In this document: positions 1-64,000 of the stretch, one piece after another
Position numbering within the stretch: position 1 is the first letter of the stretch
How the letters are laid out: each line of letters starts with the position of its first letter
DNA from: Minisyncoccia bacterium
Lineage (GTDB): Bacteria; Patescibacteriota; Minisyncoccia; Phycocordibacterales; UBA918
DNA: 64,000 bases
NCBI GenBank assembly: GCA_041750655.1
Contig: JBGSYZ010000011.1
Span: 1,794-65,793, forward strand
Reading direction: 5' to 3'
Notes under the pieces: generated by a model
What the model was told of the DNA's origin: nothing
Databases searched by the model: none
What the model saw: only the letters and a program-made list of their open reading frames with translations
Position numbers and translations under genes: made by a program

Positions 1-1024
1 CATTCGTTTGCCACCAAAAAATTAAAATTGAGAAGTCAATAAGATCTACTCGTCCATCACGATTTAAATCAGAATTATTGGATGGTCTGCCTTCTACTCC
101 CACAAAAAGTTGGAGGGCCGTACTATAACTACTTTCGGTTTTAAGAGTACTACTACCCTTAACATAACGTGCTTTAACAATGTGTTCAGCTAATGAAAGA
201 CCAGCTGTATTAAGTGTCGCACTCCAAATCCCATCAGTAGCTGAAGTAACAGTAGTTGAAAGTTTGTTGTCAATGTACACCTCAACAGCAACATTAGGTG
301 GTACTTGACCCCTCACTGTAATGACGTCCCCAGGATCGACCGTAGCGTCGCTCAAGCTTATGGTTGGTGGCAACAGCACACCATTTACGTTAGTGATAGC
401 CCCTTGGGTAACATCGAAAGTGGTAGTTAGAGTTATTGAACGAGTCCCAATATTATCAACGGCCCAAAAACCTAAAGTAGTTGCCCCAGGATCAGCGGCT
501 ATTGTAAAACTAAATTCACCACTGCTATTAGCTCTTACTGTACCAATTGCGTCACCGTCAAGTAATATATTTACAGTTCGGTTTGGGTACGCATTACCAC
601 TAATACTTATTTTTGTATCACCTATGGGTTGAGAACTTCCGCCTCCGCCTCCGCCAGAAGAATTACCCCCACCAGTAGCTGCTGGTTCAATTTTGCAATC
701 TGCTGCACAAAAATCGTTGTCAATATTGTTACCATCATCACACTCCTCACCTTGCAGTGTCTGTAAAATTGAATCACCACAATACTGACCAAATTGACAC
801 TCTGTATCACACTGTCTACCAGCAATAGTTGTGCTGTACGTGCCTATTTCTCCGGGAACATCACACTCTTCCCCATCGTTAACGATTGAGTCACCACAAA
901 TACTTACCTTTAAAGTAGTAGTTGCAATTAATGACTGGCCGTAAGCACTACTAGGCACAAAAGAAAAAAACAACATCATTAAAATCAGATATGTTGTTTG
1001 TATTGAGTGAAGAAATCTTCTCAT
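1..1024 (-). CDS. Secreted Cys-rich-repeat / Ig-like / dockerin-domain protein (partial; C-terminal end runs off the window start)
   Basis: Absent from the ORF track because it is truncated. Reverse-complement translation from ATG at 1024..1022 gives MRRFLHSIQTTYLILMMLFFSFVPSSAYG (signal peptide), then ICGDSIVNDGEECD and YCGDSILQTLQGEECDDGNNIDNDFCAADC (a CxxCDDGN-type cysteine-rich repeat, Myxococcus-type pattern), a GGGNSSGGGGGGSS linker and a beta-rich region. At nt 1..100 it reads ...VEGRPSNNSDLNRDGRVDLIDFSILIFWWQTN, a dockerin-type Ca-binding repeat (D-x-N-x-D-G-x-V-x-x-x-D-F). The C-terminal half is clearly paralogous to the C-terminal half of 29617..31455. Confidence 0.6.
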   Translation of the reverse strand, partial: MRRFLHSIQTTYLILMMLFFSFVPSSAYGQSLIATTTLKVSICGDSIVNDGEECDVPGEIGTYSTTIAGRQCDTECQFGQYCGDSILQTLQGEECDDGNNIDNDFCAADCKIEPAATGGGNSSGGGGGGSSQPIGDTKISISGNAYPNRTVNILLDGDAIGTVRANSSGEFSFTIAADPGATTLGFWAVDNIGTRSITLTTTFDVTQGAITNVNGVLLPPTISLSDATVDPGDVITVRGQVPPNVAVEVYIDNKLSTTVTSATDGIWSATLNTAGLSLAEHIVKARYVKGSSTLKTESSYSTALQLFVGVEGRPSNNSDLNRDGRVDLIDFSILIFWWQTN

Positions 1025-1033
1025 ACACTCTAT

Positions 1034-1978
1034 CTATGACCTAAATCCTCTTCTTCGTGAACGACTATAGAAAATAATCAGTCCGATAATAATTAGTATA
1101 GTAAATATTGGGAACAAAACAGAAATCTTATGCGCAAGAGAAAGACCCATAAAACCATATCCTGCAATACCTGTAGATCCATACGGTAATATACTTAGCG
1201 TTACTTCCCCTTCTTGTTTTATATCTTCGCCATTCTTAATTTCGTATTTTGCTTTATAGCTTCCCGGAGGAAGTCGAGTAGGTAATTCTGCTACAACGTT
1301 ATCAGTAGCAAAGGGAGCGATTTTTTTAATTCTATTGGTGTGTGTAGTCTCTTCTAAAAGATTTGTTCCGTTAGCATTATAAATATCAAAATTAACCTCT
1401 GAAGGAGCAACTGGGACGTTCCCAGTATTTTCAAGCAGCATTGTTAATTTTATTTTTCCAGGAAAATACAACCACCAAAATTTATGACCTTCATCCAGAT
1501 CAGAGATACTTATACGTCGAACTCGGAAATCAAAAATCTCTTTATCAATAACATTCAAATCAATATCTACCTGCGCTCCCAAAGAAATATTTACTGCTCC
1601 GCGAGAAAGTTCTCCAGCAGGTGGAGCGGTCTTAATACGAATGTTTCCTTTATAGGCTTGAAAATCAGCATCATCAGGAACTCGCACCCGTACCGTCATA
1701 GGTACTTTATCTTCTCCTAAAGGTAAGGGAAACTCCGACCCTTCAACCACCTCAATCCAATCTTCAAAGCCTGGAGCATCAATAGAAATTGTAGCGTTGA
1801 GTTCAGAAGTTGGGTCACTGCGGACTAAAAGAATTTGTTGTTCGTAAACAGAATTTCGTGTCAGGCTTGAGTTGCGAACGTACGGAGGCGTGATACCAAA
1901 ACCGGCATCTGCTATACTCGGCAGCACAAAAAACAATAGTATAAAAAAACTAATACCTAATCTCTGAAAGTTCATCAC
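1034..1978 (-). CDS. Cell-surface protein, N-terminal signal peptide, C-terminal TM helix plus basic tail (paralog of 34421..35479)
   Basis: 314 aa. N-term MMNFQRLGISFFILLFFVLPSIADA (signal). C-term FPIFTILIIIGLIIFYSRSRRRGFRS (TM plus Arg-rich stop-transfer). Same architecture and size as the 352-aa protein at 34421..35479. The overall design resembles DUF916/CscA-type anchored surface proteins; I cannot verify that family without a search. Confidence 0.55.
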   Translation of the reverse strand: MMNFQRLGISFFILLFFVLPSIADAGFGITPPYVRNSSLTRNSVYEQQILLVRSDPTSELNATISIDAPGFEDWIEVVEGSEFPLPLGEDKVPMTVRVRVPDDADFQAYKGNIRIKTAPPAGELSRGAVNISLGAQVDIDLNVIDKEIFDFRVRRISISDLDEGHKFWWLYFPGKIKLTMLLENTGNVPVAPSEVNFDIYNANGTNLLEETTHTNRIKKIAPFATDNVVAELPTRLPPGSYKAKYEIKNGEDIKQEGEVTLSILPYGSTGIAGYGFMGLSLAHKISVLFPIFTILIIIGLIIFYSRSRRRGFRS

Positions 1979-2077
1979 AAAAAAGCGTTAACTGTCGCTT
2001 GTTACAATTATCCTTAATTATACTAATAAAATCAAGAATTTTTATTGGATAACAACTAATAATTATCAGTTAAAAAC

Positions 2078-2107
2078 AAAACTCTCGATAAATTAAGCGA
2101 GAGTTTT
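2078..2107 (-). terminator. Intrinsic terminator hairpin downstream of 2129..4036
   Basis: aaaactctcg-ataaattaag-cgagagtttt is a perfect 10-bp inverted repeat flanked by an A-run and a T-run (bidirectional). On the minus strand it sits about 22 nt after the stop at 2129 and is followed by GTTTTTAA. Confidence 0.5.
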
Positions 2108-2128
2108 ATAGAAGTTATAAATCTTAAA

Positions 2129-4036
2129 CTACCAATCAACTGATTCTCCAACAACAGCAATAAAGGTGTTTTGACCAGTGTAGTCTCCTGAGAGAGTAAT
2201 GGTACCCGGAATTTCAATACCCCAATACGTGATACCAGAAGCTGGAGTTGAGGTTGCCGTAGATTTAGCTACGTTAAGTTCAAGTTCTTTGGCAGTTGTA
2301 GAAGACAAATTATTACCAGATGTAGAAGCATTTAAGTACGTAGCAGTTGATGTTGGAGAGAAGACTTGGCGGAAATCTTCAACGGTAGAGGTGGCAGAAT
2401 TCGGACACTCAGTACCTGGTCCGGTATATGTGTTACACATTGACTCACCAGATAGAAGCTGATCCACCCCAACGTTACCAGTAGCTTGGATAGTTGTAGA
2501 AGCTTGCGATGCTCCAAGGTTGGCGTACACGTCATCGGAATCTTCACCTGGTGCCAATGATCCATACGGAATCAAGAAGCTAAGGAGATCAAAGGCCAAG
2601 AAACTATTTACTTCTACTCCAGAAGTTGACTCAGAAGCTGTTCCAGTGGCGTTATCATCATCTACAGCCCGTATTTGCGCTTTCCAGTCGTTAAGTGGGT
2701 ACTGGACAGCGGTAGTAGTAGCATCGGTCGGGTCAGCAATAAACCAAAGCGGAAATGTACATGAGAAAGCATCGCTAGTGTCTGTATTACCTGAACAAGC
2801 TGTCGTCGATGCAGTACATGAAAGATTCCATGTTGTGGTAGCGACAGCGCTGGTGTAGCAATCGTTTTCATCTTGATCACCAGCCACATCTACTCGACAG
2901 GTAGTAGAACTGTTACCGTCATAAATTGCCGTTGGGTCATCTCGATACAAGCTTAATTCATAATTTACAATTTCTGAAGTTGAGCCGATAGCCTGACAAC
3001 TGTTATTGTCAAATACATTGAAATCAAGAGTAAAGCCTTCTGTCGTACTGGCCTCTACCGTCAACACCATATCGGAGCCACCATTGATTGAGATGGTTGA
3101 ACCATCAACCGTTGGTGCAACGTTGTTGATATCAAAGGTGGTAGTAGCAGCGTGGGCTCCACCGGAAGCTTCATGACCATGTTCATCAACAATAAAAGGC
3201 ACAGCGTTATACGTAGTGTCTTGCCATGGTGGTGTCAAAGTCCACGCCGCAAAAGCGTCTGGATACATTAGACTTGAGGTAGCCAAGGTACTACCAGTAC
3301 AGGTATTAGTGGTAGTGTTGTAGCCACTATTTGAACACACAATTAATCTGATCTGATCTTGTCCTCCATCAGTGTCTGGGTCAGTAGAAGTAGAATAGAA
3401 AGTAATTGTTCCATCTGGATCAACTGGACCGTTGTTTGAGAATAATGTGAACGTCGGACGATCATTTACATTAAACGGTGATGTGACGGTGCCATATCCT
3501 TGTTGGGCTGGAGTCGTACCAGTACATCGTTGAGTAACCACATTATCATCACACACAAATCCAAACCACGCATTACTTTCATTAAATAAACTAGCAGCTG
3601 TTTCCAGAGTGGTTGTAGCCGCAGTTGCAGTCGCGTTAGAAGTCGTCAAAGACGACACGGCCCATTGCGTCCCCGCCGCACATGACGGCACTCCTCCTCC
3701 TGATGGAGTTGGTGTTGCATTAGTATCACAGATAAGTAGGTAGTAATCGTCTCCACTGGCATCAACTGCTAACACTTCCCACTGCATAACATCACCTGAA
3801 TTTGTTGGATAGGCAGTCGAAGACTCAAAACTTTCTTGAACTGGGCCGGTAATAACTGGCGGCAGGTTAATAACAGTAACAGAGGTAGTAGCACTATCGC
3901 TTTGAGCTACGGCTTGTTTAAATTCATTTGAACCAATATTAAAGACGAATATAAATGCAAAGCATAAAACGCCCAAAAGAATAGTGAGGACAGTGGCTCT
4001 ACCGGCTGTGCTTAAGTGCTGTATGTTGTACGACAT
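2129..4036 (-). CDS. N-terminally anchored Thr/Ser-rich surface protein whose C-terminal ~300 aa is homologous to the C-terminus of the giant protein
   Basis: 635 aa. N-term TM ATVLTILLGVLCFAFIFVF. C-terminal region (nt ~2132..3049) matches the giant protein's last ~300 aa: SCTFPLWFIADPTD vs SCTFDVYYFAEATD, and the terminal YWGIEIPG...GQNTFIAVV vs YWGIQIPFG...GSNTFYAVTD. Confidence 0.6.
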   Translation of the reverse strand: MSYNIQHLSTAGRATVLTILLGVLCFAFIFVFNIGSNEFKQAVAQSDSATTSVTVINLPPVITGPVQESFESSTAYPTNSGDVMQWEVLAVDASGDDYYLLICDTNATPTPSGGGVPSCAAGTQWAVSSLTTSNATATAATTTLETAASLFNESNAWFGFVCDDNVVTQRCTGTTPAQQGYGTVTSPFNVNDRPTFTLFSNNGPVDPDGTITFYSTSTDPDTDGGQDQIRLIVCSNSGYNTTTNTCTGSTLATSSLMYPDAFAAWTLTPPWQDTTYNAVPFIVDEHGHEASGGAHAATTTFDINNVAPTVDGSTISINGGSDMVLTVEASTTEGFTLDFNVFDNNSCQAIGSTSEIVNYELSLYRDDPTAIYDGNSSTTCRVDVAGDQDENDCYTSAVATTTWNLSCTASTTACSGNTDTSDAFSCTFPLWFIADPTDATTTAVQYPLNDWKAQIRAVDDDNATGTASESTSGVEVNSFLAFDLLSFLIPYGSLAPGEDSDDVYANLGASQASTTIQATGNVGVDQLLSGESMCNTYTGPGTECPNSATSTVEDFRQVFSPTSTATYLNASTSGNNLSSTTAKELELNVAKSTATSTPASGITYWGIEIPGTITLSGDYTGQNTFIAVVGESVDW

Positions 4037-4114
4037 AAAAATAACTATTTGTTTCCTCTATTTTAGCGAAACTTTTGCAGTTTGGGGAGTGTACTGGGGA
4101 AAAAACGGGGATAA

Positions 4115-5320
4115 CTATTCGTATCGAATAGCATCCAATGGATTCAGAGTTGAAGCGCGTTTGGCGGGGAAAATACCTGTTAGATAACCCACTGCTGCGG
4201 AGAAAATGGCAATGAACAACAAAAAATTTAACGGGAAAGAAAATAGTGACACTGATTGGCCACCAAATTGACTAGCCACAAAGTTAAGAAGTAGGTTGAT
4301 GGTTAAACCCAAAACTACACCCATAAATATACCGGTTATACCTCCCATAAATCCTACAACGACTGATTCGGATACGAACAACCATTTAATGTCTTTCGGA
4401 GAAGCCCCAATGGTCCGCATAATTCCAATTTCTTTCGTACGCTCTAACAAAGTTACTGTCATAGTATTAAACATACCGATGGCAGACACGAGAAGAGCGA
4501 TTCCGCCAAACACCGCCAAGACCGCTTGTACTCCTTGGAAAATCTTTGAGGCCTGCTCCACTGTTTTAGATAAGGCGGTTACTCGAAAGCCATCTTCGAT
4601 AAGAATTTCTTCTGTTGCATTTAAAAATTCATTTGAGGAGACACGAACTTGGGCCCGCTCGTATTCAGTAATACCAACATGCTGACGAAGTTCATTCATC
4701 ATCATTAGAGCGTTGAGCACTCCTTCTTCTTTGGTGATACCTCTCACGGTATACGTCTTATCAATATATACCTCTGTCACTTCGTCGATATTATCTTCTG
4801 ATTGAACTAACAATCTAAACGTTACCTGTTCGCCCACAAACTCTGCAACATCATCAATACCAAAAAGCTTAAGTACCGCTGGAGAGAGCATGACTGTGTT
4901 ACCATCATCGACATCTTCTTCAGTGAACACATCTCCTTCTGCAGCACTTACCCCTGAATACCGTAAATAGGCCGGTTCAGCACCTTGTAAGAACACATTG
5001 CCAGTCAACCCTTTATACGTAATCAAGGCCGGGAAACGCGCTAATGGAGCAGCGTCTAGTACATTATCAATTGATTCAATTTGAGAAATAGTTTCATCAG
5101 TGATTTTTATTGACTGTGAACCTGCAGAAACCCCGAGAGAGAGCAGTGTTTCACCAAACACAATTTGTTCAATAATAATTTTTTGCAGTCCAAAACCCAA
5201 TCCTACTAAAACCACTACCGCTCCAGTTCCCACACCCATACCAAGAATTGTAAGCCACGTACGAAGTGGGTTCGTAATAAACATTCGAGTCGATAATTGT
5301 GCTAAATCTTGTACACGCAT
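4115..5320 (-). CDS. ABC transporter permease, FtsX/MacB family
   Basis: 401 aa. N-terminal TM (LTILGMGVGTGAVVVLVGLGFGL), large extracytoplasmic domain, then three C-terminal TM helices (FtsX fold). Start ATG at 5320 lies 1 nt after the stop of the upstream ATPase, so the two are translationally coupled. Confidence 0.85.
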   Translation of the reverse strand: MRVQDLAQLSTRMFITNPLRTWLTILGMGVGTGAVVVLVGLGFGLQKIIIEQIVFGETLLSLGVSAGSQSIKITDETISQIESIDNVLDAAPLARFPALITYKGLTGNVFLQGAEPAYLRYSGVSAAEGDVFTEEDVDDGNTVMLSPAVLKLFGIDDVAEFVGEQVTFRLLVQSEDNIDEVTEVYIDKTYTVRGITKEEGVLNALMMMNELRQHVGITEYERAQVRVSSNEFLNATEEILIEDGFRVTALSKTVEQASKIFQGVQAVLAVFGGIALLVSAIGMFNTMTVTLLERTKEIGIMRTIGASPKDIKWLFVSESVVVGFMGGITGIFMGVVLGLTINLLLNFVASQFGGQSVSLFSFPLNFLLFIAIFSAAVGYLTGIFPAKRASTLNPLDAIRYE

Positions 5321-5321
5321 A

Positions 5322-6641
5322 TTACTTGTAACTTACATCTACTCCCTGAGCAATTAATTTTTCAAAATAGCGAGTAACCTCGTCAGCTAATGCTACCGGC
5401 ATACCCATGCCCCCAGTCCTTTTTGCTTCTTGTAGTTTTCGACCAAATTCGTCTGCATCACTCACTCCAGTCACCCGGTCGGCAATAAGTTCTGAAAATC
5501 GATTTTCCTCTTCCTTATTAAATTTTAAATTGTAGCTACCTTGCAGATATTCTTTAAGGCGTTCAGCAAATTTATGTTGTGAAAAGAAAGCACCGTCTGC
5601 TTCATGTTGAGCTCGAAAACGACGAATATCGTCGGCTTGAATTAGCATTTCTTCTGATTTATCTGCCATTCTTTGTGCGGATGAGCGTGAAATCTCCACT
5701 CCCCCATTTTCGTATTTTTTAGTAAGCGTTTTAATGAGGTTACTTTTATCAATCTTACCCATAATGTAAAACTTGATAGCTTTTTCCATACGTACTAACT
5801 GATCGAAAGTGTACTCTTGGGTCAAGTAATTAGTCAGACTTTTTACTCGCAATGTTTCAATCGAATCATATGGGAACAAGCGTGCCAACTGTTCAAGTTC
5901 AGTCACTATTGTCTCTCCTTCTTTCACTGGCTTGATTTGCTTGCGTTGTGGATTTACCACTTCACGCACGATGCGACCATCACGAAGGTAATACACTCGG
6001 TGGGCGTAGCTTAAATGAGCGGCATTGTGTGACACCATAATAATCGTCCGTTTATCAAACGTGTTAATCTCATCAATTTTATCCATCACTTGCTGAGTTG
6101 AAATAGAGTCAAGGTTACCGGTTGGTTCATCGGCTAAAAGAATCTGTGGATCATTCACCATCGACCGCGCTACCGATACACGTTGCTGCTGACCTCCAGA
6201 GAGCATAGCGGGAATTTTGTGGGATACATGTCCTACACCAAATCTGTCTAGGAGTGACTGAGCACGACGATCGCGAGATTTTTTATCGACGTCACAAAAA
6301 ATTTGTGGCAGAGCCACATTATCGAGTACAGACAATGATGGGATGAGATTGAACTGCTGAAAAATAATCCCCATCACGTAACGTTGAAAATACACCCGTT
6401 CTTGAGGAGGATATGAGTAGACGTCGTCACCCCGAATGAGCAATGTTCCTTCCCCTGGTGGAAGTGAGCCTTGAATCGAATACATCAAAGTAGACTTTCC
6501 ACAGCCCGAAGGCCCAAAGAGAATAATGTATTCCCCCTCGTAAATATCGGTGTTTACCCCCTGTAGTGCCTTAAATTCATTACTCTTCCCTTTGTTGTAA
6601 ATGATCGATAAGTCACGACAAACAATTAATGGTTTTGCCAT
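5322..6641 (-). CDS. ABC transporter ATP-binding protein (MacB/LolD-like) with ~200-aa C-terminal extension
   Basis: Walker A GPSGCGKST, ABC signature LSGGQQQRV, Walker B ILLADEPTGNLD, H-loop VSHN. An unusual long charged/coiled C-terminal tail (aa ~240-439). Confidence 0.9.
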   Translation of the reverse strand: MAKPLIVCRDLSIIYNKGKSNEFKALQGVNTDIYEGEYIILFGPSGCGKSTLMYSIQGSLPPGEGTLLIRGDDVYSYPPQERVYFQRYVMGIIFQQFNLIPSLSVLDNVALPQIFCDVDKKSRDRRAQSLLDRFGVGHVSHKIPAMLSGGQQQRVSVARSMVNDPQILLADEPTGNLDSISTQQVMDKIDEINTFDKRTIIMVSHNAAHLSYAHRVYYLRDGRIVREVVNPQRKQIKPVKEGETIVTELEQLARLFPYDSIETLRVKSLTNYLTQEYTFDQLVRMEKAIKFYIMGKIDKSNLIKTLTKKYENGGVEISRSSAQRMADKSEEMLIQADDIRRFRAQHEADGAFFSQHKFAERLKEYLQGSYNLKFNKEEENRFSELIADRVTGVSDADEFGRKLQEAKRTGGMGMPVALADEVTRYFEKLIAQGVDVSYK

Positions 6642-6698
6642 TTGTTTCTATTATGACATTAATACGAGACCAAAGAGGCGTGGTTGTCTACACATTTA

Positions 6699-8225
6699 TT
6701 AATTTGAAATGTTTTTGATCCAGCCGAATGATGACTGGAAGTTTTCGATGATAATATCGATGATACTTTTTTCTTTCACTGGTGTGAACAGTACAAAGTT
6801 TTCTGACTGTACAGCGTTACCAGCCTCATCCTCACAATTGAGCCAAAATTGATACACGGTCGCTCCAGCAAAATCAACAATTACTTCTACATGCTTCTCA
6901 GCGTAGTTCTTTTCTTCCTTTTCAATAGTAATTGGGTCAACTCCAGCCGCCACTCCTTCACGATACGTCACCAAACAAAATGCTGGTTCATCGGTCTTCC
7001 ATTCAATAATAGATTGGATGCGTACCTCATCACCAGGGAACAAAGTAGATTCGTTCGTTACATTAGAAATAATTGGCGGAGCGGTGTCTTTGACGGTAAT
7101 GAAGGTGATTGGATTACTTTTAACTCGATCACCACCAGCGTTCTCAGCAATCACGAACGCCACGTAGCGCGTACCGAGAGTCAAACCTTCTATCTCCATC
7201 TGGTTGTTAGTAGCGTACGTCGGGCGTCCTTTAGAATTTTGAACTCCTGTGGTGAGATCTTGGTACTCAATCAAAGCTTTGGCTGGAACCGTAGTGTCCC
7301 ACGCCAACGTAGCAGAGTTTTCTTGTACTTTTAAGATACGAAGGTTACGGATTTCTGGACGTGACGCTTTTGTCCGGAAAGTAAAGTCACGACTTTCACC
7401 AGTTATGCCGTATGAGTCGGTGGAGGCTACCTTGAAAGTATATTCAGTAAAAGGTTCAAGACCAATCAAACGCACTTCGTGGTCTTGAGTATCGCCATTT
7501 GTGCCCGACTGGGAGAAAGAATAATTCCCAACAGTATATCCATTGGTTGGCGAAAATGAAACATTTGAACTAGCCGGTCTATCTGTAGTCCACGATACGG
7601 TAGCTGATGTGGTTTCAACTACCACCGTTGGTGGACCAACAATGGTTAAATCTTCGGTAATACCCTGAATGGCTTTGACAGTTTCGTTAACAATTTCTTG
7701 CAGTTTTTGCGGATCGGTAATTTCCTGAATTTGTTCCTTGATTTGTTCAACGGTTTGTTGCTGTGTTTCAGTGGTGGTTTCCGAATTTTGACCCTGTCCC
7801 GCTTGCGAGCCTTGTCCTTGTCCATCGGCACTTGCTTGACCACTACCGTCAGCCGTTGGAGTACCACTAGTTACAACCTTATAGTCCGCTGAAATTCCCT
7901 GGTTGCCTTCCAAGTCAGCCGATACTACCCGAAAATAATACGTCCGGCCCGGTTCCAAATCATCGAGGGTAATTGAGTGCTGAGTTCTATCTACGGTCGG
8001 TATACGAACAATACCGTAATCCTCTTTCAGTCCATAGTTAACAATTGAGTCCGCGTTTTCATCAGTTTCCCAATTTATCGTTACACTGGTATCAGTGACT
8101 TCTGCAATCTCAACATTTTGAATAGTTGGAGCAGTGGTATCAAGCGCATTGATTGGTAGCGCAAAAACTGCACCGAATATAATGACTGGTAGTAACAAGT
8201 TTTTTGTACATTTCATCTTTGTCAT
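6699..8225 (-). CDS. Secreted protein with four fibronectin type III-like repeats
   Basis: ORF track starts at a GTG at 8240 that overlaps the giant gene's stop by 1 nt. A more likely start is ATG 8225 (MTKMKCTKNLLLPVIIFGAVFALPINA signal peptide). Contains repeated Fn3-like units (TAPTIQNVEIAEVTDTSVTINWETD...GRTYYFRVVS; PPTVVVETTSATVSWTTD...FTEYTFKVAS; RPEIRNLRILKVQENSATLAWDT...TRYVAFVIAE; APPIISNV...) separated by a Gln/Gly/Glu-rich linker. Confidence 0.7.
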   Translation of the reverse strand: MTKMKCTKNLLLPVIIFGAVFALPINALDTTAPTIQNVEIAEVTDTSVTINWETDENADSIVNYGLKEDYGIVRIPTVDRTQHSITLDDLEPGRTYYFRVVSADLEGNQGISADYKVVTSGTPTADGSGQASADGQGQGSQAGQGQNSETTTETQQQTVEQIKEQIQEITDPQKLQEIVNETVKAIQGITEDLTIVGPPTVVVETTSATVSWTTDRPASSNVSFSPTNGYTVGNYSFSQSGTNGDTQDHEVRLIGLEPFTEYTFKVASTDSYGITGESRDFTFRTKASRPEIRNLRILKVQENSATLAWDTTVPAKALIEYQDLTTGVQNSKGRPTYATNNQMEIEGLTLGTRYVAFVIAENAGGDRVKSNPITFITVKDTAPPIISNVTNESTLFPGDEVRIQSIIEWKTDEPAFCLVTYREGVAAGVDPITIEKEEKNYAEKHVEVIVDFAGATVYQFWLNCEDEAGNAVQSENFVLFTPVKEKSIIDIIIENFQSSFGWIKNISN

Positions 8226-8239
8226 AATCTTAGCACGCA

Positions 8240-11200
8240 CTAATCGGTCACTGCATAGAAGGTGTTGCTACCTTGGTGTGGCGCGGCGGCTGTACCAAAC
8301 GGAATTTGTATTCCCCAATATACATCAGCCACCACAGGGGTTGTTGTAGAAGTAGGCTTGAAAAGATCAACCTCTATTGCACTTGAGGTAGTAGCTAAAG
8401 TGGTACAAAACGCACACGCTGAATAATCAAAAGTAGTTGAAGCAAATTTCTGTTCTGATACCGGAATGGTAGATGCACCACCATCAGTTAAATCAGTACC
8501 ATCAATACTAATGTCGATATTTCCGTTTCCAATATTTTCTACAGTGGTAGTAGCGTTATAACTACCAGTATCTGCTGACGGTGTAAGCGAGCCGTAATTA
8601 ATTGAGTTTGTGGTCGATGCAAGAGTAATGGCATTTATAGTCAGAAGATCAACAGAAGGAGCAAAGGCGGAAGTAGTTGCACCGCTTTGATCAGACAATT
8701 CTATAAAACTTCGCCATGTTTCTCCTGAATACGGAGCCATGTCTGTCGCTTCCGCGAAGTAATACACATCAAACGTACATGAAAGCGTACAACTGTTCCC
8801 AGCACAGGCACTATATGCACACTGTGGAGCAGCGCTACGATAACAATTATTTTGATCTTCAGTACAGGTTTCTGTTACTCCACTTCTGAAGGTTGTCGAG
8901 GTGGCCCCAGCTAAATCAGTATAGCCGTTAAGGTCAGTGACCGTTCCACTCGCAGTAATCACAGTGGTAGTACCAGGTGACAATGTAATGTCTGCTCCCC
9001 CATTAAGACTCCACGCAGTGATAGTAGGATCGAAGGCTACCCCAAGCTCAGCTACACTCAAATAAGAATCAAGATCAGTGCCAGCATTAGTGACTCGCAA
9101 ACAATACGCGCTTGATGTTGCATTAACGGTTGGAGAGACAGCGTACTCAAGCTCAGTATACTCATTTTGATCAATATCTAATGAAGCTGTAATACTTGAA
9201 GGATCTTCTTTTATCTTACCGGAAGTAAAGGTTCCATTAGTTTCTAAGAGCAAATCTGTAGTATTATCTCCATCACTATAGTAGGTTGAGCTGACCATAC
9301 AAACTGGAGATGAGCCGCATGAAGACTGGACTGGAACTGAGTTATAGCTAGCGGCAGACACTGCTTCACAAGCCGGTGCTGCTCCCTTGGCTGCATATTC
9401 AATTTGGAACTGTTGACCAGTTATACCAAGGCCAGAATTCTCAACCGCAAAACGTACTCGTGCTACATCTCCAATCACAAAAGTATTGGCCGCGGTATCG
9501 AGCGCTGTGGCCCATGAAGCACCACCATCTGTTTGCTCTGCTCCAAAGATAACTGTTGGTTTAGTATTGGTACGGTATCTTGATGTGAAACTATCCCAGC
9601 CACCATTTTGACCCCAATAGGTAAATCCGAAACCACCACTGCTATGTGAAGAATCTGCAGCTGATGTGGTCGCTACTAATGTACCCCCAGAATTATATAA
9701 ATAAACATCTATAGTATTATCTGTTTGCCAATCAATCTCCACTTCATACCAACCAGTTGCATAAGTAAGAGTAGTGGAAGCTAGTATATTTACCGATCCA
9801 TAATTATCAGTACTTTCTACATTCTCAACCAGTGACATTCGCTCAATACCAAATTGTTCAAGACAAACTCCATAGTTAATATTACTAGTCACTGGTGACT
9901 GAACTCCAAACATAGCACAAGACTCATCACTAGAACCAGCGCCTGTATCTATGTACTGCATGTACCGAATAATTTGACCTTGACTTACAGTCCGATCAAA
10001 GCTAGCAATACCATCCGTCGCTCTAGATGACTCAAATCCGGTCGTATCAAGTCCTTTAGTACCACCAAAAGCAAATGATGAATCAACAGTAAAAAGCGAA
10101 GTGTCCCCGGAGTATGATCCAGACAAGCCTGACTCAAAATCATCAACCACAACAAACGTAGCGCTGGATGAACTAGTAGTGGTAGCGGTCACATTACTGT
10201 AGTACATGAATATATCCAGATTTCCTTGTGCTGGAAGTTCAAATACTTCAACCCAAACCGTAGCATCAGAACTAGCTGTATAACGTTCAATCCAATAATC
10301 TAGCTCTGTCACCCCATCACTTTTAGTAAACCGTAAATCCTCAAAGTCAGCTTGCATATCAGCATCGTACGTAACTGGAATTTTAATGGTAGTAGTTGCG
10401 TAAGTAGCGTTATCTGCATTAACAATTCGGACCCGTTGTCGAGCACCCCAATCAGTATCAAACCACTCTGAGGTAGGAACACCCTCTCCTCCGTCATCGT
10501 GTCGCCAACGATAATGAGTTTGTTCAACCAACAAACAAGCGCTGTCATCCCAACGAATTGAACCACAAGCATCAATACCATCAGCATCATAATCTTCACC
10601 GGAAAGATTACCGACGTGATCACGAAAAGTCCACGCATTTGTAGTCGTAGCATCAAGGTTCACGTTGAACGCGCTTATTGCTGTAGTGGTCGCAAAGCGC
10701 ACATTATCAATAAGTTTCGATGGGTTGGCATTTAGCGTCGTGGAAGCTAGCGTAATAGCACTACCTCCATCAACCGTAACTTCAAAGTCTCCATTGGAAA
10801 GTGAGGACACCGTTGGAATACCTGAGAAAGTCAAACCATTTACATCCAATCCGCGTAATTGATAATACCGAGCATTAAATGTCCCAGCATTTATATCAAA
10901 ACTGTAATTGGTACCACCTAAAGCTTGAATACTAGTACTCGCCGTAGCGGCCCCAATAATATTGAGATTACCAGCAGTTTGCGTAATCGAAGATGAAGCA
11001 GAGTCAACCACAAACACATTAACTGCTCGACTACCACCACCAAGAGCGGTGCCGTCAAAATCTGTGGCGTAGCTCCAGTACTCGGTACCAGTGGCGATAG
11101 TGTAGTTACCGTAGATATAGAGGTACCCCGGAGTATTAGCGTGGTCTTGTGAGTAGAGTGAACTAATAGAAGTACTGGCGAGCGTCGTGGTAGCGGCACT

Positions 11201-14200
11201 ACTGTCCCACATTCTGATATCCATTCCATCATAAATGTACAATGTACCGTAAGTGTCTCCACCAGCTGACTTAGTGTTGATACTGTAGTCACTTCCCGAA
11301 AGAAGTTTCAAAGTGCTATCTGTCCAGGTAGTTGCTGCTCCACCAACACTATTGCTAAATACCCCTTGTACAGCGAGTACAGTACCGGCTGTTTGCGTAT
11401 AACTAGCGGCGTTAGTGAGTAAGAAGTTTCCGGTAGTGGTCGCATTAGTGAGCATTGTCCAACCACCAGATGCACTCGCGATAGAAATGTTATTGAAATT
11501 ATTATTTCCAGGATTAATAGTTTCGCCAGCATCACTAGAATTAAACAAAATGGTACCAGAAGCGTGTGTAAATGTACCACCAGTTGCATCAAGCGAGCCG
11601 CCAATTGAAAGAGTACCAGAGGCGAGTGTTAGTGAGCCAGAATTTAAAATCAAATCATCAAGTAATGTTAGGCTATTGTCTTCCATGGTAAATGTTCCAC
11701 CACCGGTGAAAGTAACTCCATACAGGTCTGAACTGGAAGCCAGCAACGTAGCACTTGTTGAAGTTGAAATAACTAACAGTGAAGTGTTATCTACGACTGA
11801 ACCACCAGTATTTCGGAAACTACCACCGACTGATAAAACACCGGACGGCAAAGTTACTGCGCCTTTTTGTATAGTTATCGCTCCAGTCGCTGTAGCATTA
11901 GTATCGTTCATACTCCAACTACCAGTTCCATTAAATAGTAAACGATTGAAATCAGAATTATTGGCCACGACAGTCTCAGCAGTGGTAGAATCAAACACTA
12001 TTAGTCCGCCATTGGCCACAAAGTTACCACCAGTTACTGACAATGAACCAGTGATAGTGGTTGTGGCGTTCGGTAAAGTAAGAGTTCCGGCTGTTAGCGT
12101 CATATCATTGGCAACACGCAAAGATGTGTCAGAACTTGTAAAGGTGCCAGATCCATTAAGAATAAGGTTATAGAAACCGGTCTCGTTAGTGGCGATAGTG
12201 CGACCACTACCGGCTGAAGTAAATGTCACGGTAGATTGTGCTGGAGTGAAAACAGAACCAGTCCCCATTTCTAGGTTTCCACCAATAGCGTGGTTTTCAG
12301 TATTGGCCAGCGTTAATATCGCATTATCTCTCAATTCGACAGTTCCATCGAGAGCGTCAGATATTCCACCACCAGTAGTAATATTTCCTTGTGGTTCAAA
12401 CTCCTTGTTGGCCCAGACGATTAATTTGGTATTGGTGTTTAGCGTCAACGTATCAGAACCAGCATCAACTGCCGTAAACGGAATATCAGAATCGTTAACT
12501 GAGTCATAGACTGCCATATCGGCTATCAAAATCGGATCAGTACTTTCATGACGTAGAATCACATGGTCTTCGTAGATATCCATATCACCCACTGACGAGA
12601 TTGGGTCAATTGATACAGTAACTCCCTGATCACCGCCATTGCTATTTATAAACAGCGTCAACGTATCATTCGGACTGAAAGAAACACCGGAAATTGAGTA
12701 GGCACCGGTGGCAGAAGAACACGTCGAAGACGCCGCCGGGACCACTACTCCTGCTACTGCTAACACAATATTAGTAGTCACGTCATCACAGACACTAGAG
12801 ACAGACGAGGTATTGTTTTCATACACGTTTCCAGAAATTGTAATCACCGCCAACGAATCATCCCATACGATGTAGCCAGGATTACCATTATCAGCGTCAA
12901 AGTCTTCACCATCGACATCGCCGGTGTGGTTGGTAAAGCGCCATGAGCTCACCGTAGAACCAGAAGTAGTCACGTTGGTGGCGGCGGTCACACCGGTAGA
13001 AGTTGCGAAACGATTGTTAATAAAGTTTTTGGCTGGATTAGCATTTATTACTGAGCCAGCGACTGTCATTGCCGTAGCTCCAGTATTACCAATAATAAAT
13101 TCACCATTTGAAAGAGTGGTGACGGTTGGGGCACCTGAGAACGTCAAGCCATCATTATCTAGGTCTTGTAAGATGTAATATTGGGCATTAATACCACCAC
13201 CAGTAATATCAGCAGAATAGGTCCCGCTACCACCTTGCACCTGCACAGTAGTGGAAGCAGTAGTACTACCAATCATTTGTAATGAGCCTCCAGAGTATGT
13301 AAAGCTGCCACCATTCTCAACATACACATCTACCGCTCGACCGCTACCAAGCGTCGTACCATCGAAGTCTGTTGCGTAGCTCCAATAGTCAGTACCACTA
13401 CTCTTTATATAATCTCCAAATATATACAATTCACCAGTCACGTTTAGGTGGTCCATTGAGTAAACAGAACCGCCACTGGCAGTCAGGTAGGAGGTCGCAC
13501 TAGAATTCCACATCCGGATATGTGTACCAGCCGCTGCACTCAGATTTTCATACTGGTCTAATGTAGTGGAAGCATTAATAGTAAATTGTCCCGCACCAAA
13601 TAAATGTAACGTTGATCCAGTCCAGGTGGTAGCGGCTCCCCCAGCACCATTAGTAAACAGTCCGCCAACAGCCAAGCGGTTGCCAGAATTAAGAGTAAAG
13701 TTTGAAGTAGTACCGAGTGTCCAGGCACCGGTAGAAGTAGCATTTTCGATAACTGTTGCTGCTCCGGCCCCAGAAATATTCACTACCCCAAAACTAGAAG
13801 CCCCAGCGGCGATAGTAAAAGCATCGGTACTATTGAAGGTCACGGTACCACCGGAATTGGTAAACGTACCGTCATTATCCCAAGCACCACCAACAGTTAA
13901 AGTTGCACTGTTACTACCCACTAATGTTCCATTACTGGCTATATAGACGTCACCACCTATAGAACCGACCGGGTCATTGGTGTCCAACGTAAAGGTAGTT
14001 GGTGCCGTACCACCAACTCGCAGATTATTCAAAACAGGCAAACCAGTGGCAGCGGCAGTGAAAGTTGGTGTTCCCCCACTGGCTTCTACGGTAAGATTGT
14101 AGTACTGCGTATTACGAACAGTATTACCCAATACACCACCGTAGCGTACGGTACTGGTGTCTTCAAGGAAGGTTCCATTTTCTACAAAGACGCTACCGCT

Positions 14201-17200
14201 ACCAGTTAGGTTCCAAGCGGAGTTATTGGCATCAAGGAAGTGAGCGGCGTTTATAGTAAGGACTCCACTCACTGTATTGGTGGCCGTACCGCCCGGAGTA
14301 GTAGTACCAACAACCGTACCGTTTCCAAGAGTCAGGTTATTAACCGTCCAACTTTGAACACCCCCATACGTATTAGAGCGATAGATAGCGACTGTGCCAG
14401 CTCCGAATGATACCAATCCATCGCCATAAAATGAACCGTTGGTCACAGTAACATTGGCAGTACCGGTCAGGGTTCCGGTAGCAACATTAATGCCCGATGT
14501 TGCGGTAATATTTGTATTAAGATTCCAGCCGCCGCCAACGCCAGTAAATTGCAACGTGTTGAAAGCAAGGGTAGACGAAGCCGTAATAGTTTTACCAGTT
14601 GTAGTGGCTGTCATCACAAAAGTAGAAGATGCCGTCGTTAGTTTAGCGGCCGGCTCAACTATGATAGAGCCACCAACATTGTAGGTAGTAGTACCTACTC
14701 CCGTAAAGGTTGAAGTAGCTCCAAGGTGCAACGTACCATCATACACATTACCAGTGCCACCTGAGGTTAACGTTACTGGGCCACCAGGAGCAAAAGTGGT
14801 TGAAGCAAATATATAGAGCTCGTTGTCTGCCCGAACAGTCAAAGTATCGGTTGTACCAGTTGCTGCCACAAATCGAATATCAGTATCGTCACTTTCGTCG
14901 TATACAGCCATGTCTGCAATTGTGAGCGGGGCAAGGTCTTCGTGCCGAGTCATAACTCGGTTAGCATATATATCTAAATTAGTTATATTAGCGGTCGGGG
15001 TTTTGGTAATAACTGAACCTGTTGTGCCGCCATTGGTATCAAGATACACAATAATACTTGGGTCACCAACATAATTAACAGCTCCAAATGAATAGGATCC
15101 GTCTACTCCACTACATGGAGTTGAAGAGCTGTATACTCCACCATCAACCACAATCCGCACACTATTAGTCACACCGTCACAAGTTGGCCCACCCAGTGTG
15201 CTATTACCGTCATCTGCATACACTGTACCTGACACAACGATCGAATACGAACTATCGTCCCATCGAATCGATCCTGGGTTGCCGTCAGCGTTATCAAACG
15301 CTTCACCATAGCGATCGCCGGCACCATCACGAAACCACCAGTACGAAGTTGGACTGCCACTGAGAGTAACGTTTACGTTTCCACCAGCGGTCACAAAATC
15401 AGTGTCAAAGAACTGTTTGGCTGGAGTTGTATCAATAGTACTAGCGTCAACAGTAACTGCAGAAGAAGCAGCCGGAATTCGGAAATATGCATTATTAAAG
15501 GTGTTGACTGTACTTGAGCTGGTCAACTGGAAACCGCTAGCGTTTGTACCAGTAACTTCAAAGTATTGTGCTGTTACACTGGCCGTATTGGTACGCAGGG
15601 TAAAACTTCCACTTTGGGCATCTATGGTAGTAGAGGCGGTCGATGAACCAACAATACTAAGACCAGAAGATGAGGCGATGACGGTGGCGCCATTTTGAAT
15701 CCGCACGTCGACTTGCCGTGGTGTAGTGGTAGCCAGTGACACGCCATCAAAATCAGTCAGATAACTCCAGTGCTCTGTACCTGAGGTGCGGACGTAGTTA
15801 CCAAATATATACAAATCACCATCTACGCCAGTATGGTCTTGTGAGTACAAAGACGCGGTACTCAACATATTGTAAATTGTCGCACTGCTATTCCACAGAG
15901 ACACATCTCCATCACCAGTAACAGTTAACGTCGCATACACATCACTTGGAGCCGTCTTAGTGTTAATCACGTAGTCTGTACCTGAACCAAGAATTATATT
16001 AGAACCTGTCCAGGTGGTTGAAGCTCCGCCCACCGCGCTCGTAAATTCTCCACCAACATACAACGACAAACCGGAATTAAGAGTAAGTGTGCCAGCATTA
16101 GTAAGAGTGACGTTATTGGTCGATGTAGCGTTTTCTATTATTGTCCAGTCCCCACTAACGCTATTAAAGGATAGGTTATAGAACGAAGAACTGCCAGGAG
16201 CTATTGTTTCTGAACTAGAAGTTGAATTAAACAAAACAGTACCATCATTAGCATCGAATCCATCATTATTATCGAATGAACCACCTATGGATAGAACCCC
16301 GGTAGGTAAGATTACTTGACCGCTCTCAACTGTCATATTGCCCGTTACTGTAGTATTAATATCAGCCATGGTACGAACACTATCTTGCTGTGGCGAGCCC
16401 ACGGCATAAAAGTCGGTGGTTGTGCCTTGGTTGCGATAGGTAGCATCCTGCCAGGCAGTAGAACGAACTACATTTGAAATCTGGATCTCATCCAAAATAC
16501 CCTCAAACTCTATATCCCGATTTGGTCGTAAATCACCGATGGTTGAGCCTGAATTCCAAGTTCCTCCACCATCACTGGTGAAACTTAGTACGTTATTACC
16601 ATCAACGCGCACTGCGGCAGCCCCACCATCAATGGCTGTTGCCGACACATAATGCCATTCACCAGTGTTTATGTTTGAACCATTTGCCACATTACATGTA
16701 ACGCTGCTCGAAAACGCACAAAAACGGACTTCGTCAGTTGAACCTCCGCCTCCTGACCCACCAACAGTAAGCCAAGTGTAGGCACCGGCAGAATGGGCTG
16801 AGAAAATAGAATACCCATAGGTATTTGTATCTCCGCTTCCGGTAAGATTACTTGGATTAATCCAAGCCGATATTGTTATATTTGCTGCTCCTGATCCCAC
16901 ATTTCCGTAAGCAATATGTTCAGTTCCTGCAAAATTTTGTGCCTCATAAATTTGACCAAGGTTTGTCTGAGGTGGATTATTAGCTGATAGTTTAGTTCCG
17001 TCCAGACTTCCATTGGCACTATTAACAATAGTGCTGGTTGTCTCATCGTTCATATGTGAGACTAAAACGTATCCGTTGTTCCAGACATTTTGTGCTCCAT
17101 AGGTTGCAGTGACTGCGTAATCAGTTGCGGTTGCGTTTCCATAATAAATATAGAAAATTGTATCAGTAGTACTTGAAACACTCGATGCTTTAAAGTACAA

Positions 17201-20200
17201 CTCTCCAGTTTCTGCAGTAGTTGATGCTGACACAATTTCTCGAGGTACTTCGGTTATTCCGTCTGATTGTGTGATTCGTATATCACCGCCACCTGTGTTA
17301 ATTCCACTAAAGAACGCACTCGGTAAATCAGACAGATCGACATAGACTGGGAAATTAGACAAATCTCCGTCTATTACTGAAGATCGGATAGTAATTGGGA
17401 CACGTGAAGTCCACTGACTTCCGTACCAACTACCACTGCCGCCGCTTCCTTGTCTAATTCTAAGATTATTGAAAGAAGAACCATTAGTAGTAACGGTATC
17501 ATTTCCTTCTATTAAGAGTACTACTTCGCCATTGTTGTGACTAAATGATCCACTACCTGAAGTAATAAAATTACGGGCAACAGAAAGCTGTCCCGACGGA
17601 AGTACCACATTACCACTGGTAATGCGTAAAATATTACTGGTTGTTGCATTAATATCAGCAAAGGTATACGTTCCTGAGCCAGCAAATGTAACGTTATACA
17701 AATGGTTTAAGAAAGTTGTACCTCCTAAAGTAACTGACTTACTGCCTGAGCCAGTAAAGCGAACAGCACCATTGTTATGAGCAAAGGTACCACCGGTATT
17801 GAGGAATGAACCGCCAATTGTTGTGGTTGCGGTGGCTAAGGTGACTGTACCAGTAGCAATAGTGAGATTACCGAGCATCGACACACTTGATTCTGAGAAT
17901 GAAATTGATCCGCTACCGGTAGTAGAAGCAGTAACATTATATAGTGAAGAACCATTGGTCTTAATGATAGCGTTGGTGCTCGTACCCACTATCTGAATAG
18001 TTCCGGTTTGCGCAGAGAACACATTATCGTTAGTAAAATTACCAGCCAAGAAAAGGGTATTCGCACCACCAGCATTAAGCGTATCATTGGCTCCAATAGT
18101 AGTACTTGAGGCATAGACTGAACTACTAAGAGTTATGGTCTTAGCACCACCGTCTACTACTACTCGTCCGACGTTTTGTTTAACAGTATTACTATCAGAC
18201 CAGAACGATGTCCCACTGCCATCAAAGGTAGTGGTCGACACCCCGCTCCAGAAACCGTTGGCACCAGTAGTAAGGTTACCAGCCACAGTAATGGTTGAAG
18301 ACGCCCGATTGAGCGTACCGTACGTAACATTAAGGGCCCCGTTTACATCTACCGGATCATAGGTTTGCCAGGTGGCTGTCCCGGAAGTTTCACCAAAGGT
18401 AAGGTTTTGGAAATCAAGAATATTGTCAGCATCGTCAACTGTTTCCGAAGTAGAAGTAGCTGTAAAGATAATGGTCGAAGTTTCAGGCAAGAATGTAGCA
18501 TTATTCTTCCACGATCCCGAAACTCGAACAGTATTCGCATCAAGTTCAACTCGCCCACTATTAATGAAATCGTGCGTGGTGACATTTCCACTACTGGTTA
18601 CATCAGGAATATACACATCACCAGACCCTATATATAGACTGGCTTCACTACAGCCAGAAATAGCACACACTGATAAGTCATTTGACCCGTCAACATCGAA
18701 GAATATATCCTCATCCCCCGACACACTATTGTCGTAAGCTCCTAATAGTGCGTTAGTGGTTGTACCATTTTCATCTGAAGAAAGAGACAAGTGTTGTTCA
18801 AACATTTGTACTCCAGTTATGTCACCAGTTCCATCGTACACAAATACTGCTACTGCTTCGTTTGCCTCAGCCGCACCATCTACCCATACCGTCACCACAT
18901 CACCAGCAAAAGCGGTAACGTTACTGATCGACCACACTCCAGCCGATACAGTCCCGGTATTACCAAGAAGTGAGCCGTTGACTGCGGCCCGGACCGTACC
19001 GCTGGTAACATTGGTTGAACGATCGTATTGTTTCAATGTTCCCGACATTAACACTCCTTCCGACCATTCTATGGTCCAATCTTGCAAACTTGGACAATTG
19101 CCACTGGCACATGAGAAACTGCCCACGATACGAAGTGTATTGTAGGTGGACACATTAAGGCCGGTAAGGTCTATTGGCGAAGTAGTTGTCCCAATACTGT
19201 TGTTTGGTAAAGCTGCATCAGGAATATACGCCCACGATGAAGTGCTGGTTAGGTATTGGAGTCGGTACGTAATTGTACTGGTACCAGGCTCGGTGTCATT
19301 CCACAACAACTGTTCAAACTTAGGTCCAGCACCATCACTAAAGAGAATCGGTTCGCTGTAGATTTCACCGGTTAAATCTCCTCCGACTGTACTATCACGT
19401 AGTAGGACACCAGAAGCATTCTCAAACGCCAACGTAAGGATTGGTTCAGTGGTATGATTACGGTCACCAGACTCATCTACTACTGGATAATAATTCGAAG
19501 TAGTCGGAGGTGTAGCTGCATACAACGAAGCCCACGCTCCGTTACCTCCTTGCTCAGCTCCCTGCATAACAATCACCACTTCCGGTGCACTCGGTGAAAA
19601 AGCACTAGTAAACGCTTCAGCCGTTGGCGGGGCCTCGTCGTGAGAATCTGTACCAAAATCGGCATCGAATTCAGCACCATTATTAGTTCCGTGACCAGGT
19701 TCAAAAGCAATGTAATCTATGTCTTCAGGGCTATGGACAGCTGTTTCATTACTACGTCCAAGATACAGACCCATAGCTGAAGCAGTCGGTGGGTTATTTC
19801 GAGTATTTCCGTCATTAAGGTGAGCGATTACCCACGAACTATCATTCTCGGTAGAGACCGTGGCAATAACGGCTGGCGGAACACTAAATGGTGGTGAGAA
19901 GGTAACATCAGCACCGTAGCCACTGGCAGCATACCCACCCCCTCCTTGAACGTCTGACACATTTGCATAGGTACCAGCAATAACTTGAGTACCTCCGGCA
20001 CCATCTTGAAGTGTCCACACTCCAGTTTCCATTACTAAGTAGTCAACAGTAGTGGTACCGGTCAAGGTTCCAAACGGATCATCGACAATCATTTCAAAAG
20101 AATCGGCTGTTTTATTACGAACCCGCACCGAACGCTGTGCATCTCCTGTCATCGAATAGCGCAGCGAGGCCACAACCACCGGGTCATTGTACGAGACTTG

Positions 20201-23200
20201 AGTTGATATCTCTGTCCATGTACCAGCATCAAGAATAACCTTACCGTATTCCCCAACTTCGTTTGAAATAGTAACACTACCGGAAGTTGAGGCGGTCAAA
20301 CCGTTTAGTGTACCCTGTTGGAATTGTTCTCGTGTGGTTTGGAACCACGTCGAGACTGACACACTGGTATCAACAGTAAACGCATCTGGGGCTGACCATG
20401 GCGACCACGCATCTCCTCCATAAGGATCTTTAGCCCTAACTCTCCACCAATACGTCTGACCATTAGTCAGTGCTTCACCACTTTGAATGGTGTACGTAAC
20501 ACTGGCACCTGAGGCATATGGATTGCCAGAAGAAAAACCTGGTGACGTACTCGAGTTACGGGTAGTACTACTGACAAACGTGTAGTCAGTGCCCCACGAT
20601 ATTTCATACTCAAGTAAGTCACCCTGAGGGTCAGTCGTCGTAAAATCTAAGGCTGGTGTAGTGGTGGCTATTTTTTCATTATCAAATGGATCACCAAGAG
20701 TTGGTGTTTCTACACGCTGACCCCAAACAACTGTCCAGTCTTGTATAGATAAAGAGGTACCGGTGAAATTAGCAACGAGTCGAATTTGATTATACGTATC
20801 TGTATCTAGATCAAGTAAATTAATTGGCGACGTTCCGTTCCCAACACTGTTGTTTGCAATCGCACTGTCTGGAATAAGAGACCAAGAAGAACCGTTGAGA
20901 TATTCAATCTGGTACAAGATTGTGCCGCTTGTTTCAGTGTCCCCCCAGGACACTGAACCCCACGCGTTACCGACAGTCGCGTCATCAAAATCTATAGCCG
21001 TACTGGTCATAACTCCACTACTACCACTAACTGACACGGCGCCGGTTGAAGTAGAAAGACTGGTGAGAGCGTTGGTCGAGAATTGATCACCAGTTGTCTG
21101 ATGCCATTCACTAACTGTGACTGAGCCGTCAGTTGTAAAGCTATAGGCTGTTGACCAGTCGCCCCAAGTATTTGAACCACTAGGATCAAGACCACGAACT
21201 CGCCACCAGTAGGTGGTACTAGCTGTCAAACTGCCAGTACCGGTGAAACGAATCCTGGCTCCACTATCAAATGGTGTTTTATCTGACGGAGTATTTACGT
21301 TCTCAAATTGAGAAAGACTGGTCTGAGAATTTTTATCTATAACTGGTGAGCCGAACGCCACATCATCATCAACTTGTATTTGGTAACGAATATCATCTCC
21401 GGCAATATCAGTGGCCGCAAAATCTAATACTACCGGCGATGAACTAGCTGTGCGCTCATTGTTGAAAAATGAAATCAATGTTGGTGCCAGCGGCGGACCG
21501 GCTGTTTCCAATTCTGGATAACTAGTATAGGTCACCAACTCAATACCAGTTGAACGTACCATGCGGAAACAGTAGTTAGAGTTAACGCTAGCGTTATTGC
21601 TGGTTATCGTCCAATCCCATTCTCCGACTTCTCCTGGGTTAATAGTATTTTGCAAAAATTCAGAGAGGTTTTCTTCCTCGTACGTTTCAGATACTGTACT
21701 CGAAGCGAGTGTAGTAGAGGAAAGTATCGTTCCATCAATGAGGGAACCATTGTTATAACCGTTAAACGCTGCCGTGGTGCTACCAATCTCACCAACGTCT
21801 GACCAGGCAGTAGCTACCGAACATTGACCGGTATCAGCTTCTACATACTGTAACTTAAATGCAGTAGAACTGGCTGAGCCGGTAGCCACATTAGCTTGTA
21901 AGTTCATACGCAAACGCATGACATCACCATCATTGACAGCCCCTTGTCCAGTGATAGCTATACCTTCAGTAGCAAAACTTCCCTCTCCAAGTGGCCACGT
22001 ACTCGTCGGTGTTTGGTTAGTACTATTTTCATACCACCCAAACGACAGTTGTTCATACTCGGCATCAATGGTTACTTCTTGAGCTCCAAAACTATAACCA
22101 AAAAATCTATTGGCATATTTACGACCCTGCACACCACCGAGCATATTTGTTTCGTCATTGTCCTCTTCGTCATCTTCATAGATAGCATAAAAAGGTACGC
22201 CATTTGTGGACACTACTTTATACCCAGCAATAAAAGCTAAAGCTGAACCACCTTGTCCATTGTCAAAATATACTTTTCCAGGTGTGTTGGCTCCCGGAGT
22301 ACACGTAGCTCCTTCAACAAACGTGCCATCGTTTTGCTGCACTTCCAATGTAGTGGTTCCAAAGCGTGGTGAACAAGCGATGGCTACATAGGCTGAATCC
22401 GTCGGAATATAATACTGAGTTCCCATTTCATGTCGTGCCCAAAAAGCACTAGACTCGTTACCGTCTCCGTCAGCCTGTTGGATAGCAGTAATTGGATACA
22501 GAGCATTAGTCAAGCGAGCTGCCCCACCTGCCCCCTGTCCCGTAGAAGTACAGGTACCAATTGATTGTTGCTCACCACGAGTCACCCCTGAGACTGTAGC
22601 CGAACTACCGCCCGAACAATAGACAGTTGGATTAGGGTTATCAGTCACGGTCGAAATATACGCGCTACCAGTGTAAATACCAAAAATATCGCGAGTGGTT
22701 GGTGGATACGATACAAAACTATCTCTGCTACCAGTTTCCATGTGGTATACCAAAACTGGTTGCGTTGAAGTTATGACCACGCCGTTACTTCCACTACCAT
22801 CAGTAGTAGAACGGCCAGTAGTTCCAGTGGCTACACTAAAAGTTTGGCTTGGAGTACCGCTGTTACCTAAGTATGTATTAATAGTCGAACTAGCAAACGG
22901 TGAATGAATATAGTATGAACTAGTATTTCTCGTAGTAGGGACAGCAAATGTTGTCGTGGCAAATGAAATTGGAGCCAAAATATCTCCCCCCGCGGAATCA
23001 ATAGTCGCCGCAATTGGACCAAGAGAACTGATAACTGAGGTTGATGAATACGAGCTAAATGTAGTTGGTTCCCCACTATCAAGCGGTACTGGTGTGCCCC
23101 CGTCAATTGAAACTAAGTTGTTGTCTACATAACTATAAACACTTATAGTTCCCCCAGTTAATCCTTCTACTGCATAGTAAATAGGAGTAGTGGTGCTGTA

Positions 23201-26200
23201 GGTAAATGGTGCAAACTCATCACTAGCTGGTGTGGCCGCCGCGTTACCGTAATACATATAGATAGTAGTGGATGCCCCCGCTGGCAGACTGTCCACCTGC
23301 ACCCACACATCTGCCTCGTCAGTACTTGTACTAAAATGTTGCAACCAGTAATCAAGCTCGCTAAAGACTGTGTTAGTAAAGCTTTCTCGAGTGGAAGTAG
23401 CGTAAAAATCGGTTGTGGTGGACTGGTTTCGGTACGTGGCAGTAATCCAGTCATCGCCAGGCACTACATTTAAGAAGCGCATTTCGTCGATTGTGGCGTT
23501 TAGATGTTGTGAGGTATCGCCACTACTTAGACATGAGACATCTTGTTCTAATCCAAGAACGAGACAATTATCTGGAATAGAAAGTGTACTAAGTGACTGA
23601 GAAGAGGGACTGTTATCATCTTCTACTCCATCAATAAAAGCCTTCCACTCATTTCCCACAGTGTCTCGACTGATTAAGACGTGTCGCCAGTTTGGTGCAA
23701 TCGATAGATCATTAATACTAATCGTTGCTCCTGGGAAAAACTGAAGTGTTGTTCCACCACCAGTGTTATAGAGTAAATATTCATTGTTGGCACCTCCATT
23801 GATCAATGCTTGATTACCGGCTTCGGAAGAATTCATCCAGTACATAAACGTGAGCTCTGTTTCACCATTAACTATATCGCTCGGTAAAAGCATGTACTCA
23901 GACGCATCTCCTTGCGCATCTATTTCTTGACCTTGTCCGAGTAAGCCTGTTTTGCCACTTGAGTTAAGTTGATCATCTGCGTCATATTCATTACTGGTAC
24001 TATCTTGATAGAGACCAGCTGTGCCGCGACCAGCCGCCGCTTCTTCCAAGTGATAGACAGCAATAAATTCACTGTTCCATACATTTTGAGCACCATAAGT
24101 ATCTGTCTCTGCATACCCAACTGCGTCTGAATTACCAAAATACAGATAGAAGGTAGTGTCGACTGATGAGGATACATCTCCTTTGAAATGTAATTCTCCT
24201 GTATCAGCACCTGTGTTGATAGATACTAATTCATAAGGAACCTCGGTGGTTCCGTCACTTTCTGTGATTCGAATATCACCACCGTCACTTTTAACTGTAT
24301 TAAAGAAATCAGTTCCAAGGTCAGCTAGGTTTACGTATACAGGAAAATCAGTTTGATCACTATCGACTTGTGAAGATTGAATAGTTATCGGAATACGGTC
24401 AGACCAGCCAGTTCCGTACCACGCGTCTTCCGTACCAGTTGTGGTCTCTTGTACAAAGCGGATATCACTGCCATCATCGTTTACATTAGCCCAGAAGTTT
24501 GTGAGAGAACTATTAAGTTCAAGAAACACTTGTTGTTCAGTTAAATTAGAAGTGCCTGAAGTATTGTCAATAGTAATTGGCAGACGATAGTTCCACTGAC
24601 TAGCCCAGAATGGATCTAAAAGACCATATTCATCATCTCCAATTGCTTCAATCCAAAACTCACCGGTAGTTAATGGCGGGAAGGAAATTTCCATCTTAAA
24701 ATATTTTGTCTCGCCAGGAGCAATAGTATATTCATTGGGAGTATGAGCACGAACTTCAAAAGTATCTGGTTTTGGCTTAATGTCAGGCCCAAAACCAAGC
24801 CAATCTTTGGCTTTCTTAAATAAACTCCTCTTATCTTCAGGTGTTCCTTCAACTACTGTTTCTGGTTCCCAACCATCTACGTATTGAACGAGTTTGTGTT
24901 CTCGTACTTTTACATCGTTTATTCGACATGCTGTGTTGTCTCCATCAATCTCATCACATTCACGGACAATGTTAGTATTGCGACACACATATGTTGTCGC
25001 TAATACTTCATCAGACTCATCATCAGTCTCAGATGAACTAGTTGCCGTACTTAAATTATTTTGAATAGTTGATTGCAATAGTGGAGCTTCGTTATCAACC
25101 GATTTTAGTGTCTCATCATTTGTATCAGGTCCAGATTCTAAGTCTTCAGTTGGAGTTTCCACATCATTCACTGGTCCAGGCTGACTAGTCTCTTCTGGTG
25201 TGTCTTTAGATATGTCTACTTGATCACTGGTATCTGGCTCAGAATTACCATTATCAAAATTATTTTGTTCTGATTCAGGTATAACAGCCGGTTCTATTGT
25301 CGTAGTGTTGTCAGATGATGGTGCTAACAACTTGGATATATCTTCCAAATTACTATTAACCGGATTGTTGGTTAGTTCCCAACCAGCTTCGCAGTGATAC
25401 ACAAAAGGCTTGTACTCAGGTACCACAACATCTTTTGGTTTATTAGAATTCCATTCTTCAATGTTGGTAACTTGTCCAATACCATCAGGGAAATATGTCT
25501 GAAGCTTGAATGTATCTTCAGATTTACTAATGTTGGTAACATTAAAATATAGGGTGCTTTTACTCAATCCAGGATAATTAACTTTGTCTGATTTAATAAT
25601 TAATGTTTCATTAGTATTATCGTCAGTAAAGGTAAAATCTATGTTAGTACCGTCAGGTAATTTTAGCGTATCACCCTTAAGGATTTGATCGTCGTAACCA
25701 TTATCGGTTAGTAGAGTCAAGTTATCTTCTGTCACATCTGGTGATTCTAAGGCAAAGAGTTCAAGCCAAGCACTTTCTACAAAAAGACCGTCTAAAGCTC
25801 TCGGATCATCATCGTAGACTAACTCAATCATCAGGTTGTTTAAAGTGTCTGAATCACTTATTTCTGGCAACGCGAAAAGGAAATACCCTCCGTTAGTACC
25901 ATTAGTTACTTCTTCAGTTATAGTTATCTTACCGGCTTCGGACCAAGACGCTCCATTGTCAAACGAGTATCTAAGTTTAAATAATTGCGCTGCGTCACGA
26001 GTTTTCTTTAGCTTAGCCGCAAAAGAAACTTTTAGTTGAGCGCCGTGAACTGAGAATTTATCATTAAATATTGGCAACCCAAAGTCTGACAATTGGATAG
26101 TGTACTCAGCACACATTTCTCCACACGGATCACTTACCGATGGCACAACAACTGAATCAGGGTTGTCTACGGCTTTGAGAGTACCAGAAGGTAATTCAGT

Positions 26201-27103
26201 TGTAGTAGCTGCTGGTGTAGCAGTAATAATTGGAGGCGTGTTAGTGGCTGGTATAATCTCGTTCGGAACACTGGTCGTTGCAGTAACAGTCTCTTCGCCT
26301 GAGTTTGAAGTTGAAGGAATAACAGATTCTTCTAAGGTCGGTTCCGCAACGAGTGTACTATCACCAGCATCGTCATCAACAAGATCAACACTTTCATCTT
26401 GCGCCACTGGTGTAGTAGTGCTTTCGTTCATAAACGGCAGCCATTTAGTAACAGAGGATAGCACCCAGTTAAGGCCGCCTTTAGCCTTCTTAAATGAGGT
26501 TGTGGTTGGGAACTCTTCGTTATTTACATTGACCTCTGCTTCATACTCAATGTCAGTGTCTGCAGTTTCTACATCAGAATTGGTTTGAGTTTCAACTTCT
26601 TGAGTTGTGGTTGTTTCATCAACTTTATCAATTGTTGGTACTTTAGAGTCATCTATAACTTGTTGACTAGGCAAAGGTGTAAGTGAGCTTGCATCATTTA
26701 TTTTTTCTTCATTTCTATTTTTAATAATCTGCTCGATTGGAACCTCTTCTAAATTAAACCAAGCAGAATTTATCTGATTGAAATCTTGATACAGTGCTAC
26801 TTCACTAACATTTTGTTGGACGAGAGTTTCAGCATTGTTCCAGCCAGGTGCTGAAACTTTACTTGGAAACACATTAATTACTTGGATGTTATAAACGTCC
26901 GCATCATCTGCCGATACTATGTACCAACTAAGTGCTACGCCTGACAACATTAGTAATACAGTAGTAAGCAAATAGGTTTTTTTTCTGAAAATGAAAGATC
27001 TAGACAAGTAACTACTAACAAAAGCCCACGAATATGATTTTATCGCTTTAAATAAGGCTTTATGTAATTTTGCTACTCTTGAATTATGAGGAAAATCTCG
27101 CAT
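8240..27103 (-). CDS. Giant (6287 aa) membrane-anchored multidomain surface protein (adhesin-like): DUF2341+LamG modules, Fn3-like modules, beta-helix super-repeats, Cys-rich C-terminal domain
   Basis: Single uninterrupted 18.9-kb ORF. N-terminal TM at aa ~44-63 (nt 26915..26974). Acidic Ser/Thr/Asp-rich low-complexity stretches at aa 120-320 and 600-700. Three DUF2341-type modules, each with W..R.PITI..., DG.DIRF and Y.YYGN. Two of them (aa 837-995 with 1010-1250, and aa 3226-3330 with 3340-3570) are each followed by a LamG/ConA-like lectin-fold region; the third (aa 5545-5645) is followed by a lectin-fold-like region I did not classify. Two Fn3-like modules ending in TYWWRVR..DP.G...W..WS (aa ~1880-1995 and ~2140-2255). 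Long T/G/S/N-rich stretches typical of parallel beta-helix. Three ~780-aa super-repeats (aa 3596-5530). The aa-to-nt mapping was verified at the DLRFTK codons (nt 10322..10340). Confidence 0.85.
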   Translation of the reverse strand: MRDFPHNSRVAKLHKALFKAIKSYSWAFVSSYLSRSFIFRKKTYLLTTVLLMLSGVALSWYIVSADDADVYNIQVINVFPSKVSAPGWNNAETLVQQNVSEVALYQDFNQINSAWFNLEEVPIEQIIKNRNEEKINDASSLTPLPSQQVIDDSKVPTIDKVDETTTTQEVETQTNSDVETADTDIEYEAEVNVNNEEFPTTTSFKKAKGGLNWVLSSVTKWLPFMNESTTTPVAQDESVDLVDDDAGDSTLVAEPTLEESVIPSTSNSGEETVTATTSVPNEIIPATNTPPIITATPAATTTELPSGTLKAVDNPDSVVVPSVSDPCGEMCAEYTIQLSDFGLPIFNDKFSVHGAQLKVSFAAKLKKTRDAAQLFKLRYSFDNGASWSEAGKITITEEVTNGTNGGYFLFALPEISDSDTLNNLMIELVYDDDPRALDGLFVESAWLELFALESPDVTEDNLTLLTDNGYDDQILKGDTLKLPDGTNIDFTFTDDNTNETLIIKSDKVNYPGLSKSTLYFNVTNISKSEDTFKLQTYFPDGIGQVTNIEEWNSNKPKDVVVPEYKPFVYHCEAGWELTNNPVNSNLEDISKLLAPSSDNTTTIEPAVIPESEQNNFDNGNSEPDTSDQVDISKDTPEETSQPGPVNDVETPTEDLESGPDTNDETLKSVDNEAPLLQSTIQNNLSTATSSSETDDESDEVLATTYVCRNTNIVRECDEIDGDNTACRINDVKVREHKLVQYVDGWEPETVVEGTPEDKRSLFKKAKDWLGFGPDIKPKPDTFEVRAHTPNEYTIAPGETKYFKMEISFPPLTTGEFWIEAIGDDEYGLLDPFWASQWNYRLPITIDNTSGTSNLTEQQVFLELNSSLTNFWANVNDDGSDIRFVQETTTGTEDAWYGTGWSDRIPITIQSSQVDSDQTDFPVYVNLADLGTDFFNTVKSDGGDIRITESDGTTEVPYELVSINTGADTGELHFKGDVSSSVDTTFYLYFGNSDAVGYAETDTYGAQNVWNSEFIAVYHLEEAAAGRGTAGLYQDSTSNEYDADDQLNSSGKTGLLGQGQEIDAQGDASEYMLLPSDIVNGETELTFMYWMNSSEAGNQALINGGANNEYLLYNTGGGTTLQFFPGATISINDLSIAPNWRHVLISRDTVGNEWKAFIDGVEDDNSPSSQSLSTLSIPDNCLVLGLEQDVSCLSSGDTSQHLNATIDEMRFLNVVPGDDWITATYRNQSTTTDFYATSTRESFTNTVFSELDYWLQHFSTSTDEADVWVQVDSLPAGASTTIYMYYGNAAATPASDEFAPFTYSTTTPIYYAVEGLTGGTISVYSYVDNNLVSIDGGTPVPLDSGEPTTFSSYSSTSVISSLGPIAATIDSAGGDILAPISFATTTFAVPTTRNTSSYYIHSPFASSTINTYLGNSGTPSQTFSVATGTTGRSTTDGSGSNGVVITSTQPVLVYHMETGSRDSFVSYPPTTRDIFGIYTGSAYISTVTDNPNPTVYCSGGSSATVSGVTRGEQQSIGTCTSTGQGAGGAARLTNALYPITAIQQADGDGNESSAFWARHEMGTQYYIPTDSAYVAIACSPRFGTTTLEVQQNDGTFVEGATCTPGANTPGKVYFDNGQGGSALAFIAGYKVVSTNGVPFYAIYEDDEEDNDETNMLGGVQGRKYANRFFGYSFGAQEVTIDAEYEQLSFGWYENSTNQTPTSTWPLGEGSFATEGIAITGQGAVNDGDVMRLRMNLQANVATGSASSTAFKLQYVEADTGQCSVATAWSDVGEIGSTTAAFNGYNNGSLIDGTILSSTTLASSTVSETYEEENLSEFLQNTINPGEVGEWDWTITSNNASVNSNYCFRMVRSTGIELVTYTSYPELETAGPPLAPTLISFFNNERTASSSPVVLDFAATDIAGDDIRYQIQVDDDVAFGSPVIDKNSQTSLSQFENVNTPSDKTPFDSGARIRFTGTGSLTASTTYWWRVRGLDPSGSNTWGDWSTAYSFTTDGSVTVSEWHQTTGDQFSTNALTSLSTSTGAVSVSGSSGVMTSTAIDFDDATVGNAWGSVSWGDTETSGTILYQIEYLNGSSWSLIPDSAIANNSVGNGTSPINLLDLDTDTYNQIRLVANFTGTSLSIQDWTVVWGQRVETPTLGDPFDNEKIATTTPALDFTTTDPQGDLLEYEISWGTDYTFVSSTTRNSSTSPGFSSGNPYASGASVTYTIQSGEALTNGQTYWWRVRAKDPYGGDAWSPWSAPDAFTVDTSVSVSTWFQTTREQFQQGTLNGLTASTSGSVTISNEVGEYGKVILDAGTWTEISTQVSYNDPVVVASLRYSMTGDAQRSVRVRNKTADSFEMIVDDPFGTLTGTTTVDYLVMETGVWTLQDGAGGTQVIAGTYANVSDVQGGGGYAASGYGADVTFSPPFSVPPAVIATVSTENDSSWVIAHLNDGNTRNNPPTASAMGLYLGRSNETAVHSPEDIDYIAFEPGHGTNNGAEFDADFGTDSHDEAPPTAEAFTSAFSPSAPEVVIVMQGAEQGGNGAWASLYAATPPTTSNYYPVVDESGDRNHTTEPILTLAFENASGVLLRDSTVGGDLTGEIYSEPILFSDGAGPKFEQLLWNDTEPGTSTITYRLQYLTSTSSWAYIPDAALPNNSIGTTTSPIDLTGLNVSTYNTLRIVGSFSCASGNCPSLQDWTIEWSEGVLMSGTLKQYDRSTNVTSGTVRAAVNGSLLGNTGTVSAGVWSISNVTAFAGDVVTVWVDGAAEANEAVAVFVYDGTGDITGVQMFEQHLSLSSDENGTTTNALLGAYDNSVSGDEDIFFDVDGSNDLSVCAISGCSEASLYIGSGDVYIPDVTSSGNVTTHDFINSGRVELDANTVRVSGSWKNNATFLPETSTIIFTATSTSETVDDADNILDFQNLTFGETSGTATWQTYDPVDVNGALNVTYGTLNRASSTITVAGNLTTGANGFWSGVSTTTFDGSGTSFWSDSNTVKQNVGRVVVDGGAKTITLSSSVYASSTTIGANDTLNAGGANTLFLAGNFTNDNVFSAQTGTIQIVGTSTNAIIKTNGSSLYNVTASTTGSGSISFSESSVSMLGNLTIATGTVTLATATTTIGGSFLNTGGTFAHNNGAVRFTGSGSKSVTLGGTTFLNHLYNVTFAGSGTYTFADINATTSNILRITSGNVVLPSGQLSVARNFITSGSGSFSHNNGEVVLLIEGNDTVTTNGSSFNNLRIRQGSGGSGSWYGSQWTSRVPITIRSSVIDGDLSNFPVYVDLSDLPSAFFSGINTGGGDIRITQSDGITEVPREIVSASTTAETGELYFKASSVSSTTDTIFYIYYGNATATDYAVTATYGAQNVWNNGYVLVSHMNDETTSTIVNSANGSLDGTKLSANNPPQTNLGQIYEAQNFAGTEHIAYGNVGSGAANITISAWINPSNLTGSGDTNTYGYSIFSAHSAGAYTWLTVGGSGGGGSTDEVRFCAFSSSVTCNVANGSNINTGEWHYVSATAIDGGAAAVRVDGNNVLSFTSDGGGTWNSGSTIGDLRPNRDIEFEGILDEIQISNVVRSTAWQDATYRNQGTTTDFYAVGSPQQDSVRTMADINTTVTGNMTVESGQVILPTGVLSIGGSFDNNDGFDANDGTVLFNSTSSSETIAPGSSSFYNLSFNSVSGDWTIIENATSTNNVTLTNAGTLTLNSGLSLYVGGEFTSAVGGASTTWTGSNIILGSGTDYVINTKTAPSDVYATLTVTGDGDVSLWNSSATIYNMLSTASLYSQDHTGVDGDLYIFGNYVRTSGTEHWSYLTDFDGVSLATTTPRQVDVRIQNGATVIASSSGLSIVGSSTASTTIDAQSGSFTLRTNTASVTAQYFEVTGTNASGFQLTSSSTVNTFNNAYFRIPAASSAVTVDASTIDTTPAKQFFDTDFVTAGGNVNVTLSGSPTSYWWFRDGAGDRYGEAFDNADGNPGSIRWDDSSYSIVVSGTVYADDGNSTLGGPTCDGVTNSVRIVVDGGVYSSSTPCSGVDGSYSFGAVNYVGDPSIIVYLDTNGGTTGSVITKTPTANITNLDIYANRVMTRHEDLAPLTIADMAVYDESDDTDIRFVAATGTTDTLTVRADNELYIFASTTFAPGGPVTLTSGGTGNVYDGTLHLGATSTFTGVGTTTYNVGGSIIVEPAAKLTTASSTFVMTATTTGKTITASSTLAFNTLQFTGVGGGWNLNTNITATSGINVATGTLTGTANVTVTNGSFYGDGLVSFGAGTVAIYRSNTYGGVQSWTVNNLTLGNGTVVGTTTPGGTATNTVSGVLTINAAHFLDANNSAWNLTGSGSVFVENGTFLEDTSTVRYGGVLGNTVRNTQYYNLTVEASGGTPTFTAAATGLPVLNNLRVGGTAPTTFTLDTNDPVGSIGGDVYIASNGTLVGSNSATLTVGGAWDNDGTFTNSGGTVTFNSTDAFTIAAGASSFGVVNISGAGAATVIENATSTGAWTLGTTSNFTLNSGNRLAVGGLFTNGAGGAATTWTGSTLHLFGAGQFTINASTTLDQYENLSAAAGTHIRMWNSSATSYLTASGGSVYSMDHLNVTGELYIFGDYIKSSGTDYWSYATDFDGTTLGSGRAVDVYVENGGSFTYSGGSLQMIGSTTASTTVQVQGGSGTYSADITGGGINAQYYILQDLDNDGLTFSGAPTVTTLSNGEFIIGNTGATAMTVAGSVINANPAKNFINNRFATSTGVTAATNVTTSGSTVSSWRFTNHTGDVDGEDFDADNGNPGYIVWDDSLAVITISGNVYENNTSSVSSVCDDVTTNIVLAVAGVVVPAASSTCSSATGAYSISGVSFSPNDTLTLFINSNGGDQGVTVSIDPISSVGDMDIYEDHVILRHESTDPILIADMAVYDSVNDSDIPFTAVDAGSDTLTLNTNTKLIVWANKEFEPQGNITTGGGISDALDGTVELRDNAILTLANTENHAIGGNLEMGTGSVFTPAQSTVTFTSAGSGRTIATNETGFYNLILNGSGTFTSSDTSLRVANDMTLTAGTLTLPNATTTITGSLSVTGGNFVANGGLIVFDSTTAETVVANNSDFNRLLFNGTGSWSMNDTNATATGAITIQKGAVTLPSGVLSVGGSFRNTGGSVVDNTSLLVISTSTSATLLASSSDLYGVTFTGGGTFTMEDNSLTLLDDLILNSGSLTLASGTLSIGGSLDATGGTFTHASGTILFNSSDAGETINPGNNNFNNISIASASGGWTMLTNATTTGNFLLTNAASYTQTAGTVLAVQGVFSNSVGGAATTWTDSTLKLLSGSDYSINTKSAGGDTYGTLYIYDGMDIRMWDSSAATTTLASTSISSLYSQDHANTPGYLYIYGNYTIATGTEYWSYATDFDGTALGGGSRAVNVFVVDSASSSITQTAGNLNIIGAATASTSIQALGGTNYSFDINAGTFNARYYQLRGLDVNGLTFSGIPTVSSLSNGDFEVTVDGGSAITLASTTLNANPSKLIDNVRFATTTAISAFNVNLDATTTNAWTFRDHVGNLSGEDYDADGIDACGSIRWDDSACLLVEQTHYRWRHDDGGEGVPTSEWFDTDWGARQRVRIVNADNATYATTTIKIPVTYDADMQADFEDLRFTKSDGVTELDYWIERYTASSDATVWVEVFELPAQGNLDIFMYYSNVTATTTSSSSATFVVVDDFESGLSGSYSGDTSLFTVDSSFAFGGTKGLDTTGFESSRATDGIASFDRTVSQGQIIRYMQYIDTGAGSSDESCAMFGVQSPVTSNINYGVCLEQFGIERMSLVENVESTDNYGSVNILASTTLTYATGWYEVEIDWQTDNTIDVYLYNSGGTLVATTSAADSSHSSGGFGFTYWGQNGGWDSFTSRYRTNTKPTVIFGAEQTDGGASWATALDTAANTFVIGDVARVRFAVENSGLGITGQQFQIEYAAKGAAPACEAVSAASYNSVPVQSSCGSSPVCMVSSTYYSDGDNTTDLLLETNGTFTSGKIKEDPSSITASLDIDQNEYTELEYAVSPTVNATSSAYCLRVTNAGTDLDSYLSVAELGVAFDPTITAWSLNGGADITLSPGTTTVITASGTVTDLNGYTDLAGATSTTFRSGVTETCTEDQNNCYRSAAPQCAYSACAGNSCTLSCTFDVYYFAEATDMAPYSGETWRSFIELSDQSGATTSAFAPSVDLLTINAITLASTTNSINYGSLTPSADTGSYNATTTVENIGNGNIDISIDGTDLTDGGASTIPVSEQKFASTTFDYSACAFCTTLATTSSAIEVDLFKPTSTTTPVVADVYWGIQIPFGTAAAPHQGSNTFYAVTD
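10516..16318 (-). repeat. Protein-level tandem super-repeats (about 780 aa each, three copies, the third truncated) inside the giant gene
   Basis: Units begin at aa ~3596, ~4397 and ~5163. Each has a beta-helix-like block ending ...TTWTGS.L.L.....Y.IN, then (I/L)(R)MW(N/D)SSA..., YSQDH/YSMDH, LYI(F/Y)G(N/D)Y, WSY.TDFDG, GNPG(S/Y)I(R/V)WDDS, and in units 1 and 2 also ADMAVYD. Copies are diverged at roughly 40-50% identity, so this is not a DNA-identical repeat. Confidence 0.65.
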
Positions 27104-27117
27104 TCAATAACAAGCCA

Positions 27118-27140
27118 CCGATTCTAAAATTAGAATCGGG
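27118..27140. promoter_or_regulatory. Perfect 10-bp inverted repeat 15 nt upstream of the giant-gene start codon (candidate operator or 5'-UTR hairpin)
   Basis: ccgattctaa-aat-tagaatcgg at 27118..27140; the giant gene's ATG is at 27103..27101. Confidence 0.35.
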
Positions 27141-27154
27141 CTTAAGTATAAGTA

Positions 27155-27187
27155 TAGCGCGCCAACCCTTAAAGTTGGCGCGCTTAC
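27155..27187. terminator. GC-rich hairpin between the cohesin-like gene and the giant gene (candidate terminator or attenuator)
   Basis: tagcgcgccaac-ccttaaa-gttggcgcgct, a 10-11-bp GC-rich stem in an otherwise AT-rich intergenic region. The flanking T-run in minus-strand orientation is weak. Confidence 0.35.
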
Positions 27188-27229
27188 TGTGGAGTAGTGA
27201 GGATTGTTTTAACCTCCCAGGTCTATATA

Positions 27230-28765
27230 CTACTTCAAAATTTTCTTTACGTCATTAATTTCTTTCCCAATTAAAGTTTCCGAAACCTCCAGAGCGTTGT
27301 TAAGTCCTTCAACTGCTTCTCGTTCTTTCTTAGAAAGTCGTGGTCGTTTGGTTATTAGATTGATTTGATCGTAGATCTCGTCACGAAGGGCTGAGAATAT
27401 TTTTTCCATTTGATCTTGTATCTCACGGGTCTCCTTGCTTAATTTTTCTTCCCGTTTAGCATTTTGTCGCTTTTCATAGATATGATAAGCAAACTGTAAG
27501 ATATTAAGAAGTATCAACAAGAAGATAAAAATATTGCCAGGAGTTAAGAATGACCAGAAAGATTTTTCTTCATCTGTTTGACTTGGTGTAATCCAACCAG
27601 CTGTAATCAAAACCGGAGTTGAAGCTTCATACTTATTACCAGCCTTATCAAAAGCGGTCACTTTAACGGTATACGTACCATCCTCAAGTTCACCCAGCAG
27701 ATAACCTAATGCTGCTTCATCAGGGGTCACTATAACTGGTTCCCCGCCAGCAATCGTCATTTCATAACGCTCAATACCGGAAGTGCTATCTTCTGCTTTA
27801 AAGGTAAGAAGTGGAAAAGCTGTTTTAGCATTACCTGTTTGTACTTTGATATCAAACGGTAATGGGGCTTTCGTATCCACCATTATTTTACGATTCAACA
27901 CCGCCCCCCAACCAACTTGGTTTTTAAATCTAATACTCAAATACTGGACACCATCTTGTAAGTCTTCAGCAGTAAGAAGTAACTCTTCTATTGGCGGGGT
28001 GTACGTTTTTTCTGGAACGTGATCACTGGATGTAGACATTTCTACTGCTACTTCGTCGATATCAAAAGGTAAATCCCAAGCAAAGAGAGCGGTGTTAGTC
28101 GCGTACCAAGTTTCAGGGTCAATAAAAGTTTGTGAACCTACAACGGGAGCACGTGGAGGTTCACCGAAGGCAATAGTAGCGTCAGTCGGTTCGTTGTTAT
28201 TTGGAGTTTCAGTTGGGGTAGGAGTTGGTGTCTCTGGTTGCGGTTGTGGTGTGGTGGCAGCAGTAATAGTGTAGTTAGCAGTTACAGCGGCACCGATAAT
28301 ATCAGTCCCCTTTCCATCCGCTGCTAAAGCTGAGGCTGTATCAAATTTTACTTGAGCCGTACCCTCGGTTACAGCTCTAAAGGTAACCACGGCTAAATTA
28401 GAGCGAGAAGAAAAGGGTGAAGGGCTTCCACCTCCAAATTCAATGGTTCCGGCACTATTGGAAAAAGTTGGTTCAGTGGTCCAGAGTGAAAAAACCGAAC
28501 CGGTTTTTGAGACACTGACCACAGAAAGAATTGCCGGGTTAAAAGAAATTTTGGCCTCTACAGCATTGACACTTGCTCCTTTGGGATCAACCTGAATAGT
28601 CGCCGTAAAAGTTTGCCCTGAACTATAAGAACCAGTGGATGGACTGAAAAGAACGTCGGCCGCCAATACTGACTGCTGGAAACCAAACAGTAACAAACCA
28701 AAAAGAAAAACTTTAAAAACAAGTTTTAATACTATCTGAAAATAAATGTGTCTCTCAAGGTTCAT
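27230..28765 (-). CDS. Membrane-anchored protein with N-terminal cohesin-like domain, Pro/Thr linker, extracellular domain, TM helix and cytoplasmic coiled-coil tail
   Basis: 511 aa. Signal peptide (LFGLLLFGFQQSVLAADV). aa ~35-165 (nt ~28270..28663) reads VLFSPSTGSYSSGQTFTATIQVDPKGASVNAVEAKISFNPAILSVVSVSKTGSVF...AGTIEFGGG...LAVVTFRAVTEGTAQVKFD, which fits the cohesin (type I) beta-sandwich pattern. Linker TPQPQPETPTPTPTETP. TM IFIFLLILLNILQFAY at aa ~400-420. Lys/Glu-rich C-terminal tail. Confidence 0.6.
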   Translation of the reverse strand: MNLERHIYFQIVLKLVFKVFLFGLLLFGFQQSVLAADVLFSPSTGSYSSGQTFTATIQVDPKGASVNAVEAKISFNPAILSVVSVSKTGSVFSLWTTEPTFSNSAGTIEFGGGSPSPFSSRSNLAVVTFRAVTEGTAQVKFDTASALAADGKGTDIIGAAVTANYTITAATTPQPQPETPTPTPTETPNNNEPTDATIAFGEPPRAPVVGSQTFIDPETWYATNTALFAWDLPFDIDEVAVEMSTSSDHVPEKTYTPPIEELLLTAEDLQDGVQYLSIRFKNQVGWGAVLNRKIMVDTKAPLPFDIKVQTGNAKTAFPLLTFKAEDSTSGIERYEMTIAGGEPVIVTPDEAALGYLLGELEDGTYTVKVTAFDKAGNKYEASTPVLITAGWITPSQTDEEKSFWSFLTPGNIFIFLLILLNILQFAYHIYEKRQNAKREEKLSKETREIQDQMEKIFSALRDEIYDQINLITKRPRLSKKEREAVEGLNNALEVSETLIGKEINDVKKILK

Positions 28766-28771
28766 AAAGAT

Positions 28772-29233
28772 CTATTTCTTGGTCGGTTTGGCTTGTTTAA
28801 TTTTAAGTTGAACCTTTGCTTTTTCTTCTGGTGCAAGCATTGGCAAAATTAAAATTAACACTCCATTTTTTATTTTAGCCTCAGCGTGGGTGATATCAAC
28901 ACTTTCAGGCAAAATGATTCTTCTATAAAAGTCCCCCCAAATACATTCTTCAGTGAAGAAAGCCCCGTCCACTTTTTTTCTGGGAAACGCAATATATTCA
29001 GGACGCAATCGCTTACCTTCAATCAACACAATGTCCGCATCACCCTCAATCGAAACATGCACATCTGATAGGTCGGCTCCCGACGCTTGGGCATACACCA
29101 CAATCAGATTATCTGACTGGAATACATCCACGTCGAGTTGCACGATTTTATCGAGAGCTGTTTCTTCCTCACTGGATTGCAGACGTTGATTTGCTCGAAC
29201 ACCCCGCCCCTTGAGTCTCTGTAAAAAGGACAT
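28772..29233 (-). CDS. Hsp20/alpha-crystallin family small heat-shock protein
   Basis: 153 aa. Alpha-crystallin domain features (...FPRKKVDGAFFTEECIWGDFYRRIILPESVDITHAEAKIKNGVLILILP...). Size and motif order are typical of bacterial sHSPs. Only 6 nt upstream of the cohesin-like gene, so probably co-transcribed. Confidence 0.7.
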   Translation of the reverse strand: MSFLQRLKGRGVRANQRLQSSEEETALDKIVQLDVDVFQSDNLIVVYAQASGADLSDVHVSIEGDADIVLIEGKRLRPEYIAFPRKKVDGAFFTEECIWGDFYRRIILPESVDITHAEAKIKNGVLILILPMLAPEEKAKVQLKIKQAKPTKK

Positions 29234-29590
29234 ATGACTATATTCTACTTCATTTTTATTTAAATCACTGGGATTTTATTAACAAGCTGTGGGTAAGGAT
29301 AAGTGTAAATTTTCTTAATAAAGACAGCAAAGAAAGATTTGTCAACTATAATCTCTATAACATTTAGTAGTAATGGGTAGTTAGCGCTCTCGAAATAAAT
29401 ATTTGGTTGAACATTTGTGCTTTTTTCACCTATCACCTCATATATCGGTGATTTCAGTCTGGAGACAGGAGCGGATGACTTGTAGTTTCAAAATATACTG
29501 AAATCTTAATGTAAAGTTCCTTTCCACCTCGGCCTGGTCGTACTCGCTATCGCTGCGTGCGACATCGGCCGCCCAGTCTAGGGACTGGAG

Positions 29591-29624
29591 CGGGTTAAAA
29601 AGTCCGCCAGGACTTTTTAACCCG
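29591..29624. other. Perfect 15-bp palindromic hairpin overlapping the stop codon of 29617..31455
   Basis: cgggttaaaaagtcc-gcca-ggactttttaacccg; the stop codon TAA (rc of 29617..29619) lies inside the 3' arm. No adjoining U-tract on either strand. Confidence 0.4.
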
Positions 29625-31455
29625 TCCATTGGAATAGAAGAATTGAGAAGTCGGTGAGTGAAGTGTTGCCATCGCGGTTTATGTCAGCCGGTGGGTTTGA
29701 ATCTCCACCATTAGTCCCCCACCAGAAAAGTAAAATCGAGAAGTCTATCAAGTTTACTTTTCCATCACGATTGAGGTCAGCATTAAGCACTGAAGCTGTT
29801 TCACCAACTCCGTAAAAGGTATAGTCAGAAAATCCAGTTGACACGCCTCCTGCCTGAGTGGCTCTGGCTCTAATTTTGTAGGTACCTTTAATAAAACCAT
29901 CAGTAGGAATACTTAACGTCCACTTACCATCATTACCAGAATTGGCAGTAAATGTCTTCTTTGAGGCAGTTGTTTTATCATGTTCGTTTTCGATAGTGAC
30001 GGTAGCGTTTGGTATGGAGTATCCAGAAACCGTCAGAGTCTGTCCGGGGTCAACCGGATTCGGGTTTACCGAAATTGAGGGCATGATATTAATATTGGAA
30101 AGTGTGGAGGTACGACCACCAGTCACTGTGAAGGTAGTGGTGAACGTTGTTGAGCGAACATTATTTCCATCGATAGCATAAATACCAAAGCTATATACGC
30201 CACGAGCAATAGCATCAAGGGTGACCGCAAACTTACCGTCACTGCCGGCTGTGCCTATTTGAGCAGAGGCACCATCAACCATAACGACCACTTTTTTATT
30301 AGGGAAAGCGTATCCATTAATAATCACTTTTGCGTCACCACTTGGATACGCATCATCAGTAGTTTCCAACCCACCACCTCCTTGATTACCTGTATCGCCT
30401 CCTGTTCCGCCGCCGGACCCGCCGCCGGAGCCTCCAGAACCACCGCCGCCGGTATTTCCGCCACTACTCCCAGAACCGGAACCAGAACCGCCGGTACCAG
30501 AACCGCTTCCATCATCGCTACCTTGAGTAGAAGTGCCGTTGTCACCCGGATTACCAGTCGGCGGCGCATCAATTGAAAACGAAATCAAATAATCATCAAT
30601 ATTTTGGTTACCCTCATCATCCTCACAACGAACAAAGTAATTATACGAAGTACTGGTAGCCACCGGTGTTTCAAAGCTATGAATAATTGAGCCAGTCACT
30701 GAAAACACACCGCCCATAGAAGCATAGGGTGTGCCGGAAGCAGTCGAGTAACGACAAACAGCAAACTCGTCAGTATTTAGTGACACAATTACATTTAGGG
30801 TCGTACCAGAAAGCAACCCATTGGGGGCACCGTTAAAACGTAATGGGGGCACTGTTTCAGTTGTGTCCACTGGACCAAGTGTAATTTGATCAACAATAGC
30901 AATCCAACCACGAACACTTATATCATTGGAGCCTCCCTTTTCAATAAAAATCGGATGCGAAGAAGTGGCGGTAGGATTAATTATACTGGCATCGGTGGTC
31001 GTTGAATTTGAAGTATGATTACCAACCAACATTCGTATATAAGAACCGGCTGGTATACCCGATGTACTGTTTAGAGTGACCGTTACATTTCCCGAAGTTC
31101 CAGTTGTGATACTCACTCCATCTGTTGAGGTGCTGGTGGTCGTACCGGTATCTCTTTGTATATAGCCACCACCTGAATCAACAAAAAGTTCAACCTGATT
31201 GATACCAAAGTTAGTAGCCGGGATAGTAAACGTGCCTGGTTCGGGTCTAAATCGCACATAATCACCTGGCTGTAAAGCAGTCGTGGTTTTAAATTGGATG
31301 GTATGTGTCGAGGTAGCCGCCGGTGCTGAAGTACCCAAAGTATCTTTATATTCAACAATATTAGCATCAACACTGTACGGAAAAACAGAAAAAATCATTA
31401 GCAGGGAAAAAGCCAACCATACATACCCAAAAAGACTGCGGACCATTGCGCTCAT
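29617..31455 (-). CDS. Secreted Ig-like-repeat protein with Gly/Ser-rich linker and C-terminal double dockerin repeat
   Basis: 612 aa. Signal peptide (LAFSLLMIFSVFPYSVDA). GS-rich linker (GSGSGTGGSGSGSGSSGGNTGGGGSGGSGGGSGGGTGG; GC-rich DNA at ~30360..30550). C-terminus ADLNRDGKVNLIDFSILLFWWG...ADINRDGNTSLTDFSILLFQWTG is two canonical dockerin Ca-binding segments (nt ~29617..29800). Confidence 0.65.
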   Translation of the reverse strand: MSAMVRSLFGYVWLAFSLLMIFSVFPYSVDANIVEYKDTLGTSAPAATSTHTIQFKTTTALQPGDYVRFRPEPGTFTIPATNFGINQVELFVDSGGGYIQRDTGTTTSTSTDGVSITTGTSGNVTVTLNSTSGIPAGSYIRMLVGNHTSNSTTTDASIINPTATSSHPIFIEKGGSNDISVRGWIAIVDQITLGPVDTTETVPPLRFNGAPNGLLSGTTLNVIVSLNTDEFAVCRYSTASGTPYASMGGVFSVTGSIIHSFETPVATSTSYNYFVRCEDDEGNQNIDDYLISFSIDAPPTGNPGDNGTSTQGSDDGSGSGTGGSGSGSGSSGGNTGGGGSGGSGGGSGGGTGGDTGNQGGGGLETTDDAYPSGDAKVIINGYAFPNKKVVVMVDGASAQIGTAGSDGKFAVTLDAIARGVYSFGIYAIDGNNVRSTTFTTTFTVTGGRTSTLSNINIMPSISVNPNPVDPGQTLTVSGYSIPNATVTIENEHDKTTASKKTFTANSGNDGKWTLSIPTDGFIKGTYKIRARATQAGGVSTGFSDYTFYGVGETASVLNADLNRDGKVNLIDFSILLFWWGTNGGDSNPPADINRDGNTSLTDFSILLFQWTG

Positions 31456-31508
31456 TACCCATATTATGACACGTTAAAAACTGTCTTTTATAGGATGTTC
31501 ACGGGTGG

Positions 31509-32315
31509 CTATTTCACACAACGAAAACCGATGGCGTCGCCAATCATATCTCCAGGGACATCGGCATGAACAGCATACACACCAGCATCATCACCACTTC
31601 CATAAAAACCACCTCTCATAATAGCCCATACTGAATTCTGATTGGTCCAAATGTAGTCATTGCCGTATTGCTCACTGCGAGTGGTAGTACTGGTCACAAT
31701 TGCAATACCTGAGGTATCAGCCGAAATAACATATCCTGTTTCAGGTAAATTTCTATCTTTCAACTTACCAGATACAACTTCATCACTGGTCCACTCCCAT
31801 ACATTACCTACTGTATCAAATACGCCGACAGCGGATTTACATTCCAAATTTTTTCCTGTTTCTGTTACCCCAGCTGTATCTATATTACACAAATCATTGT
31901 CCGGAGTACCAAGTGCTATCATGTGCCACTCTTCAGAGGTTGGCAGTCTCTTATCAGATTTAAGACACAAGGCAGCCGCTTGATCTCTTGTGACTGAGCG
32001 CCACGGCTTGGAACCTACTTTTGAAATTGCTTCACAACTTGAATTTTGAATATTTTCTAAAGTTGTTTTGGCATTATTTGGATTTGCATACAGGCAATTA
32101 GCAGAAGGGGAAGCTTCATACTCGTCAACACAGGTAAAACTAGCAGCGGTGGAAACCTCAATCATCCCCGCTGGACAGGTACCACCTGGGGCACCAATCA
32201 GTTGACCAAGCAACGTTGTGCGAGATCCAGAAAGTGTATCGGCCGCATCAATGCCGAGCGCAGTAATGACCGTAGCTCCAACCAAAACTAGAATTATTTT
32301 AAAAATTGATTTCAT
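31509..32315 (-). CDS. Secreted FGE-sulfatase/SUMF1-type (formylglycine-generating-enzyme fold) domain protein, tandem paralog 1 of 3
   Basis: 268 aa. N-terminal TM/signal. GNVWEWTSD motif, RGGFYGSG, C-terminal GFRCVK: the hallmark motifs of the FGE-sulfatase (C-type-lectin-like) domain. Confidence 0.75.
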   Translation of the reverse strand: MKSIFKIILVLVGATVITALGIDAADTLSGSRTTLLGQLIGAPGGTCPAGMIEVSTAASFTCVDEYEASPSANCLYANPNNAKTTLENIQNSSCEAISKVGSKPWRSVTRDQAAALCLKSDKRLPTSEEWHMIALGTPDNDLCNIDTAGVTETGKNLECKSAVGVFDTVGNVWEWTSDEVVSGKLKDRNLPETGYVISADTSGIAIVTSTTTRSEQYGNDYIWTNQNSVWAIMRGGFYGSGDDAGVYAVHADVPGDMIGDAIGFRCVK

Positions 32316-32324
32316 AAACCATTA

Positions 32325-33146
32325 CTACGTGTCAGCGACACAGCGAAAACCAACCGCCGAACCAGAAAAATTAAGTTCGACATCAGCATGAATACTATAT
32401 ATTCCCGCATCAGAACCACTTCCGTAGTAACCACCACGCATTGTTGCCATTATTCCATCTGGTCGTGACCAGAAATAGTCATCATGGAACATGACTTGTG
32501 CATCTTCTGATGTTTCAGTAGCTACTCCAGCACTGTCAGCATTAAGTACGTATCCAGATACAGGTAGTGGTCGATTATTATATACACCATCAACTACATC
32601 TCCAGAAACCCACTCCCACACATTGCCAATCATATTAATTGCCTGCGCTGCTGATTTACAATCTGAGTTTTTGTCAGCCGGTAGTACTGAATTGCCGTTG
32701 ACTGAACACTTTGATTCATCAGTTCCTAACGAGGCTTTATACCACTCTGTCTGATTAGGTAATCGTTTCCCTGCTTTGGCGCATAGTTCAACCGCCTGAT
32801 GATACGTAACATACGTCCATGGTAGTGCGTCCTCTACACTCTCTGGTAGACAACTAGCTTGTTGAATATTTTCTGCACTTTGTGAAGCATGACCAGGATT
32901 TTTTACAGGACAGTCTCGACCTACTGCTACTTCATACGTATCAATACAATAATCATCAACTCCATTTTCAACAAAAGCCATCCCGACTGGGCAACCACCT
33001 TCAGTCGCTCTATCAGCCAATAGTCCAAGAGCCGACTGAGAACCAGTAAGATACTGAGAGGCATCAATACCAAAACTGGTTAGTACCACAATACCAACCG
33101 TCACCATCAAAAAGCGAGCGCCGTTTTTAAACCACCTCATATACAT
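32325..33146 (-). CDS. Secreted FGE-sulfatase/SUMF1-type domain protein, tandem paralog 2 of 3
   Basis: 273 aa. GNVWEWVSGD, RGGYYGSGSDAG, GFRCVADT. Same architecture as its neighbours. Confidence 0.75.
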   Translation of the reverse strand: MYMRWFKNGARFLMVTVGIVVLTSFGIDASQYLTGSQSALGLLADRATEGGCPVGMAFVENGVDDYCIDTYEVAVGRDCPVKNPGHASQSAENIQQASCLPESVEDALPWTYVTYHQAVELCAKAGKRLPNQTEWYKASLGTDESKCSVNGNSVLPADKNSDCKSAAQAINMIGNVWEWVSGDVVDGVYNNRPLPVSGYVLNADSAGVATETSEDAQVMFHDDYFWSRPDGIMATMRGGYYGSGSDAGIYSIHADVELNFSGSAVGFRCVADT

Positions 33147-33196
33147 TTATTGTAGCACTCAACTAACCAAACCAGCTGTATTTATAAAGAAAAATT

Positions 33197-34000
33197 CTAT
33201 ATATCTTTTACACACCTAAAACCAAGTCCGTTAGTACGCAAATCAAACGGTACCGCTAGATTTTGAGCAAAAATACCAGCATCCTCTTCTCCGTCATAAA
33301 AACCACCTCGAATCATCCCGAACACACCATTTTTATTAATCCATGCATAATCGTTACCAAAATTAGATTGTGGACTAGAATCTGTTTCCACTACCACGCC
33401 ACTATTATCTACAACCTTAACGTAACCGGCTTCAGGTAAGTTTCTATCCTCGTATTTGCCGTCAGTCACAGATTCGTCTACCCATTCCCACACATTACCG
33501 ACTAAGTCATATAGACCAGCTTCTGTCTTACAATTGGTTGAAGCAGTCTTTTGTGGTTGTTTCTGATTTACCACACAAGAATCTTGATTTTGTAGGGTTA
33601 AGCTAAGTTTGTACCATTCTGATCCAGTCGGTATACGCTTCCCCACCCGAGCGCACAATTGCTGGGCTTCAGTTAATGACACAAAGCGCCACGGCACAAC
33701 ACCTGAACGAGATTCTGGTACGCAACTTTTTTCCAAAAGATTTCCAGCCGTATCAGCAGCCGTGTTGGTCTCAGGGTACGGACACGCAGCGGAGACACTA
33801 GCTTCAAAATTATCTACACATAAGCTATTGCCAGACATTTGCATAAGGGTTGCACCTGTTCCACAAATATTTACTTGTTCAGAGACCAATCCTGGTAAAG
33901 AACCTTCTATACCTCGGAGGATATCGCTCGCTTGAATTGCTAAGGTCGAAAGAACCAGTGCTCCCACACCAATGGCGGTTCCCTTAATTACCCTTCGCAT
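33197..34000 (-). CDS. Secreted FGE-sulfatase/SUMF1-type domain protein, tandem paralog 3 of 3
   Basis: 267 aa. GNVWEWVDESV, RGGFYDGEEDAG, GFRCVKDI. Confidence 0.75.
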   Translation of the reverse strand: MRRVIKGTAIGVGALVLSTLAIQASDILRGIEGSLPGLVSEQVNICGTGATLMQMSGNSLCVDNFEASVSAACPYPETNTAADTAGNLLEKSCVPESRSGVVPWRFVSLTEAQQLCARVGKRIPTGSEWYKLSLTLQNQDSCVVNQKQPQKTASTNCKTEAGLYDLVGNVWEWVDESVTDGKYEDRNLPEAGYVKVVDNSGVVVETDSSPQSNFGNDYAWINKNGVFGMIRGGFYDGEEDAGIFAQNLAVPFDLRTNGLGFRCVKDI

Positions 34001-34400
34001 AGGTCACCTGATTTTTATTTTTGTTGTCTCGGACAAAATCCAGAGCGTAGTTAAGGATGATAAGTGTCAGCAGGATAAAAAGAATAATACTTAAGATAAA
34101 GGTGGAGGTGTCGGGAGATTGAGTGGCGAGAGGATTTGAATTCAATGTAATCTCTCGTTCTTTTACTTCTTGTTCACGCACATTTAGTTCTTGCTCTTTT
34201 TTGGTAAGCTCGGCGGTCATTAAGCTAAGCTCGGTTGCTTCCACACCAGCTGAAACCCCGATCACGTTACCTAAATACAATTGGGTATTGTGGGAGAGTT
34301 CTTTAGTTATTGGTAGTACAAAACCGCTATCAAACAATAAAACCAAAGCCACTGCGGCGCTCGCTACACGTAACAAGCTGTGATACAGAGAATGCTGCAT
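33984..34400 (-). CDS. Small membrane protein with coiled-coil segment (hypothetical)
   Basis: 138 aa. TM near the N-terminus (AAVALVLLFDSGFVL), central KKEQELNVREQEVKEREI coiled-coil, C-terminal TM (FILSIILFILLTLIILNYAL). Overlaps the upstream gene by 17 nt. No recognisable family. Confidence 0.4.
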   Translation of the reverse strand: MQHSLYHSLLRVASAAVALVLLFDSGFVLPITKELSHNTQLYLGNVIGVSAGVEATELSLMTAELTKKEQELNVREQEVKEREITLNSNPLATQSPDTSTFILSIILFILLTLIILNYALDFVRDNKNKNQVTYAKGN

Positions 34401-34420
34401 ATTATCTATATGATAACAGG

Positions 34421-35479
34421 TTATGCAAAGAGTATCAGCAATAAGATGAGGAATAGTGCTGTGACAGTGAGTAGTACAATAGACACAAGCATAAGCATAG
34501 ATAGTTGTTTGCTCTTGCGCTGTCGGCGCACAAGCTGTCTACGGGCACCAGAAATTTGTTGTACAGCCCTGCGAACGTACAAACGAACTGCAAAGTAACT
34601 TACTAATAGCAGTACAACTAATATAATCAGCGCCGGACCAATAATTTTCATTGGTAATATCCAAAATGAGACCGTAGCATCAATGGTACGATTGCCGCCG
34701 TCTGCCTCGTATACGAGCGCGAGGACAGCCTGGTATCGCCCAAAACCTGGATTCTCATCAGCCCAACTTTGAGTAAAGTCGCGAATGGTGCCCGGGAAAA
34801 CACCAGCCTCAGTGTCATTAAAGGTAGCGGTATGAACACGACGTCCAAACATATTAAACACCTCTAACGGACCAGTAGGGCGCACCAACACTGTACCGGT
34901 ATTCTGGATACGAACATTAAACTTTACATCAGTACTGCCGTGAATTATCTTTTCTGTTGAAAACTCTCGTATCTGAGCACTCACCGTTGCATCACCAGAA
35001 ATTCTGATACTAACAATACTGGCTACATCATAACCAACACTGGCCCCAATTTCCCTAAATTTTGGTGGTTCAACAGAAACAAAGACGCCACCAAAGTGAC
35101 TACCTGGGGTCGCATTATCTGGTATGTTGATAGTAAATTGTAAATTCTTTTTTCCACCAGCTGGAAGCGTAATCGGTTCAGATGGTAAATCTAGCCAAGT
35201 ACTCAATTCAAAGCCAGTTAATTCTTGACCGGGTTTGGCGAACTCAGGAGCGTTGCCATCACGTACTCCGACAATGTCACGCGCGAAAATATAATATAGT
35301 TGCTCCTTATCACTAAGGTTAGTAATTTCAATCTCTTCATTAATTACTTCTCCAGGATCAGCCGCTGCCTCAATGGTGGCTCGGTTAATACTAATTCCAG
35401 CTGAGCTCTGCGCTAGGGTTACATTTGGTATCAGTAAGACAAAAAAAAGAACCAGTGAAGTTGCTTTAAATAAGTTCAT
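34421..35479 (-). CDS. Cell-surface protein, signal peptide plus C-terminal TM/basic tail (paralog of 1034..1978)
   Basis: 352 aa. Signal MNLFKATSLVLFFVLLIPNVTLAQS. C-terminal PALIILVVLLLVSYFAVRLYVRRAV followed by a second hydrophobic segment. Same design as 1034..1978 (DUF916/CscA-like architecture; inference only). Confidence 0.55.
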   Translation of the reverse strand: MNLFKATSLVLFFVLLIPNVTLAQSSAGISINRATIEAAADPGEVINEEIEITNLSDKEQLYYIFARDIVGVRDGNAPEFAKPGQELTGFELSTWLDLPSEPITLPAGGKKNLQFTINIPDNATPGSHFGGVFVSVEPPKFREIGASVGYDVASIVSIRISGDATVSAQIREFSTEKIIHGSTDVKFNVRIQNTGTVLVRPTGPLEVFNMFGRRVHTATFNDTEAGVFPGTIRDFTQSWADENPGFGRYQAVLALVYEADGGNRTIDATVSFWILPMKIIGPALIILVVLLLVSYFAVRLYVRRAVQQISGARRQLVRRQRKSKQLSMLMLVSIVLLTVTALFLILLLILFA

Positions 35480-35557
35480 AAATAGGTTCTGCTATTTTAG
35501 CATTAATGGCTATAGTTTCGACTTAACACCTGTATATAAGAGAGGGTGTCTACAAAA

Positions 35558-35585
35558 CAAAAAGACCCCGAAGGGTCATTTTGTT
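35558..35585 (-). terminator. Intrinsic terminator downstream of 35615..36748
   Basis: acaaaacaaaaa-GACCCC-gaa-GGGTC-attttgtttgg: stem-loop with an A-run before and a T-run after (bidirectional), located between convergent or co-directional genes. Confidence 0.5.
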
Positions 35586-35614
35586 TGGCATTACTATCCT
35601 TAAACTAACTTAGA

Positions 35615-36748
35615 TTAGAAGGTCGGTGTAGCAATGTAAGTAAGTGTCGTGTTGTAGTCATTTCCAGCTTCCTGGAGTGGAGAGATTTGGATTTGGTAAC
35701 CAATAGTGGTTGAACCAATATCGTTGGTCACTCCGTCAGTAGCACTCGCATGAGTAAAGATAATTCGGGGAGTGGTACTGGCAGCGACCCAACGGTCGTT
35801 AACTCCAGCATTGTATCCATCGTCATCTGAGGTAAGCCCCCAGTGACCCCATGTATTATCTTGTGCGATGTTGTTACCCGGCGCAGTCCATGCAGTTGGC
35901 GTATCCAGGTATGAACCGTTAGTGAAACTGTCAATAACTGCTCCCGTTGATGACTGTAGGTCCTGACTTTGCTCAACCGTTACCACGAAGCCGTTGGCGG
36001 CGTTGGTATCAACGTTTAGCTGGTGAGCTAAAGTTTTTGATACGTTTGAGGTTAGGACCCCAAATGGTAACGAAGTCGAGTCAGTACTAGCAGTAGTGGT
36101 AGTGGCCACTCCCGGAATGACAAATCCAGATGGAGTACCGTTAACTACGAAGTCAAATCGAGTTGGTACTGAAGCTGTAACTAAGACTGAGTCAGTGATA
36201 GCAATTCGAGTTTGACCTGAATCTGGAATTGTACCGGCAATATCTACTGTGTATGAAGTTGTCGCAGTAGGATTCACAATCTGATTTACACCAGCTAATG
36301 TGTGGTCACCAATTCTGACTGTGAGTCGAGAACTAGAGGCTACGTTGTCAGTTGGAGAAGTAAGACGCAAACTTTGGGCATCTGGAGTTACAAGAGTTAG
36401 ACCAAACACTCCTGCTCCGGCAGCTGCTGCTGTTGCTGTTGCTGCTCCATTTATAGCAACGTCAACATCTCCTGCTGCTAGTGCTGAGAGATCAATCCCA
36501 GCTTCGAAAGTAATATCAAGTGTTTGACCTGATACCATTCCGTTAGGAAGAATAAAGTCGAGTGTATGGTTGGCTGGTTGATCGGAAACAGAGTCGCTAA
36601 TGAGATCACTGAATTCAATGACGTTAGCAGCTTTGGCTTGTTTACCGATGAACTGAGCTCCAACCATCCACAACAATAACGCAGTGGCTAAAAGCATCGC
36701 GATTGCTTTAGAGCCGGCGTCATTGTGAGATGAATAAGAAACGAACAT
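35615..36748 (-). CDS. N-terminally anchored Thr/Ala-rich surface protein, possibly with WxL-like C-terminal domain
   Basis: 377 aa. TM AIAMLLATALLLWMVGAQF. C-terminal ...NTWGHWGLT...NDRWVAAS...YNTTLTYIATPTF weakly resembles the two-motif WxL surface-anchoring domain that co-occurs with DUF916-type proteins in Firmicutes csc clusters. Low confidence. Confidence 0.45.
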   Translation of the reverse strand: MFVSYSSHNDAGSKAIAMLLATALLLWMVGAQFIGKQAKAANVIEFSDLISDSVSDQPANHTLDFILPNGMVSGQTLDITFEAGIDLSALAAGDVDVAINGAATATAAAAGAGVFGLTLVTPDAQSLRLTSPTDNVASSSRLTVRIGDHTLAGVNQIVNPTATTSYTVDIAGTIPDSGQTRIAITDSVLVTASVPTRFDFVVNGTPSGFVIPGVATTTTASTDSTSLPFGVLTSNVSKTLAHQLNVDTNAANGFVVTVEQSQDLQSSTGAVIDSFTNGSYLDTPTAWTAPGNNIAQDNTWGHWGLTSDDDGYNAGVNDRWVAASTTPRIIFTHASATDGVTNDIGSTTIGYQIQISPLQEAGNDYNTTLTYIATPTF

Positions 36749-37067
36749 GTTCTTTGTATTTTAATTACTAAATAACTTTCTCTACACTGTACCTCGCGGT
36801 CAGATGTATCGATGATGTGACGTTGTGGAGATGTAGTTCACTTACTTTATAAAACGTCAGCCGCTTTATATAAGTTCACTACCGCCCAATCATCTTCTAC
36901 CCTTAATTATACCGGACATTTATAAGACTTGTCCGTAATTACTGTTGATAACGGTCATTATATAAATATTTTACGTAAACTAGATTACAGCTGTATTTTA
37001 AATTATATTACGTGTCTTTGATTTCAATATTTTGACCTATAGAGACACCCACTAAAGTACATTTCCT

Positions 37068-38306
37068 TTAGCTGGCTTTTACGGTGGGGATATCGCTCCA
37101 GCGTGTGGTTTTATGGCCAGAATTCCAAGCGTTTTTGGTCAGCGCATGCTGTTTATTATTTCCAAAAAACGATACCCCTTCTGAACCAAACTTCTTATTT
37201 ATATTGTCGACTACAGACATAAGTCCACTATCTAATACCGTACCAAACAATGAGCTGGTTGTAGCCGCCGCATCGGTAATATCAAAAATAATAATGCCGG
37301 CTTTTTTGTACGGAATACCGGTGCGGTGTTTGCTTCGCAAACACCGCATTGCTTCAGTTAAAAACACCCGTGTGTCATTGGTTGGCTCACTAAGCAAGAC
37401 ATCTTCATATATACCCTGCATAGCAAAATCACTAAACCGAGATGGTCGTACCAGTACTTTAAACGACCGCGCAACCGCACCCATTTCCCGAAGTTCTTTA
37501 GTAGCGTGCTCAACGTGATGCGCCAGGGCTTTTTCTAAGGAAGATAAATCATCCGTGGCTTCACCGAAGGAACGAGTGCTCATGATGCTGTGTTGGAGAC
37601 CAATTTTGGAATGTAATGGCTCGGCCGGCTTCCCAAGGAGCTCACTTTGTAGTCTGACGCCTACCACCCCGAATACTCTGGCAATCTGGGCAGAATCAGC
37701 CTGCATTAAGTCAGCCGGGGTCGATATACCTGTATCGATACACTTGCGGCTTAAACCGCCTCCTACACCCCACAGCGTCCCTATAGGCACTGACTTTGAT
37801 TCCTTTTGCCACATATCATCACTGAGAATACATACCCCCGGACCCTTCTTAGCGCGGTGATTGGCCACTTTGGCTAAAGTCTTGGTTTTAGCCACGCCGA
37901 TGGAGACTGGTACACCGACTTTTCTTTCAACAGTAGTTTTTATGTGACGGATTGTAGCTTCGCGTACATCCGCCTCCTCCACACTAAAAAATGCTTCATC
38001 TACTGAATATTGCTGCATATTCTCTACTTCTTCTCTCAATACCCGCATTACTCGGGCTGATATATCACGATATAAGGTAAAATTAGAGGAAAATACCACT
38101 ACACCTGCTGCTTCAAACTCCTGCTTAACCTTAAAGTAAGGCACTCCCATGGGAATCCCCATATCTTTGACTTCCTGACTGCGAGCTACCACACAACCGT
38201 CGTTACTCGACAGCACCACTACTGGCTGCTTAGCTAAATCTGGCCGAAAAAGCCGTTCACACGACACAAAAAAATTATTACAATCCAAGAGCCCAACCCA
38301 TTTCAT
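37068..38306 (-). CDS. umuC: Y-family translesion DNA polymerase, UmuC-like (Pol V catalytic subunit type)
   Basis: The ORF track gives 37068..38414. The likely true start is the internal ATG at 38306, giving MKWVGLLDCNNFFVSCERLF... (canonical UmuC/DinB N-terminus). SVDEAF motif present. C-terminal ...TTRWSDIPTVKAS resembles the UmuC tail. Using the internal start removes the 62-nt overlap with the upstream gene. Confidence 0.8.
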   Translation of the reverse strand: MKWVGLLDCNNFFVSCERLFRPDLAKQPVVVLSSNDGCVVARSQEVKDMGIPMGVPYFKVKQEFEAAGVVVFSSNFTLYRDISARVMRVLREEVENMQQYSVDEAFFSVEEADVREATIRHIKTTVERKVGVPVSIGVAKTKTLAKVANHRAKKGPGVCILSDDMWQKESKSVPIGTLWGVGGGLSRKCIDTGISTPADLMQADSAQIARVFGVVGVRLQSELLGKPAEPLHSKIGLQHSIMSTRSFGEATDDLSSLEKALAHHVEHATKELREMGAVARSFKVLVRPSRFSDFAMQGIYEDVLLSEPTNDTRVFLTEAMRCLRSKHRTGIPYKKAGIIIFDITDAAATTSSLFGTVLDSGLMSVVDNINKKFGSEGVSFFGNNKQHALTKNAWNSGHKTTRWSDIPTVKAS

Positions 38307-38352
38307 TAATTTATTATACAAAAAATTGTACTGTTTTATCTCTTTTGAGAGA

Positions 38353-39789
38353 TCAGCGATTTTTAATCGCGTTGTACACTGGTTTATGGCTATCGTCATA
38401 GCGAATGAGACCAAAGAAATTTTCGATGGTATTAGTTGTAGTGCCTAAATCCTTATAACTATACAAAAATAGCGGCCCATCCCAGGTATAGTTTTGAGTA
38501 TCATAAATAGCGTCCATAATTATTTCAGTTTGCAGACTTTCCGTTACATGGTTTGGATACACCCCCATCTTTATGTTGCCGACATCAGAAACCACATTTG
38601 AGCCATTAGTTGGTGCCCCAAATTCAGTGAGCCAAATTTGCTTGGTACTGTCCCCATGGCTAGTCATAATACTGCGCACGCTTTGTTTGGTGTTAGCCAT
38701 TTGTTGCCACGCATTCCAGCTCTTATCATAACTTGGTGAAACCGGGAAAGTGTACGGATGAAAACCAACAGCATCAAAATACGCATTACCTCCTTGATTA
38801 TAGAGTTCATCTATAAAATCAACTGCTGCTATATTTCCGTTTCCGTTAGCAATTGGACCGACTCCACCAGAAATAACAACAGCATGGCTGTCACGGGACT
38901 TAATAGCTCGGTGAGCCGCTTTAAGCACAGCAATATAATCCTCAACATCAGCCCCAGAATTCCAAAATATCTTAATATTTGGCTCATTCCAAATTTCCCA
39001 AGCATATATACCTTGAGGTGAATATCTCTCAACAGCTTTACCAATAAATGCAGCAAACGCTTCTGGATCAGCTGGCGGGCAATGAAGGTCCCATGAACAC
39101 ACTGGGCTACGAGCATATTCGGGTACTAATGACATTACAGGGAGTAATTTTATACCCCTAGCATTTGCCGCTTTTACCAATCTATCTACGTTAGCCCAAT
39201 GATAATTACCATTCTCGTTCCATTGTACTGACCGCCAGCTTAAATCAAAACGTAGCCAAGCAAGCTTCATATCAACAAAATCATCTAGCACAGCATTCAG
39301 TTCTGCATCACTAAGATTAAAAAGTGTTTCGCCCAAAGAGATGCCTAGACCTTGGCTACTAACTACTGGAATAGAAGAAACTAAGGCAGGTGGTACCACC
39401 GTAACTGGTACTATCTTATCTATGCTAACTGGTGGATTTTTAGTACCAGAATTCTTTACTACTTCTGACGGTTTGACTTTTTTTTCAATCTGGCTACTTG
39501 GAATCGAGCTTTCTACCACAGAAGCTGGCTGAGTATCAGAATCAGAAGTCGTAGCCTGTTCTAAAATTACTGTGTGACTCTCATTACTTGACGTAACTAC
39601 AGATGTTCCTGGAGTATCAATATTAGTCCTCTCGTCCACTACAACTGTTTTTGACGTGTTTTCATACACAACTGAGTTAGTAGTCACTACCATTTTGAGC
39701 ACCATAACCGAGACAATAAAAAACACCGCTACAATGAGCAGAAAAACCTTAAACGAATTAAAAAAAATGGCTAATTTTCGGCTTTGCAT
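38353..39789 (-). CDS. Membrane-anchored glycoside hydrolase, clan GH-A TIM-barrel (GH5-like)
   Basis: 478 aa. N-terminal TM (LLIVAVFFIVSVMVL), Ser/Thr/Val-rich stalk, then a catalytic domain with the WEIWNEPN (acid/base NEP) and WLTEFG (nucleophile Glu) motifs characteristic of GH5/GH-A enzymes. Confidence 0.7.
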   Translation of the reverse strand: MQSRKLAIFFNSFKVFLLIVAVFFIVSVMVLKMVVTTNSVVYENTSKTVVVDERTNIDTPGTSVVTSSNESHTVILEQATTSDSDTQPASVVESSIPSSQIEKKVKPSEVVKNSGTKNPPVSIDKIVPVTVVPPALVSSIPVVSSQGLGISLGETLFNLSDAELNAVLDDFVDMKLAWLRFDLSWRSVQWNENGNYHWANVDRLVKAANARGIKLLPVMSLVPEYARSPVCSWDLHCPPADPEAFAAFIGKAVERYSPQGIYAWEIWNEPNIKIFWNSGADVEDYIAVLKAAHRAIKSRDSHAVVISGGVGPIANGNGNIAAVDFIDELYNQGGNAYFDAVGFHPYTFPVSPSYDKSWNAWQQMANTKQSVRSIMTSHGDSTKQIWLTEFGAPTNGSNVVSDVGNIKMGVYPNHVTESLQTEIIMDAIYDTQNYTWDGPLFLYSYKDLGTTTNTIENFFGLIRYDDSHKPVYNAIKNR

Positions 39790-39849
39790 AATATGTGTGA
39801 CTCAAGTATAGTGACCATATTAAAGCATATCAATGTACAATATTAACGT

Positions 39850-41106
39850 ATGATTGACAGAATAATAGGCCTGTACCAGGATAAACTCCTGCAAAATTCC
39901 TTATATTTAATACTCAATTATGGAGCCATGGCTGGCTTTGGTTTTTTCTTTTGGCTAGCTTGTTCTCACTTGTTTACTCCTGAAGAAGTTGGGATTGCAA
40001 CTACTCTCATCTCGGCCATGACACTCATTACGTACATAAGTCTCTTGGGGTTTAATTATACCTTTATTTACACTTTACCCAACTCAGTAAACAGGGATCG
40101 AGAAATCAACAGCGGATTAACATTGTCTTTGTTTATGGCCATTTTTGTGGCTACGTTATACGTAGTATTTGTTCCATATCTTGCTCCAGACCTAAGACTA
40201 ATTAATGAGAATATTTTTTATGCAATTTTGTTTGTTTTGATGGTCACCACAGCATCACTTAATTTACTCATTGATAGCGTGTACGTTGCTTATAGAGCGG
40301 CCAAATATAACTTCTTTATTGACGGAATTATCATGAGTGCCGTCAAACTGGCCCTACCTTTTGCTCTTTTGGGTTTGGGGGCGTTTGGTATTTTTTCTTC
40401 TGCTGGTGGAGCGACTGTGGTAGCTTTTTTATTAAGTATTTACTTTTTAGCTCGAAACTTTAACTATTCCCCACGTTTTTACATACATTTCCCTACTATT
40501 AAAAAACTTTTCACGTATTCATTTTCAAACTATATTTCTCATATTCTTAACATAGCCCCCACTTTAGTGCTTCCTTTAATAGTGATTGATTACCAAGGAG
40601 CTGCTGCAGCCGGATACTTTTATGTGGCTTTCATGATTGCAACTCTACTTTATGCGGTTTCTTATTCAGTGTGCCAAGCTCTTTTTGCGGAAGGTTCTTA
40701 TGCCGAAGAAGAATTTTCGCTTTTAATAAAGAAAACCCTGGCAGTCTTTGCTGCCCTTCTCATTCCAGGAACGATTGTCTTATACTTCTTAGCAAATTTC
40801 GGGTTGAGCATTTTTGGGGCTACCTATGCCAATGAGGCCACCAATCTTTTACAAATATTTGGCCTAGCTTCGATTCCAGTTGCTTTATTTACTCTCACAA
40901 CTGTACTATTACGTATTAATGAGCAAATAAAAGGTTTGATTTTTATTAACATTGTTTATTTTATTTCAATTTCTGGACTAGCTTACCATTGGGGGGATTT
41001 AGACCTAGAGTGGATTGGCTACGCCTGGTTAATTGGTAATACTCTTTCTTTTCTTATCGGTGTTTTGTTTATTTATTTTAATACAAACAAAAAGATCTCC
41101 GCTTAG
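39850..41106 (+). CDS. Polysaccharide/oligosaccharide flippase (Wzx-like, MOP superfamily)
   Basis: 418 aa, about 12-14 predicted TM helices, the LILNYGAMAGFGFFFWLACSHLFTPEEVG N-terminal pattern typical of Wzx/polysaccharide biosynthesis proteins. One of only two plus-strand genes; convergent with the glycan operon. Confidence 0.7.
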   Translation: MIDRIIGLYQDKLLQNSLYLILNYGAMAGFGFFFWLACSHLFTPEEVGIATTLISAMTLITYISLLGFNYTFIYTLPNSVNRDREINSGLTLSLFMAIFVATLYVVFVPYLAPDLRLINENIFYAILFVLMVTTASLNLLIDSVYVAYRAAKYNFFIDGIIMSAVKLALPFALLGLGAFGIFSSAGGATVVAFLLSIYFLARNFNYSPRFYIHFPTIKKLFTYSFSNYISHILNIAPTLVLPLIVIDYQGAAAAGYFYVAFMIATLLYAVSYSVCQALFAEGSYAEEEFSLLIKKTLAVFAALLIPGTIVLYFLANFGLSIFGATYANEATNLLQIFGLASIPVALFTLTTVLLRINEQIKGLIFINIVYFISISGLAYHWGDLDLEWIGYAWLIGNTLSFLIGVLFIYFNTNKKISA

Positions 41107-41112
41107 ACGAGT

Positions 41113-44100
41113 TTATCTGTATATTTTTGCGACACCGTTATCATAAAGAAGCTCCTTTTGATTATCAAAGAAATTAATTGGCAATTCAAAGGTCAGTGGA
41201 TTGGACTTGTACAAGACTGTCGACTGACCTTTAATTGAGTTTGTCTCATCCAAAAACACATAGGCGTCATTACGAATAAGCGGTGGGTAAAGAGTTTTAA
41301 TGACCTGATAGTCATTTAATTCAGGAATACTATCAACTAAGAACGAATCAGCTTGAATTATTGGGTGTTCACCTCGCTCAGCCTGTGGCAAAAGCTCTTC
41401 ACTAAGCCACTTATAGCCAGCTAATTCACCTTGGTGGGTATAATAGCGGTCATAGTAAAAACCAGCATTATTCAAATGAAGCTGTGCCCCGTAACCACCA
41501 AGAGCTTCGGTAGCTACTCCGCTGAGCACCACAAAGAACAACACCGCAATGAAAGTGGCGCATGGAATTTGATACCTCGACTTAACCACTAATCTTGAAG
41601 CTACTAGACTACCAATAACTATAAATACTGACAGGAAAATGAGGGCCTGCAAAAAAGCTCGTAGCAACCCATACTCAACTGATAATATAGGCAAAACAAC
41701 AATCGCAAAAACAAGGATAGCACTCCCGCCAGCCAGGGCCACATACTCAGTCTCAAACCTTTTTTGCAAAGGATTAAATCTAAAGAAATACGCCATTAAA
41801 CCAATTGCTAAAAGAAGTTGAAGTATTTTGGCGGAAGTCTGCTTAAAAAGAAAGTTTAAAGATTCAATATCTACTCCAAAATGTGTTAATGCTCTCCCTA
41901 ATGGACGTGGGGGAATAACATCACCTGGAAAAACTAGTTTAGTTTCATAAAGCGAGTAGACTGATTCATCGTAGTATATTCCTTGATCATTGGTATTTAT
42001 GGTAGGAATAACTACTTTTTCGTTATATTCTTTAAAAAGTTTTACATCATCTGGCTTATCCCATGAAAAAAAGCTATATAAAACATCTCCAGACTGTGTC
42101 ACTTCACCGGCGTTGTTTAAAATTACTTCAATAGTAGAGCTAATTACTCTATACAGGCTATTTGAGGAAGTATCAGTCAAAACACTACTCCACGCAAAAC
42201 TAACTACCGCCAAGATACCAACCATGGTTATTGTTATTCGGTGAGTACTTGGTAAAAGCTCTTTACTAAAAAGTACTTCGGCAATTTTTTCAATAAAAGT
42301 ACCCTCAAAAAACTTAGAGCGAAATAACATTAACGAGTAAGCCACAAAAACTACAAAACTAAGAATGGCAATAACAGTGTAGGTGGTCGAGTAATGAGAA
42401 AACACCATACCAATACCTAAGACTACAAATATTGATTGGCGTACTCGTAAAGAAATCTCGCTACTAAAAATAATATATGTCATTAAAACTAAAAATAGAA
42501 AAGCGATTTCTTGTCGGTTCAGAAATGGCATATCAGCAAAGAAGGTCGGGAATGCCAAAAAATATATAACTGACAGAAAAGCAATAGCAGTGCTGGCGTA
42601 CTTACGAACAATCAAGAAAATAAAAACTGGAACAAGCGCAAAAATTAGCTGAAACAAAATCTTATAAACATAAGGATCTTCAATAGCTAAAAGATTGTCA
42701 AATATAGTGGGGAGAATGGTAATACTTAAACACGCGTTGTAGGCATCCTGGTACACATCAAGTGACCACAATCCAGCATTCTTAGCTAGTTGAAACACTT
42801 TGAATTCTAGTTGAATATCATGCCCAGTTATCGACCAACCTCGCAAAGAAGTCATCAATAGAAGTGCTAGTGAAGTTAGATATATTCCGGCTCCTGTGAT
42901 GAAGTTCGATGCTTTAGTACCAAAGAACAAAAATACCAAAAAATATAGAGCTATTAATATCAACATCACAAAAGTAAGGACTCCTGATTCACCGTTGTTA
43001 AGTCTGATGGCACCCAAAATACTCATGACCACGAATATAATTGGAACTACCGCTGGCCATATCGGACTATTTTTATAGACTGCCTTAAGGCTCTTAAGTG
43101 GTGAAAACGAGAACGTAGCCATTTGTTTATAGGCTGCTATAAACAATACCAGTGTAAAGACTGAAAGAATCCAAAACATAACTTTTCCATCCAACGGTTT
43201 AGCCACCCCAAATAACGGAACAAAAACATTACTAATCAGTCCAACAAACATTAATTCCAACAAACTAAAGCCGGCTGACAAGCCGATAAGTGCCCACGCC
43301 TCAAGTTTTTCTATCTTTAAAATTAAAATGGTTAAGAAACCAGGGATAAGCAAAAGACAAGCGAAACCGACTATGTTTAACACGTTATAACTAGTAACTC
43401 CAAAATTAAACAAAAATCCAAAAACAACCCAACTTATTAGCAGAAAAGCTGCTAGTTTGTTTGAATCGGCCTTAGTCTGTATTTTATTTTTTGCTAAAAC
43501 CACATCATAAACATAAGTAGTTTTCTTGACTATTTCACTCCAGTTATATTTCTGGATATCAATTGATTGATTTTTGCTTATAGTCGCATATAAATTATTA
43601 TCAGATACCATTCTCATCACTTGATGTGCGAATGAAGAAACTGAAAGTTCTGAAAGTAAACCATTATATTCATGGACTAGCACATCTTTAGTTCCCAACA
43701 CATCAGAGGCCACAATCGGCAGACCTTTGGACATAGCTTCCAAAAAAGCCGTGCTGAACCCTTCCATAAATGAAGTATGGATGAAAATATCGGCCGATTC
43801 ATACTCAGCTTCTAACTCAGCTCCCAATTTAGGACCTACAAAAACAACCTCGTTTTCTAAACCGAGACTGAGTGCTAAATTCTCAAGACTTTCTCTTTGT
43901 GAACCTTCCCCAACAATCCTCAGCTGAAAATTAAGTTTCTTAACATTTTTTAGTTCAGCCATCACCTCTAACATGAAAGGATAATTTTTTTGATATTCAG
44001 GGCGACCAACTGCCAAGAATTTTATTGGCTCTGAGATATTGTTTACTCTTAAATTTTGAAGTGAAAAAGTGGTGGCGTTGGGTATAACTTCGATTTTATC

Positions 44101-45750
44101 CTTCTTTATACCGAACTCTTTCTTCATTATGTCGACATAGCCAGGAGTTAACACAATAACTTTTTCTGCACCACTGATGACTGACTTAAGTATAAATCGG
44201 TTATACATTGGTAATAATAATCGCCCTACCTTAGTCGACGGAGCAACAAGCATGCGTATATGAACTATATACTTAAGACCACGTAACCTAGCAATTATAA
44301 ATAAAATCTCTGGAAAATAAGCGTTGGCCACATGGAGATGAATCACACCATCCTTGGGACATGTAAATAAATAAGAAATCAAACCTAAGGCAATTGGGGT
44401 TCTAAATAGAGAAAACGACTTTAAATATGTAACTGCTACTCCAGCTTGTATTTCTTTGCTACACACTCCACCATTATCAGTGGTAACAACTCGAACATCG
44501 TAGCCTTCAGCGGCTGTTTTAGTGGCTAGTTCTTTCACTCTCTGTTCCATTCCTCCATGATGTGGTGGATAGTATGAAACTAAGTGAGTAATAATTTTTT
44601 TTGGTTTGAGTAGTTCATTAAAATTTTTGGAAAAAAGTTCCCCTCTCTTTTTCCATGTGTAACTTTTTTTAGCAGTGGTAAGACCAGCTTGGCTAAAATT
44701 ATCAGCCTTGTTTTTGTCTGTGAGTAACAATGATACCGTAGCAGTTAAGCCTTCAATACTACCAGGCTCCACTAAAAGTCCATTTGCGTTATTTTTAACT
44801 AACGTGGAAACACCCGGAATATTTAGAGCCACTACCGGCGTACCACAGGCCATGGCTTCAAGAAGAACTATACCGAAGGTTTCATTGCTTGAGGGTAAGG
44901 TAAATACCCAGGCTTCTTGATAGATAGCCGCCAAATCTGGACCTGAAAGACGTCCTAGAAACTGAACGTTTTCTCCCAAACCTAACTTTTCAACCTGTTC
45001 TTTATATTCAAGCACCATATTCCCCTCTCCAACTACGTTAAGTTTTATGTTAGGAATCGATGTTTTAATTCCAGCTACAGCTTGGAGGAGAAGTGACAAA
45101 CCTTTATATTGATCGGCTTTATTTAAAGAAGCTACAAAAGCAATAGTTGGTGTTTTGGCTCTTTTGCTTGGTTCAGGAAAAAATATTTCACCATCAACAC
45201 CAGGAGTCGTGATAATTGTTTTTTCTGGGTAATCCTTAATGAAAGATGAGGCAATAAAATCCGAAGTACAAGTTATGAGTTTTGCTCGTTTAAGTAAAAA
45301 TTGTAGAAAAAAGGATTCATATACTCCCACTATTGACCGAGTCATAAGGTTACCTTTTTTCATACTTACTCCGTGGTAAGAAACAACCAGTGGTATACCT
45401 TTTGACATACGCGCGACAATATCACTTAACCCAGGCACTGGTAGATGAACATTTACTATGTCAGGATTTTCATCCTTCAATATCTTCCGCACCTTAAAGA
45501 ACCACGAAAACGCCAATGGTGTATTTGAAACAACTAAGCTTGGTGCTAACCGATAAATAACTTTACCGTCATCTACTTCCTTTGAGTCACTACTTCCTTT
45601 AGTGCCGGTAGTTACAATCACAACCTCCCAATCAAAATGTCCTGATAATTGTTTTGATAACTCTTCCACATAACGTTCAACTCCACCAGTATGTGGAGCG
45701 TAATACGGAGTAGTGATGAGCACTTTTCTTTTTTGTTTTAAGTTACTCAT
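41113..45750 (-). CDS. Fusion protein: two tandem GT4 glycosyltransferase domains plus a ~780-aa polytopic membrane domain (GT-C/ligase-like?)
   Basis: 1545 aa. GT4 domain 1 aa ~8-375 (EAMACGTPVVALNIPG). GT4 domain 2 aa ~388-745 (EAMSKGLPIVASDVLGT). From aa ~765 there are at least 12 hydrophobic helices with large loops (YYDRYYTHQGELAGYKWLSE...). Start overlaps the upstream gene by 4 nt (ATGA). Confidence 0.75.
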   Translation of the reverse strand: MSNLKQKRKVLITTPYYAPHTGGVERYVEELSKQLSGHFDWEVVIVTTGTKGSSDSKEVDDGKVIYRLAPSLVVSNTPLAFSWFFKVRKILKDENPDIVNVHLPVPGLSDIVARMSKGIPLVVSYHGVSMKKGNLMTRSIVGVYESFFLQFLLKRAKLITCTSDFIASSFIKDYPEKTIITTPGVDGEIFFPEPSKRAKTPTIAFVASLNKADQYKGLSLLLQAVAGIKTSIPNIKLNVVGEGNMVLEYKEQVEKLGLGENVQFLGRLSGPDLAAIYQEAWVFTLPSSNETFGIVLLEAMACGTPVVALNIPGVSTLVKNNANGLLVEPGSIEGLTATVSLLLTDKNKADNFSQAGLTTAKKSYTWKKRGELFSKNFNELLKPKKIITHLVSYYPPHHGGMEQRVKELATKTAAEGYDVRVVTTDNGGVCSKEIQAGVAVTYLKSFSLFRTPIALGLISYLFTCPKDGVIHLHVANAYFPEILFIIARLRGLKYIVHIRMLVAPSTKVGRLLLPMYNRFILKSVISGAEKVIVLTPGYVDIMKKEFGIKKDKIEVIPNATTFSLQNLRVNNISEPIKFLAVGRPEYQKNYPFMLEVMAELKNVKKLNFQLRIVGEGSQRESLENLALSLGLENEVVFVGPKLGAELEAEYESADIFIHTSFMEGFSTAFLEAMSKGLPIVASDVLGTKDVLVHEYNGLLSELSVSSFAHQVMRMVSDNNLYATISKNQSIDIQKYNWSEIVKKTTYVYDVVLAKNKIQTKADSNKLAAFLLISWVVFGFLFNFGVTSYNVLNIVGFACLLLIPGFLTILILKIEKLEAWALIGLSAGFSLLELMFVGLISNVFVPLFGVAKPLDGKVMFWILSVFTLVLFIAAYKQMATFSFSPLKSLKAVYKNSPIWPAVVPIIFVVMSILGAIRLNNGESGVLTFVMLILIALYFLVFLFFGTKASNFITGAGIYLTSLALLLMTSLRGWSITGHDIQLEFKVFQLAKNAGLWSLDVYQDAYNACLSITILPTIFDNLLAIEDPYVYKILFQLIFALVPVFIFLIVRKYASTAIAFLSVIYFLAFPTFFADMPFLNRQEIAFLFLVLMTYIIFSSEISLRVRQSIFVVLGIGMVFSHYSTTYTVIAILSFVVFVAYSLMLFRSKFFEGTFIEKIAEVLFSKELLPSTHRITITMVGILAVVSFAWSSVLTDTSSNSLYRVISSTIEVILNNAGEVTQSGDVLYSFFSWDKPDDVKLFKEYNEKVVIPTINTNDQGIYYDESVYSLYETKLVFPGDVIPPRPLGRALTHFGVDIESLNFLFKQTSAKILQLLLAIGLMAYFFRFNPLQKRFETEYVALAGGSAILVFAIVVLPILSVEYGLLRAFLQALIFLSVFIVIGSLVASRLVVKSRYQIPCATFIAVLFFVVLSGVATEALGGYGAQLHLNNAGFYYDRYYTHQGELAGYKWLSEELLPQAERGEHPIIQADSFLVDSIPELNDYQVIKTLYPPLIRNDAYVFLDETNSIKGQSTVLYKSNPLTFELPINFFDNQKELLYDNGVAKIYR

Positions 45751-46451
45751 ACTAGTTGTGAATTAACCACGTATTCAACACCAGGTCGATTGGCAATGTA
45801 TGCCAAGACTTTTTCTAATCTCTCCCAATCGTTATGTCCTTCGACCTCCCAGCTATGTCCCCACAAGTGAAAAACTCCACCGTTTTTTAGAACTTGATCA
45901 AACATAGCGATTGCTTGTCTGTCCCAGTGCAAAAAATAATTCAGGAACTTAAAGGGATTAAATTTTGCAAATTTCATCACCTGAAATATATCAGAGTAAT
46001 GATCATACGTATGAATACTAGTCTTCATTTCAAAGGGTTTTGAAACTGGTGAAAGTGAGAAGCGGCTGACGGTTCGAGCAACTTTAAAACCAAGTTCTTC
46101 AGCCAAGAGCGAGTGTTCTTTTTGGTAAGCACCGCAAGGATAACAAAAACTATATACCGGTTTACCGGTAATTTTTTCAAGATACTCTTTTGATTCTTTA
46201 ACTTCTCGGCGAGCCTCATCGAGTGAAACTTCTGGTAAACGCGGGTGGGTCATGGTATGAGCACCGATTTCAAACGATTCGCTGAGTTTTTTAATTTGCT
46301 CGTCGTTTAACATATTTTCATAAGAAATTTCTCTATCTCGTGGAGAAATATAAATAGTGGCTTTAATTCCGTATTTGTTCAACAAACCACCAAGCTTCAT
46401 ATCAAGCACGTGGCCATCATCCCAACTAGTTGTTACAAACACTTTTTTCAT
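45747..46451 (-). CDS. Polysaccharide deacetylase, CE4/NodB-homology family
   Basis: 234 aa. TTSWDDGHVLD (the TFDDG-type Asp-Asp motif) and HTMTHPRL (His motif) of the NodB homology domain. 4-nt overlaps on both sides. Confidence 0.7.
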   Translation of the reverse strand: MKKVFVTTSWDDGHVLDMKLGGLLNKYGIKATIYISPRDREISYENMLNDEQIKKLSESFEIGAHTMTHPRLPEVSLDEARREVKESKEYLEKITGKPVYSFCYPCGAYQKEHSLLAEELGFKVARTVSRFSLSPVSKPFEMKTSIHTYDHYSDIFQVMKFAKFNPFKFLNYFLHWDRQAIAMFDQVLKNGGVFHLWGHSWEVEGHNDWERLEKVLAYIANRPGVEYVVNSQLV

Positions 46452-47578
46452 ACTATTTTCGTTTTTAACAAACCTTCGTAAATTTCTACAAGATTAGTCA
46501 CTACGTGTTCCCAATCAAAATGTGACGCTGCATAATTCTTTGAGTAATCAGACATGTGCTGTAATTTTTCATCGTTGTGTATTAAAGATGTAATTACCTC
46601 ACGCACAGAATCGGCTGTAGGATTATCAAGTAAGCATACGTTATTCGGATCCAGGTTATAACGCTTATAACCTTCGTCATTGGTAGTTACAATTGGTAAA
46701 CCAACAGACATAGCCTCTTGAACAGATAATGGAAAACCTTCATCTTCTGATGGTAAAACAAAAATATCGGCAGCCTGGTACGCTTGCGCAACCTCGTGTA
46801 CTGGCCGTTCTCCTAAGAAAATAACATTTCTATTAGTTTCTTCGGCAATAGTTCCTCCGCAAAAAACGATTTGGTAAAAGTCACTTTGGGCCTTTAAAAG
46901 TTTTTTATAACCTTTTTTTGGAACCAGTCTCCCTACAAACAAAACTATTTTACGAGTTTCATCTAGACCAAACTTTTTTCGTAAGGCAGCTTTTTCACTA
47001 GCTGAAACTGTACAAAATTGTTCTACATCAACTCCGTTTACAAGTTGTACTAGTTTTTTTGTAGACACTCCGCTATTTAGAATAAACTTTTCAACACGGT
47101 CATTAATCGTGATAATTTTTCCAGCGGTATTAAAAATAAACTTCCCAGATGTAAGATACACTAATTTTTGAACAACCATTACTAATGTACTAGGATGTTC
47201 TATCATCGCTACATGTTGCATAACCACTACTGGTTTTTTATGCCAACGAGCACATACAGCCGCTGCAAACGAACTCATATAAAAAACATCGTGGATATGG
47301 ACCACGTCAGCTGATTTTATGGCCCGATGTAGAGACACACATAAACTGGGAAAAAATATTGGAAACGGTATCCCCCATTTTTCAAAAAAATTAAATACTT
47401 TTACACGGACTACTTTTACCCCGTCTTCATTAGAAAGGCTATCAGACTTTCCAACCGCACTAGTAACAACAATTACATTGTGACCACGTTTAGCCAGTAG
47501 CGTTGCTTGGTAATATGCCACCCTTTCTAGACCACCAAGATGTGGTGGGTAGTAATGAGAAACAACAGTTATGTTCAT
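46448..47578 (-). CDS. Glycosyltransferase family 4
   Basis: 376 aa. N-terminal MNITVVSHYYPPHLGGLERV, C-terminal EGFPLSVQEAMSVGLPIVTT (GT4 E-x7-E region). Confidence 0.8.
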   Translation of the reverse strand: MNITVVSHYYPPHLGGLERVAYYQATLLAKRGHNVIVVTSAVGKSDSLSNEDGVKVVRVKVFNFFEKWGIPFPIFFPSLCVSLHRAIKSADVVHIHDVFYMSSFAAAVCARWHKKPVVVMQHVAMIEHPSTLVMVVQKLVYLTSGKFIFNTAGKIITINDRVEKFILNSGVSTKKLVQLVNGVDVEQFCTVSASEKAALRKKFGLDETRKIVLFVGRLVPKKGYKKLLKAQSDFYQIVFCGGTIAEETNRNVIFLGERPVHEVAQAYQAADIFVLPSEDEGFPLSVQEAMSVGLPIVTTNDEGYKRYNLDPNNVCLLDNPTADSVREVITSLIHNDEKLQHMSDYSKNYAASHFDWEHVVTNLVEIYEGLLKTKIV

Positions 47579-48366
47579 ATCCCAACAGAATTTACACCAA
47601 TTTTTTGTTCGGCCACTACATTATCTATATAACGTTGTTTTTCAGTTGGATTCCAAAACAAATTCTTGATTAGAGTGATCATTATTTTGGCACCATCAAC
47701 AAACGGACGTAAGTTTGATTCTCCGGCTCGAGAGTGATAACTAATAGGCACAGAGTAAATGACTTCATCTAGTTTGGCCATTTTAGTCATCATTTCCATT
47801 TCAATTGCAAAACCCTCAGAAACAAGATGTGATCTGAGATTAACAATTGCTTTGCGATTCCAAGCGTAGTAGCCAGTCAATACATCAGTAATATTCACTC
47901 CAAACAGTACGCGCACCAAGAAAGTGTATAAATAATTAGCCATCAAATTAAATCTTTTCATTGAACCCTCACTCATTTTCCCGTACAGCCGTGAACCAAC
48001 AACAACTGTACAAAAATTTGATTGCAGTGGCTCAATCAACCTTAGAATCTCCTCCGGACGATACGTATCATCACCATCAAGCATTACCACAAAGTCAGTG
48101 TCATCAGAGATACTATAAAAACCCGTCTTGATAGCGTTGCCTTTACCTTTTTTAAGCTCAGACACAACCAATGCTCCGTGAGCAGCAGCCACTTTTGCCG
48201 TATCATCTTTAGAATTGTTATCAATAACAATAACTTCCAACTCAAGACCCCGTTTACGCAGTTCTTCTCTTGGGAAACCATCAATAACACTGCCAATACC
48301 GGCCTCTTCGTTGTAGCACGGTACTAACACCGTAACTTTTTTTAAAATTTTACTCATAATTTTCAA
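47575..48366 (-). CDS. Glycosyltransferase family 2 (polyprenyl-phosphate sugar transferase/DPM1-like, soluble)
   Basis: 263 aa. VLVPCYNEE, VIVIDNNSKDDT, MLDGDDTY (DxD) motifs of GT2. Confidence 0.8.
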   Translation of the reverse strand: MKIMSKILKKVTVLVPCYNEEAGIGSVIDGFPREELRKRGLELEVIVIDNNSKDDTAKVAAAHGALVVSELKKGKGNAIKTGFYSISDDTDFVVMLDGDDTYRPEEILRLIEPLQSNFCTVVVGSRLYGKMSEGSMKRFNLMANYLYTFLVRVLFGVNITDVLTGYYAWNRKAIVNLRSHLVSEGFAIEMEMMTKMAKLDEVIYSVPISYHSRAGESNLRPFVDGAKIMITLIKNLFWNPTEKQRYIDNVVAEQKIGVNSVGI

Positions 48367-48823
48367 TTACTTTAAAGTGAATAGACTGATCAAGTTCTGG
48401 TAAGTCAATTAGAAGCATGGAAGATGATGTAATGTTTGGAGATAACAAAAGACGGACATCAATAACTTTACGAGTACCCTTAACTACAAAAATGGTACCC
48501 TCAGCAATACTGACGTTTCCAAGCTCAGGTGTCTGTAAGTAGACGACATACTTGTAACTTTTATTTGCACTCTCATTATTGGCAATAACAAATGATATTG
48601 GCAATACTTCACCTACTTGAACTTCACGCAAAGAACTTGGCCGGTTATTCAAATATAATTCTGTAAAATATTCATCCTGCGGTAAAATTTTATATTTTTC
48701 TACAGCTGCTGATATTTTTCCTGTCGTTAGAAAAAAAACACTTAATACAATGACTGCAACAAAAAAGCCTGCGAGGATCGCTTTCTTTTTAACTGCAATA
48801 ATTTGTAAAAGATTCTTATTCAC
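48350..48823 (-). CDS. Small N-terminally anchored protein (hypothetical)
   Basis: 157 aa. TM LAGFFVAVIVLSVFFL. No recognisable motif. First gene of the glycan operon, overlapping the GT2 start by 17 nt. Confidence 0.4.
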   Translation of the reverse strand: MNKNLLQIIAVKKKAILAGFFVAVIVLSVFFLTTGKISAAVEKYKILPQDEYFTELYLNNRPSSLREVQVGEVLPISFVIANNESANKSYKYVVYLQTPELGNVSIAEGTIFVVKGTRKVIDVRLLLSPNITSSSMLLIDLPELDQSIHFKVIENYE

Positions 48824-49103
48824 AAAACAATTTATCGTTTATCAACATCAAGAAATACTGCGTTAGGTAACGCTTTTTTCAACATATTTTTAAACGAACA
48901 ACCTCCTTTAACTCACCTAGCATGTTGGTGAAAGTTATGTAAACATCCACAAAACTCTAAGTGCCGAAACTCTAGCACACTTTTATAAATTTGTCACTAC
49001 TTAGCCTCTTGATAGTATTTTGATTAGTACAATTAAAAAACTATATTTAGAGCCATATTATTAACATCTTTATAACCATTTTTGAATACCCATTTTTGAT
49101 TAA

Positions 49104-49128
49104 ATAAGGAAATGAGCTCAAATATCTC
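49104..49128 (-). terminator. Candidate terminator hairpin just downstream of 49134..50393
   Basis: gaaatgag-ctcaaatat-ctcatttt, a 7-8-bp stem. Confidence 0.3.
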
Positions 49129-49133
49129 ATTTT

Positions 49134-50393
49134 CTAGAACAAATCCCAAATATCTGGATCTTCTTCCCCGTCAAACTTAAAGAATACTACCCCCTTGAGA
49201 TCTAGATCTTCGGTCAAATTAAGCTTATCTTCAGCCGCTTTGGCATCACCCCACGTCAGCATGCGGACCGGAATTTCTACCTTAGCTAGTGTTGCCACTA
49301 ACAGAGCTTTGGCCGCCGCTTCATAACCCTTTGGTGTGCCCTCAGGCGTTGGGAGGGCATTAAAGATTTTCCAGACTGAGTCTTCTGGGAAATAGGTGAT
49401 GATGGCTTCTCCGCCAGCAGTCCGACCAATTGGAACATTATAAATTTTAGATAACTCAACTGCTCGAGAATGATCTACTGAAGCTACGCGAGTGTAATCT
49501 TTGTACCATTCTGAAGCCACTGTTACATCGTAGGCTCGGCCATAGGTTGGAATACCTAACATTACCTTATCTTCATCAATGTCTTCTAGAGCAAAATCTA
49601 CAACGTGTTCAACCCAATCAATATCAGCGACCGGATTATACGGCAAACCCTTACGTAAATCATTGAAGTATAAATCAGCGCGTTGTTGGTCGTAGGCCAT
49701 GATTTCTACCCAATCACAATACTTATTCATCTCCTTGTAATCATTGGCGTACGTTATTTTGGCGGGGATTTGGTCTGGTCGCCAACGGTGATCTGGCTCC
49801 ATACGAGCCTCAATAGTGCAGCTAAGCGTATTGCGACCAAGCTTCTTTTTTAACTCCTTCAAGAAAAGTGAATAATCATCTTTTGTTTCCGACCATTTTT
49901 CTTCAAAGTCGATGTTAATACCATCAAAGTCATTATCATCCACCAAATTATCAATGTTATTGATGAGTTTTTTGCGTTGTTTTTTGTCTGACAAAACGGC
50001 ATGGATTCCCTCACCATTAAACCAGGCAATGGTAGGGATAATATCAACTCGTTCATCACGTGCCTTATCTAGTAAGTCTTCCCACACTCCATTTTCAATA
50101 TCCACTTTAGCTTTAATGGTGCCGCCGCCTTCAATTTCGTAAATAAATGGATACAATGTATCTATATTTTGTACTTTAGTAGTCACCTCTTTTACACCAC
50201 TATCTTCGGTCCACCACGGCACCCAACCAGCTATATCGGGACTAGCAGCTTTAACACCAACTGGAAATAGTATCCATAATAAAAAGCCGAGAATGAGAAG
50301 CATCACGGCTACATCAGCCAATTTTTTAACCCAACCTTTATTACCAGCGTTCATGCTGTCTATGACGGATGAAACGATAAATTCTTTCTGCAT
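49134..50393 (-). CDS. Glycoside hydrolase family 18-like protein (chitinase/peptidoglycan hydrolase fold), N-terminally anchored
   Basis: 419 aa. TM VAVMLLILGFLLWILF. DGINIDFEE (GH18 DxxDxDxE catalytic motif), MAYDQQ (MxYD), GIPTYGRAYD. Confidence 0.75.
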   Translation of the reverse strand: MQKEFIVSSVIDSMNAGNKGWVKKLADVAVMLLILGFLLWILFPVGVKAASPDIAGWVPWWTEDSGVKEVTTKVQNIDTLYPFIYEIEGGGTIKAKVDIENGVWEDLLDKARDERVDIIPTIAWFNGEGIHAVLSDKKQRKKLINNIDNLVDDNDFDGINIDFEEKWSETKDDYSLFLKELKKKLGRNTLSCTIEARMEPDHRWRPDQIPAKITYANDYKEMNKYCDWVEIMAYDQQRADLYFNDLRKGLPYNPVADIDWVEHVVDFALEDIDEDKVMLGIPTYGRAYDVTVASEWYKDYTRVASVDHSRAVELSKIYNVPIGRTAGGEAIITYFPEDSVWKIFNALPTPEGTPKGYEAAAKALLVATLAKVEIPVRMLTWGDAKAAEDKLNLTEDLDLKGVVFFKFDGEEDPDIWDLF

Positions 50394-50401
50394 AGAAAAA
50401 A

Positions 50402-50854
50402 TTATTTATTAAAAACTCTTACGCTTCCAACAACCTGTCCCCAAACCCAACAATCATCATGATCAGCAATATGTATTGGCTCGTAGTCTTCATTGGCCGA
50501 AATAAGTCTAGTGTGAGAACCAATCTTCTCTAAAAACTTCACCACCATTTCACCAAACACTGCAGCTACCACAATCGAGCCATTTTTCGGCTCGAGCGAA
50601 CGATCAACCACTAGAACATCATTGTCAAAAATACCTGCCCCTTCCATCGAGTCTCCTTGGACCCTCACATAAAACGTAGAAGCTGGATTTTCAACCACCA
50701 AATCATTAATATCGAGCATTTTCTCGATCTGGTCGTCACCAGGCGCTGGGAAACCGGCCGCTGGCTGCGAGGAAAAAAGCGGTGCTTTTTTCCTCCCGCT
50801 TTTACCTCTGCCACTCATCTTGGCCATTTCTTTAACTGTAGTTTCAGTTTTCAT
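50402..50854 (-). CDS. umuD: UmuD-like S24 peptidase (LexA C-terminal-domain homolog without DNA-binding domain)
   Basis: 150 aa. GDSMEGAGIFDNDVLVVD (Ser nucleophile region) and downstream Lys region. The N-terminal 60 aa is Gly/Lys/Pro-rich, not a winged HTH. Located 12 kb from umuC. Confidence 0.65.
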   Translation of the reverse strand: MKTETTVKEMAKMSGRGKSGRKKAPLFSSQPAAGFPAPGDDQIEKMLDINDLVVENPASTFYVRVQGDSMEGAGIFDNDVLVVDRSLEPKNGSIVVAAVFGEMVVKFLEKIGSHTRLISANEDYEPIHIADHDDCWVWGQVVGSVRVFNK

Positions 50855-51143
50855 TTAGCCCTATTATAGCAACCAAACCAAAGGCCGACCATAAGTAACA
50901 AAAAACTCCTAAAACTGAGTGCGGTTCGAGGTGAGAAGCAATTCATTTTGCTTCGCAAGACCTAATCTAATATTCTAAAACATTTAAGAATATTGATTAG
51001 GTGTACAGCCTCTGTAAGAGGTCTAGAGGTTTTAAAACTAGATGAAATTCGAGGAATTTAGGATTTGGTTAAATGAGCCCTAGTAATTCTACGGTAATTG
51101 AAAATAAATCCATAACGATAAATACATTCCAGTTTTAGGAGTT

Positions 51144-52229
51144 TTACATGATTACAGCACCACCCGCTATAGTCAGATGCACATAGGCGAGTAAAGCCAT
51201 CATTGCTAATAGCCCAGTACCATATGCAATCTGAATCGGATGTTGTTTGCGGATTTCAATCAAAATAGAGGCTAACAGAATAGACAACACGAACATTGCT
51301 GTCACGCCGTAGACCATATTTAAGATTGTCTGAGGCTGGGTAGCAATACGGGCAACAGTAGAAATCGGTTGGTTAGGAATTGAAGCTGGTTGGACAAACT
51401 CTGCACCAGCAACTGTTTGTGAAGTCTCAGCAGTATCACTCACTAATAATACCGGTTCGTTACTAGCATTAACAACTTCAGTGACCTCAGTTTCCGGAAG
51501 AGGAGCTGGTTCTGGTTCAAATTTAGAATCAACTGCGGCTACCGGCACTGGGGCTGGAGTCCGAGCAGTTTCTACTGCTACAGCTGTTTCAGTAGGGGTT
51601 GGTTTAGCTAAGGCTAGGGTACCAGCAGATTTAACTGGTGTACCAAATAATTGAACAACGAACACCGTCTCATAGCCTTGATACTCACCTTTAGCAGTTC
51701 CAACTCCAATTTCAGTATAATTACCATTTAAAATATTATCCCGGTGCGACGGAGAATTCATCCAGGCATCTACCACCTCATCCGAATCAGTAAAATGCAC
51801 CGCTAGGTTTTCACCAGCATGAATATAATTGTACCCAGCCATATCAAACCAGTGCCAGGGCGAAGTACCATCAGGGGCGTAGTGAGCAAAGTAGCTGTTC
51901 TGTGCCATATTTTCAGCCTTAAGCTGGGCAGCACGATCCAGCACCTCATTTCTTATTAAATCACCAAGAGCAACGTCTTCTCGAGATTTGTTAGTCAAAT
52001 CAACTACTACGGCTGGCAACACAGTCGAAACCAACCAAGAAGAATTCATCCACAAGAGAGCTTGTAAATTAGCAAAAGTAAAGGTCAACATAACCAAAAT
52101 ACTCATGCACACAACCGCTGTTTTTTGTAGTGAGTGCGGCTTATAATCGTTCCCTTGATACGGAACAAAATAATTTTTTAACCGTTTTTTCATTTCTAAC
52201 ATTATACCATATATTATGATATATATCAA
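51144..52229 (-). CDS. CAP/SCP/PR-1-like domain membrane protein
   Basis: 361 aa. N-terminal TM; YFAHYAPDGTSPWHW...GENLAVHF...WMNSPSHRDNILNGNYTEIGVG (CAP domain signature); Ala/Pro/Thr-rich linker; two C-terminal TM helices. Confidence 0.6.
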   Translation of the reverse strand: MIYIIIYGIMLEMKKRLKNYFVPYQGNDYKPHSLQKTAVVCMSILVMLTFTFANLQALLWMNSSWLVSTVLPAVVVDLTNKSREDVALGDLIRNEVLDRAAQLKAENMAQNSYFAHYAPDGTSPWHWFDMAGYNYIHAGENLAVHFTDSDEVVDAWMNSPSHRDNILNGNYTEIGVGTAKGEYQGYETVFVVQLFGTPVKSAGTLALAKPTPTETAVAVETARTPAPVPVAAVDSKFEPEPAPLPETEVTEVVNASNEPVLLVSDTAETSQTVAGAEFVQPASIPNQPISTVARIATQPQTILNMVYGVTAMFVLSILLASILIEIRKQHPIQIAYGTGLLAMMALLAYVHLTIAGGAVIM

Positions 52230-52246
52230 TACTATCTATAGTACCA

Positions 52247-52879
52247 CTACTCGCCTTTCAATTCTGCAAAAACTATCAAATTATGTGAATATCTCTGTGC
52301 ACCTTTGTTAAAGATACCAGAACACGTAATCAGTCTTAAACCTGCATAGTTTATGTTTCCGTATACCTCCTCAGTTGGAAAACCAGACTGAGGATGCCGT
52401 TCCAAGTTGGTAACAATAAAAGTAGCCGTAGTGCCATCTTCTCTATCAATATCTATTTCGTCACCAACGTCTAGCTGTCCGAGGGAATAAAAAATAGCCG
52501 GGCCATGTATCGAATCAACATGTCCAAGTATCACGGCTGGACCAAGTTCACCTGGTGTCGGGCCATATTTGTAATACCCAACGGTATCGTAGGCATCAGG
52601 CACGGCCACCTCGCCGTCTTTATTTAAGCCCAGTGGTGCTTCAAAATCCGCCACTACATTAATTTTTGGAATTCGTATTTGTAGCGGTTTAGATTTAGGT
52701 AGTATGGGTCCAGAAATAGTGTTTTCACTAATAGTATTTACTTCTGGAACAACAACTTCTTGTGGTTGTGAATACACAACAATGACTGAAGTAACAAAAA
52801 ATAAAACAGCAAACGCCACCATCAAATGATGGGGGCGTACTGTTTTTTGTGTAAAGAGTGAAGTTACCTTATCGTACAT
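52247..52879 (-). CDS. Sortase (class E/F-like transpeptidase)
   Basis: The ORF track starts at a TTG (52897). ATG at 52879 (MYDKVTS...) is more plausible. N-terminal TM; catalytic His (ILGHVDS), TLXTC motif (LRLITCSG), conserved Arg (RYSHNLIVFA). Confidence 0.8.
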   Translation of the reverse strand: MYDKVTSLFTQKTVRPHHLMVAFAVLFFVTSVIVVYSQPQEVVVPEVNTISENTISGPILPKSKPLQIRIPKINVVADFEAPLGLNKDGEVAVPDAYDTVGYYKYGPTPGELGPAVILGHVDSIHGPAIFYSLGQLDVGDEIDIDREDGTTATFIVTNLERHPQSGFPTEEVYGNINYAGLRLITCSGIFNKGAQRYSHNLIVFAELKGE

Positions 52880-55670
52880 ATCGCTTGCTGCTAGCAATCG
52901 CTACCATACCAAGCCATGCTGTAGGAATAGACACTGGAGATGTTGGAGAAGCTCCACCTGCACCAGCGTTTGGTGCACCAAAAGGTACTACTGATACTTG
53001 TTCACCTAACACTTGTGGAATCGGACCAGCATCACCAGTGCCATCGCTGCTATCACCTGAGCCACCGCCACTCGTTAGTTCAATTTTACGACCACCGCCA
53101 CCTCCGCCACCACTCGTAGTAGTAATGGTAGTTGTGCTGTTAAGACCAAAGTGAGCCACTAGGTCAATATTGCTGTTCATAGTTACCTGACATGGAGTGG
53201 TGTTACCAGTACAGGTGCCAGCACCTGTTGTCCAACTGCTGTCAAAATTTGAACCCTCATCTGCCACAGCTTGAAGATCAACCACTGTTCCAGCCTCATA
53301 AGTCATTTCACAAATATTTTCTTCACCACCATTGGTAGAGCAAGAAATACCATCTTGTTCTGAAGTCACACTACCAGAACCATCACCGGTAATCTCAACA
53401 GTAAGTGTGTATTCATCATCTGAACCTTCTGGTTCACACACCAATGAAACATTATCTAAGAACGTTCCGATTGAACCTAACTCGCCATCGTCAGCAAATG
53501 CAATTGGAGTTTCCTCACCAGTAGCTACAAAACTATACGTGTATGAATTCCAATCTGTGTCGTCAGAAGTCATAGCACTTTGTTCGTCAACAACAGTGTC
53601 GTCAACAAATACCTGTAGCCGATTTTCGTTTTCATCCGTGTCTGGTCGAGCTGAAAAGTCCCAAGTAAGAGTATATGTTTTGCCTGGAATTGTTGGAATT
53701 ACTTGACTAATATGTGTTTGAGCTACCTCGCCAGAACCATCATTAGAACCTGGACCTCCCCAATCAGAATCCAGTTCTGCATACTGGTTACCTTCTGATG
53801 GAGTCCATAGTTCGCTAGTTTGCACTTCTAGATTAGCAATGGCTGGAGCCCCCAAAGAGAACACCCAATCAATCATCCAACCGAGACCAGCCATGCCACT
53901 TTGGAAAATATCCCAACCAGCTTCGTTATCAACTACCACATCCTCGAAACCACCATTAGTAAGAAGATTTACATCAGCTTCACAGGTAAGTGGTTCTTCA
54001 CTATTGTCATCATCGCCAACATAGATGTTAATAATATGACAAACAACTTCATCATCTTCATCACTAAGTTTTATAATGTTTGAATCTCCTTTCTTCCAAG
54101 AAAAACCTCCTCGGAAATCATTCCAAGATTGTGCTTCTTTCCAGTCATGTTCTTTTTCATCTTCCTTACCTTTTCCGCGATAAAAATCTTTGTCGTGACT
54201 GTATTCCTTGTCCCAATCCTTATCATCTGACTCAACCTTACAATAGGTAGCTACATGCTCGTATCCAGCTGGAATATCTACTTCATTAATTTCATATTCT
54301 TGCCCAACATATACGTCACTCCAACCAAGTCCAGACTCGTTGAAGTTCTGTGGATCAAGATCACCAACTTGGAAACTAAAATCAGAAAGATCAGCCGGGC
54401 CTTTATTTTCACCCTTAATCCATTTTACAATCTTAATTTCTCCTTCTGGCTCGACGTCAAATTCACAAACCTTTTCTGACGCATCAACTGCGTCTAAATC
54501 AAATCCATCTGCATCAGCGTCGTGAAGTGAAGCATCTGAAGTGTCAGTTACTCGCACAAACTTAATCCAAGCAAGACCAGTACCACTGAAGTCAAAATAA
54601 CTTACGCGAGTAGCGGTGTCATCTAGGTTACTAGCGGTACCAACTTCGTACCAACTGCTTCCATTTTGACTTACTTCAATCAGGGCTGATTCTTCTGGAT
54701 ATGAGTTTCCGTTAGTAGCTTCGTGGATTGAGATATCGTCACCGTCTACATCGATTACATGACCGTCAAATTCAGTCACAATAGAACCACCAAAACCAAG
54801 AGAGAAGAACCCATCTGAGCCACCATTTGACCAATCAGCTTCACCAAGGACATCATCAGTATTAGAACGGTTGTCATCTACGTCTGCACCGCTTTTTTTT
54901 GTTCCTTGTTCATAATCAGCCACTGAAGAAGCCCAGGCTGGCTCCTGATCTACACAAATGGTCACCTCGTTGTCATCAACTGGATCACCGCAATTTTGTG
55001 TTTCTTCATCGCACTCCTCAAAATCTCCTTCGTTTATATCTATTTCACAAGAACCATCATCTTCTGTTGCTTCCGCGTTGTAATTAGTTGCTTCCGCATC
55101 CATACATCCGTAAACAGGTTCTGCGTCTGGGAAAGTACACGAGTCATCTTCTATAGTCGCTTCAGGATTATAGTTTGAAGCAGAATCATCAGTACAACCC
55201 GTCACTTCTACCACTTCTGGAGTATTTACATGGACATCAATCTGATACGGAGAACCGATTGGTGAGTCCTCACCATCATAAAGCTGAACAGAAACAGTGT
55301 AATCACCGGGAGTACTGTTGCTATAACAAACTCCTTTATTGCCAGTAATAGCAAACTGGTTGTCTCCATCAGGTGTATCTGAGTTGCAGGCACCACCGGT
55401 TGTACCATTGTAAAAACTACCACCGCCATCATCAGATACCACAATATAGGTACTGTCAGTACTTGATGCATCATCAAGTACTGTCGAGACTACAAAGTTA
55501 CCTTTTTCATCAACCTCTAGCGTCAAGTCAGATGGAGTAGCCGTTATGCCAGTAGTAGCCGCATGGGCTACAGACGCCGAAAACGGCAAAAAGCTGAGCA
55601 ACATCGAAACCGCCGTTAGAAAAGCGAGCGCTTGTCCACTAAGACGATTTTGGGTAGTAAAAATATTCAT
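52869..55670 (-). CDS. Secreted 933-aa surface protein with Cys-bracketed NYN..DDGSC repeats, Gly-rich segment and hydrophobic/basic C-terminal tail (candidate sortase substrate)
   Basis: Signal peptide (ALAFLTAVSMLLSFLPFSASVAHA). Three repeats of the form GCTDDSASNYNPEATIEDDSCTF / YGCMDAEATNYNAEATEDDGSCE. A GGGGGGG run. C-terminus ...SPVSIPTAWLGMVAIASSKRYVR (short polar motif, then hydrophobic stretch, then KRYVR). The stop codon is overlapped by the sortase gene. Confidence 0.65.
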   Translation of the reverse strand: MNIFTTQNRLSGQALAFLTAVSMLLSFLPFSASVAHAATTGITATPSDLTLEVDEKGNFVVSTVLDDASSTDSTYIVVSDDGGGSFYNGTTGGACNSDTPDGDNQFAITGNKGVCYSNSTPGDYTVSVQLYDGEDSPIGSPYQIDVHVNTPEVVEVTGCTDDSASNYNPEATIEDDSCTFPDAEPVYGCMDAEATNYNAEATEDDGSCEIDINEGDFEECDEETQNCGDPVDDNEVTICVDQEPAWASSVADYEQGTKKSGADVDDNRSNTDDVLGEADWSNGGSDGFFSLGFGGSIVTEFDGHVIDVDGDDISIHEATNGNSYPEESALIEVSQNGSSWYEVGTASNLDDTATRVSYFDFSGTGLAWIKFVRVTDTSDASLHDADADGFDLDAVDASEKVCEFDVEPEGEIKIVKWIKGENKGPADLSDFSFQVGDLDPQNFNESGLGWSDVYVGQEYEINEVDIPAGYEHVATYCKVESDDKDWDKEYSHDKDFYRGKGKEDEKEHDWKEAQSWNDFRGGFSWKKGDSNIIKLSDEDDEVVCHIINIYVGDDDNSEEPLTCEADVNLLTNGGFEDVVVDNEAGWDIFQSGMAGLGWMIDWVFSLGAPAIANLEVQTSELWTPSEGNQYAELDSDWGGPGSNDGSGEVAQTHISQVIPTIPGKTYTLTWDFSARPDTDENENRLQVFVDDTVVDEQSAMTSDDTDWNSYTYSFVATGEETPIAFADDGELGSIGTFLDNVSLVCEPEGSDDEYTLTVEITGDGSGSVTSEQDGISCSTNGGEENICEMTYEAGTVVDLQAVADEGSNFDSSWTTGAGTCTGNTTPCQVTMNSNIDLVAHFGLNSTTTITTTSGGGGGGGRKIELTSGGGSGDSSDGTGDAGPIPQVLGEQVSVVPFGAPNAGAGGASPTSPVSIPTAWLGMVAIASSKRYVR

Positions 55671-55911
55671 GTTTTTTAAAGTAAATAGTTAATTAACAAA
55701 AATAACACCGTATTCGAATTTCCCCATTCAAATACCGCTATCTTTCTTAATTGTTTTGTTAATATCCCACACCTAGCTAATTCGCTATATGTTGGACACA
55801 CACTACACCTTTTGTAAAAAAAGCGCAAGTCACACCACTGTTTTTATTTTTTGCAAGTTTAGGCTAAAAAACACTATGGACTTTGGCCATTAAATAGCGC
55901 ACAATGCGGCC

Positions 55912-56628
55912 ATGAATGAACCAGTACGTATAAACAAATACCTGGCTGAACGTGGTTTAGCTTCCCGTCGTGAAGCCGATACGCTTATTGCTGCTGGGCA
56001 GGTTCTAATTAATGGCAAACCAGCTCTACTTGGGCAAAAAGTGACTTTGGCAGACAAAGTCGAAATAGTGGGTAAACAAAAAGAGAAAATTTACCTAGCC
56101 TATTACAAAGCTCGAGGCATCATTACCCATTCACCGGCTGAACACGAAATTGATATTGAAACCCAAATTAAAAATGATCATGGTATAGATAATGTACATC
56201 CCGTCGGTCGGCTCGATAAAGATTCGGAGGGTTTGATTATTCTTTCCAACGACGGCCTTATCACGGGTCCACTCTTGGATCCTGAAGCAAGACACGAAAA
56301 AGAGTATGAAGTGGTTGTCGACAAGGATATTAATTCCCCGTTTTTAAAAAGAATGACCACTGGTGTAGAGATTGAAGGCTATCTCACCAAACCAGCGCAT
56401 GCAGAACTTAAAAAAGGGTCTGATAAAAAACGTTTCCTGCTCACCATTACTGAAGGAAAGAAACACCAAATCCGACGCATGTGCGCCGCCTTGGGTTACC
56501 AAGTCCAGTCTTTAAAACGTATACGTGTAGCCAACATAAAAATAGACAGATTAAAACCACATCAGTATCGTAAAATAATTGGTGATGAACTTAAAGATTT
56601 TTTAGACGAACTTAATCTAAATAACTAA
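55912..56628 (+). CDS. rRNA pseudouridine synthase, RsuA/RluB/RluF family
   Basis: 238 aa. N-terminal S4 RNA-binding domain (RINKYLAERGLASRREADTLIAAGQVLINGK), catalytic GRLDKDSEGLIILSNDG, and KKHQIRRM motif. Confidence 0.85.
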   Translation: MNEPVRINKYLAERGLASRREADTLIAAGQVLINGKPALLGQKVTLADKVEIVGKQKEKIYLAYYKARGIITHSPAEHEIDIETQIKNDHGIDNVHPVGRLDKDSEGLIILSNDGLITGPLLDPEARHEKEYEVVVDKDINSPFLKRMTTGVEIEGYLTKPAHAELKKGSDKKRFLLTITEGKKHQIRRMCAALGYQVQSLKRIRVANIKIDRLKPHQYRKIIGDELKDFLDELNLNN

Positions 56629-57266
56629 GCACTAGTTATTTTGCGACGATACCAAAACCAAGCGAAGAAAATTAGAGTCAATAAGGCAAACAACGGTACG
56701 TACACGTACTTGTTACCTATCATTCCGATAGTCCCTAGACCAAGTCCATTGCGAAGTGTTTTGATGTCTTTAAGAGTATTAAGGTAACTTCCATTATCAT
56801 CTTCGTATCCTAACTTGAGAACATACCTACCAATATTATTAGGGTTGCTCACTTCTAGTCGATACACTCCTGGCTCCAGCCGATCATTAAACGTAGGGTT
56901 TTCATTAAAACTAAGCCCGGAGATAGGATCGGTGAAAGCAGTCCACTCGACCTTATCAGCTGTCCTCCGCATGACCTCGGTCACCCCCCGCTCTGCTTTT
57001 TTTACTAAAAGAACCGAAATCTTTTCGGGGTCTAAAGCACCCTCTGGGTACATTACCTGAACATTGAGAGTAGTCCCTTCTGTTAAGAGAAATTCAAAGG
57101 TGTGCGGAAAGTTATCAAGTTCTCCAACAAACCACTGCTCAGTGGTAACATCTTTTAATTCAGATATTTTAAACGGTGACGGTTGATCAACGGCAACTGT
57201 TTCATAGGCAAAAACCCCGACTGGAAATAAAAATAAGATGAAAGTAAAAATGACGGTGTATTTCAT
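56625..57266 (-). CDS. Secreted/anchored hypothetical protein
   Basis: 213 aa. Signal peptide (FILFLFPVGVFA), C-terminal TM (VPLFALLTLIFFAWFWYRRK). Confidence 0.4.
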   Translation of the reverse strand: MKYTVIFTFILFLFPVGVFAYETVAVDQPSPFKISELKDVTTEQWFVGELDNFPHTFEFLLTEGTTLNVQVMYPEGALDPEKISVLLVKKAERGVTEVMRRTADKVEWTAFTDPISGLSFNENPTFNDRLEPGVYRLEVSNPNNIGRYVLKLGYEDDNGSYLNTLKDIKTLRNGLGLGTIGMIGNKYVYVPLFALLTLIFFAWFWYRRKITSA

Positions 57267-57284
57267 ACCACAATATTACCAGAG

Positions 57285-57776
57285 TTAAGTCACATCTCTA
57301 AACTGAACCCACAGCCAATCGAGGAGCTCTATTAGATCACTATCAACATCAATGTTCGTACCGCACGTATCAAGCTCATAGTTGTTTTTATCTCGAGTAA
57401 TAGAATACGTAGTGTCTACACCATCAACCCACGATTCACAAAAATCTGGATCCACTGGTACCGACTGCGTCTCTAAATCTGAATCGAACAACGTTTGTTT
57501 GAGCGACGTTAGTTGATCAGGTGTAATATCACCGCCAGTGGTAGCGCCATTACCAGCTATAACTACATATGAACCATCGCTCAATATCCGATACGACTCA
57601 CAGCCACCGCGAGCACAACCACCATACTGCGTCACTACAATTTCAAAGTTACTAATACGTGAAGGTTCAATCGGGTCAATATCATACTCACGTAATCCGT
57701 TTAAATACACGAACGAACCGGCGGCTACGCCAGTAATAAAGGTTAGTAAAAACACCATCCAGTCTCCGATTTTCAT
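57285..57776 (-). CDS. N-terminally anchored hypothetical protein
   Basis: 163 aa. TM DWMVFLLTFITGVAAGSFVYL. Four Cys residues. No family recognised. Confidence 0.4.
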   Translation of the reverse strand: MKIGDWMVFLLTFITGVAAGSFVYLNGLREYDIDPIEPSRISNFEIVVTQYGGCARGGCESYRILSDGSYVVIAGNGATTGGDITPDQLTSLKQTLFDSDLETQSVPVDPDFCESWVDGVDTTYSITRDKNNYELDTCGTNIDVDSDLIELLDWLWVQFRDVT

Positions 57777-57794
57777 AGGTACAGTATAGCAAGC

Positions 57795-58421
57795 TTACGC
57801 TAATTTTTGAGCTACCAGCATAACCAGCATATTTTTCATTCTTTCACCATTTTTGTTACGAGCATACGACAACTCTTCTCTCGTCGACAAATATTTTATA
57901 TCCCAGTCAGCATAAAGTTCTCGCAAGGTATCCTTGCTCGGATAAAAACGACCGGAGATTTCGTTTCGTTCATACAGCTCTCCTTCCGGCATAAAGGTTT
58001 CAATTGTGTGAACCCCGCCGATAGTGGTGTGCGCTTGGGCGTCTTTGATCACCTTCTGTGCGTCTTCGCTACTCATATGATGCAAGATAAAAGACATAAC
58101 TACCACTTCGTATTCTCCTTCTATACCATCCTCGATCACATCACCGACTTTAGTCGTTATAGAAATTTCCTTTTCTAGTACCGCTTTTTTCAGTTTTTCT
58201 AAACCAACCACCGACAAGTCCACTACTTCAACTTCAAAACCTTGCTCAGCCAAGTACAAAGCATCGCGGCCTTCTCCGCCGCCGATATCGAGCACTTGGC
58301 CAGTTTGAATATACTCTTTTATTTTACACACCGACTCGTTTGGCTTTCCATCTCCCAACACCCGCTCTTGCGAGCCATACCAGCTATCATACTGAGCTGT
58401 TAATTGTTCTCGTTTGACCAT
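57795..58421 (-). CDS. Class I SAM-dependent methyltransferase (TehB-like)
   Basis: Motif I VLDIGGGEGRDALYLAEQG, then EVEVVDLS (motif II acidic residue). The ORF track start at 58445 overlaps DUF1653; the internal ATG at 58421 (MVKREQL) avoids the overlap. Confidence 0.65.
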   Translation of the reverse strand: MVKREQLTAQYDSWYGSQERVLGDGKPNESVCKIKEYIQTGQVLDIGGGEGRDALYLAEQGFEVEVVDLSVVGLEKLKKAVLEKEISITTKVGDVIEDGIEGEYEVVVMSFILHHMSSEDAQKVIKDAQAHTTIGGVHTIETFMPEGELYERNEISGRFYPSKDTLRELYADWDIKYLSTREELSYARNKNGERMKNMLVMLVAQKLA

Positions 58422-58423
58422 GT

Positions 58424-58651
58424 TTAGGTTGATTCTTTGATACACTCAAAACGAGGAACCGCAACTCCATCTACTTCCACAGTTTCCATAAACATACTGA
58501 GAGGGCGGACCCACAGCGCTCTTTCTCCAAATTCTTTAGAATCATACAGAGCAAGGTAAACTACCAACTCCTCCAAGGTTTCGCTATGACGGGCTACTCC
58601 TATCACTTCATAGTCTTGCCCTTTGTAATGTCTGTATGTTCCGAGTTTCAT
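58424..58651 (-). CDS. DUF1653-family small protein
   Basis: 75 aa. MKLGTYRHYKGQDYEVIGVARHSETLEELVVYLALY matches the DUF1653 signature (YRHYKG...Y.V...A.HSET.E..VVY). Confidence 0.55.
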   Translation of the reverse strand: MKLGTYRHYKGQDYEVIGVARHSETLEELVVYLALYDSKEFGERALWVRPLSMFMETVEVDGVAVPRFECIKEST

Positions 58652-58657
58652 ATGTGT

Positions 58658-59194
58658 CTATACTTTCATTAATTCTGCTAATTTTCTCAGAGTATTTATG
58701 TTGCGAGCGGTCATATGTGTATACACTTCCGTACCGATAAATTTATTCATGCCACTTTTAGGGTAGTTTTTCTTTTCTAGGTGCCACACTATTGCTCCAT
58801 CTATATACTTCAGTGTATCAACATTTGGATTAGTGGTGATTAGTTCTAAACTTTTTGTATTACAATACTCGTCCCAGAGAAAAAGCACGTCGGTTTTTTG
58901 CTCAGCGTTATTGTGCCAGTCAGCGGGAGTGGCTTGTAAAAGTTTGGCAATATTTTTATTATCACGCACTACCACCCGGACCGCAAAACCAAATTCCTTT
59001 TTAATAGCTTTTTCTATCTTCGAGACAATTTTAGGTTCACTTTTATCACTGGTCTCAAATATCACATTTCCAGAGTTAATGTACGTAGAGACATTTTCAA
59101 ACCCCAACGCCTCAAAGCACGCTTTGAGGCGTTGCATCTCAATTTTATTATTCCCTCCCACATTAATTCCTCGTAGTAAGGCGACGTATTTCAT
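58658..59194 (-). CDS. DUF1697-family protein
   Basis: Probable start at the internal ATG (MKYVALLRGINVGGNNKIEMQRLKACFEALGFENVSTYINSGNVIFE), the DUF1697 signature. The 43-aa N-terminal extension in the ORF track is unlikely to be real. Confidence 0.6.
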   Translation of the reverse strand: MKYVALLRGINVGGNNKIEMQRLKACFEALGFENVSTYINSGNVIFETSDKSEPKIVSKIEKAIKKEFGFAVRVVVRDNKNIAKLLQATPADWHNNAEQKTDVLFLWDEYCNTKSLELITTNPNVDTLKYIDGAIVWHLEKKNYPKSGMNKFIGTEVYTHMTARNINTLRKLAELMKV

Positions 59195-59328
59195 GACTTG
59201 AGTATAGCAATTTTTTGTGTAGAGCGGTCTCGAGTTAGAACCGTGGTCGGTCAGGGTGGGCTTGGCGGATTTAGTTATTATTAGATTCTGGTTTGATAGT
59301 GTCTCGGGCGCATAAAAATACATTTGCT

Positions 59329-60444
59329 TTACTTATTGATATGACTCATAAATTCTCCATTAATGTCAAAAAGAAAATTTAGTTCATTCTTTTCTATCAA
59401 TTTAATTTCTTCTGGAGAAAGATTCAAATTCAAGTCAGGTCTACTTTCAATATGATACTTTAAAAAATTACCCGGTGTAGCTATACAGTCTTTTAGATCA
59501 TGAAGCTTAGCTTCCCCATTGAATTCAACGTCAATTTTGTATTTACTCTGATGAATATCTATGAAGGATTTGAAAAGGGGTCGATTAGTGATATTCACAT
59601 TTACCGCCTCCATTCTTGAAACAACTTCTCTAAGTTGTATGAACGACAACTGTTTACCTTTTATCTTATCTATAAAGTCCTCGTAGACCGAGCTGAAGAA
59701 TTTTGCATCATCCAATACAGCCACTACCGCATAGTCACCAACCTTAACTGCAATGACACGAGCTGAATGACTATCCATATAATCAAAATCGCAGTTACCA
59801 TCTTCTTCAACGATAGGAATAGCTATCATTGTTCCATACACCAACTCACCTATATCTGCCTGTGAGTAATGACTTCTGGCTACACACCATATGTGATGCA
59901 TTGGTCCCCAATCATAAGTGTCAGCAATCATTGGACTTTCAATTCTACGATCTAACTCAAACCGCCTTTCCTTATCCTTAAGATGATTTTTAATGAAAAT
60001 TAAGGAGAGCCACTTAAATATAAGTTTTCCATCATCTTGGGTAACACTAGCCTTAAAATCCTTGTACTCAGGTTTAAGGATATTTCTTAATGGGGTTTCA
60101 TACACCCTAGATAATTCACCATTACACTCCTCACAACAAGGCAGTGTTTGAGATGCGTATTGGATAAAATAATTATTAGGTAATCTAATTTTTTCATTAT
60201 ATAAATTGAATCGACGTAAAAGCCATCGCGGAATTATGTGCTCGTCACTGAACTTCTTGTCACAGGAATCTATAAGGACACCACATATAAAACAACTATC
60301 GGCATTGACTATTTCATCAACAAAATCATCCAATGGATAATAAATAACCTTCTCATGGTTGTTAAATACTTTTATTATTTTGTTAGTACTGGTGACAACA
60401 TGCGCATGCATCCATAAATTATATAGAAAACTAGCACGAAACAT
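59329..60444 (-). CDS. Hypothetical protein with HNH-like Cys/His motif
   Basis: The ORF track gives 59329..60510, whose N-terminus overlaps the tRNA-like element; the internal start at ~60444 (MFRASFLYNLW...) is more plausible. CFICGVLIDSCDKKFSDEHIIPRW resembles an HNH nuclease core (C-x-x-C...H-I-I-P); further Cys pair CCEECNG. Confidence 0.4.
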   Translation of the reverse strand: MFRASFLYNLWMHAHVVTSTNKIIKVFNNHEKVIYYPLDDFVDEIVNADSCFICGVLIDSCDKKFSDEHIIPRWLLRRFNLYNEKIRLPNNYFIQYASQTLPCCEECNGELSRVYETPLRNILKPEYKDFKASVTQDDGKLIFKWLSLIFIKNHLKDKERRFELDRRIESPMIADTYDWGPMHHIWCVARSHYSQADIGELVYGTMIAIPIVEEDGNCDFDYMDSHSARVIAVKVGDYAVVAVLDDAKFFSSVYEDFIDKIKGKQLSFIQLREVVSRMEAVNVNITNRPLFKSFIDIHQSKYKIDVEFNGEAKLHDLKDCIATPGNFLKYHIESRPDLNLNLSPEEIKLIEKNELNFLFDINGEFMSHINK

Positions 60445-60465
60445 AGTGTCTCGTGCTAGCTCTAA

Positions 60466-60602
60466 ACGGCGGAGAGGGGGGATTCGGTCACGAATAATTT
60501 TGCTAGACAAAATTTTCTCGACCCCAGCTCACTAGTCTTCGACATCGCTCCGCCTTTCGAACCCCCACGCAAGCAAAGCAGTTTGCTTGCCCTCTCTCCG
60601 CG
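60466..60602 (-). ncRNA. tRNA-like element with 8-bp acceptor-type helix and a T-arm split by a 71-nt insertion (function unknown)
   Basis: rc = GCGGAGAG-AGG-[GCAAGCAAA-CTGC-TTTGCTTGC]-GT-GGGGGTTCGA|AGGCGG...(71 nt)...GTGACCGA|ATCCCCC-TCTCCGC-C. Removing the insert recreates GGGGGTTCGAATCCCCC, identical to the T-arm of the neighbouring tRNA-Ser. The 5' and 3' ends pair as in a tRNA acceptor stem. There is no D-arm and no 7-nt anticodon loop. Confidence 0.35.
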
Positions 60603-60604
60603 AA

Positions 60605-60632
60605 CAAAATATGCGCCATAAGGCGCTATTTT
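60605..60632 (-). terminator. Hairpin plus T-run immediately downstream of tRNA-Ser
   Basis: aaaata(t)gcgcc-ataa-ggcgctatttt: a GC-cored stem flanked by an A-run and a T-run (bidirectional intrinsic-terminator shape). Confidence 0.45.
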
Positions 60633-60639
60633 GTACTCG

Positions 60640-60726
60640 CGGAGAGAGGGGGATTCGAACCCCCGATACGGTTTCCCGTATACATCCTTTCCAAGGATGC
60701 GCATTCGACCACTCTGCCATCTCTCC
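60640..60726 (-). tRNA. tRNA-Ser (anticodon GGA), class II with 17-nt variable arm
   Basis: rc = GGAGAGA-TG-GCA-GAGTGGTCGAA-TGC-G-CATCC-TTGGAAA-GGATG-TATACGGGAAACCGTATC-GGGGG-TTCGAAT-CCCCC-TCTCTCC-G. All stems pair perfectly. U33, anticodon GGA, A37, G73 discriminator. 87 nt. CCA is not encoded. Confidence 0.85.
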
Positions 60727-60749
60727 ACTATATTCAATATTAGAACGTT

Positions 60750-60934
60750 CAGTTTTTATATGAGCGTTCGAATCAGCTCCCTCCTTTACTCTGTTCGGCA
60801 CAGCCTCACAACGAGTAATCTGCTCACTTCGTTCGCAGACCGGATGAAAAGTGAAGCTGTTCACTTTTCGTCCACCGCCTTTCAGTCGGATGAAACTTGC
60901 TCCCAGCAACTTTCATCCACTCTGCCATCTCTCC
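60750..60934 (-). ncRNA. tRNA-Ser 5'-segment-derived element (copy 2) with own promoter-like upstream and long hairpins; pseudo-tRNA or novel sRNA
   Basis: rc starts with the identical 18 nt GGAGAGATGGCAGAGTGG and continues with a 13-bp hairpin GGATGAAAGTTGC-TGGGA-GCAAGTTTCATCC, further stems, an AAGGAGG motif and a T-loop-like GAGCTGATTCGAACGCTC. The upstream sequence AACGTTCTTGCTCATATGAATAT resembles that upstream of the real tRNA (AACGTTCTAATATTGAATATAG). Confidence 0.3.
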
Positions 60935-60940
60935 ATATTC

Positions 60941-61099
60941 ATATGAGCAAGAACGTTTATTTTACAGCATGCGTTGGGCTTTGTTTCCACTTTTGGTCTG
61001 TTCACGTTCGTTCACAACGACCAATCCGCTGCTCTGGCGAGACAGCGGACCAGAGAAAATATAAAGCATTTTATATTTTCTCCACTCTGCCATCTCTCC
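60941..61099 (-). ncRNA. tRNA-Ser 5'-segment-derived element (copy 3) with 12-bp AT hairpin and pseudoknot-like a-b-a'-b' arrangement
   Basis: rc = GGAGAGATGGCAGAGTGG + AGAAAATATAAA-ATGC-TTTATATTTTCT hairpin + CTCTGG-TCCGCTG-TCTCG-CCAGAG-CAGCGGA (interleaved complementary segments, H-type pseudoknot topology). Upstream TTGACC ... TATAAAT looks promoter-like. Confidence 0.3.
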
Positions 61100-61120
61100 A
61101 TGGTCAATATTTATATCACA

Positions 61121-61148
61121 AAACCGACCTTAAAGGTCGGTTTTGTCT
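61121..61148 (-). terminator. Intrinsic terminator downstream of 61165..61401
   Basis: aaaaccgacc-ttaaa-ggtcggtttt: perfect 10-bp stem with an A-run and a T-run (bidirectional). Confidence 0.55.
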
Positions 61149-61164
61149 CTGCAAAATGAGTTGA

Positions 61165-61347
61165 TTATTTGCAGGTAGCGCAGTGGTGTTTATGGGTCAC
61201 CAACTCAACAATAGTAGCCAAACCTACTAGAATATAGACTACGTCAGCCAACTTACCACCCAGAAGATTGTAAACTAAGTCATAGTTGAAGGCTCCGACC
61301 AAGAGCCAGTTAAGACCTCCGGCAGCCATTAATAGAAAAGCCACCAT
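61165..61347 (-). CDS. DUF378-family small membrane protein
   Basis: Probable start at the internal ATG (MVAFLLMAAGGLNWLLVGAFNYDLVYNLLGG...VYILVGLATIVEL); matches the DUF378 pattern (GGLNWGLVG...VYILVGLSA). Confidence 0.6.
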   Translation of the reverse strand: MVAFLLMAAGGLNWLLVGAFNYDLVYNLLGGKLADVVYILVGLATIVELVTHKHHCATCK

Positions 61348-61483
61348 GTGCACAGTTTTATTATGCATAGAAAATTGGATTAAATAAATAATTCCCGTCA
61401 CTTCTACAATTATTATACCCTTATTTTTAATAAGGTTATATGTGGTAGTCGAATAAATAACGAATTGTTAATTTTAAAAAAAT

Positions 61484-62389
61484 TTATTTATTAATATCTA
61501 AGTCGCGCAGAATACGAATTCTTTCAGCAGCTGGCGGGTGTGTTTGGAATAGGTTGGAAATTTTTTGCCGAAAATTTTGCTTATTGTTACCAAAGGGATC
61601 AGCAATGAACAAATGGGCTGTGGCGTTATTAGCCCGACGCATTGGCTGACTGTGAGTGGATATTTTTTCTAAGGCTGAAGCCAAACCTTCGGGATACCGT
61701 GTCAGCATGGCTCCGGACACATCGGCCAAGTATTCACGCTTTCGTGAGATGGCCATTTGAATCATCTGCGCCGCAATCGGTGCGAGAATGATACCCACGA
61801 TACCGAGCACCAAGAAAATAACCCCAGCTTTGTTGTCTCTATCTCCCCCACCCCACATCATAGAACGCATTAACATATCAGCGACAATGGCTACAAAACC
61901 TGCCAGCACCACTGCTACGGTCGACACCAACATATCGCGATTACCAACATGTGAAAGTTCGTGAGCCATAACGCCTTCGAGTTCGGCGCGGTTGAGAATA
62001 CTCAAAAGACCAGTAGTAGCGCACACGACGGCGTGTTCTGGATCTCGACCAGTTGCAAAGGCATTGGGCGCTGCATCATTGACCACATACACTTTTGGCA
62101 TCGGCAAACCAGCCGTAATAGAAAGATTTTCAACCACGTTGATGAGCTCGCGATGTTCAGTCATGCTGGCCGGTACAGCTCCTGTCATCTTAAGAACCAA
62201 TTTATCCGAGTACCAGTAACTATAAAAGTTCATGCCAATGGAAAAGATAACGGCAATATACAGTATTGCTGGGTTACCATAGAGCACACTTACAAAGTAA
62301 CCAATGGCAATAATGATGACAAAAAACCACATCATCAAAAACCACGTTTTTCGAATATTTTTTCCTTGCTGAGTATATAGTGTAGCCAT
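61484..62389 (-). CDS. htpX: Protease HtpX (M48 zinc metallopeptidase)
   Basis: 301 aa. Two N-terminal TM helices; HEXXH motif in GVMAHELSHVGNRD; downstream TM pair; C-terminal FQTHPPAAERI (third zinc-ligand region). Confidence 0.85.
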   Translation of the reverse strand: MATLYTQQGKNIRKTWFLMMWFFVIIIAIGYFVSVLYGNPAILYIAVIFSIGMNFYSYWYSDKLVLKMTGAVPASMTEHRELINVVENLSITAGLPMPKVYVVNDAAPNAFATGRDPEHAVVCATTGLLSILNRAELEGVMAHELSHVGNRDMLVSTVAVVLAGFVAIVADMLMRSMMWGGGDRDNKAGVIFLVLGIVGIILAPIAAQMIQMAISRKREYLADVSGAMLTRYPEGLASALEKISTHSQPMRRANNATAHLFIADPFGNNKQNFRQKISNLFQTHPPAAERIRILRDLDINK

Positions 62390-62394
62390 AGTTG

Positions 62395-62724
62395 TTAGAT
62401 ATTAGTCTCTGTTTTTTCCAAATAAATTTGTTTTTCAAATCCGCCTCGCTTTTCAAACTTTTCTTGCCGCACATCTTCAACGGCTTGAGGAGTAATACTT
62501 TGCACTCGTAAAATTGCTAAAATTACTTCTTCCAAATCGGCCAACTCTTCGGTGAGTTCAGTGACACTAGTAGAAGCAGCACATTCATTAGCTTCCTCGA
62601 GTAACTTCTTTTTTAGTTCAATTAAAAACTCACCATCATTAAGAATACGAGTCACAGGAATTTCACCATTTTTGGTAATTTTTTCTGGAATTTTATCTCT
62701 CACCAGTTTTTTATACATTCCCAT
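62395..62724 (-). CDS. MazG-like nucleotide pyrophosphohydrolase (small all-alpha NTP-PPase)
   Basis: 109 aa. MYKKLVRDKIPE...EELADLEEVI pattern of the MazG/HisE-like NTP pyrophosphohydrolase fold. Confidence 0.5.
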   Translation of the reverse strand: MGMYKKLVRDKIPEKITKNGEIPVTRILNDGEFLIELKKKLLEEANECAASTSVTELTEELADLEEVILAILRVQSITPQAVEDVRQEKFEKRGGFEKQIYLEKTETNI

Positions 62725-62752
62725 AAGTACAGTATACGAAAATAGCCCTCAA

Positions 62753-64000
62753 CTACCAACTCCCGCCGCCGCCGCCGCCCGAGCCGCCGCCAACTGACCC
62801 GCCACCAGAAGAACCGGTACTACCTGAGGAACCGGAGGAGCTTACAAAAGCAGTGGAAAAAGCCCCGAGATTATTGGTCAAAGCTACGGCAGAAAATGTG
62901 CCGTTATTGCCACTATCATACCAAGACGGGGTTGGAATAGTGACGTCTTTAAACACTTCTGCCCACTGTTTCTCCACGCCGAGTGCTACCGCGTACGGTA
63001 AATACTCTAGGAATTTTTCCGGATTCTTTTCTGGAGAATCATGAAACTTAAAACGTTCTTCTCCAGTAACCGAAAGAAAATCTTTAAAACCTTTGAGGTG
63101 ACTGAGCACTTCATAACCTTTTCTAGTACGTCGGCGGTAGACAACCGCAAGCATGATTGCAAATAGAGCAAAAATTCCAACAGCTACTAACGCAATACCC
63201 TCATTGATCAATGTACTTAACACAAAAGTTACTAGTACCAAAATAGCAGCAAAAGGCAGAATAAATTTTAATTTGATAACTTGTTCATAAAAACCACGTT
63301 CCTCTACATCTTCAGCTATAGCTGTCTTTAGCTTCATGAGTATTTTTTGGTTACTTCGCTGTTTTGAAGTATCGACCTTTAGTGAACTCAATAACACTTT
63401 TTGACCTGGCTCAAATGAACTAAAGAGTAAACTAAGAATTTCATCATGAAAAGTAGTGGGAGTTTCTTCAATTGCTTTCAGTAATTCAATTTCATAATCG
63501 TCTGCTTCAAAAAAATACAAAACTTTCTTTTCAGTTTTTCGTATTTTTATGAAACCCTGTTCAGCTAGATACAGCAGGCCAGCGGTTATGTCTCTAGGAT
63601 CCAAACGACCATCCAATAACACTCCGGAGTACATCGGCAGGGCTTCTGGGTATGGTTCGTATTCAGCAATTACTGGTGCGCTTATTTTATGCTTGGTTTT
63701 TAAACGATATGACCACGTAACCATACTTACTAACAAAGCAAATAAGACTGGTGCCCACACAAAAACCATTTTAGTTGATTCAACAATATTTTCAGTCACC
63801 TTTGTTTTATCAATCGATTCAGCTATGGTAAGACCTTCACCAGGTGCCAGCTCTGAAGTACTGAAGAGAGCCAGACTAGAAGTAGCCGACTGCATATCAC
63901 ACGATAACGAACCGCCCTCACTGCCACGGTAACACGCTCGTTCATCAGTAGTTATGAGGTCAGGGTCATTGACTGTCGCTTTAGCAGCCAGTATTGGTAC
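62753..64000 (-). CDS. DUF2207-family membrane protein with Gly-rich C-terminus (partial; N-terminus beyond window end)
   Basis: The reading frame stays open from 63895 to the window end (no stop in 35 upstream codons), so the 380-aa track ORF is N-terminally truncated. Two TM clusters and a C-terminal SSSGSSGSTGSSGGGSVGGGSGGGGGGSW tail, typical of DUF2207 proteins. Confidence 0.5.
   Translation of the reverse strand, partial: VPILAAKATVNDPDLITTDERACYRGSEGGSLSCDMQSATSSLALFSTSELAPGEGLTIAESIDKTKVTENIVESTKMVFVWAPVLFALLVSMVTWSYRLKTKHKISAPVIAEYEPYPEALPMYSGVLLDGRLDPRDITAGLLYLAEQGFIKIRKTEKKVLYFFEADDYEIELLKAIEETPTTFHDEILSLLFSSFEPGQKVLLSSLKVDTSKQRSNQKILMKLKTAIAEDVEERGFYEQVIKLKFILPFAAILVLVTFVLSTLINEGIALVAVGIFALFAIMLAVVYRRRTRKGYEVLSHLKGFKDFLSVTGEERFKFHDSPEKNPEKFLEYLPYAVALGVEKQWAEVFKDVTIPTPSWYDSGNNGTFSAVALTNNLGAFSTAFVSSSGSSGSTGSSGGGSVGGGSGGGGGGSW

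Follow-up and report, generated by a model that had tools for sequence, protein, structure and literature searches.

The window analysed here, a 64-kb stretch of DNA, carries three tandem genes for proteins of the FGE fold. CLec folds are the standard target scaffold of diversity-generating retroelements (DGRs), and CPR bacteria own a DGR clade (PMC8144416), in agreement with the initial annotation, which had called the FGE/CLec fold the usual DGR target scaffold in CPR. The locus raises the question of whether these proteins are DGR targets, a repertoire diversified by gene duplication, enzymes, or parts of a surface structure.

Three tandem genes for FGE-fold proteins

The initial annotation had placed three genes at 31509-34000, and open reading frames were found at exactly these positions on the minus strand (Table 1). 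It had also assigned an N-terminal TM or signal segment to each protein, and hydropathy analysis indeed revealed one hydrophobic segment, located at the N-terminus, in each of paralogs A, B and C. A conserved I-D/Q-A motif fits a signal peptidase I site, and the N-terminal helix is predicted to be either a cleaved Sec signal or a signal-anchor. The presence of an FGE-sulfatase-type domain was confirmed with an HMM check. PF03781 was recognized in all three proteins (52.2, 51.5 and 43.8 bits; E values in the range of 1e-11 to 1e-14), well above the Pfam gathering cutoff of 23.3, and was present in all of the 120 relatives listed. The motifs GNVWEW, RGG[FY]Y and GFRCV were found in every paralog, as were 8 conserved Cys residues, and the proteins were taken to be disulfide-rich.

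The domain had further been described as complete. This description holds for the AF2 model of paralog A (pLDDT 93.3), which folds into one compact domain that begins at residue ~50 and reaches the C-terminus, but the Pfam alignments cover the model only in part (positions 64-255, 86-255 or 174-255 of 255 in the three paralogs). The AF2 model and alignments start at residue 2, and model numbering thus equals full-length numbering minus 1. Foldseek searches with the model gave a probability of 1.00 to FGE, pFGE, EgtB, PvdO, TaqVP, Mtd and PorK, with TM-scores of 0.36-0.52. The DGR variable proteins TaqVP, Mtd and TvpA are among its structural neighbours, and FGE, EgtB, PvdO and PorK are equally near. 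Judging from the sequences compared, the subfamily is compact and restricted to Patescibacteria. Few of the close relatives bear names, and these are Kaiserbacteria/Parcubacteria; a literature search found nothing on formylglycine-type proteins in Kaiserbacteria.

Table 1. Positions of the FGE-fold genes, their VR-equivalent segments and the neighbouring genes in the window
Feature	Position	Strand	Properties
Pam-pilin-like protein, 377 aa	35615..36748	-	NCBIfam NF058581 CPR_Pam_pilin_C
WxLIP/PapD-like two-domain chaperone-like protein	34421..35479	-	signal peptide, C-terminal TM helices; PamC/PamD-like architecture
138-aa protein	33984..34400	-	N- and C-terminal TM helices, central charged segment (hydropathy)
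FGE-fold paralog C, type 1	33197..34000	-	267 aa ORF; PF03781 E 3.2e-11; first FGE gene of the operon
VR-equivalent segment of C	33224..33301	-	NNC fraction 0.08, 2 Asn codons
FGE-fold paralog B, type 2	32325..33146	-	273 aa ORF; PF03781 E 1.5e-13; middle copy
VR-equivalent segment of B	32352..32429	-	NNC fraction 0.12, 1 Asn codon
FGE-fold paralog A, type 3	31509..32315	-	268 aa ORF; PF03781 E 9.1e-14; last copy, adjoins dockerin gene
VR-equivalent segment of A	31530..31607	-	26 codons between RGG and GFRC; NNC fraction 0.23, 0 Asn codons
612-aa protein	29617..31455	-	pilin-like N-terminal domain, Gly/Ser-rich linker, Ig-like domains, C-terminal dockerin
Hsp20	28772..29233	-	PF00011; conserved member of gene order
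511-aa cohesin-domain protein	27230..28765	-	signal peptide; TM helix aa 412-430; Cohesin 1.1e-6
6,287-aa giant surface protein	8240..27103	-	DUF2341; last gene of conserved order

Examination of DGR hallmarks

A Pfam scan of the window ORFs of at least 120 aa detected no reverse transcriptase, and a tblastn search with Brt matched only L078 (6e-39), a natural DGR example found in this analysis, and Brt itself. TR/VR pairs were searched for with a core-based detector, with BPP-1 and L078 as positive controls. Both controls were recovered, whereas the window yielded neither a TR/VR pair nor an A-biased repeat, and nor did L001-L015 (14 related loci with ~20 kb around them). When the criterion was that A/T account for at least 75% of mismatches over the full BLAST HSP, nothing was recovered, not even the real DGR of L078, whose HSP extended into flanking sequence without homology. 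As for codon usage, no Asn/NNC bias was seen in the three VR-equivalent segments (NNC 0.08-0.23, 0-2 Asn codons), in contrast to the true VR of L078 (NNC 0.58, 6 Asn codons), where RGG and GFRC are likewise spaced by 26 codons. The initial annotation had reported no reverse transcriptase, no template-like repeat in the window and no AAC/Asn bias in the variable region, and our results agree on all of these points.

The VR-equivalent segment proved to be type-specific and to be conserved between genomes among orthologs of the same type. The sequence AQNLAVPFDLRTNG of paralog C, for example, is kept in L002_1, L008_1 and L008_3. In a related species, both FGE genes were 100% identical across three independent assemblies. 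Ten differences clustered in FGE1 of L004 corresponded to a scaffolding gap of 10 Ns, and not to variation or a frameshift. The paralogs had been proposed to be a diversification system centred on a C-terminal ligand-binding segment; a segment that is conserved among orthologs and identical in the three assemblies speaks against this proposal.

The paralogs belong to the same fold superfamily as the DGR variable proteins TvpA (2Y3C), TaqVP (5VF4) and Mtd (1YU0), with Foldseek E values of 5e-8 to 5e-5, and resemble them in their exported or surface location. With the variable protein of L078 they also share the C-terminal frame RGG...(26 residues)...GFRC. Unlike DGR targets, however, they are accompanied by no RT, TR or IMH-like repeat and display neither Asn/AAC bias nor hypervariability. 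Every sequence-level expectation of DGR targeting failed, and the assumption that the three proteins are DGR targets is not supported. As a DGR lead they represent a negative outcome, and a CLec/FGE fold and a C-terminal RGG...GFRC frame are by themselves insufficient ground to suspect hypermutation. Codon bias, ortholog conservation and TR detection provide a simple contrast with a true target such as L078.

Relationships among the paralogs

The three copies had been thought to differ mostly in the C-terminal segment. This was not the case. Pairwise identity of A, B and C is 34-42% over the full length, and the last 30 alignment columns rank among the most similar, with A and B 60% identical there. 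Among 123 family members, the entropy of segment 233-268 was 1.16 bits, compared with a protein average of 1.67 bits, and the most variable stretches were the loops 76-105 and 136-165, not the C-terminus.

Ortholog identity (50-75%) exceeded paralog identity (34-45%), and the clades were position-specific. Orthologs of paralog C occupy the first position in L002, L008, L006 and L005, and display 54-72% identity to it, compared with the 34-39% between C and its own paralogs. Paralog B groups with L008_2, L006_2 and L005_3, type 2 being missing from some related genomes, and the orthologs of paralog A are L002_2 (72%), L008_4 (55%) and L005_4 (46%). As the paralogs sort into position-specific ortholog groups, the duplications behind types 1, 2 and 3 are old and predate the divergence of the genomes compared. 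The dN/dS values of the FGE-fold genes were at or below ~0.11 where dS could be computed, values which are indicative only because dS is saturated in most pairs, and they point to purifying selection on the paralogs.

These results bear on two alternative explanations. One is that the proteins are the variable proteins of a DGR working in trans from elsewhere in the genome. The scaffold and the dedicated CPR clade (PMC8144416) would suit this explanation, as would the appearance of TaqVP, Mtd and TvpA among the Foldseek top matches and the VR-like length of the RGG-to-GFRC segment, and our search covered 64 kb of this genome. Taking into account, however, that RT and TR were absent from the window and the surroundings of the related loci in searches that recovered BPP-1 and L078, that the codon composition is far from that of a real VR, and that both FGE genes are invariant in three assemblies, we regard it as extremely improbable. 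The other explanation is a rapidly diversifying adhesin repertoire produced by recent tandem duplication, in which each copy samples new ligand specificities. Copy number does vary from 1 to 4 between related genomes (L002 has two copies), the extra copy L008_3 arose by recombination and matches the adjacent copy with 100% identity over its first ~200 nt, and the dN of the FGE genes is 2-3 times that of their operon neighbours (0.22 vs 0.07-0.09). Against this, the window copies are much closer to orthologs in other genomes than to their own paralogs and therefore did not arise recently, their dN/dS is low, the C-terminal segment, the putative ligand-binding part, is conserved although specific to each type, and variability is highest in the two loops mentioned above. 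We thus consider such a repertoire unlikely, and the diversification by gene duplication suggested in the initial annotation does not fit a tree that places the copies of the window as old orthologous types.

Examination of catalytic features

Catalytic FGE possesses a Cu-binding Cys pair (C336/C341 in the human enzyme) between the RGG and GFRC motifs. None of 123 family sequences has a Cys residue at the corresponding site (positions 236-262), and the segment at this site reads FYGSGDDAGVYAVHADVPGDMIGDAI. The paralogs share the PF03781 domain with FGE (SUMF1) and pFGE (SUMF2, 1Y4J), together with the conserved motifs PW..V....A..C...GKRLPT..EW and GNVWEW. The GNVWEW block aligns with residues N293, G296, A298 and E300 of FGE, which we take to be its structural Ca2+ site; the residues here are D, G, V and E. 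In lacking the Cys336/Cys341 pair the paralogs resemble pFGE, which is catalytically inactive and is their best PDB sequence match. Features that set the family apart from FGE and pFGE are an additional Cys-rich stretch at the N-terminus, the Sec signal or anchor, and the location in a surface operon of a prokaryote, and the TM-scores of FGE and pFGE to the model of paralog A were just 0.36-0.42. A DinB-like iron-binding domain is also absent, as the protein has just one domain of ~220 aa downstream of the signal and linker. With neither the defining residues nor the defining domains present, catalysis of the FGE or EgtB type was rejected.

A broader possibility is that the proteins are SUMF1/EgtB/PvdO-superfamily enzymes that act outside the cell and modify either cell-wall components or the subunits of the fibre post-translationally. 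The chemistry of this superfamily is diverse, the relative P0081 carries the generic NCBI name 'SUMF1/EgtB/PvdO family nonheme iron enzyme', and weak NCBIfam matches to EgtB, SenA and OvoA domains were obtained. In addition, several acidic and polar residues are invariant in the family (D64, E67, N88, D220, Y221 and D243 in the full-length numbering of A) and could form an unrecognised active site. However, the EgtB/SenA/OvoA matches reach only 17-32 bits against cutoffs of 360-420, and NCBIfam enzyme matches overall 13-32 bits against 360-500. The sulfatase-type substrate motif CxPxR (C.[PA].R) was not found in any protein of the cluster, most of which contain zero Cys, and no sulfatase is encoded in the window. 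Together with the family-wide loss of the FGE Cys pair, the lack of a DinB-like domain and an inactive protein as top PDB match, this makes an enzymatic function improbable.

A conserved pilus-like gene cluster

The genes around the paralogs follow a conserved order: Pam-pilin-like protein, WxLIP/PapD-like chaperone, 2-TM protein, one to four FGE-fold proteins, pilin-N-domain/dockerin protein, Hsp20, cohesin protein and giant protein. The order is identical in L002, L005, L006, L008, L010, L011, L015 and a JGI contig. Even in the distant relatives with a single FGE copy (L012-L014), linkage to the chaperone-like, pilin-like and dockerin genes is retained, and 22 entries are common to the match lists of the FGE and chaperone-like proteins (matched by longest contig). 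In the loci compared, the FGE-fold genes are thus always part of a conserved operon, which is called pilus-like on account of the NF058581 match, the WxLIP/PapD-like fold and the description of the Pam operon.

The Pam-pilin-like protein aligns with positions 2-148 of the 148 positions of NF058581 at E 2.4e-7, although its score of 30.9 bits does not reach the cutoff of 55; of 10 orthologs of the protein, 7 match this model. The chaperone-like protein matched PF06030 (WxLIP_PGBD) with 28.4 bits at a cutoff of 27.3. Its AF2 model (pLDDT 85) comprises two beta domains and helices 277-310 and 323-351, and Foldseek retrieved the Enterococcus faecium WxLIP protein 9i25_C (1.1e-12) and CfaA (8e-10), followed by Caf1M, FimC and PapD. 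PDB sequence searches with the pilin-like and chaperone-like proteins gave no meaningful match. The 138-aa protein is found in the same position in L002, L005, L006, L008, L009, L010, L011 and L015; the start of paralog C overlaps its upstream gene by 17 nt, and the two are probably translationally coupled. Downstream, the dockerin gene always directly follows the FGE genes in the loci compared. Its product contains Dockerin_1 (1.4e-7) and Big_6 domains (Pfam), and its N-terminal ~200 aa show homology, at 25% identity and E 2e-4, with the pilin-like protein. Hsp20 is 93-97% identical to the copies in L008 and L002, the cohesin protein is syntenic in related loci, and orthologs of the giant protein (5,708-6,674 aa, with Laminin_G_3) occupy the same position.

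Over the stretch that begins with the chaperone-like gene and ends with the dockerin gene, intergenic gaps measure -17 to 53 nt, and judged by this spacing alone the genes would be co-transcribed. A promoter/terminator scan gave counts near shuffled expectation, and Rfam and tRNA scans of the window detected a tRNA-Ser only.

Possible role of the FGE-fold proteins

Taken together, we consider it fairly probable that the FGE-fold proteins are exported, non-catalytic, old and position-specific paralogs with a binding or scaffold role in a Pam/WxL-like surface-fibre operon. Both this role and the nature of the ligands are suggested by context and gene order alone. Types 1, 2 and 3 would act as extracytoplasmic binding or scaffold modules alongside the fibre, directed to specific fibre components or to cell-wall or host glycans, and each type may recognize a different but conserved partner. 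To our knowledge, all cultivated CPR bacteria are episymbionts that rely on surface structures to find hosts. A lectin-fold operon of this kind would nominate candidates for the anchoring or receptor-binding parts of the fibre.

The Pam pilus, the first CPR-specific pilus and described in 2026, is encoded by an operon of PamA, B, C, D, E, T and R; Pam pilins have been reported mainly in Saccharimonadia and Microgenomatia, and the description of the operon reports no FGE-fold, dockerin, cohesin or giant protein (bioRxiv 10.64898/2026.03.03.709456). As in the Pam operon and the Gram-positive WxL/WxLIP clusters (PMC10599100; PDB 9I25), a Pam-pilin-C-like subunit is encoded here next to a two-domain PapD/WxLIP-like chaperone with a C-terminal TM helix, the system being Sec-exported and devoid of an usher. 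It differs from Pam in that the pilin match lies below the curated cutoff and the relatives are labelled Kaiserbacteria/Parcubacteria. An operon in which Pam-like pilin and chaperone genes stand together with lectin-fold paralogs, a pair of dockerin and cohesin proteins and a protein of 6,000 aa would carry the Pam system into a further CPR class. Rather tentatively, the set of two to four FGE-fold proteins and the 2-TM protein might be undescribed fibre components of Kaiserbacteria-type CPR, forming a membrane-proximal platform or a receptor-binding part, with the fibre base subunit possibly tethered by the dockerin-cohesin pair and not by PamR.

Such a fibre component would parallel the recruitment of the FGE-fold proteins PorK and GldJ as structural parts of the type IX secretion system (T9SS). 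PorK/GldK and GldJ (type IX secretion/gliding; 9MZU) are likewise non-catalytic, paralogous and membrane-tethered FGE-fold proteins with a structural function in a cell-envelope machine. They differ in being lipoproteins of another phylum and envelope type, whereas the paralogs here use a signal/TM helix. No T9SS genes were found in the window, and the GldK NCBIfam match reached 12.5 bits against a cutoff of 350. The similarity is at the superfamily level only, with the model of paralog A matching 9mzu_A in Foldseek at 2.8e-5.

Three FGE-fold genes in tandem

Three tandem genes, A, B and C, occupy the minus strand of the window, and transcription runs from C through B to A. Their products scored 52.2, 51.5 and 43.8 bits, respectively, against PF03781 (FGE-sulfatase; gathering cutoff 23.3) in Pfam. 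Each possesses a single N-terminal hydrophobic segment as export signal and exactly eight cysteines, compared with zero to two in the cluster's remaining proteins of small or medium size. The AF2 model of A (input alignment of 100 sequences; pLDDT 93.3, pTM 0.83) began with an N-terminal helix, joined by a linker of low confidence to a single compact domain that spans residue ~50 through the C-terminus. Foldseek placed the model in the C-type-lectin/FGE superfamily. The matches included TaqVP, Mtd and TvpA, variable proteins of diversity-generating retroelements (DGRs) that share the fold, as well as FGEs, pFGE, EgtB, PvdO, CalU17, ToxD and PorK, a ring protein of the T9SS. Because all matched at similar, modest TM-scores (0.36–0.52), the functional classes are inseparable by fold alone. 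ORFs, PF03781 and AF2/Foldseek thus agreed with the initial annotation on the three tandem genes, their motifs (GNVWEW, RGG, GFRC) and the FGE-type fold. The family is compact, with ~65 clusters at 50% identity (E ≤ 1e-30) among 1.84 billion representatives; clusters at 90% identity number more than 1,500.

Features of the window and of related or contrasting loci
Locus	Feature	Coordinates	Strand	Remarks
Window	A	31509-32315	minus	268 aa, type 3
Window	B	32325-33146	minus	273 aa, type 2
Window	C	33197-34000	minus	267 aa, type 1
Window	Dockerin-like stretch	1-77		77% identical to 29709-29785
Window	Giant ORF	8240-27103		6,287 aa, single ORF; DUF2341, Rha78A-like Ig (Laminin_G_3 in orthologs)
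Window	58-nt repeats in giant gene	11033, 13340, 15725		spacing about 2.3 kb
Window	Cohesin-domain protein	27230-28765
Window	Dockerin protein	29617-31455		pilin-like N-terminal domain
Window	UmuC	37068-38414		IMS/IMS_C/DUF4113; translesion synthesis
Window	Glycosylation block	38353-49134		~11 kb
Window	UmuD-like	50402-50854		Peptidase_S24; translesion synthesis
Window	CAP/YkwD-family protein	51144-52229
Window	Sortase gene	52247-52897		overlaps 3' end of 933-aa protein gene
Window	933-aa surface protein	52869-55670		DUF642/choice-of-anchor C, InlB B-repeat
Window	125-aa ORF	60532-60909		overlaps tRNA-Ser(GGA)
Window	tRNA-Ser(GGA)	60639-60726	minus	sole RNA gene detected
L078	Genuine DGR	9551-12170		Chloroflexia MAG CAWBFQ010000002.1
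L078	VR	10413-10548		3' end of FGE-fold gene
L078	RT	10626-11672
L078	TR	12035-12170		11 AAC
L078	VR-like 3' ends	7181-7283, ~7888-8140		kinase-plus-FGE genes
L078	~97-nt repeat arrays	12330-12663, 8135-8229
L008	L008_3	10001-10816		GCA_964353075.1; third of four FGE-fold copies
L005	ABC transporter	12573-14345		foreign insertion
L011	Insert	~6700-10000		~3.3 kb

Absence of DGR hallmarks

The initial annotation had reported no reverse transcriptase (RT), template repeat (TR) or Asn/AAC bias, and this was confirmed for the window. Across the 64 kb, Pfam detected an RT domain in none of the ORFs 120 aa or longer, and tblastn with Bordetella phage Brt gave zero matches in the window or any close-family locus; the same search detected the DGR RT of L078, an unrelated Chloroflexia locus (6e-39). 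Within the window, no repeat of 40 nt or longer touched A, B or C. A TR/VR detector, which seeks repeat pairs with adenine-specific mismatches in one copy, recovered both positive controls (the BPP-1 and L078 pairs) and found no pair in the window or in L001-L015, the family-bearing loci from related genomes. The L078 variable region (VR) encodes RGG-SWSDEARNLRAANRSRYNPGNRLNNI-GFRC, with the same RGG-to-GFRC spacing of 26 codons as the window genes. In this segment, the NNC codon fraction was 0.58 in the L078 VR versus 0.08–0.23 in A, B and C, and Asn codons numbered 6 versus 0–2; the cognate TR of L078 contains 11 AAC triplets, whereas a TR for A, B and C was not found. L078 also carries two more upstream paralogous kinase-plus-FGE genes with VR-like 3' ends, and ~97-nt repeat arrays.

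The claim that the copies differ mostly in the C-terminal segment proved wrong. Pairwise identity among A, B and C is 34–42% over the entire length, and similarity is among the highest over the last 30 alignment columns (60% for A and B). Among 123 family sequences, mean entropy of the VR-equivalent (residues 233–268, full-length numbering of A) was 1.16 bits versus 1.67 for the whole protein, and 0.57–0.95 bits inside each ortholog type; variability peaked at 76–105, 136–165 and 31–60. The type 1 C-terminal segment reads AQNLAVPFDLRTNG, SQNLAVPFDLRTTG or IQNLAAPFDLRTSG across genomes, and is type-specific and conserved. Independent assemblies were compared as a stand-in for read-level data. 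Both FGE genes were 100% identical, save for a 10-N scaffold gap, in L002, L003 and L004 (related species, three ENA assemblies), the exact sequence of the protein relative P0004 was present on at least 24 contigs, and a Logan contig matched the window without a difference over 2,585 nt. The VR-equivalent segment is conserved, not variable. That a DGR elsewhere in the genome targets A, B and C in trans is highly improbable, as every sequence-level expectation of such targeting (RT and TR in the window and related loci, codons, conservation) failed, leaving a DGR-flavoured interpretation of the genes unsupported.

Age and evolution of the paralogs

When 17 copies from five genomes were placed in a tree, grouping followed operon position and not genome. 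Type 1, including C, is the first copy and adjoins the 138-aa gene; type 2, including B, is the middle copy; type 3, including A, is the last and adjoins the dockerin gene. Identity was 50–75% between orthologs versus 34–45% between paralogs. Copy number among related genomes ranges from 1 to 4. The third copy of L008 is recombinant: over the first ~200 nt it is 100% identical to the second copy (L008_2), the remainder is diverged, and its C-terminal segment is type-1-like, NGSDAGVFAQNLNVDFDLRTNG. The mosaic indicates gene conversion among these tandem paralogs. Between the window and L002, dN of the FGE genes was 0.22 versus 0.07–0.09 for operon neighbours (2–3 times faster), and dN/dS was at most ~0.11, a value applying only where dS is unsaturated. 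The earlier proposal of diversification by duplication therefore holds only in part: the family is dynamic, but it is old, position-specific and under purifying selection, a pattern that resembles subfunctionalisation more than a generator of diversity. Foreign genes split the FGE array, or part it from the dockerin gene, in some genomes. Insertions in L005 and L011 indicate that the array tolerates them.

Absence of known catalytic residues

No Cys was present between RGG and GFRC, the site of the FGE catalytic Cys pair (PDB entries named C336S and C341S mutants), in any of the 123 family sequences. The best PDB sequence match was the inactive paralogue SUMF2/pFGE. NCBIfam models for EgtB, SenA, OvoA, PvdO and GldK scored 12–32 bits, far below cutoffs of 350–500. 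With the Cys pair missing, a DinB-like domain absent from the FGE-fold proteins and no CxPxR motif in any cluster protein, an enzyme of the known FGE/EgtB-type kinds was rejected. The invariant GNVWEW block of the family aligns with GNAWEW of FGE, a block that forms a structural Ca2+ site there; GNVWEW is a candidate for such a site.

A conserved gene order, probably a Pam/WxL-like operon

In every related contig long enough, the gene order is UmuC, a pilin-like protein of ~375 aa (377 aa in the window), a chaperone-like protein of ~355 aa (352 aa), a ~135-aa 2-TM protein (138 aa), one to four FGE-fold proteins, a ~610-aa dockerin protein (612 aa), Hsp20, a ~510-aa cohesin protein and a giant protein of 5,700–6,700 aa, which closes the cluster in all related genomes (orthologs of 5,708–6,674 aa). 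Gaps in the window from the chaperone-like gene through the dockerin gene are −17 to +53 nt, and we infer co-transcription. In L012-L014, distant single-copy loci (37–43% identity), the FGE gene lies between the chaperone-like/pilin-like genes and a dockerin-type gene, and the triplicated gene is the chaperone-like one, not FGE. The FGE and chaperone match lists had 22 longest contigs of identical size in common.

The 377-aa protein gave a full-model, sub-threshold match to NF058581, 'Pam pilus system pilin subunit, C-terminal domain' (NCBIfam; E 2.4e-7, 30.9 bits versus cutoff 55), and 7 of 10 orthologs matched. The 352-aa protein exceeded the Pfam WxLIP_PGBD cutoff. Its predicted fold (pLDDT 85) has two beta-domains and, after them, C-terminal TM helices, with E. 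faecium WxLIP as best structural match (1e-12), followed by the chaperone-usher chaperones CfaA, Caf1M, FimC and PapD. This architecture is that reported in a 2026 preprint for PamC and PamD of the CPR 'Pam' pilus, PapD/FimC-like chaperones that carry a TM helix at the C-terminus and act without an usher (bioRxiv 10.64898/2026.03.03.709456). The components it names are PamA, B, C, D, E, T and R; an FGE, lectin or sulfatase-like one is not mentioned.

The pilin-like protein and the dockerin protein have homologous N-terminal domains (the first ~200 aa of the latter), and the cohesin protein bears a signal peptide plus a TM helix (aa 412–430). That the dockerin and cohesin proteins are conserved neighbours suggests that a cohesin-dockerin pair tethers the fibre base, replacing the PamR anchor of Pam pili. 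At the left end of the window, 77 nt resemble the 3' portion of the 612-aa gene that codes for the dockerin, and therefore a second dockerin-bearing gene probably runs off that end. The giant gene contains internal 58-nt repeats.

The evidence best supports reading A, B and C as non-catalytic lectin-fold modules of a Pam/WxL-like surface-fibre operon. They would be exported and disulfide-stabilised, in a CPR bacterium of Kaiserbacteria/Parcubacteria type (labels taken from the relatives P0081, P0118 and L009). Each paralog type probably binds a distinct conserved partner, which would be either a component of the fibre or a glycan of the cell wall or host. PorK/GldK/GldJ of the T9SS, non-catalytic FGE-fold paralogs serving as envelope-machine parts, are the closest functional precedent, with likeness at the superfamily level only. 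What genomic context points to is a clade-specific FGE-fold subfamily with a conserved, apparently undescribed place in a pilus-like operon.

Surroundings of the cluster

UmuC and UmuD-like genes bracket the cluster region, and in all related genomes examined UmuC directly precedes the pilin-like gene. The glycosylation block encodes GH5/GH39-like, flippase-like (polysaccharide; plus strand), 1,545-aa double-GT4/DUF2206 fusion, polysaccharide deacetylase, GT4 and GT2 proteins. It is probably an acquired island: its GC content is 0.36–0.38 versus 0.42–0.46 in the flanks, and it lies between UmuC and the GH18/UmuD genes, which adjoin in L002, L005 and others. The 125-aa ORF over the tRNA gene is probably spurious. 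L002 and L006 share the upstream trio of sortase, 933-aa surface protein and CAP/YkwD-family protein.

Follow-up and report, generated by a model that had tools for sequence, protein, structure and literature searches.

Structured modules that carry copies of a neighboring tRNA end flank a tRNA-Ser(GGA) gene and form a widespread family in Patescibacteria

Several kinds of small structured sequence are known beside, or inside, bacterial and archaeal genes. Miniature hairpin elements such as REP/REPIN, PATE, and the Rickettsia palindromic elements are small, non-coding, and strand-specific; they are gained and lost and can be tandem or nested, and REPs, whose imperfect palindromes have a GT[AG]G foot, are dispersed in many copies between genes and have a cognate RAYT gene. 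T-box leaders are structured 5' leaders with k-turns, a motif made of a C-helix, a 3-nt bulge, tandem sheared G·A pairs, and an NC-helix that is bound by L7Ae-family proteins. Integrative elements commonly use tRNA genes as att sites and come to be flanked by partial copies of the tRNA (PMC9897764; bioRxiv 10.1101/2020.12.28.424599). The RNA genes of Patescibacteria carry intervening sequences and group I introns (PMC13011429), while permuted and disrupted tRNA genes have been described in archaea (PMC3978253). The published work returned by a full-text literature search dealt with tRNA fragments in general and with group I introns in the tRNAs of Patescibacteria, with no account of the modules reported here, which we call U and D.

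We analyzed a 64-kb stretch of DNA from a Minisyncoccia bacterium (the window), in which a canonical tRNA-Ser(GGA) gene with no encoded CCA lies on the minus strand at 60639..60726 (ARAGORN; Rfam RF00005, 60.5 bits). The 18-mer GGAGAGATGGCAGAGTGG occurs at exactly three sites in the window, all on the minus strand, with 5' ends at 60726 (the tRNA itself), 60934 (copy 2), and 61099 (copy 3) and spacings of 208 and 165 nt; there is no fourth site in the 64 kb when up to three mismatches are allowed, and a triple match was reached in 0/100 shuffles. ARAGORN and Rfam found a single tRNA in the region (60726..60639) and no extra or odd ones, and copies 2 and 3 do not form a full cloverleaf, having only tRNA positions 1-18/19 in common with the gene. 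An earlier note on this DNA had described one canonical tRNA and two 5'-segment copies that run into long structured bodies, and the repeat search, ARAGORN, Rfam, and folding all bear this out. With Rfam 15, the tRNA alone passed the gathering score on the region, and hits at E<10 there and at E<0.05 on 14 related loci were only tRNA-derived, antisense, or long-hairpin look-alikes, so that no known RNA family accounts for the copies. Hammerhead and HDV-like cores (CUGANGA...GAAA and others) were rejected on inspection by eye, as the motifs do not fit. The four ORFs listed for the span are mechanical ones that overlap the tRNA and the RNA-like modules, and are most likely spurious, as the note had it.

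Upstream of tRNA-Ser and on its strand, copy 3 (61099..60935) and copy 2 (60934..60727) form a tandem pair of U modules. Each joins a duplicate of tRNA nt 1 to 18-19, reaching G19 in the D-loop GUGG, to a multi-hairpin domain that consists of P1, P2, and P3 with G·A (k-turn-like) motifs, a purine linker (GGAGGAAAC), and P4 followed by a CUUAC tail. We described the family by a covariance model (R1) and an alignment of 12 members (A1); both window copies are in the seed and therefore match R1 by construction, copy 3 with 141.5 bits (E 4e-41) and copy 2 with 119.8 bits over 60884..60727, and they are the only R1 matches in the 64 kb. Copy 3, a type-3 module by A1 and its pair counts, has its 5' segment at 61099..61082, P1 at 61083..61052, P2 at 61049..61025, and P3, with a G·A/k-turn-like internal loop, at 61022..60995 (helices from A1), followed by the purine linker AAAAGUGGAAAC (60994..60983) and P4 (60976..60951), from which the tail runs to the next 5' segment. 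Copy 2 is composite. Its 5' segment (60934..60917) leads into P1a with a UGGGA loop (60918..60888) and the linker GACUGAAAGGCGGUGG (60887..60872), and past the second GUGG of that linker a complete type-3 module is inserted, with P1b at 60873..60842, P2 at 60839..60819, P3 at 60816..60788, the linker AAAGGAGGGAGC at 60787..60776, and P4 at 60769..60743, the tail abutting the tRNA. The first half of copy 2 resembles type-1 modules such as those of loci L187 (2898..3004), L101, and L185.

The 373-nt sense strand of the array folds at -125.5 kcal/mol (z = -5.6 against shuffles), compared with -112.8 kcal/mol for the antisense strand. Two long perfect hairpins had been proposed within it: the 12-bp hairpin AGAAAATATAAA/TTTATATTTTCT is indeed perfect, while the 13-bp hairpin GGATGAAAGTTGC/GCAAGTTTCATCC exists but contains one G·G mismatch, with 12/13 positions paired. 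A proposed interleaved a-b-a'-b' segment likewise stands in part. The b/b' pairing is the conserved helix P2, but a/a' pairing needs an 11-nt insertion in the P2 loop that is seen only in copy 3 among the 12 aligned members, and the pseudoknot therefore lacks comparative support. The P3 pattern ..GU-UGU-GA-GC..GC-GA-AC.. fits the k-turn consensus by eye.

The array is not the aberrant, unique arrangement that had been supposed. A degenerate-pattern scan of metagenomes yielded 107 stretches, and the modules form a family with well over 100 instances: R1 gives about 140 further sense-strand matches in the loci, and independent members (L120, L147, L187 2573..2734, and L028) score 104-147 bits. 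In nearly all stretches with enough flank, the U module lies 50-260 nt upstream of a tRNA-Ser gene, on the same strand, and the linked genes have GGA, CGA, GCU, UGA, or ACU anticodons. The first 18 nt of the tRNA-proximal copy are identical to the adjacent tRNA in 66/75 cases, whereas distal copies are more often degenerate. The HtpX set also contains about 35 loci from outside Patescibacteria, actinobacterial ones among them, and no R1 match was seen in these. We conclude that these modules are a widespread family beside the tRNA genes of Patescibacteria (CPR bacteria), that the family is absent from Rfam, and that its members carry a duplicate of one end of the neighboring tRNA.

The structure of the modules is conserved by compensatory change. 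In A1, both sides of the pair have changed at 10/14 pairs of P1, 6/7 of P2, and 5/7 of P3; overall, 89% of cells pair, compared with 72% in shuffles (as high in 0/500) and 30-42% in slid controls. In 66/76 modules the sense strand is the better folded of the two. P2 and P3 repeatedly show GUGA/GAAC G·A motifs, and every module has GUGG directly before, or overlapping, the foot of P1. Conservation and covariation in relatives are thus both strong, which refutes plain degenerate duplicates and agrees with the earlier view that the copies are no simple pile of pseudogenes.

At the level of loci, the modules come and go. The HtpX-linked tRNA-Ser(GGA) gene has orthologous loci with and without U: the window, L002, L004, L011, L020, and L028 have it, and L003, L006, L007, L008, L010, L014, L018, and L019 lack it. 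Between L138 (Ser-CGA) and L157 (Ser-UGA), module and spacer are 94% identical, and the 5' segment matches each local tRNA. In L159, the D-loop of a tRNA-Glu fragment holds a module with the same P1-P3. Copy number ranges from 0 to 3, and arrays are heterogeneous in the window, L149, and L187 but made of identical units in L093 and L106. Units nested past each GUGG are found in L114, L138, and L157, as in copy 2 of the window. The duplicated segment has a left edge 0-45 nt upstream of the tRNA start and a right edge fixed at G19, and so does not look like a classical target-site duplication.

We next consider transcription. The earlier note had given each copy a promoter of its own, but in the consensus scan neither copy 2 nor the tRNA has one in front of it, and the sequence that precedes copy 2 and the tRNA (AACGTTCT...) is the 3' arm of the conserved helix P4 plus the module tail; recognizable sigma-70 promoters were accordingly rejected at these two sites. 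Across the family, a promoter-like extended -10 motif precedes the first module in 30/80 cases, compared with 3/68 for a tRNA that follows a module and 2/11 for internal modules. In the window, reading the sequence gave an extended -10-like stretch, TGTGATATAAAT (61109..61120, minus strand), that the consensus scan had not picked up. It lies just past the terminator hairpin of DUF378 (61146..61118), with 9 nt between its end and copy 3, in line with where such motifs stand in the family, ahead of the first module; it is possibly the promoter of the whole array.

A second kind of module, within the flagged span yet missed by the earlier note, lies at 60601..60468. This D module (subfamily Db, minus strand), delimited by inverted and direct repeats and by alignment A2, consists of an inverted copy of the acceptor 3' strand, GCGGAGAGAGGG (60601..60590), an inserted hairpin with a CUGC loop (60589..60570), an inverted copy of the T-arm (60566..60556), a G·A-containing hairpin (60554..60526), a long hairpin (60523..60486), and a direct copy of the tRNA 3' end, CGAAUCCCCCCUCUCCGCC (60486..60468). 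Compensatory changes are seen in 13/24 of its predicted pairs (A2). D modules also occur downstream of Arg, Leu, Lys, Val, Ile, and Glu tRNAs. They occur independently of U, and we therefore ruled out U and D as the two obligate ends of one element. The inverted-repeat scan found a long near-palindrome, T1 (60590..60650, minus strand), in which the tRNA 3' strand and trailer pair with the inverted copy; at its center is a terminator-like hairpin followed by a U-run (60626..60613; terminator-like site scan), and the same arrangement is found in L008, L011, L099, L116, L163, and L187. On the 3' side of the D module, AGCUAGCAC...GUGCUAG followed by UUUUC (60426..60461, minus strand) reads as a candidate terminator-like hairpin, T2, which fails the criteria of the terminator-site scan. 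In L002, which has no D module, a T2-related hairpin lies directly 3' of the tRNA, and this locus looks like an empty D site. In L003, the 3' direct repeat of the D module derives from the other tRNA-Ser(GGA) sequence type.

The nearest ORFs have either no family match or a match to DUF378, HtpX, or DUF1697, and no recombinase or transposase, RAYT and Y1 types included, was identified among them; Pfam, PADLOC, and NCBIfam show no IscB/TnpB/Cas-type effector domains in the adjacent ORFs. A downstream 362-aa ORF was considered as a linked recombinase or nuclease and rejected, having no match in Pfam, PADLOC, or NCBIfam. By eye only, its N-terminus (CxxC...DEH...CCxxC) is HNH-like.

Our leading reading, which we hold tentatively, is that tRNA-Ser(GGA) is embedded in tRNA-specific structured insertion modules that are prone to gain and loss and are co-transcribed with it as a pre-tRNA leader. 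A single promoter upstream of copy 3 would probably drive transcription of the modules together with the tRNA. The transcript would have a long, independently folding 5' leader, and RNase P would cleave at the true tRNA 5' end and release a normal tRNA, so that the insertion may cost the cell little. The modules themselves would originate and multiply as DNA, through insertion or duplication at the D-loop GUGG, with copy 2 as a nested insertion at a second GUGG. The D module is the counterpart at the 3' end, built around the T-loop-to-acceptor segment in inverted and direct copy. In being gained and lost between close relatives, the modules would resemble intervening sequences or miniature non-autonomous insertion elements more than essential regulators. 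Of the earlier note's candidates, the best fit is given by processed leader elements and by repeated insertion of an element into the 5' part of tRNA-Ser; independent promoter-bearing small RNAs are disfavored.

Like REP/REPIN-type elements, the modules are small, hairpin-rich, strand-specific, gained and lost, and tandem or nested, and the P1 palindrome right after GUGG recalls the REP foot, the modules having GT[AG]G together with an imperfect palindrome. Unlike these elements, they carry a copy of the local tRNA end, and their G·A motifs and GNRA-type loops suggest RNA-level constraints. Nor are they dispersed between genes: the R1 matches inspected in 1.33 Mb all adjoin a tRNA gene or a contig end. 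As with the intervening sequences and introns of the same phylum, extra structured sequence is found at stable-RNA genes, and the insertion points correspond to tRNA loops (D-loop G19, the T-loop, and once the anticodon loop). Unlike with introns, there is no group I signature in Rfam, and the intact tRNA is uninterrupted, the module lying beside it with a duplicated segment.

If our reading holds, many Patescibacteria tRNA genes are not simple units but are embedded in folded modules that duplicate their own ends, which would change the view of pre-tRNA processing in reduced genomes. For annotation, the modules mean spurious ORFs, partial tRNAs, and assembly breaks at module repeats. The U covariance model, the D alignment, and more than 100 loci are resources for metatranscriptomics and biochemistry.

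A different explanation, possible though on balance unlikely, is that the modules are functional host RNAs that control how tRNA-Ser matures or how abundant it is, acting in cis as a leader or as a processed small RNA. They might bind a k-turn-binding protein or seryl-tRNA synthetase, or the 5' segment (together with its antisense, where there is one) might serve as a decoy in alternative pairing with the real tRNA strand. The strong covariation of P1-P3, the G·A motifs repeated in P2 and P3, and strand specificity speak for it; conserved G·A motifs, GNRA-type loops, and strong covariation are expected of an RNA with its own function, beyond a tolerated insertion. The 5' segment follows the local tRNA across lineages. 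In the window, the three 5' segments are exactly identical although the bodies have diverged, which could reflect selection instead of recent insertion. In an Arg(GCG)/Ser(UGA) synteny clade there is one module per locus, with compensatory differences, these loci having been retrieved via the module itself. A long stretch antisense to the 5' segment (at least 12/14 positions paired) is present in 17/76 modules, and in L138/L157 it tracks the local 5' segment; yet it is missing from most modules, both window copies included, and with helix 1 only 68% paired in type-3 modules we rejected a general closing helix. Also against a host function are the patchy presence at the same locus in close relatives, a copy number that varies from 0 to 3, the degraded distal copies, and L087, where Ser-ACU has a U module and Ser-GCU does not; we know of no ligand or protein partner. 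The likeness to T-box leaders, a long structured RNA upstream of a translation-related gene with G·A/k-turn-like motifs and a specific tRNA identity, is limited as well, as the modules precede the tRNA gene itself rather than an aminoacyl-tRNA synthetase gene and show no recognizable specifier or antiterminator logic, and Rfam gave no T-box match on the region even at E<10.

A bolder reading, which we regard as unlikely, is that U and D are previously unrecognized tRNA-gene-specific elements. They would be either mobile structured elements, of RNA or ssDNA, that take a copy of 18-22 nt from the end of the target tRNA, both direct and inverted, or a form of RNA-level control that is widespread in CPR bacteria. 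In the mobile version, insertion could occur at the positions that encode the tRNA elbow (D-loop G19 and the T-loop); in the control version, tRNA maturation could be governed through decoy copies of tRNA ends. Mobility by target copying, or regulation of tRNA maturation, would be a new principle and a new element or regulator in bacterial tRNA biology.

The leading idea of the earlier note, small RNAs that derive from tRNA-Ser and are each transcribed as a separate gene from a promoter of its own, is quite improbable. The same 18 nt do start each copy, with similar sequence before copy 2 and the tRNA, but that shared sequence is the P4/CUUAC tail of the preceding module, and the promoter-like motifs that this explanation needs are missing before copy 2 and the tRNA and rare between module and tRNA in the family. 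It is favored by L159, the locus with the tRNA-Glu fragment, where each module ends in a hairpin and U-run followed by a TATAAT-like box.

Still less probable is an origin in genomic islands or prophages that an integrase repeatedly inserted at tRNA-Ser and excised, leaving att duplications with decayed cargo as scars. Duplicated tRNA ends beside an intact tRNA, serial copies, and the attR-like direct repeat of the tRNA 3' end in the D module recall the partial tRNAs of integrative elements, as does the L003 repeat drawn from the other sequence type. Those elements, however, are kilobase-sized and carry an integrase, whereas the modules are non-coding, structured units of 100-210 nt: the two U units of the window (165 and 208 nt) contain no ORF of a known family, and the D unit (about 135 nt) is structured. 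Upstream it is the 5' end to the D-loop that is duplicated and not the 3' end, as the earlier note had rightly held; an inverted copy of the tRNA end is also present, and decaying scars would not show an interior kept by compensatory changes. There is no integrase in the immediate neighborhood that was checked, and collections of viruses, phages, and plasmids gave no matches to the modules.

Least probable of all is an intron-like or split array, with the first 5' segment joined in RNA to tRNA positions 20-76, or a set of guide-plus-scaffold RNAs acting on tRNA genes: tRNA-within-tRNA arrangements (L011, L020/L183, and L024) and layouts reminiscent of omega-RNA and reRNA (an 18-19 nt target match then scaffold in U, scaffold then about 20 nt in D) favor it, but the intact tRNA gene is always present, which makes splicing redundant, copies 2 and 3 have no 3' exon behind them except the complete tRNA, Rfam gives no group I or group II intron at gathering or E<10 on the region or at E<0.05 on the 14 related loci, we know of no bacterial tRNA-splicing pathway for such sites, no nuclease gene is linked, and a guide of the same sequence as the intact gene beside it would direct the enzyme to the host's own tRNA gene. 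Archaeal split and nested tRNAs also have 5' fragments separate from the body, and tRNA-in-tRNA arrangements with complementary flanks (L011, L020, L024) recall them; the modules differ in their bacterial lineage, in that no bulge-helix-bulge motif was identified, and in an intact tRNA that makes joining unnecessary.

The nested genes themselves follow a common plan. In L011, L020/L183, and L024, a complete tRNA-Ser(GGA) lies within the D-loop or anticodon loop of another tRNA-Ser(GGA), with stem-extending inverted repeats on either side of the inner tRNA and the 3' remainder of the outer one following. In this set of loci, tRNA-Ser(GGA) alleles take one another's place and nest in one another at a single locus, possibly a sign of dynamics related to those of the modules.

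The tRNA-Ser 5' end GGAGAGATGGCAGAGTGG is present in three exact copies on the minus strand, with 5' ends at 61099 (copy 3), 60934 (copy 2) and 60726 (copy 1, the tRNA itself), following HtpX (62389..61484), a DUF378 protein (61401..61165) and a terminator hairpin (61146..61118) on the same strand. Three copies are far beyond chance (expected count 0.02; three matches in 0/100 shuffles), in keeping with the three 5' ends described in the earlier note. Its claim of a single canonical tRNA also held, as both ARAGORN and Rfam called tRNA-Ser(GGA) at 60726..60639 (minus strand) from the last copy only. The two upstream bodies, described there as structured, are strongly folded (−125.5 kcal/mol over 373 nt, z = −5.6). 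Two details needed correction: the "perfect 13-bp" hairpin contains one G·G mismatch, a minor point, and the pseudoknot depends on a loop insertion found in copy 3 alone.

Each upstream unit, here called a U module, begins with a 5' segment duplicating the tRNA 5' end, followed by P1, a 13-14-bp hairpin with the foot GGAU/AUCC and a CUGC or UGGGA loop. Then come P2 and P3, which are optional and carry a recurring GUGA/GAAC G·A motif (the P3 pattern matches a k-turn by eye), and a purine stretch, GGUGG/GGAGG. The module ends either in a hairpin of local D-loop sequence and its complement, after which some modules have a stretch antisense to the 5' segment, or, in type 3, in GGAGGAAAC, helix P4, CUUAC and ~12 A-rich nt leading straight into the next 5' segment. 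Copy 3 is a full type-3 module. The first part of copy 2 resembles a short type-1 module, with a 5' segment, a P1 whose loop is UGGGA, and GACUGAAAGGCGGUGG; after the second GUGG a whole type-3 module is inserted. The Logan contig L001, an independent assembly with HtpX and DUF378 genes identical to those of the window, ends inside copy 3 (L001 4749-4811 corresponds to window 61099-61037). An assembly break at a real repeat would account for this, and U-module repeats probably break short-read assemblies.

A degenerate pattern (tRNA-Ser 5' end, GGATRA, 14-30 nt, TYATCCG) matched 107 stretches of a metagenome collection and none of a viral collection. In nearly all stretches with enough flank, the match lay 50-260 nt upstream of a tRNA-Ser on the same strand, and all isoacceptors (GGA, CGA, GCU, UGA and ACU) had upstream modules, one to three in tandem per locus. 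The module closest to the tRNA shared its first 18 nt exactly with that tRNA in 66 of 75 cases; identity was lower in second and third copies. ARAGORN called well-formed tRNA-Ser with the anticodon ACU (loop UU-ACU-AA), often beside tRNA-Ser(GCU), at L087 9203-9290 and in many further loci, among them L084, L090-L092, L098 and L101; a tRNA-Ser with A34 would be unusual in bacteria.

The structure, for which the earlier note had proposed a search for covariation in relatives, was borne out by an alignment of 12 type-3 sequences that includes both window copies. Standard pairs filled 89% of cells, compared with 72% after shuffling (0/500 shuffles as high) and 30-42% in slid-partner controls, and pairs had changed on both sides in P1 (10/14), P2 (6/7) and P3 (5/7). 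P4 shows conserved sequence and no covariation, and the closing helix of 5' segment and tail is weak (68% paired). R1, the covariance model built from this alignment, gave exactly two hits over the 64-kb window, the window copies (141.5 and 119.8 bits), both of which are in the source alignment. In the fetched loci it gave ~140 further sense-strand hits, including members missed by the pattern (L120, L147, L028 and three in a row in L187). Those that we saw all lay near a tRNA gene or a contig end, and we noticed none in fetched loci of actinobacterial or other non-Patescibacteria origin. Antisense hits were to the palindromic P1 alone. Folding was stronger on the sense than on the antisense strand in 66/76 modules, and of 44 near-tRNA occurrences of the P1 core hairpin, CUGC loop included, 40 were on the strand of the tRNA.

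The earlier note had also given each copy its own promoter. This does not stand, as a consensus scan of the window found no sigma-70-like site before copy 2 or the tRNA, and the supposed promoter, AACGTTCT..., is the P4 3' arm plus the module tail. In the family as a whole, 30/80 first modules had an extended -10-like motif in the 40 nt before them; such a motif also preceded 2/11 internal modules and, of the tRNAs that follow a module, only 3/68. Since these motifs occur mainly at the first module, we infer that U modules and tRNA share a single transcript, from which the tRNA would be freed by an RNase P cut at its 5' end, in line with the established action of this enzyme.

A second structured unit, the D module (60601..60468, minus strand, ~135 nt), lies 3' of the tRNA and has at its end a direct repeat of the tRNA's 3' portion (T-loop to acceptor). 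Directly 3' of the tRNA is a near-palindrome (60650..60590, minus strand), centred on a terminator-like hairpin, in which an inverted copy pairs with the 3' strand of the tRNA and with its trailer. The D unit is kept at the orthologous locus with compensatory changes in L003, L008 and L011, and for ten members of the D subfamily to which the window belongs RNAalifold predicted a three-way junction with compensatory changes in 13/24 pairs. L002 is without D and has a hairpin related to T2, the terminator-like hairpin after D, directly 3' of its tRNA, as expected for an empty D site. Units resembling D occur 3' of tRNAs for Ser, Arg, Leu, Lys, Val, Ile and Glu, in some cases in tandem. U and D share building blocks (CUGC- or UGGGA-loop hairpins and GAGCGAAGCGA-type motifs), and each is found without the other. 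In L095 (69-500), a tRNA-Ser(GCU) copy split in the T-loop by a D-type body has U modules on one side and an intact tRNA-Ser(GCU) on the other. Loci from MAGs labelled Saccharibacteria (L046, L050, L070, L043, L061) carry a direct 3'-end copy ~160 nt downstream of tRNA-Val or tRNA-Leu, with a distinct conserved body bearing a GCCAGTGGC hairpin in between; they are a separate D-type subfamily in another Patescibacteria lineage. Many U and D modules (e.g. L083, L085, L088, L110) contain, inside GAGCGAAGCGA motifs, the recurring heptamer GCGAAGC or a variant of it, GCGTAGC or GCAAAGC. d(GCGAAGC) is an unusually stable DNA mini-hairpin, and modules bearing it may have a single-stranded-DNA role.

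HtpX relatives put the window among Patescibacteria/Paceibacteria metagenome-assembled genomes, many of which also have tRNA-Ser(GGA) after HtpX. Extra tRNA 5' copies at this orthologous locus are recurrent but patchy: L002, L004 and L028 have one each, that of L004 agreeing with its own, different tRNA sequence; L011 and L020 have a 5' segment and hairpin, then a complete second tRNA-Ser(GGA), then the rest of the outer tRNA; and L003, L006, L007, L008, L010, L014, L018 and L019 have none. This patchiness argues for gain, loss and spread of U modules at the DNA level, as do arrays that are heterogeneous or built of identical units, nested units after each GUGG, and a P1-P3 module inside the D-loop of a tRNA-Glu fragment. 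The same is argued by L138 and L157, whose module and spacer are 94% identical before different isoacceptors, while the 5' segment, and its antisense where present, is fitted to the local tRNA. The duplicated segment has its right edge fixed at G19 and a left edge varying from 0 to 45 nt upstream of the tRNA start, which is at odds with a simple target-site duplication. No recombinase adjoins the array. The neighbouring 362-aa ORF just 3' of the D module (59329-60417, minus strand) has a Cys-rich N-terminus (CFICG...DEHIIPRW...CCEEC), HNH-like by eye, and no match in Pfam, PADLOC or NCBIfam. Farther along, a 933-aa ORF (52869-55670, minus strand) encodes a secreted/surface-type protein that has a Gly/Ser tail and abundant Asp, Gly, Ser and Thr; it is typical of CPR surface proteins and has no relation to the array.

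The best-supported reading, which we hold tentatively, takes the modules for a family of miniature, structured insertions specific to tRNA genes. They would be tolerated because they enter the transcript as an independently folding leader, in the case of U, or as a trailer-side unit, in the case of D, while tRNA release stays normal. That the modules are instead functional RNAs controlling tRNA-Ser maturation is the main rival and rather improbable; it would fit the conserved G·A motifs and the way in which module sequence tracks tRNA sequence, and has the patchy distribution and varying copy number against it. Independent small-RNA genes, integrase scars, and intron, split-tRNA or guide-RNA models rank lower. 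As for a known RNA family that might explain the array, none in Rfam 15 matches the modules, nor did phage, plasmid or viral collections. In full-text literature searches, all that came up was work on group I introns in tRNAs of Patescibacteria (PMC13011429) and, more generally, on fragments of tRNA genes (PMC9897764; bioRxiv 10.1101/2020.12.28.424599). The modules come closest to att-site tRNA fragments, REP/REPIN-like hairpin elements, intervening sequences, k-turn-containing leaders and archaeal disrupted tRNA genes, each of which has at least one defining feature that the modules lack. We therefore see the modules as a variant of kinds already known, a structured repeat or leader element, with a modest chance that they are something categorically new.

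Complete tRNA-Ser(GGA) genes also lie within another tRNA-Ser(GGA) in L011 (5934-6182), L020 (4927-5300), L183 (~1472-1642, reverse-complement coordinates) and L024 (~4330-4610), where flanking 9-17-nt inverted repeats lengthen the inner acceptor stem. For L011 and L020/L183 the site of the inner gene is the D-loop, and for L024 it is the 34/35 boundary of the anticodon loop; the outer 3' remainder looks largely intact in L011 and L024 and is degenerate in L020. Relatives differ in which of two tRNA-Ser(GGA) sequence types, GGAGAGATGGCAGAG... or GGAAGAGTGGCCGAG..., they have at the HtpX-linked locus (L003, L007, L010 and L018 compared with the window, L008 and L011). In L003, the D module carries at its end the 3' sequence of the other type, suggesting that tRNA-Ser(GGA) alleles have been replaced at this locus.

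What the first reader, a model, noticed from the sequence alone, without database searches (positions are those of the whole stretch)
60466..60602. tRNA-like element whose T-arm is interrupted by a 71-nt insertion that, if removed, regenerates a perfect GGGGGTTCGAATCCCCC T-arm
Directly downstream of tRNA-Ser and its terminator hairpin lies GCGGAGAG...[9-bp hairpin]...GT-GGGGGTTCGA|(71-nt insert)|ATCCCCC-TCTCCGC-C. The 5' and 3' ends form an 8-bp acceptor-type helix, and excision of the insert yields a T-arm identical to that of tRNA-Ser. There is no D-arm and the middle hairpin has a 4-nt loop, so it is not a decoding tRNA. It could be a split or permuted tRNA remnant, a tRNA-like structure (TLS) at the end of an element, or an intron-containing minihelix. 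Introns in the T-loop are known in archaeal tRNAs but are unusual in bacteria.
Basis: seen in the sequence. Interest (0 to 1): 0.55.

Follow-up and report, generated by a model that had tools for sequence, protein, structure and literature searches.

The report
Fold-back repeat copying tRNA gene ends
The supposed tRNA with a split T-arm is one copy of a widespread, unannotated, strongly structured ~135-base element that sits behind tRNA genes in uncultured bacteria, folds back on a copy of the tRNA gene's last ~22 bases, and probably serves as a docking or recombination module for small mobile gene cassettes rather than as a tRNA.

Summary
The sequence features are real, but the "split T-arm" reading does not hold. 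Element D (60467-60601, minus strand) is a divergent member of a large family of ~135-nt structured elements. They lie directly 3' of tRNA genes in uncultured bacteria: 138 model matches in 0.57 Mb, none matching Rfam.

- **Structure:** all six helices covary (91% of cells paired, against 58% in shuffles).
- **3' arm:** it copies the last ~22 nt of the neighbouring tRNA gene, from the T-loop to the discriminator plus trailer, not CCA. It is 94% identical to the tRNA, whatever the isotype.
- **5' arm:** it is the reverse complement of the 3' arm, split by a branch hairpin.
- **Cap:** a conserved two-hairpin cap (GTACTG, TGTAA) joins the arms.
- **Key test:** where the tRNA T-loop is not the palindrome TTCGAA, the 5' arm carries the antisense sequence. 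So "GGGGGTTCGA" is an antisense strand, not half a T-arm.

Copy number and order differ between close relatives, and units form tandem arrays. In the window's lineage they bound small gene cassettes, including the HNH-like gene next to D. A mirror-image family flanks tRNA 5' ends (window elements A and B).

The best reading is a fold-back attachment module of cassettes that target tRNA ends. A structured RNA acting on the tRNA remains a serious rival.

The parts
60639..60726 (-). tRNA-Ser(GGA). Its last ~22 nt (T-loop to discriminator, plus trailer) are the sequence that element D copies.
   Evidence: ARAGORN; Rfam RF00005 at 60.5 bits.
60603..60638 (-). tRNA trailer with a bidirectional terminator-like hairpin (GCGCC-TTAT-GGCGC, 60613-60626). 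Its flanks continue the complementarity between the tRNA 3' end and D's 5' arm, giving inverted repeat 60590-60612 / 60628-60650.
   Evidence: Terminator scan; inverted repeat I2, 23 nt at 83%. The same trailer and hairpin occur in L003, L116 and L134.
60467..60601 (-). Element D as a whole: a fold-back unit of the tRNA-3'-end family, in a variant with a short P4 and a long P5.
   Evidence: Model R1 at 31.8 bits, E = 6e-5, model positions 1-136. Fold z = -4.5. Ortholog L134 372-508(-) shows 3 compensatory changes.
60591..60601 (-). 5' arm, outer part (GCGGAGAGAGG). It is antisense to the tRNA-Ser acceptor 3' strand, discriminator and first trailer base. It pairs with 60469-60476 (helix P1).
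   Evidence: I10; family helix 1 covaries.
60569..60590 (-). P2 branch hairpin (GCAAGCAAA-CTGC-TTTGCTTGC). It interrupts the antisense arm at the acceptor/T-stem boundary.
   Evidence: Family helix 2 is 94.8% paired and all 9 pairs covary. A C-G to U-A change relative to L134 keeps the pair.
60556..60566 (-). 5' arm, inner part (GGGGGTTCGAA). It is antisense to the tRNA T-loop and T-stem 3' strand. It pairs with 60477-60486 (helix P3).
   Evidence: Antisense nature shown by units behind tRNAs with TTCGAT or TTCAAA T-loops.
60525..60555 (-). Shortened P4 equivalent: a 3-bp stem plus the GA-flanked mini hairpin GTC-GAA-GAC (60535-60543).
   Evidence: Consensus fold with L134: G-C to A-U compensatory change, mini hairpin kept as GTCG-CTCG-CGAC.
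60486..60523 (-). P5, here extended to a long hairpin (GGTCG...GAAAATTTTG-TCTAG-CAAAATTATTC...TGACC). It replaces the usual 4-bp stem with a TGTAA loop.
   Evidence: G-C to C-G compensatory change relative to L134. Family P5 is 99% paired.
60469..60485 (-). 3' arm (GAATCCCCCCTCTCCGC): a sense copy of tRNA-Ser from the T-loop to just past the discriminator.
   Evidence: Direct repeats D8 and D14 with the tRNA. Across the family, 711 of 755 aligned positions are identical to the adjacent tRNA.
60425..60462 (-). Motif "Y": hairpin CTAGCACGA-GACACTATGTT-TCGTGCTAG plus TTTTCT, then TATATAAT. In relatives it follows the 3' end of a unit or of tRNA-Ser and opens a gene cassette.
   Evidence: Inverted repeat I8. 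Conserved in L002, L003, L004, L072, L075, L103, L119 and L123.
59329..60408 (-). HNH-like ORF (359 aa), the cassette gene that follows D and Y.
   Evidence: Homologs carry PF14279; invariant CxxC...EH...CCxxCN motif. HNH_5 only at E = 0.06 for this copy. In L072 the gene is bounded by units on both sides.
60727..61099 (-). Elements A (60935-61099) and B (60727-60934). Each starts with an exact copy of the first 18 nt of tRNA-Ser, followed by hairpins. In A, a downstream antisense segment pairs with the copy. These are the 5'-side mirror image of D.
   Evidence: (D1, I1). Comparable 5'-side elements occur at 8 of 111 tRNAs elsewhere.
50957..51027 (+). Degenerate partial copy of the cap (P4, GTACAG, CCTC-TGTAA-GAGG) without tRNA-like arms.
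   Evidence: R1 at 29.7 bits, E = 1.8e-4, model positions 46-122; sequence.

Best explanation
D is a fold-back attachment module that acts at the DNA level. Its 3' arm is a sense copy of the last ~22 bp of the tRNA-Ser gene. Its 5' arm is the reverse complement. When one strand folds (as single-stranded DNA or an extruded cruciform), the arms rebuild a duplex copy of the tRNA gene's 3' end, with a branch hairpin (P2) and a conserved two-hairpin cap (P4, P5).

**Shown:**
- the architecture and its covariation;
- the sense/antisense relation to whichever tRNA lies upstream;
- tandem arrays, and differences between close relatives;
- the position of units at cassette borders.

**Inferred:**
- The cap is the handle for a recombinase encoded elsewhere, and the arms set the target.
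- Recombination between the sense arm and the identical stretch of the tRNA gene inserts the unit, alone or with one or two cargo genes, behind the tRNA.
- This leaves the tRNA intact and places a fresh copy of the target at the far end, where the next unit or cassette can land.

The HNH-like gene next to D would be such a cassette. The logic resembles integron attC sites and the folded attP of CTX phage.
For: 1. **The arms track the gene, not the mature tRNA.** The 3' arm equals the adjacent tRNA's 3' end, including the discriminator and 1-3 trailer bases rather than CCA. This holds for Ser, Tyr, Pro, Val, Arg, Gln, His, Asn, Ala and Gly (711 of 755 positions identical). The 5' arm is the perfect complement, not a copy of the tRNA 5' strand: the tRNA-Tyr T4.G69 wobble is not reproduced.
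2. **Non-palindromic T-loops.** In all 6 such cases the 5' arm is antisense. The helix is therefore a duplex image of the gene end, not a T-arm.
3. **Dynamics at one orthologous tRNA-Ser(GGA) locus**:
   - window: 1 unit;
   - L003: 2 tandem units;
   - L116: 1 unit with a decayed 3' arm;
   - L134: a unit inserted between the tRNA and its original trailer and terminator, followed by the D ortholog;
   - L163: tRNA end, trailer and terminator duplicated after the unit;
   - L119: a gene cassette inserted exactly after ...CTCTCCGC.
4. **Arrays and multiple copies.** L157 has tRNA-Val and tRNA-Arg with one unit each and tRNA-Ser with three. Truncated and degenerate copies exist.
5. **Cassettes.** The layout Y - gene(s) - X (ending in a degenerate tRNA-Ser 3' end) - terminator - unit recurs in L103, L072, L119, L123 and L154. 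The same HNH gene follows tRNA-Ser units in the window and L003, and a Ser-type partial unit behind tRNA-Pro in L002.
6. **Symmetry.** A mirror family sits at tRNA 5' ends with the same sense-distal, antisense-proximal layout. Simple recombination between the sense arm and the tRNA end predicts exactly this.
7. **No promoter.** No promoter-like site lies directly upstream of D, and a terminator sits between the tRNA and D.
Against: - No recombinase, integrase or transposase was found next to the units or in the window.
- No excised circle and no clean empty-versus-filled pair of otherwise identical sites was observed.
- No source of single-stranded DNA is known for these hosts.
- The invariant junction and loop bases with freely covarying stems look just like a functional RNA.
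- The sense strand folds better than its complement in 100 of 115 units, and G.U exceeds A.C by 240 to 150. This fits RNA at least as well as DNA.
- Occupancy behind tRNA-Ser (37 of 40), Tyr (5 of 5) and Pro (9 of 11) is high for a purely selfish element, although the loci were chosen for carrying a unit.
- The strict pattern found nothing in viral contigs.
Confidence: 0.45

Rival explanations
1. A structured non-coding RNA, made from the tRNA strand by read-through or its own start. Its long helix presents the tRNA's 3' segment and its antisense, and its conserved three-way junction (P3, P4, P5) binds a protein or ligand. It would act in trans or in cis on tRNA metabolism, for example as a decoy or substrate mimic for an enzyme that handles the tRNA 3' region.
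For: - Six covarying helices with invariant junction bases (GTACTG, TGTAA loop, GA-flanked mini hairpins) across 135 distinct copies.
- Strand asymmetry of folding and of G.U against A.C.
- About half of the linkers are short GA-loops without a terminator, so the unit must be co-transcribed with the tRNA.
- Units are often followed by terminator-like hairpins.
- Very high occupancy behind Ser, Tyr and Pro tRNAs.
- The D-type variant is maintained by compensatory changes.
Against: - The helix includes the discriminator and gene trailer rather than CCA. It therefore mimics the gene or precursor, not the mature tRNA.
- The T-loop bases are paired, so there is no tRNA elbow.
- Terminators separate many units from the tRNA, and no promoter is seen.
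- Many decayed copies, tandem arrays and rearrangements between close relatives.
- No Rfam family matches.
Confidence: 0.3
2. A cis-acting switch on tRNA maturation. The antisense arm can pair either with the tRNA's own 3' end (long hairpin P0, which misfolds the tRNA) or with the unit's distal sense arm (P1/P3, which frees the tRNA). The capped junction would decide between the two. The 5'-side elements would do the same for the tRNA 5' end.
For: - The S - antisense - S layout allows two exclusive hairpins on both sides of the tRNA (I2 and I10, 41, 99).
- The antisense arm pairs equally well with the tRNA and with its own sense arm: 16 against 11 at discriminating positions.
- In the window the 5' arm matches the tRNA end better (12 of 12) than its own 3' arm.
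Against: - Intrinsic terminators lie between the tRNA and the antisense arm in many loci, including the window.
- Orphan units occur with no tRNA upstream: 37 of 124.
- Tandem arrays of up to three units are hard to explain as switches.
Confidence: 0.12
3. One reading: a tRNA-like minihelix or tRNA remnant whose T-loop carries an intron-like 71-nt insertion, or simply a decaying partial duplicate of tRNA-Ser.
For: - Exact 10-11-nt matches to both halves of the tRNA-Ser T-arm, and an 8-bp terminal helix.
- The window copy is a low-scoring, divergent member (31.8 bits).
Against: - The left half is antisense in every informative case.
- The "insertion" is a conserved, covarying domain.
- The same core follows tRNAs of many isotypes.
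- The tRNA, tmRNA and permuted-gene searches are negative.
Confidence: 0.03

Closest known systems
Integron attC sites (cassette-associated recombination sites recognised as folded single strands by IntI; from established knowledge)
   Same: - An imperfect inverted repeat of about 60-140 nt whose stems covary while few bases are fixed.
- The folded strand rebuilds a duplex resembling the primary site.
- One site sits at the end of each small, often promoterless cassette.
- Arrays build up next to the primary site.
   Different: - No GTTRRRY/RYYYAAC core, and no intI nearby.
- The primary site is a tRNA gene end rather than attI.
- The arms are re-specified for at least ten different tRNAs.
- The terminal structure is a conserved two-hairpin junction rather than a variable loop.
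- Many units carry no gene at all.
Folded attP(+) of CTX-type filamentous phages and other Xer-exploiting elements (from established knowledge)
   Same: - Two inverted copies of a host target sequence, separated by about 70-90 nt, fold into a forked hairpin that mimics the double-stranded chromosomal site.
- No recombinase is encoded in cis.
- Tandem arrays occur at the target.
   Different: - The target is a tRNA 3' end, not dif.
- No phage genes are present.
- The unit is only ~135 nt.
- A branch hairpin sits inside one arm.
- Any role for Xer is untested.
Genomic islands and integrative elements that use the T-loop to 3' end of tRNA genes as attB (sublocation classes described by Williams 2002; from established knowledge)
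   Same: - A direct repeat of the tRNA 3' segment bounds the inserted DNA, and the tRNA is restored (L134, L163, L119).
- Successive insertions accrete in tandem.
   Different: - No integrase gene.
- The insert can be as small as ~150 bp.
- The element carries an antisense copy of the target and a conserved structured cap. Ordinary attP sites do not.
tRNA-like RNAs: viral 3' TLS, tmRNA tRNA-like domain, bacterial Y RNA (YrlA), mascRNA
   Same: Terminal helix with acceptor sequence; adjacency to, or derivation from, tRNA; not decoding.
   Different: - No T-loop or elbow, because the T-loop bases are paired with their antisense.
- The helix covers the discriminator and trailer.
- No CCA logic.
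- No Rfam or ARAGORN hit.
REP/BIME and other small structured intergenic repeats (for example IS200/IS605-derived palindromic elements)
   Same: Short, multi-copy, hairpin-forming, located after genes or terminators, and probably mobilised in trans.
   Different: - Arms are copied from the neighbouring tRNA gene.
- Strict association with tRNA ends.
- Much more elaborate and conserved junction.
- No RAYT or TnpA found nearby.

Membership tests
tRNA (Rfam RF00005, ARAGORN) | Cloverleaf with D-arm, 7-nt anticodon loop and T-arm | tested here: not met
   Only 60639-60726 is called. Nothing is found at 60466-60602 even at E <= 10.
Intron-containing or split/permuted tRNA | Both halves of the interrupted arm are in the sense orientation, so excision restores a real T-stem and T-loop | tested here: not met
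   In 6 of 6 units behind tRNAs with TTCGAT or TTCAAA T-loops, the 5' half is the reverse complement (ATCGAA, TTTGAA). ARAGORN's permuted and tmRNA modes were negative.
tmRNA / YrlA / other curated tRNA-like RNAs | Match to the curated covariance model | tested here: not met
   Rfam 15: no hit in the window region, in 20 related loci, or in a canonical unit at E <= 1.
tRNA-3'-end fold-back unit family (defined here, model R1) | Full-length match to a model of P1-P5 built from other loci | tested here: met
   60467-60601(-), 31.8 bits, E = 6e-5, model positions 1-136. P4 and P5 are atypical, as in the ortholog in L134.
tRNA-3'-end fold-back unit family (defined here, model R1) | 3' arm identical to the 3' end of the tRNA immediately upstream, with the 5' arm complementary | tested here: met
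   GAATCCCCCC-TCTCCGC against tRNA GAATCCCCC-TCTCTCCGC. The 5' arm GCGGAGAGAGGG is the exact complement of the tRNA's CCCTCTCTCCGC.
Integron attC | R''/R' core sites (RYYYAAC ... GTTRRRY) at the ends of the fold-back | tested here: not met
   Read directly: the arms are tRNA-derived (GCGGAGAG ... CTCTCCGC) and the family consensus has no such core.
Integron attC | intI integrase and attI at the head of the array | tested here: not met
   No integrase domain among the window's large ORFs or among recurrent neighbours of units.
Integron attC | Recombination as a folded single strand | not testable with these tools
   Needs recombination assays or read-level evidence.
tRNA-targeting integrative element (att duplication) | Direct repeat of the tRNA 3' segment flanking the inserted DNA, with the tRNA left intact | tested here: met
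   L134 (original trailer displaced behind the unit), L163 and L111 (end plus trailer duplicated), L119 (cassette between the tRNA and a degenerate 3'-end copy).
tRNA-targeting integrative element (att duplication) | Element encodes its own tyrosine or serine integrase | tested here: not met
Xer-dependent folded attP (CTX-type) | The arms form a dif-like XerC/XerD site | not tested
   The arms are tRNA sequence. No dif comparison was made.

The most novel reading that the evidence does not exclude
The units are programmable fold-back attachment sites. A conserved cap recruits a host-encoded recombinase, and the sense/antisense arms alone specify the target. In this way one machinery inserts empty units or small gene cassettes at the 3' end of many different tRNA genes, and through the mirror family at their 5' ends. 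This would be a natural, hairpin-guided, integron-like gene-capture system in uncultured small-genome bacteria.
Probability: 0.2. Interest if true: 0.85.

Novelty: new variant of a known kind. Interest (0 to 1): 0.72.

Why it matters
**If the DNA reading is right:** this is a cassette-capture system whose target is set by simple sequence identity within a hairpin, and it has been re-aimed at many tRNA genes. That bears on how small-genome uncultured bacteria acquire genes. It could also point to a recombinase that reads a programmable DNA hairpin.

**If the RNA reading is right:** it is a large new class of structured RNA coupled to individual tRNAs.

**Either way:**
- Annotation pipelines miss the element.
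- It breaks assemblies at tRNA loci: two contigs of one sample end inside this region.
- It can be mistaken for tRNA pseudogenes or split tRNAs.

Tried and rejected
- **Rfam.** Searched at gathering and permissive thresholds on the window, 20 related loci and a canonical unit. Only tRNAs matched.
- **Phage records.** A DNA search found only the tRNA-Ser itself. The strict unit pattern found nothing in viral contigs.
- **HNH ORF as a partner of the element.** I first suspected this. Its homologs occur in many phyla and mostly lie far from tRNAs, so the link is specific to this lineage.
- **Conserved neighbouring gene or recombinase.** Immediate neighbours and all 620 ORFs in the loci were clustered. 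Only housekeeping synteny appeared.
- **A and B against the 3'-unit model.** They do not match it. They belong to a separate 5'-side kind.
- **Telling RNA from DNA.** Strand asymmetry favours the tRNA strand but cannot separate RNA from single-stranded DNA.
- **Does the antisense arm follow the tRNA or its own sense arm?** The test showed no preference.
- **Ribozyme, riboswitch, retron, bridge-RNA and omega-RNA readings.** All were considered from memory. They were set aside because the arms are fully self-complementary and no partner protein gene is linked.
- **Literature.** Four full-text searches found no description of such elements.
- **Host.** Assignment to Patescibacteria/CPR is only an impression from neighbouring genes such as the T4SS_pilin PF18895 family. 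It was not tested.

Full report
**1. What is at the coordinates.**
All features lie on the minus strand.
- tRNA-Ser(GGA) is at 60639-60726 (ARAGORN; Rfam tRNA, 60.5 bits).
- A bidirectional terminator-like hairpin is at 60613-60626.
- Element D follows: GCGGAGAG-AGG, a 9-bp hairpin with loop CTGC, GT, GGGGGTTCGAA, about 70 nt, CCGAATCCCCCC-TCTCCGC.
- D folds far better than shuffles: -58.4 kcal/mol, z = -4.5.
- No tRNA, tmRNA or other Rfam family matches D, even at E <= 10.

**2. D belongs to a large family.**
- Close homologs of the downstream ORF led to contigs carrying D-like units: L003 has two in tandem behind the same tRNA-Ser, and L072 and L074 have others.
It found nothing in viral contigs.
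- A covariance model built from eight units of other loci (R1) finds D full length at 31.8 bits, E = 6e-5 for the window.
- R1 finds 138 matches in 0.57 Mb of the fetched loci.
- On that alignment 91% of cells form pairs, against 58% in shuffles and 39-50% in slid controls. Of 46 pairs, 45 show double changes. The alignment is fitted to the model, but an independent MAFFT/RNAalifold analysis gives the same result for P3-P5, and a direct count gives it for P5.
- Neither 20 related loci nor a canonical unit match any Rfam family.

**3. Anatomy of a unit.**
Read on the tRNA strand, the order is:
1. 5' arm, outer part (P1);
2. branch hairpin P2, variable in sequence;
3. GT;
4. 5' arm, inner part, typically GGGATTCGAA (P3);
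5. long hairpin P4, with a GA-flanked mini hairpin at its tip, often GCGAAGC or ACGAAGT;
6. (G/A)TACTG;
7. P5, a 4-bp stem with a TGTAA loop;
8. (C/A)GAA;
9. 3' arm.

D is a variant with a shortened P4 and a much longer P5. The same variant sits at the same place in L134 (372-508, minus strand), and three compensatory double changes preserve its helices. D is therefore maintained, not decaying.

**4. Relation to the tRNA.**
- Of 124 units with enough upstream sequence, 69 follow a tRNA and 18 follow another unit.
- Occupancy in the sampled loci is Ser 37 of 40, Tyr 5 of 5 and Pro 9 of 11. It is partial for Val, Arg, Gly and Gln, and zero for Leu and Met. The loci were selected for having a unit, so this sample is biased.
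- The 3' arm repeats the T-loop, T-stem 3' strand, acceptor 3' strand and discriminator of whichever tRNA lies upstream, plus one to three trailer bases rather than CCA. It matches at 711 of 755 aligned positions.
- The 5' arm is the exact complement of that stretch. It is not a copy of the tRNA 5' strand: the tRNA-Tyr T4.G69 wobble is not reproduced.
- The decisive test comes from tRNAs whose T-loop is not the palindrome TTCGAA. In all six (five TTCGAT, one TTCAAA) the 3' arm carries the tRNA's sequence and the 5' arm carries ATCGAA or TTTGAA, the reverse complement.

The "left half of the T-arm" is therefore an antisense strand. P1 plus P3 is a fold-back duplex image of the last ~22 bp of the tRNA gene. 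The apparent regeneration of a perfect T-arm on excision is a by-product of TTCGAA being self-complementary. This disposes of the intron or split-T-loop reading.

**5. Dynamics.**
The orthologous tRNA-Ser(GGA) locus differs among close relatives:

| Locus | Layout |
|---|---|
| Window | tRNA, terminator, D, then motif Y and the HNH-like gene |
| L003 | two tandem units before Y and the HNH gene |
| L116 | one unit with a decayed 3' arm |
| L134 | a unit between the tRNA and its original trailer and terminator, followed by the D ortholog |
| L163 | tRNA end, trailer and terminator repeated after the unit |
| L119 | a gene cassette inserted exactly after ...CTCTCCGC of the tRNA, ending in a degenerate copy of the tRNA 3' end (X), a terminator and a unit |

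- Other contigs carry several units. In L157, tRNA-Val and tRNA-Arg have one each and tRNA-Ser has three.
- Truncated copies are common. The window holds a second, degenerate cap at 50957-51027 on the plus strand.
- Linkers between a tRNA or unit and the next unit are of two kinds. One is a terminator hairpin whose flanks extend the complementarity. The other is a short loop, (A/C)GTGAACGAAGTGAAC(A)A, the same motif as the tip of P4.

**6. Cassettes.**
- In the window's lineage a module recurs: Y (GAGCTAGCACGAGACACTATGTTTCGTGCTAG plus a TATAAT-like box), then gene(s), then X, then a terminator, then a unit. It is seen in L103 twice and in L072, L119, L123 and L154.
- The HNH-like gene is one such cargo. 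In L072 it has units on both sides. It follows tRNA-Ser units in the window and L003. In L002 it follows a Ser-type partial unit behind tRNA-Pro.
- Its distant homologs occur in many phyla away from tRNAs, so the gene itself is not part of the mechanism.
- No recombinase, integrase or transposase is found in the window or enriched near units.

**7. A mirror family at 5' ends.**
- In the window, elements A and B each begin with an exact copy of the first 18 nt of tRNA-Ser.
- In A this copy pairs with a downstream antisense segment, giving 31-nt arms (I1).
- Elsewhere, 8 of 111 tRNAs have an exact copy of their first 14 nt or more, 68-232 nt upstream. A long and a short hairpin follow it. In five or six of the eight, an antisense segment of 7-12 nt comes next, then a GA-rich linker. 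L096 has two tandem copies.

The layout around a tRNA is thus symmetric: sense copy, cap, antisense, linker, tRNA, linker, antisense, cap, sense copy.

**8. Interpretation.**
The arms follow the gene sequence, including the trailer. Both ends of tRNA genes show the same sense-distal, antisense-proximal layout. Arrays and rearrangements are frequent, and units bound cassettes.

These facts fit best with recombination between the sense arm and the identical stretch of the tRNA gene. The fold-back would supply a duplex partner site, and the conserved cap would supply the handle for a recombinase acting in trans. The closest precedents are integron attC sites and the folded attP of CTX-type phages. 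I give this 0.45.

It is inferred, not shown. No recombinase, no excised form and no single-stranded intermediate was seen.

The main rival (0.30) is a structured RNA. Invariant junction bases with covarying stems, better folding of the tRNA strand (100 of 115), G.U over A.C (240 to 150) and co-transcription through short linkers all fit it. A cis switch on tRNA folding (0.12) uses the two exclusive pairings of the antisense arm. It struggles with terminators between the tRNA and the unit, with orphans and with triple arrays. The intron or pseudogene reading is at 0.03.

**9. Novelty.**
No Rfam family matches, and four full-text literature searches found no description. The logic has precedents in attC, CTX attP and tRNA att duplication. 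The combination does not: arms copied from many different tRNA ends, a conserved two-hairpin cap, a branch in the antisense arm, and a mirror family at 5' ends. I rate it a new variant of a known kind, with a 0.2 chance that it is a programmable hairpin-guided cassette system. The host looks like small-genome uncultured bacteria, on the evidence of neighbours such as T4SS_pilin PF18895. That assignment was not tested.

Noticed in passing
window 60727-61099 (-): Two tandem elements, A and B, upstream of tRNA-Ser. Each starts with an exact 18-nt copy of the tRNA 5' end followed by long hairpins. They share the motif AGCRGATTnnTCGTTGTGA..GAACAGAnnAAA with covarying nn. They are the 5'-side mirror of D. 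Similar elements occur upstream of 8 of 111 tRNAs in the related loci (L094, L096, L117, L125, L150, L180, L190, L195).
   Followed up: partly
window 50957-51027 (+): Degenerate partial copy of the unit cap (P4, GTACAG, CCTC-TGTAA-GAGG), preceded by a P2-like hairpin but lacking tRNA-like arms. It lies in the intergenic gap between a Peptidase_S24 gene and a CAP-domain gene, on the opposite strand to most genes.
   Followed up: partly
window 60425-60462 (-); L103 1940-2060 and 3213-3305; L072 2196-2292; L119 606-640 and 1026-1119: Lineage-specific cassette border motifs: Y (GAGCTAGCACGAGACACTATGTTTCGTGCTAG) and X (GCWCGAGACAC ... GGTCAAGCCTACCTTGACC ... GGTTCTAGCTCGAGnnAGCCCGC). The 11-mer GCWCGAGACAC recurs at the start of X, the end of X and in Y. 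This suggests a second recombination core distinct from the tRNA-derived arms.
   Followed up: partly
linkers and P4 tips in many loci, e.g. L145 3419-3436, L084, L117; window 60826-60840 (-) inside element B: A GA-flanked mini hairpin motif (GAACGAAGTGAAC, GAGCGAAGCGAAC) recurs at the tip of P4, in the short linkers between the tRNA and the unit, and in the 5'-side elements. GCGAAGC is known as an unusually stable DNA mini hairpin (from memory).
   Followed up: no
window 8240-27103 (-): A single ORF of 6287 aa. Its neighbours carry fibronectin-III, cohesin, dockerin and WxL-interacting domains, so it is probably a giant surface protein.
   Followed up: no
window 59329-60408 (-) and loci L009-L071: The HNH-like protein (N-terminal CxxC...EH...CCxxCN motif plus an unknown C-terminal domain) has full-length homologs at 25-38% identity. 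They are found in Bacteroidota, Proteobacteria, Planctomycetota, Acidobacteriota and others, mostly not next to tRNAs. No PADLOC match.
   Followed up: partly
L001 (ends at window ~61034) and L196 (starts at window ~60668): Two short-read contigs from the same sample (SRR28170474) stop inside the A/B/tRNA region. The repeated 18-mer and the tRNA-end copies evidently break assemblies.
   Followed up: no
window 57795-58445 (-): A TehB-like SAM methyltransferase three genes downstream of D matches the PADLOC model mad2 (4e-10). It may belong to a defence-type or cassette-type region following the HNH gene.
   Followed up: no
L107 6423-6559, L097, L104, L089, L152 2336-2467: A sub-variant of the unit carries an extra small hairpin (for example AAGCGTATTCGTGA) between the CGAA junction and the 3' arm.
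   Followed up: no
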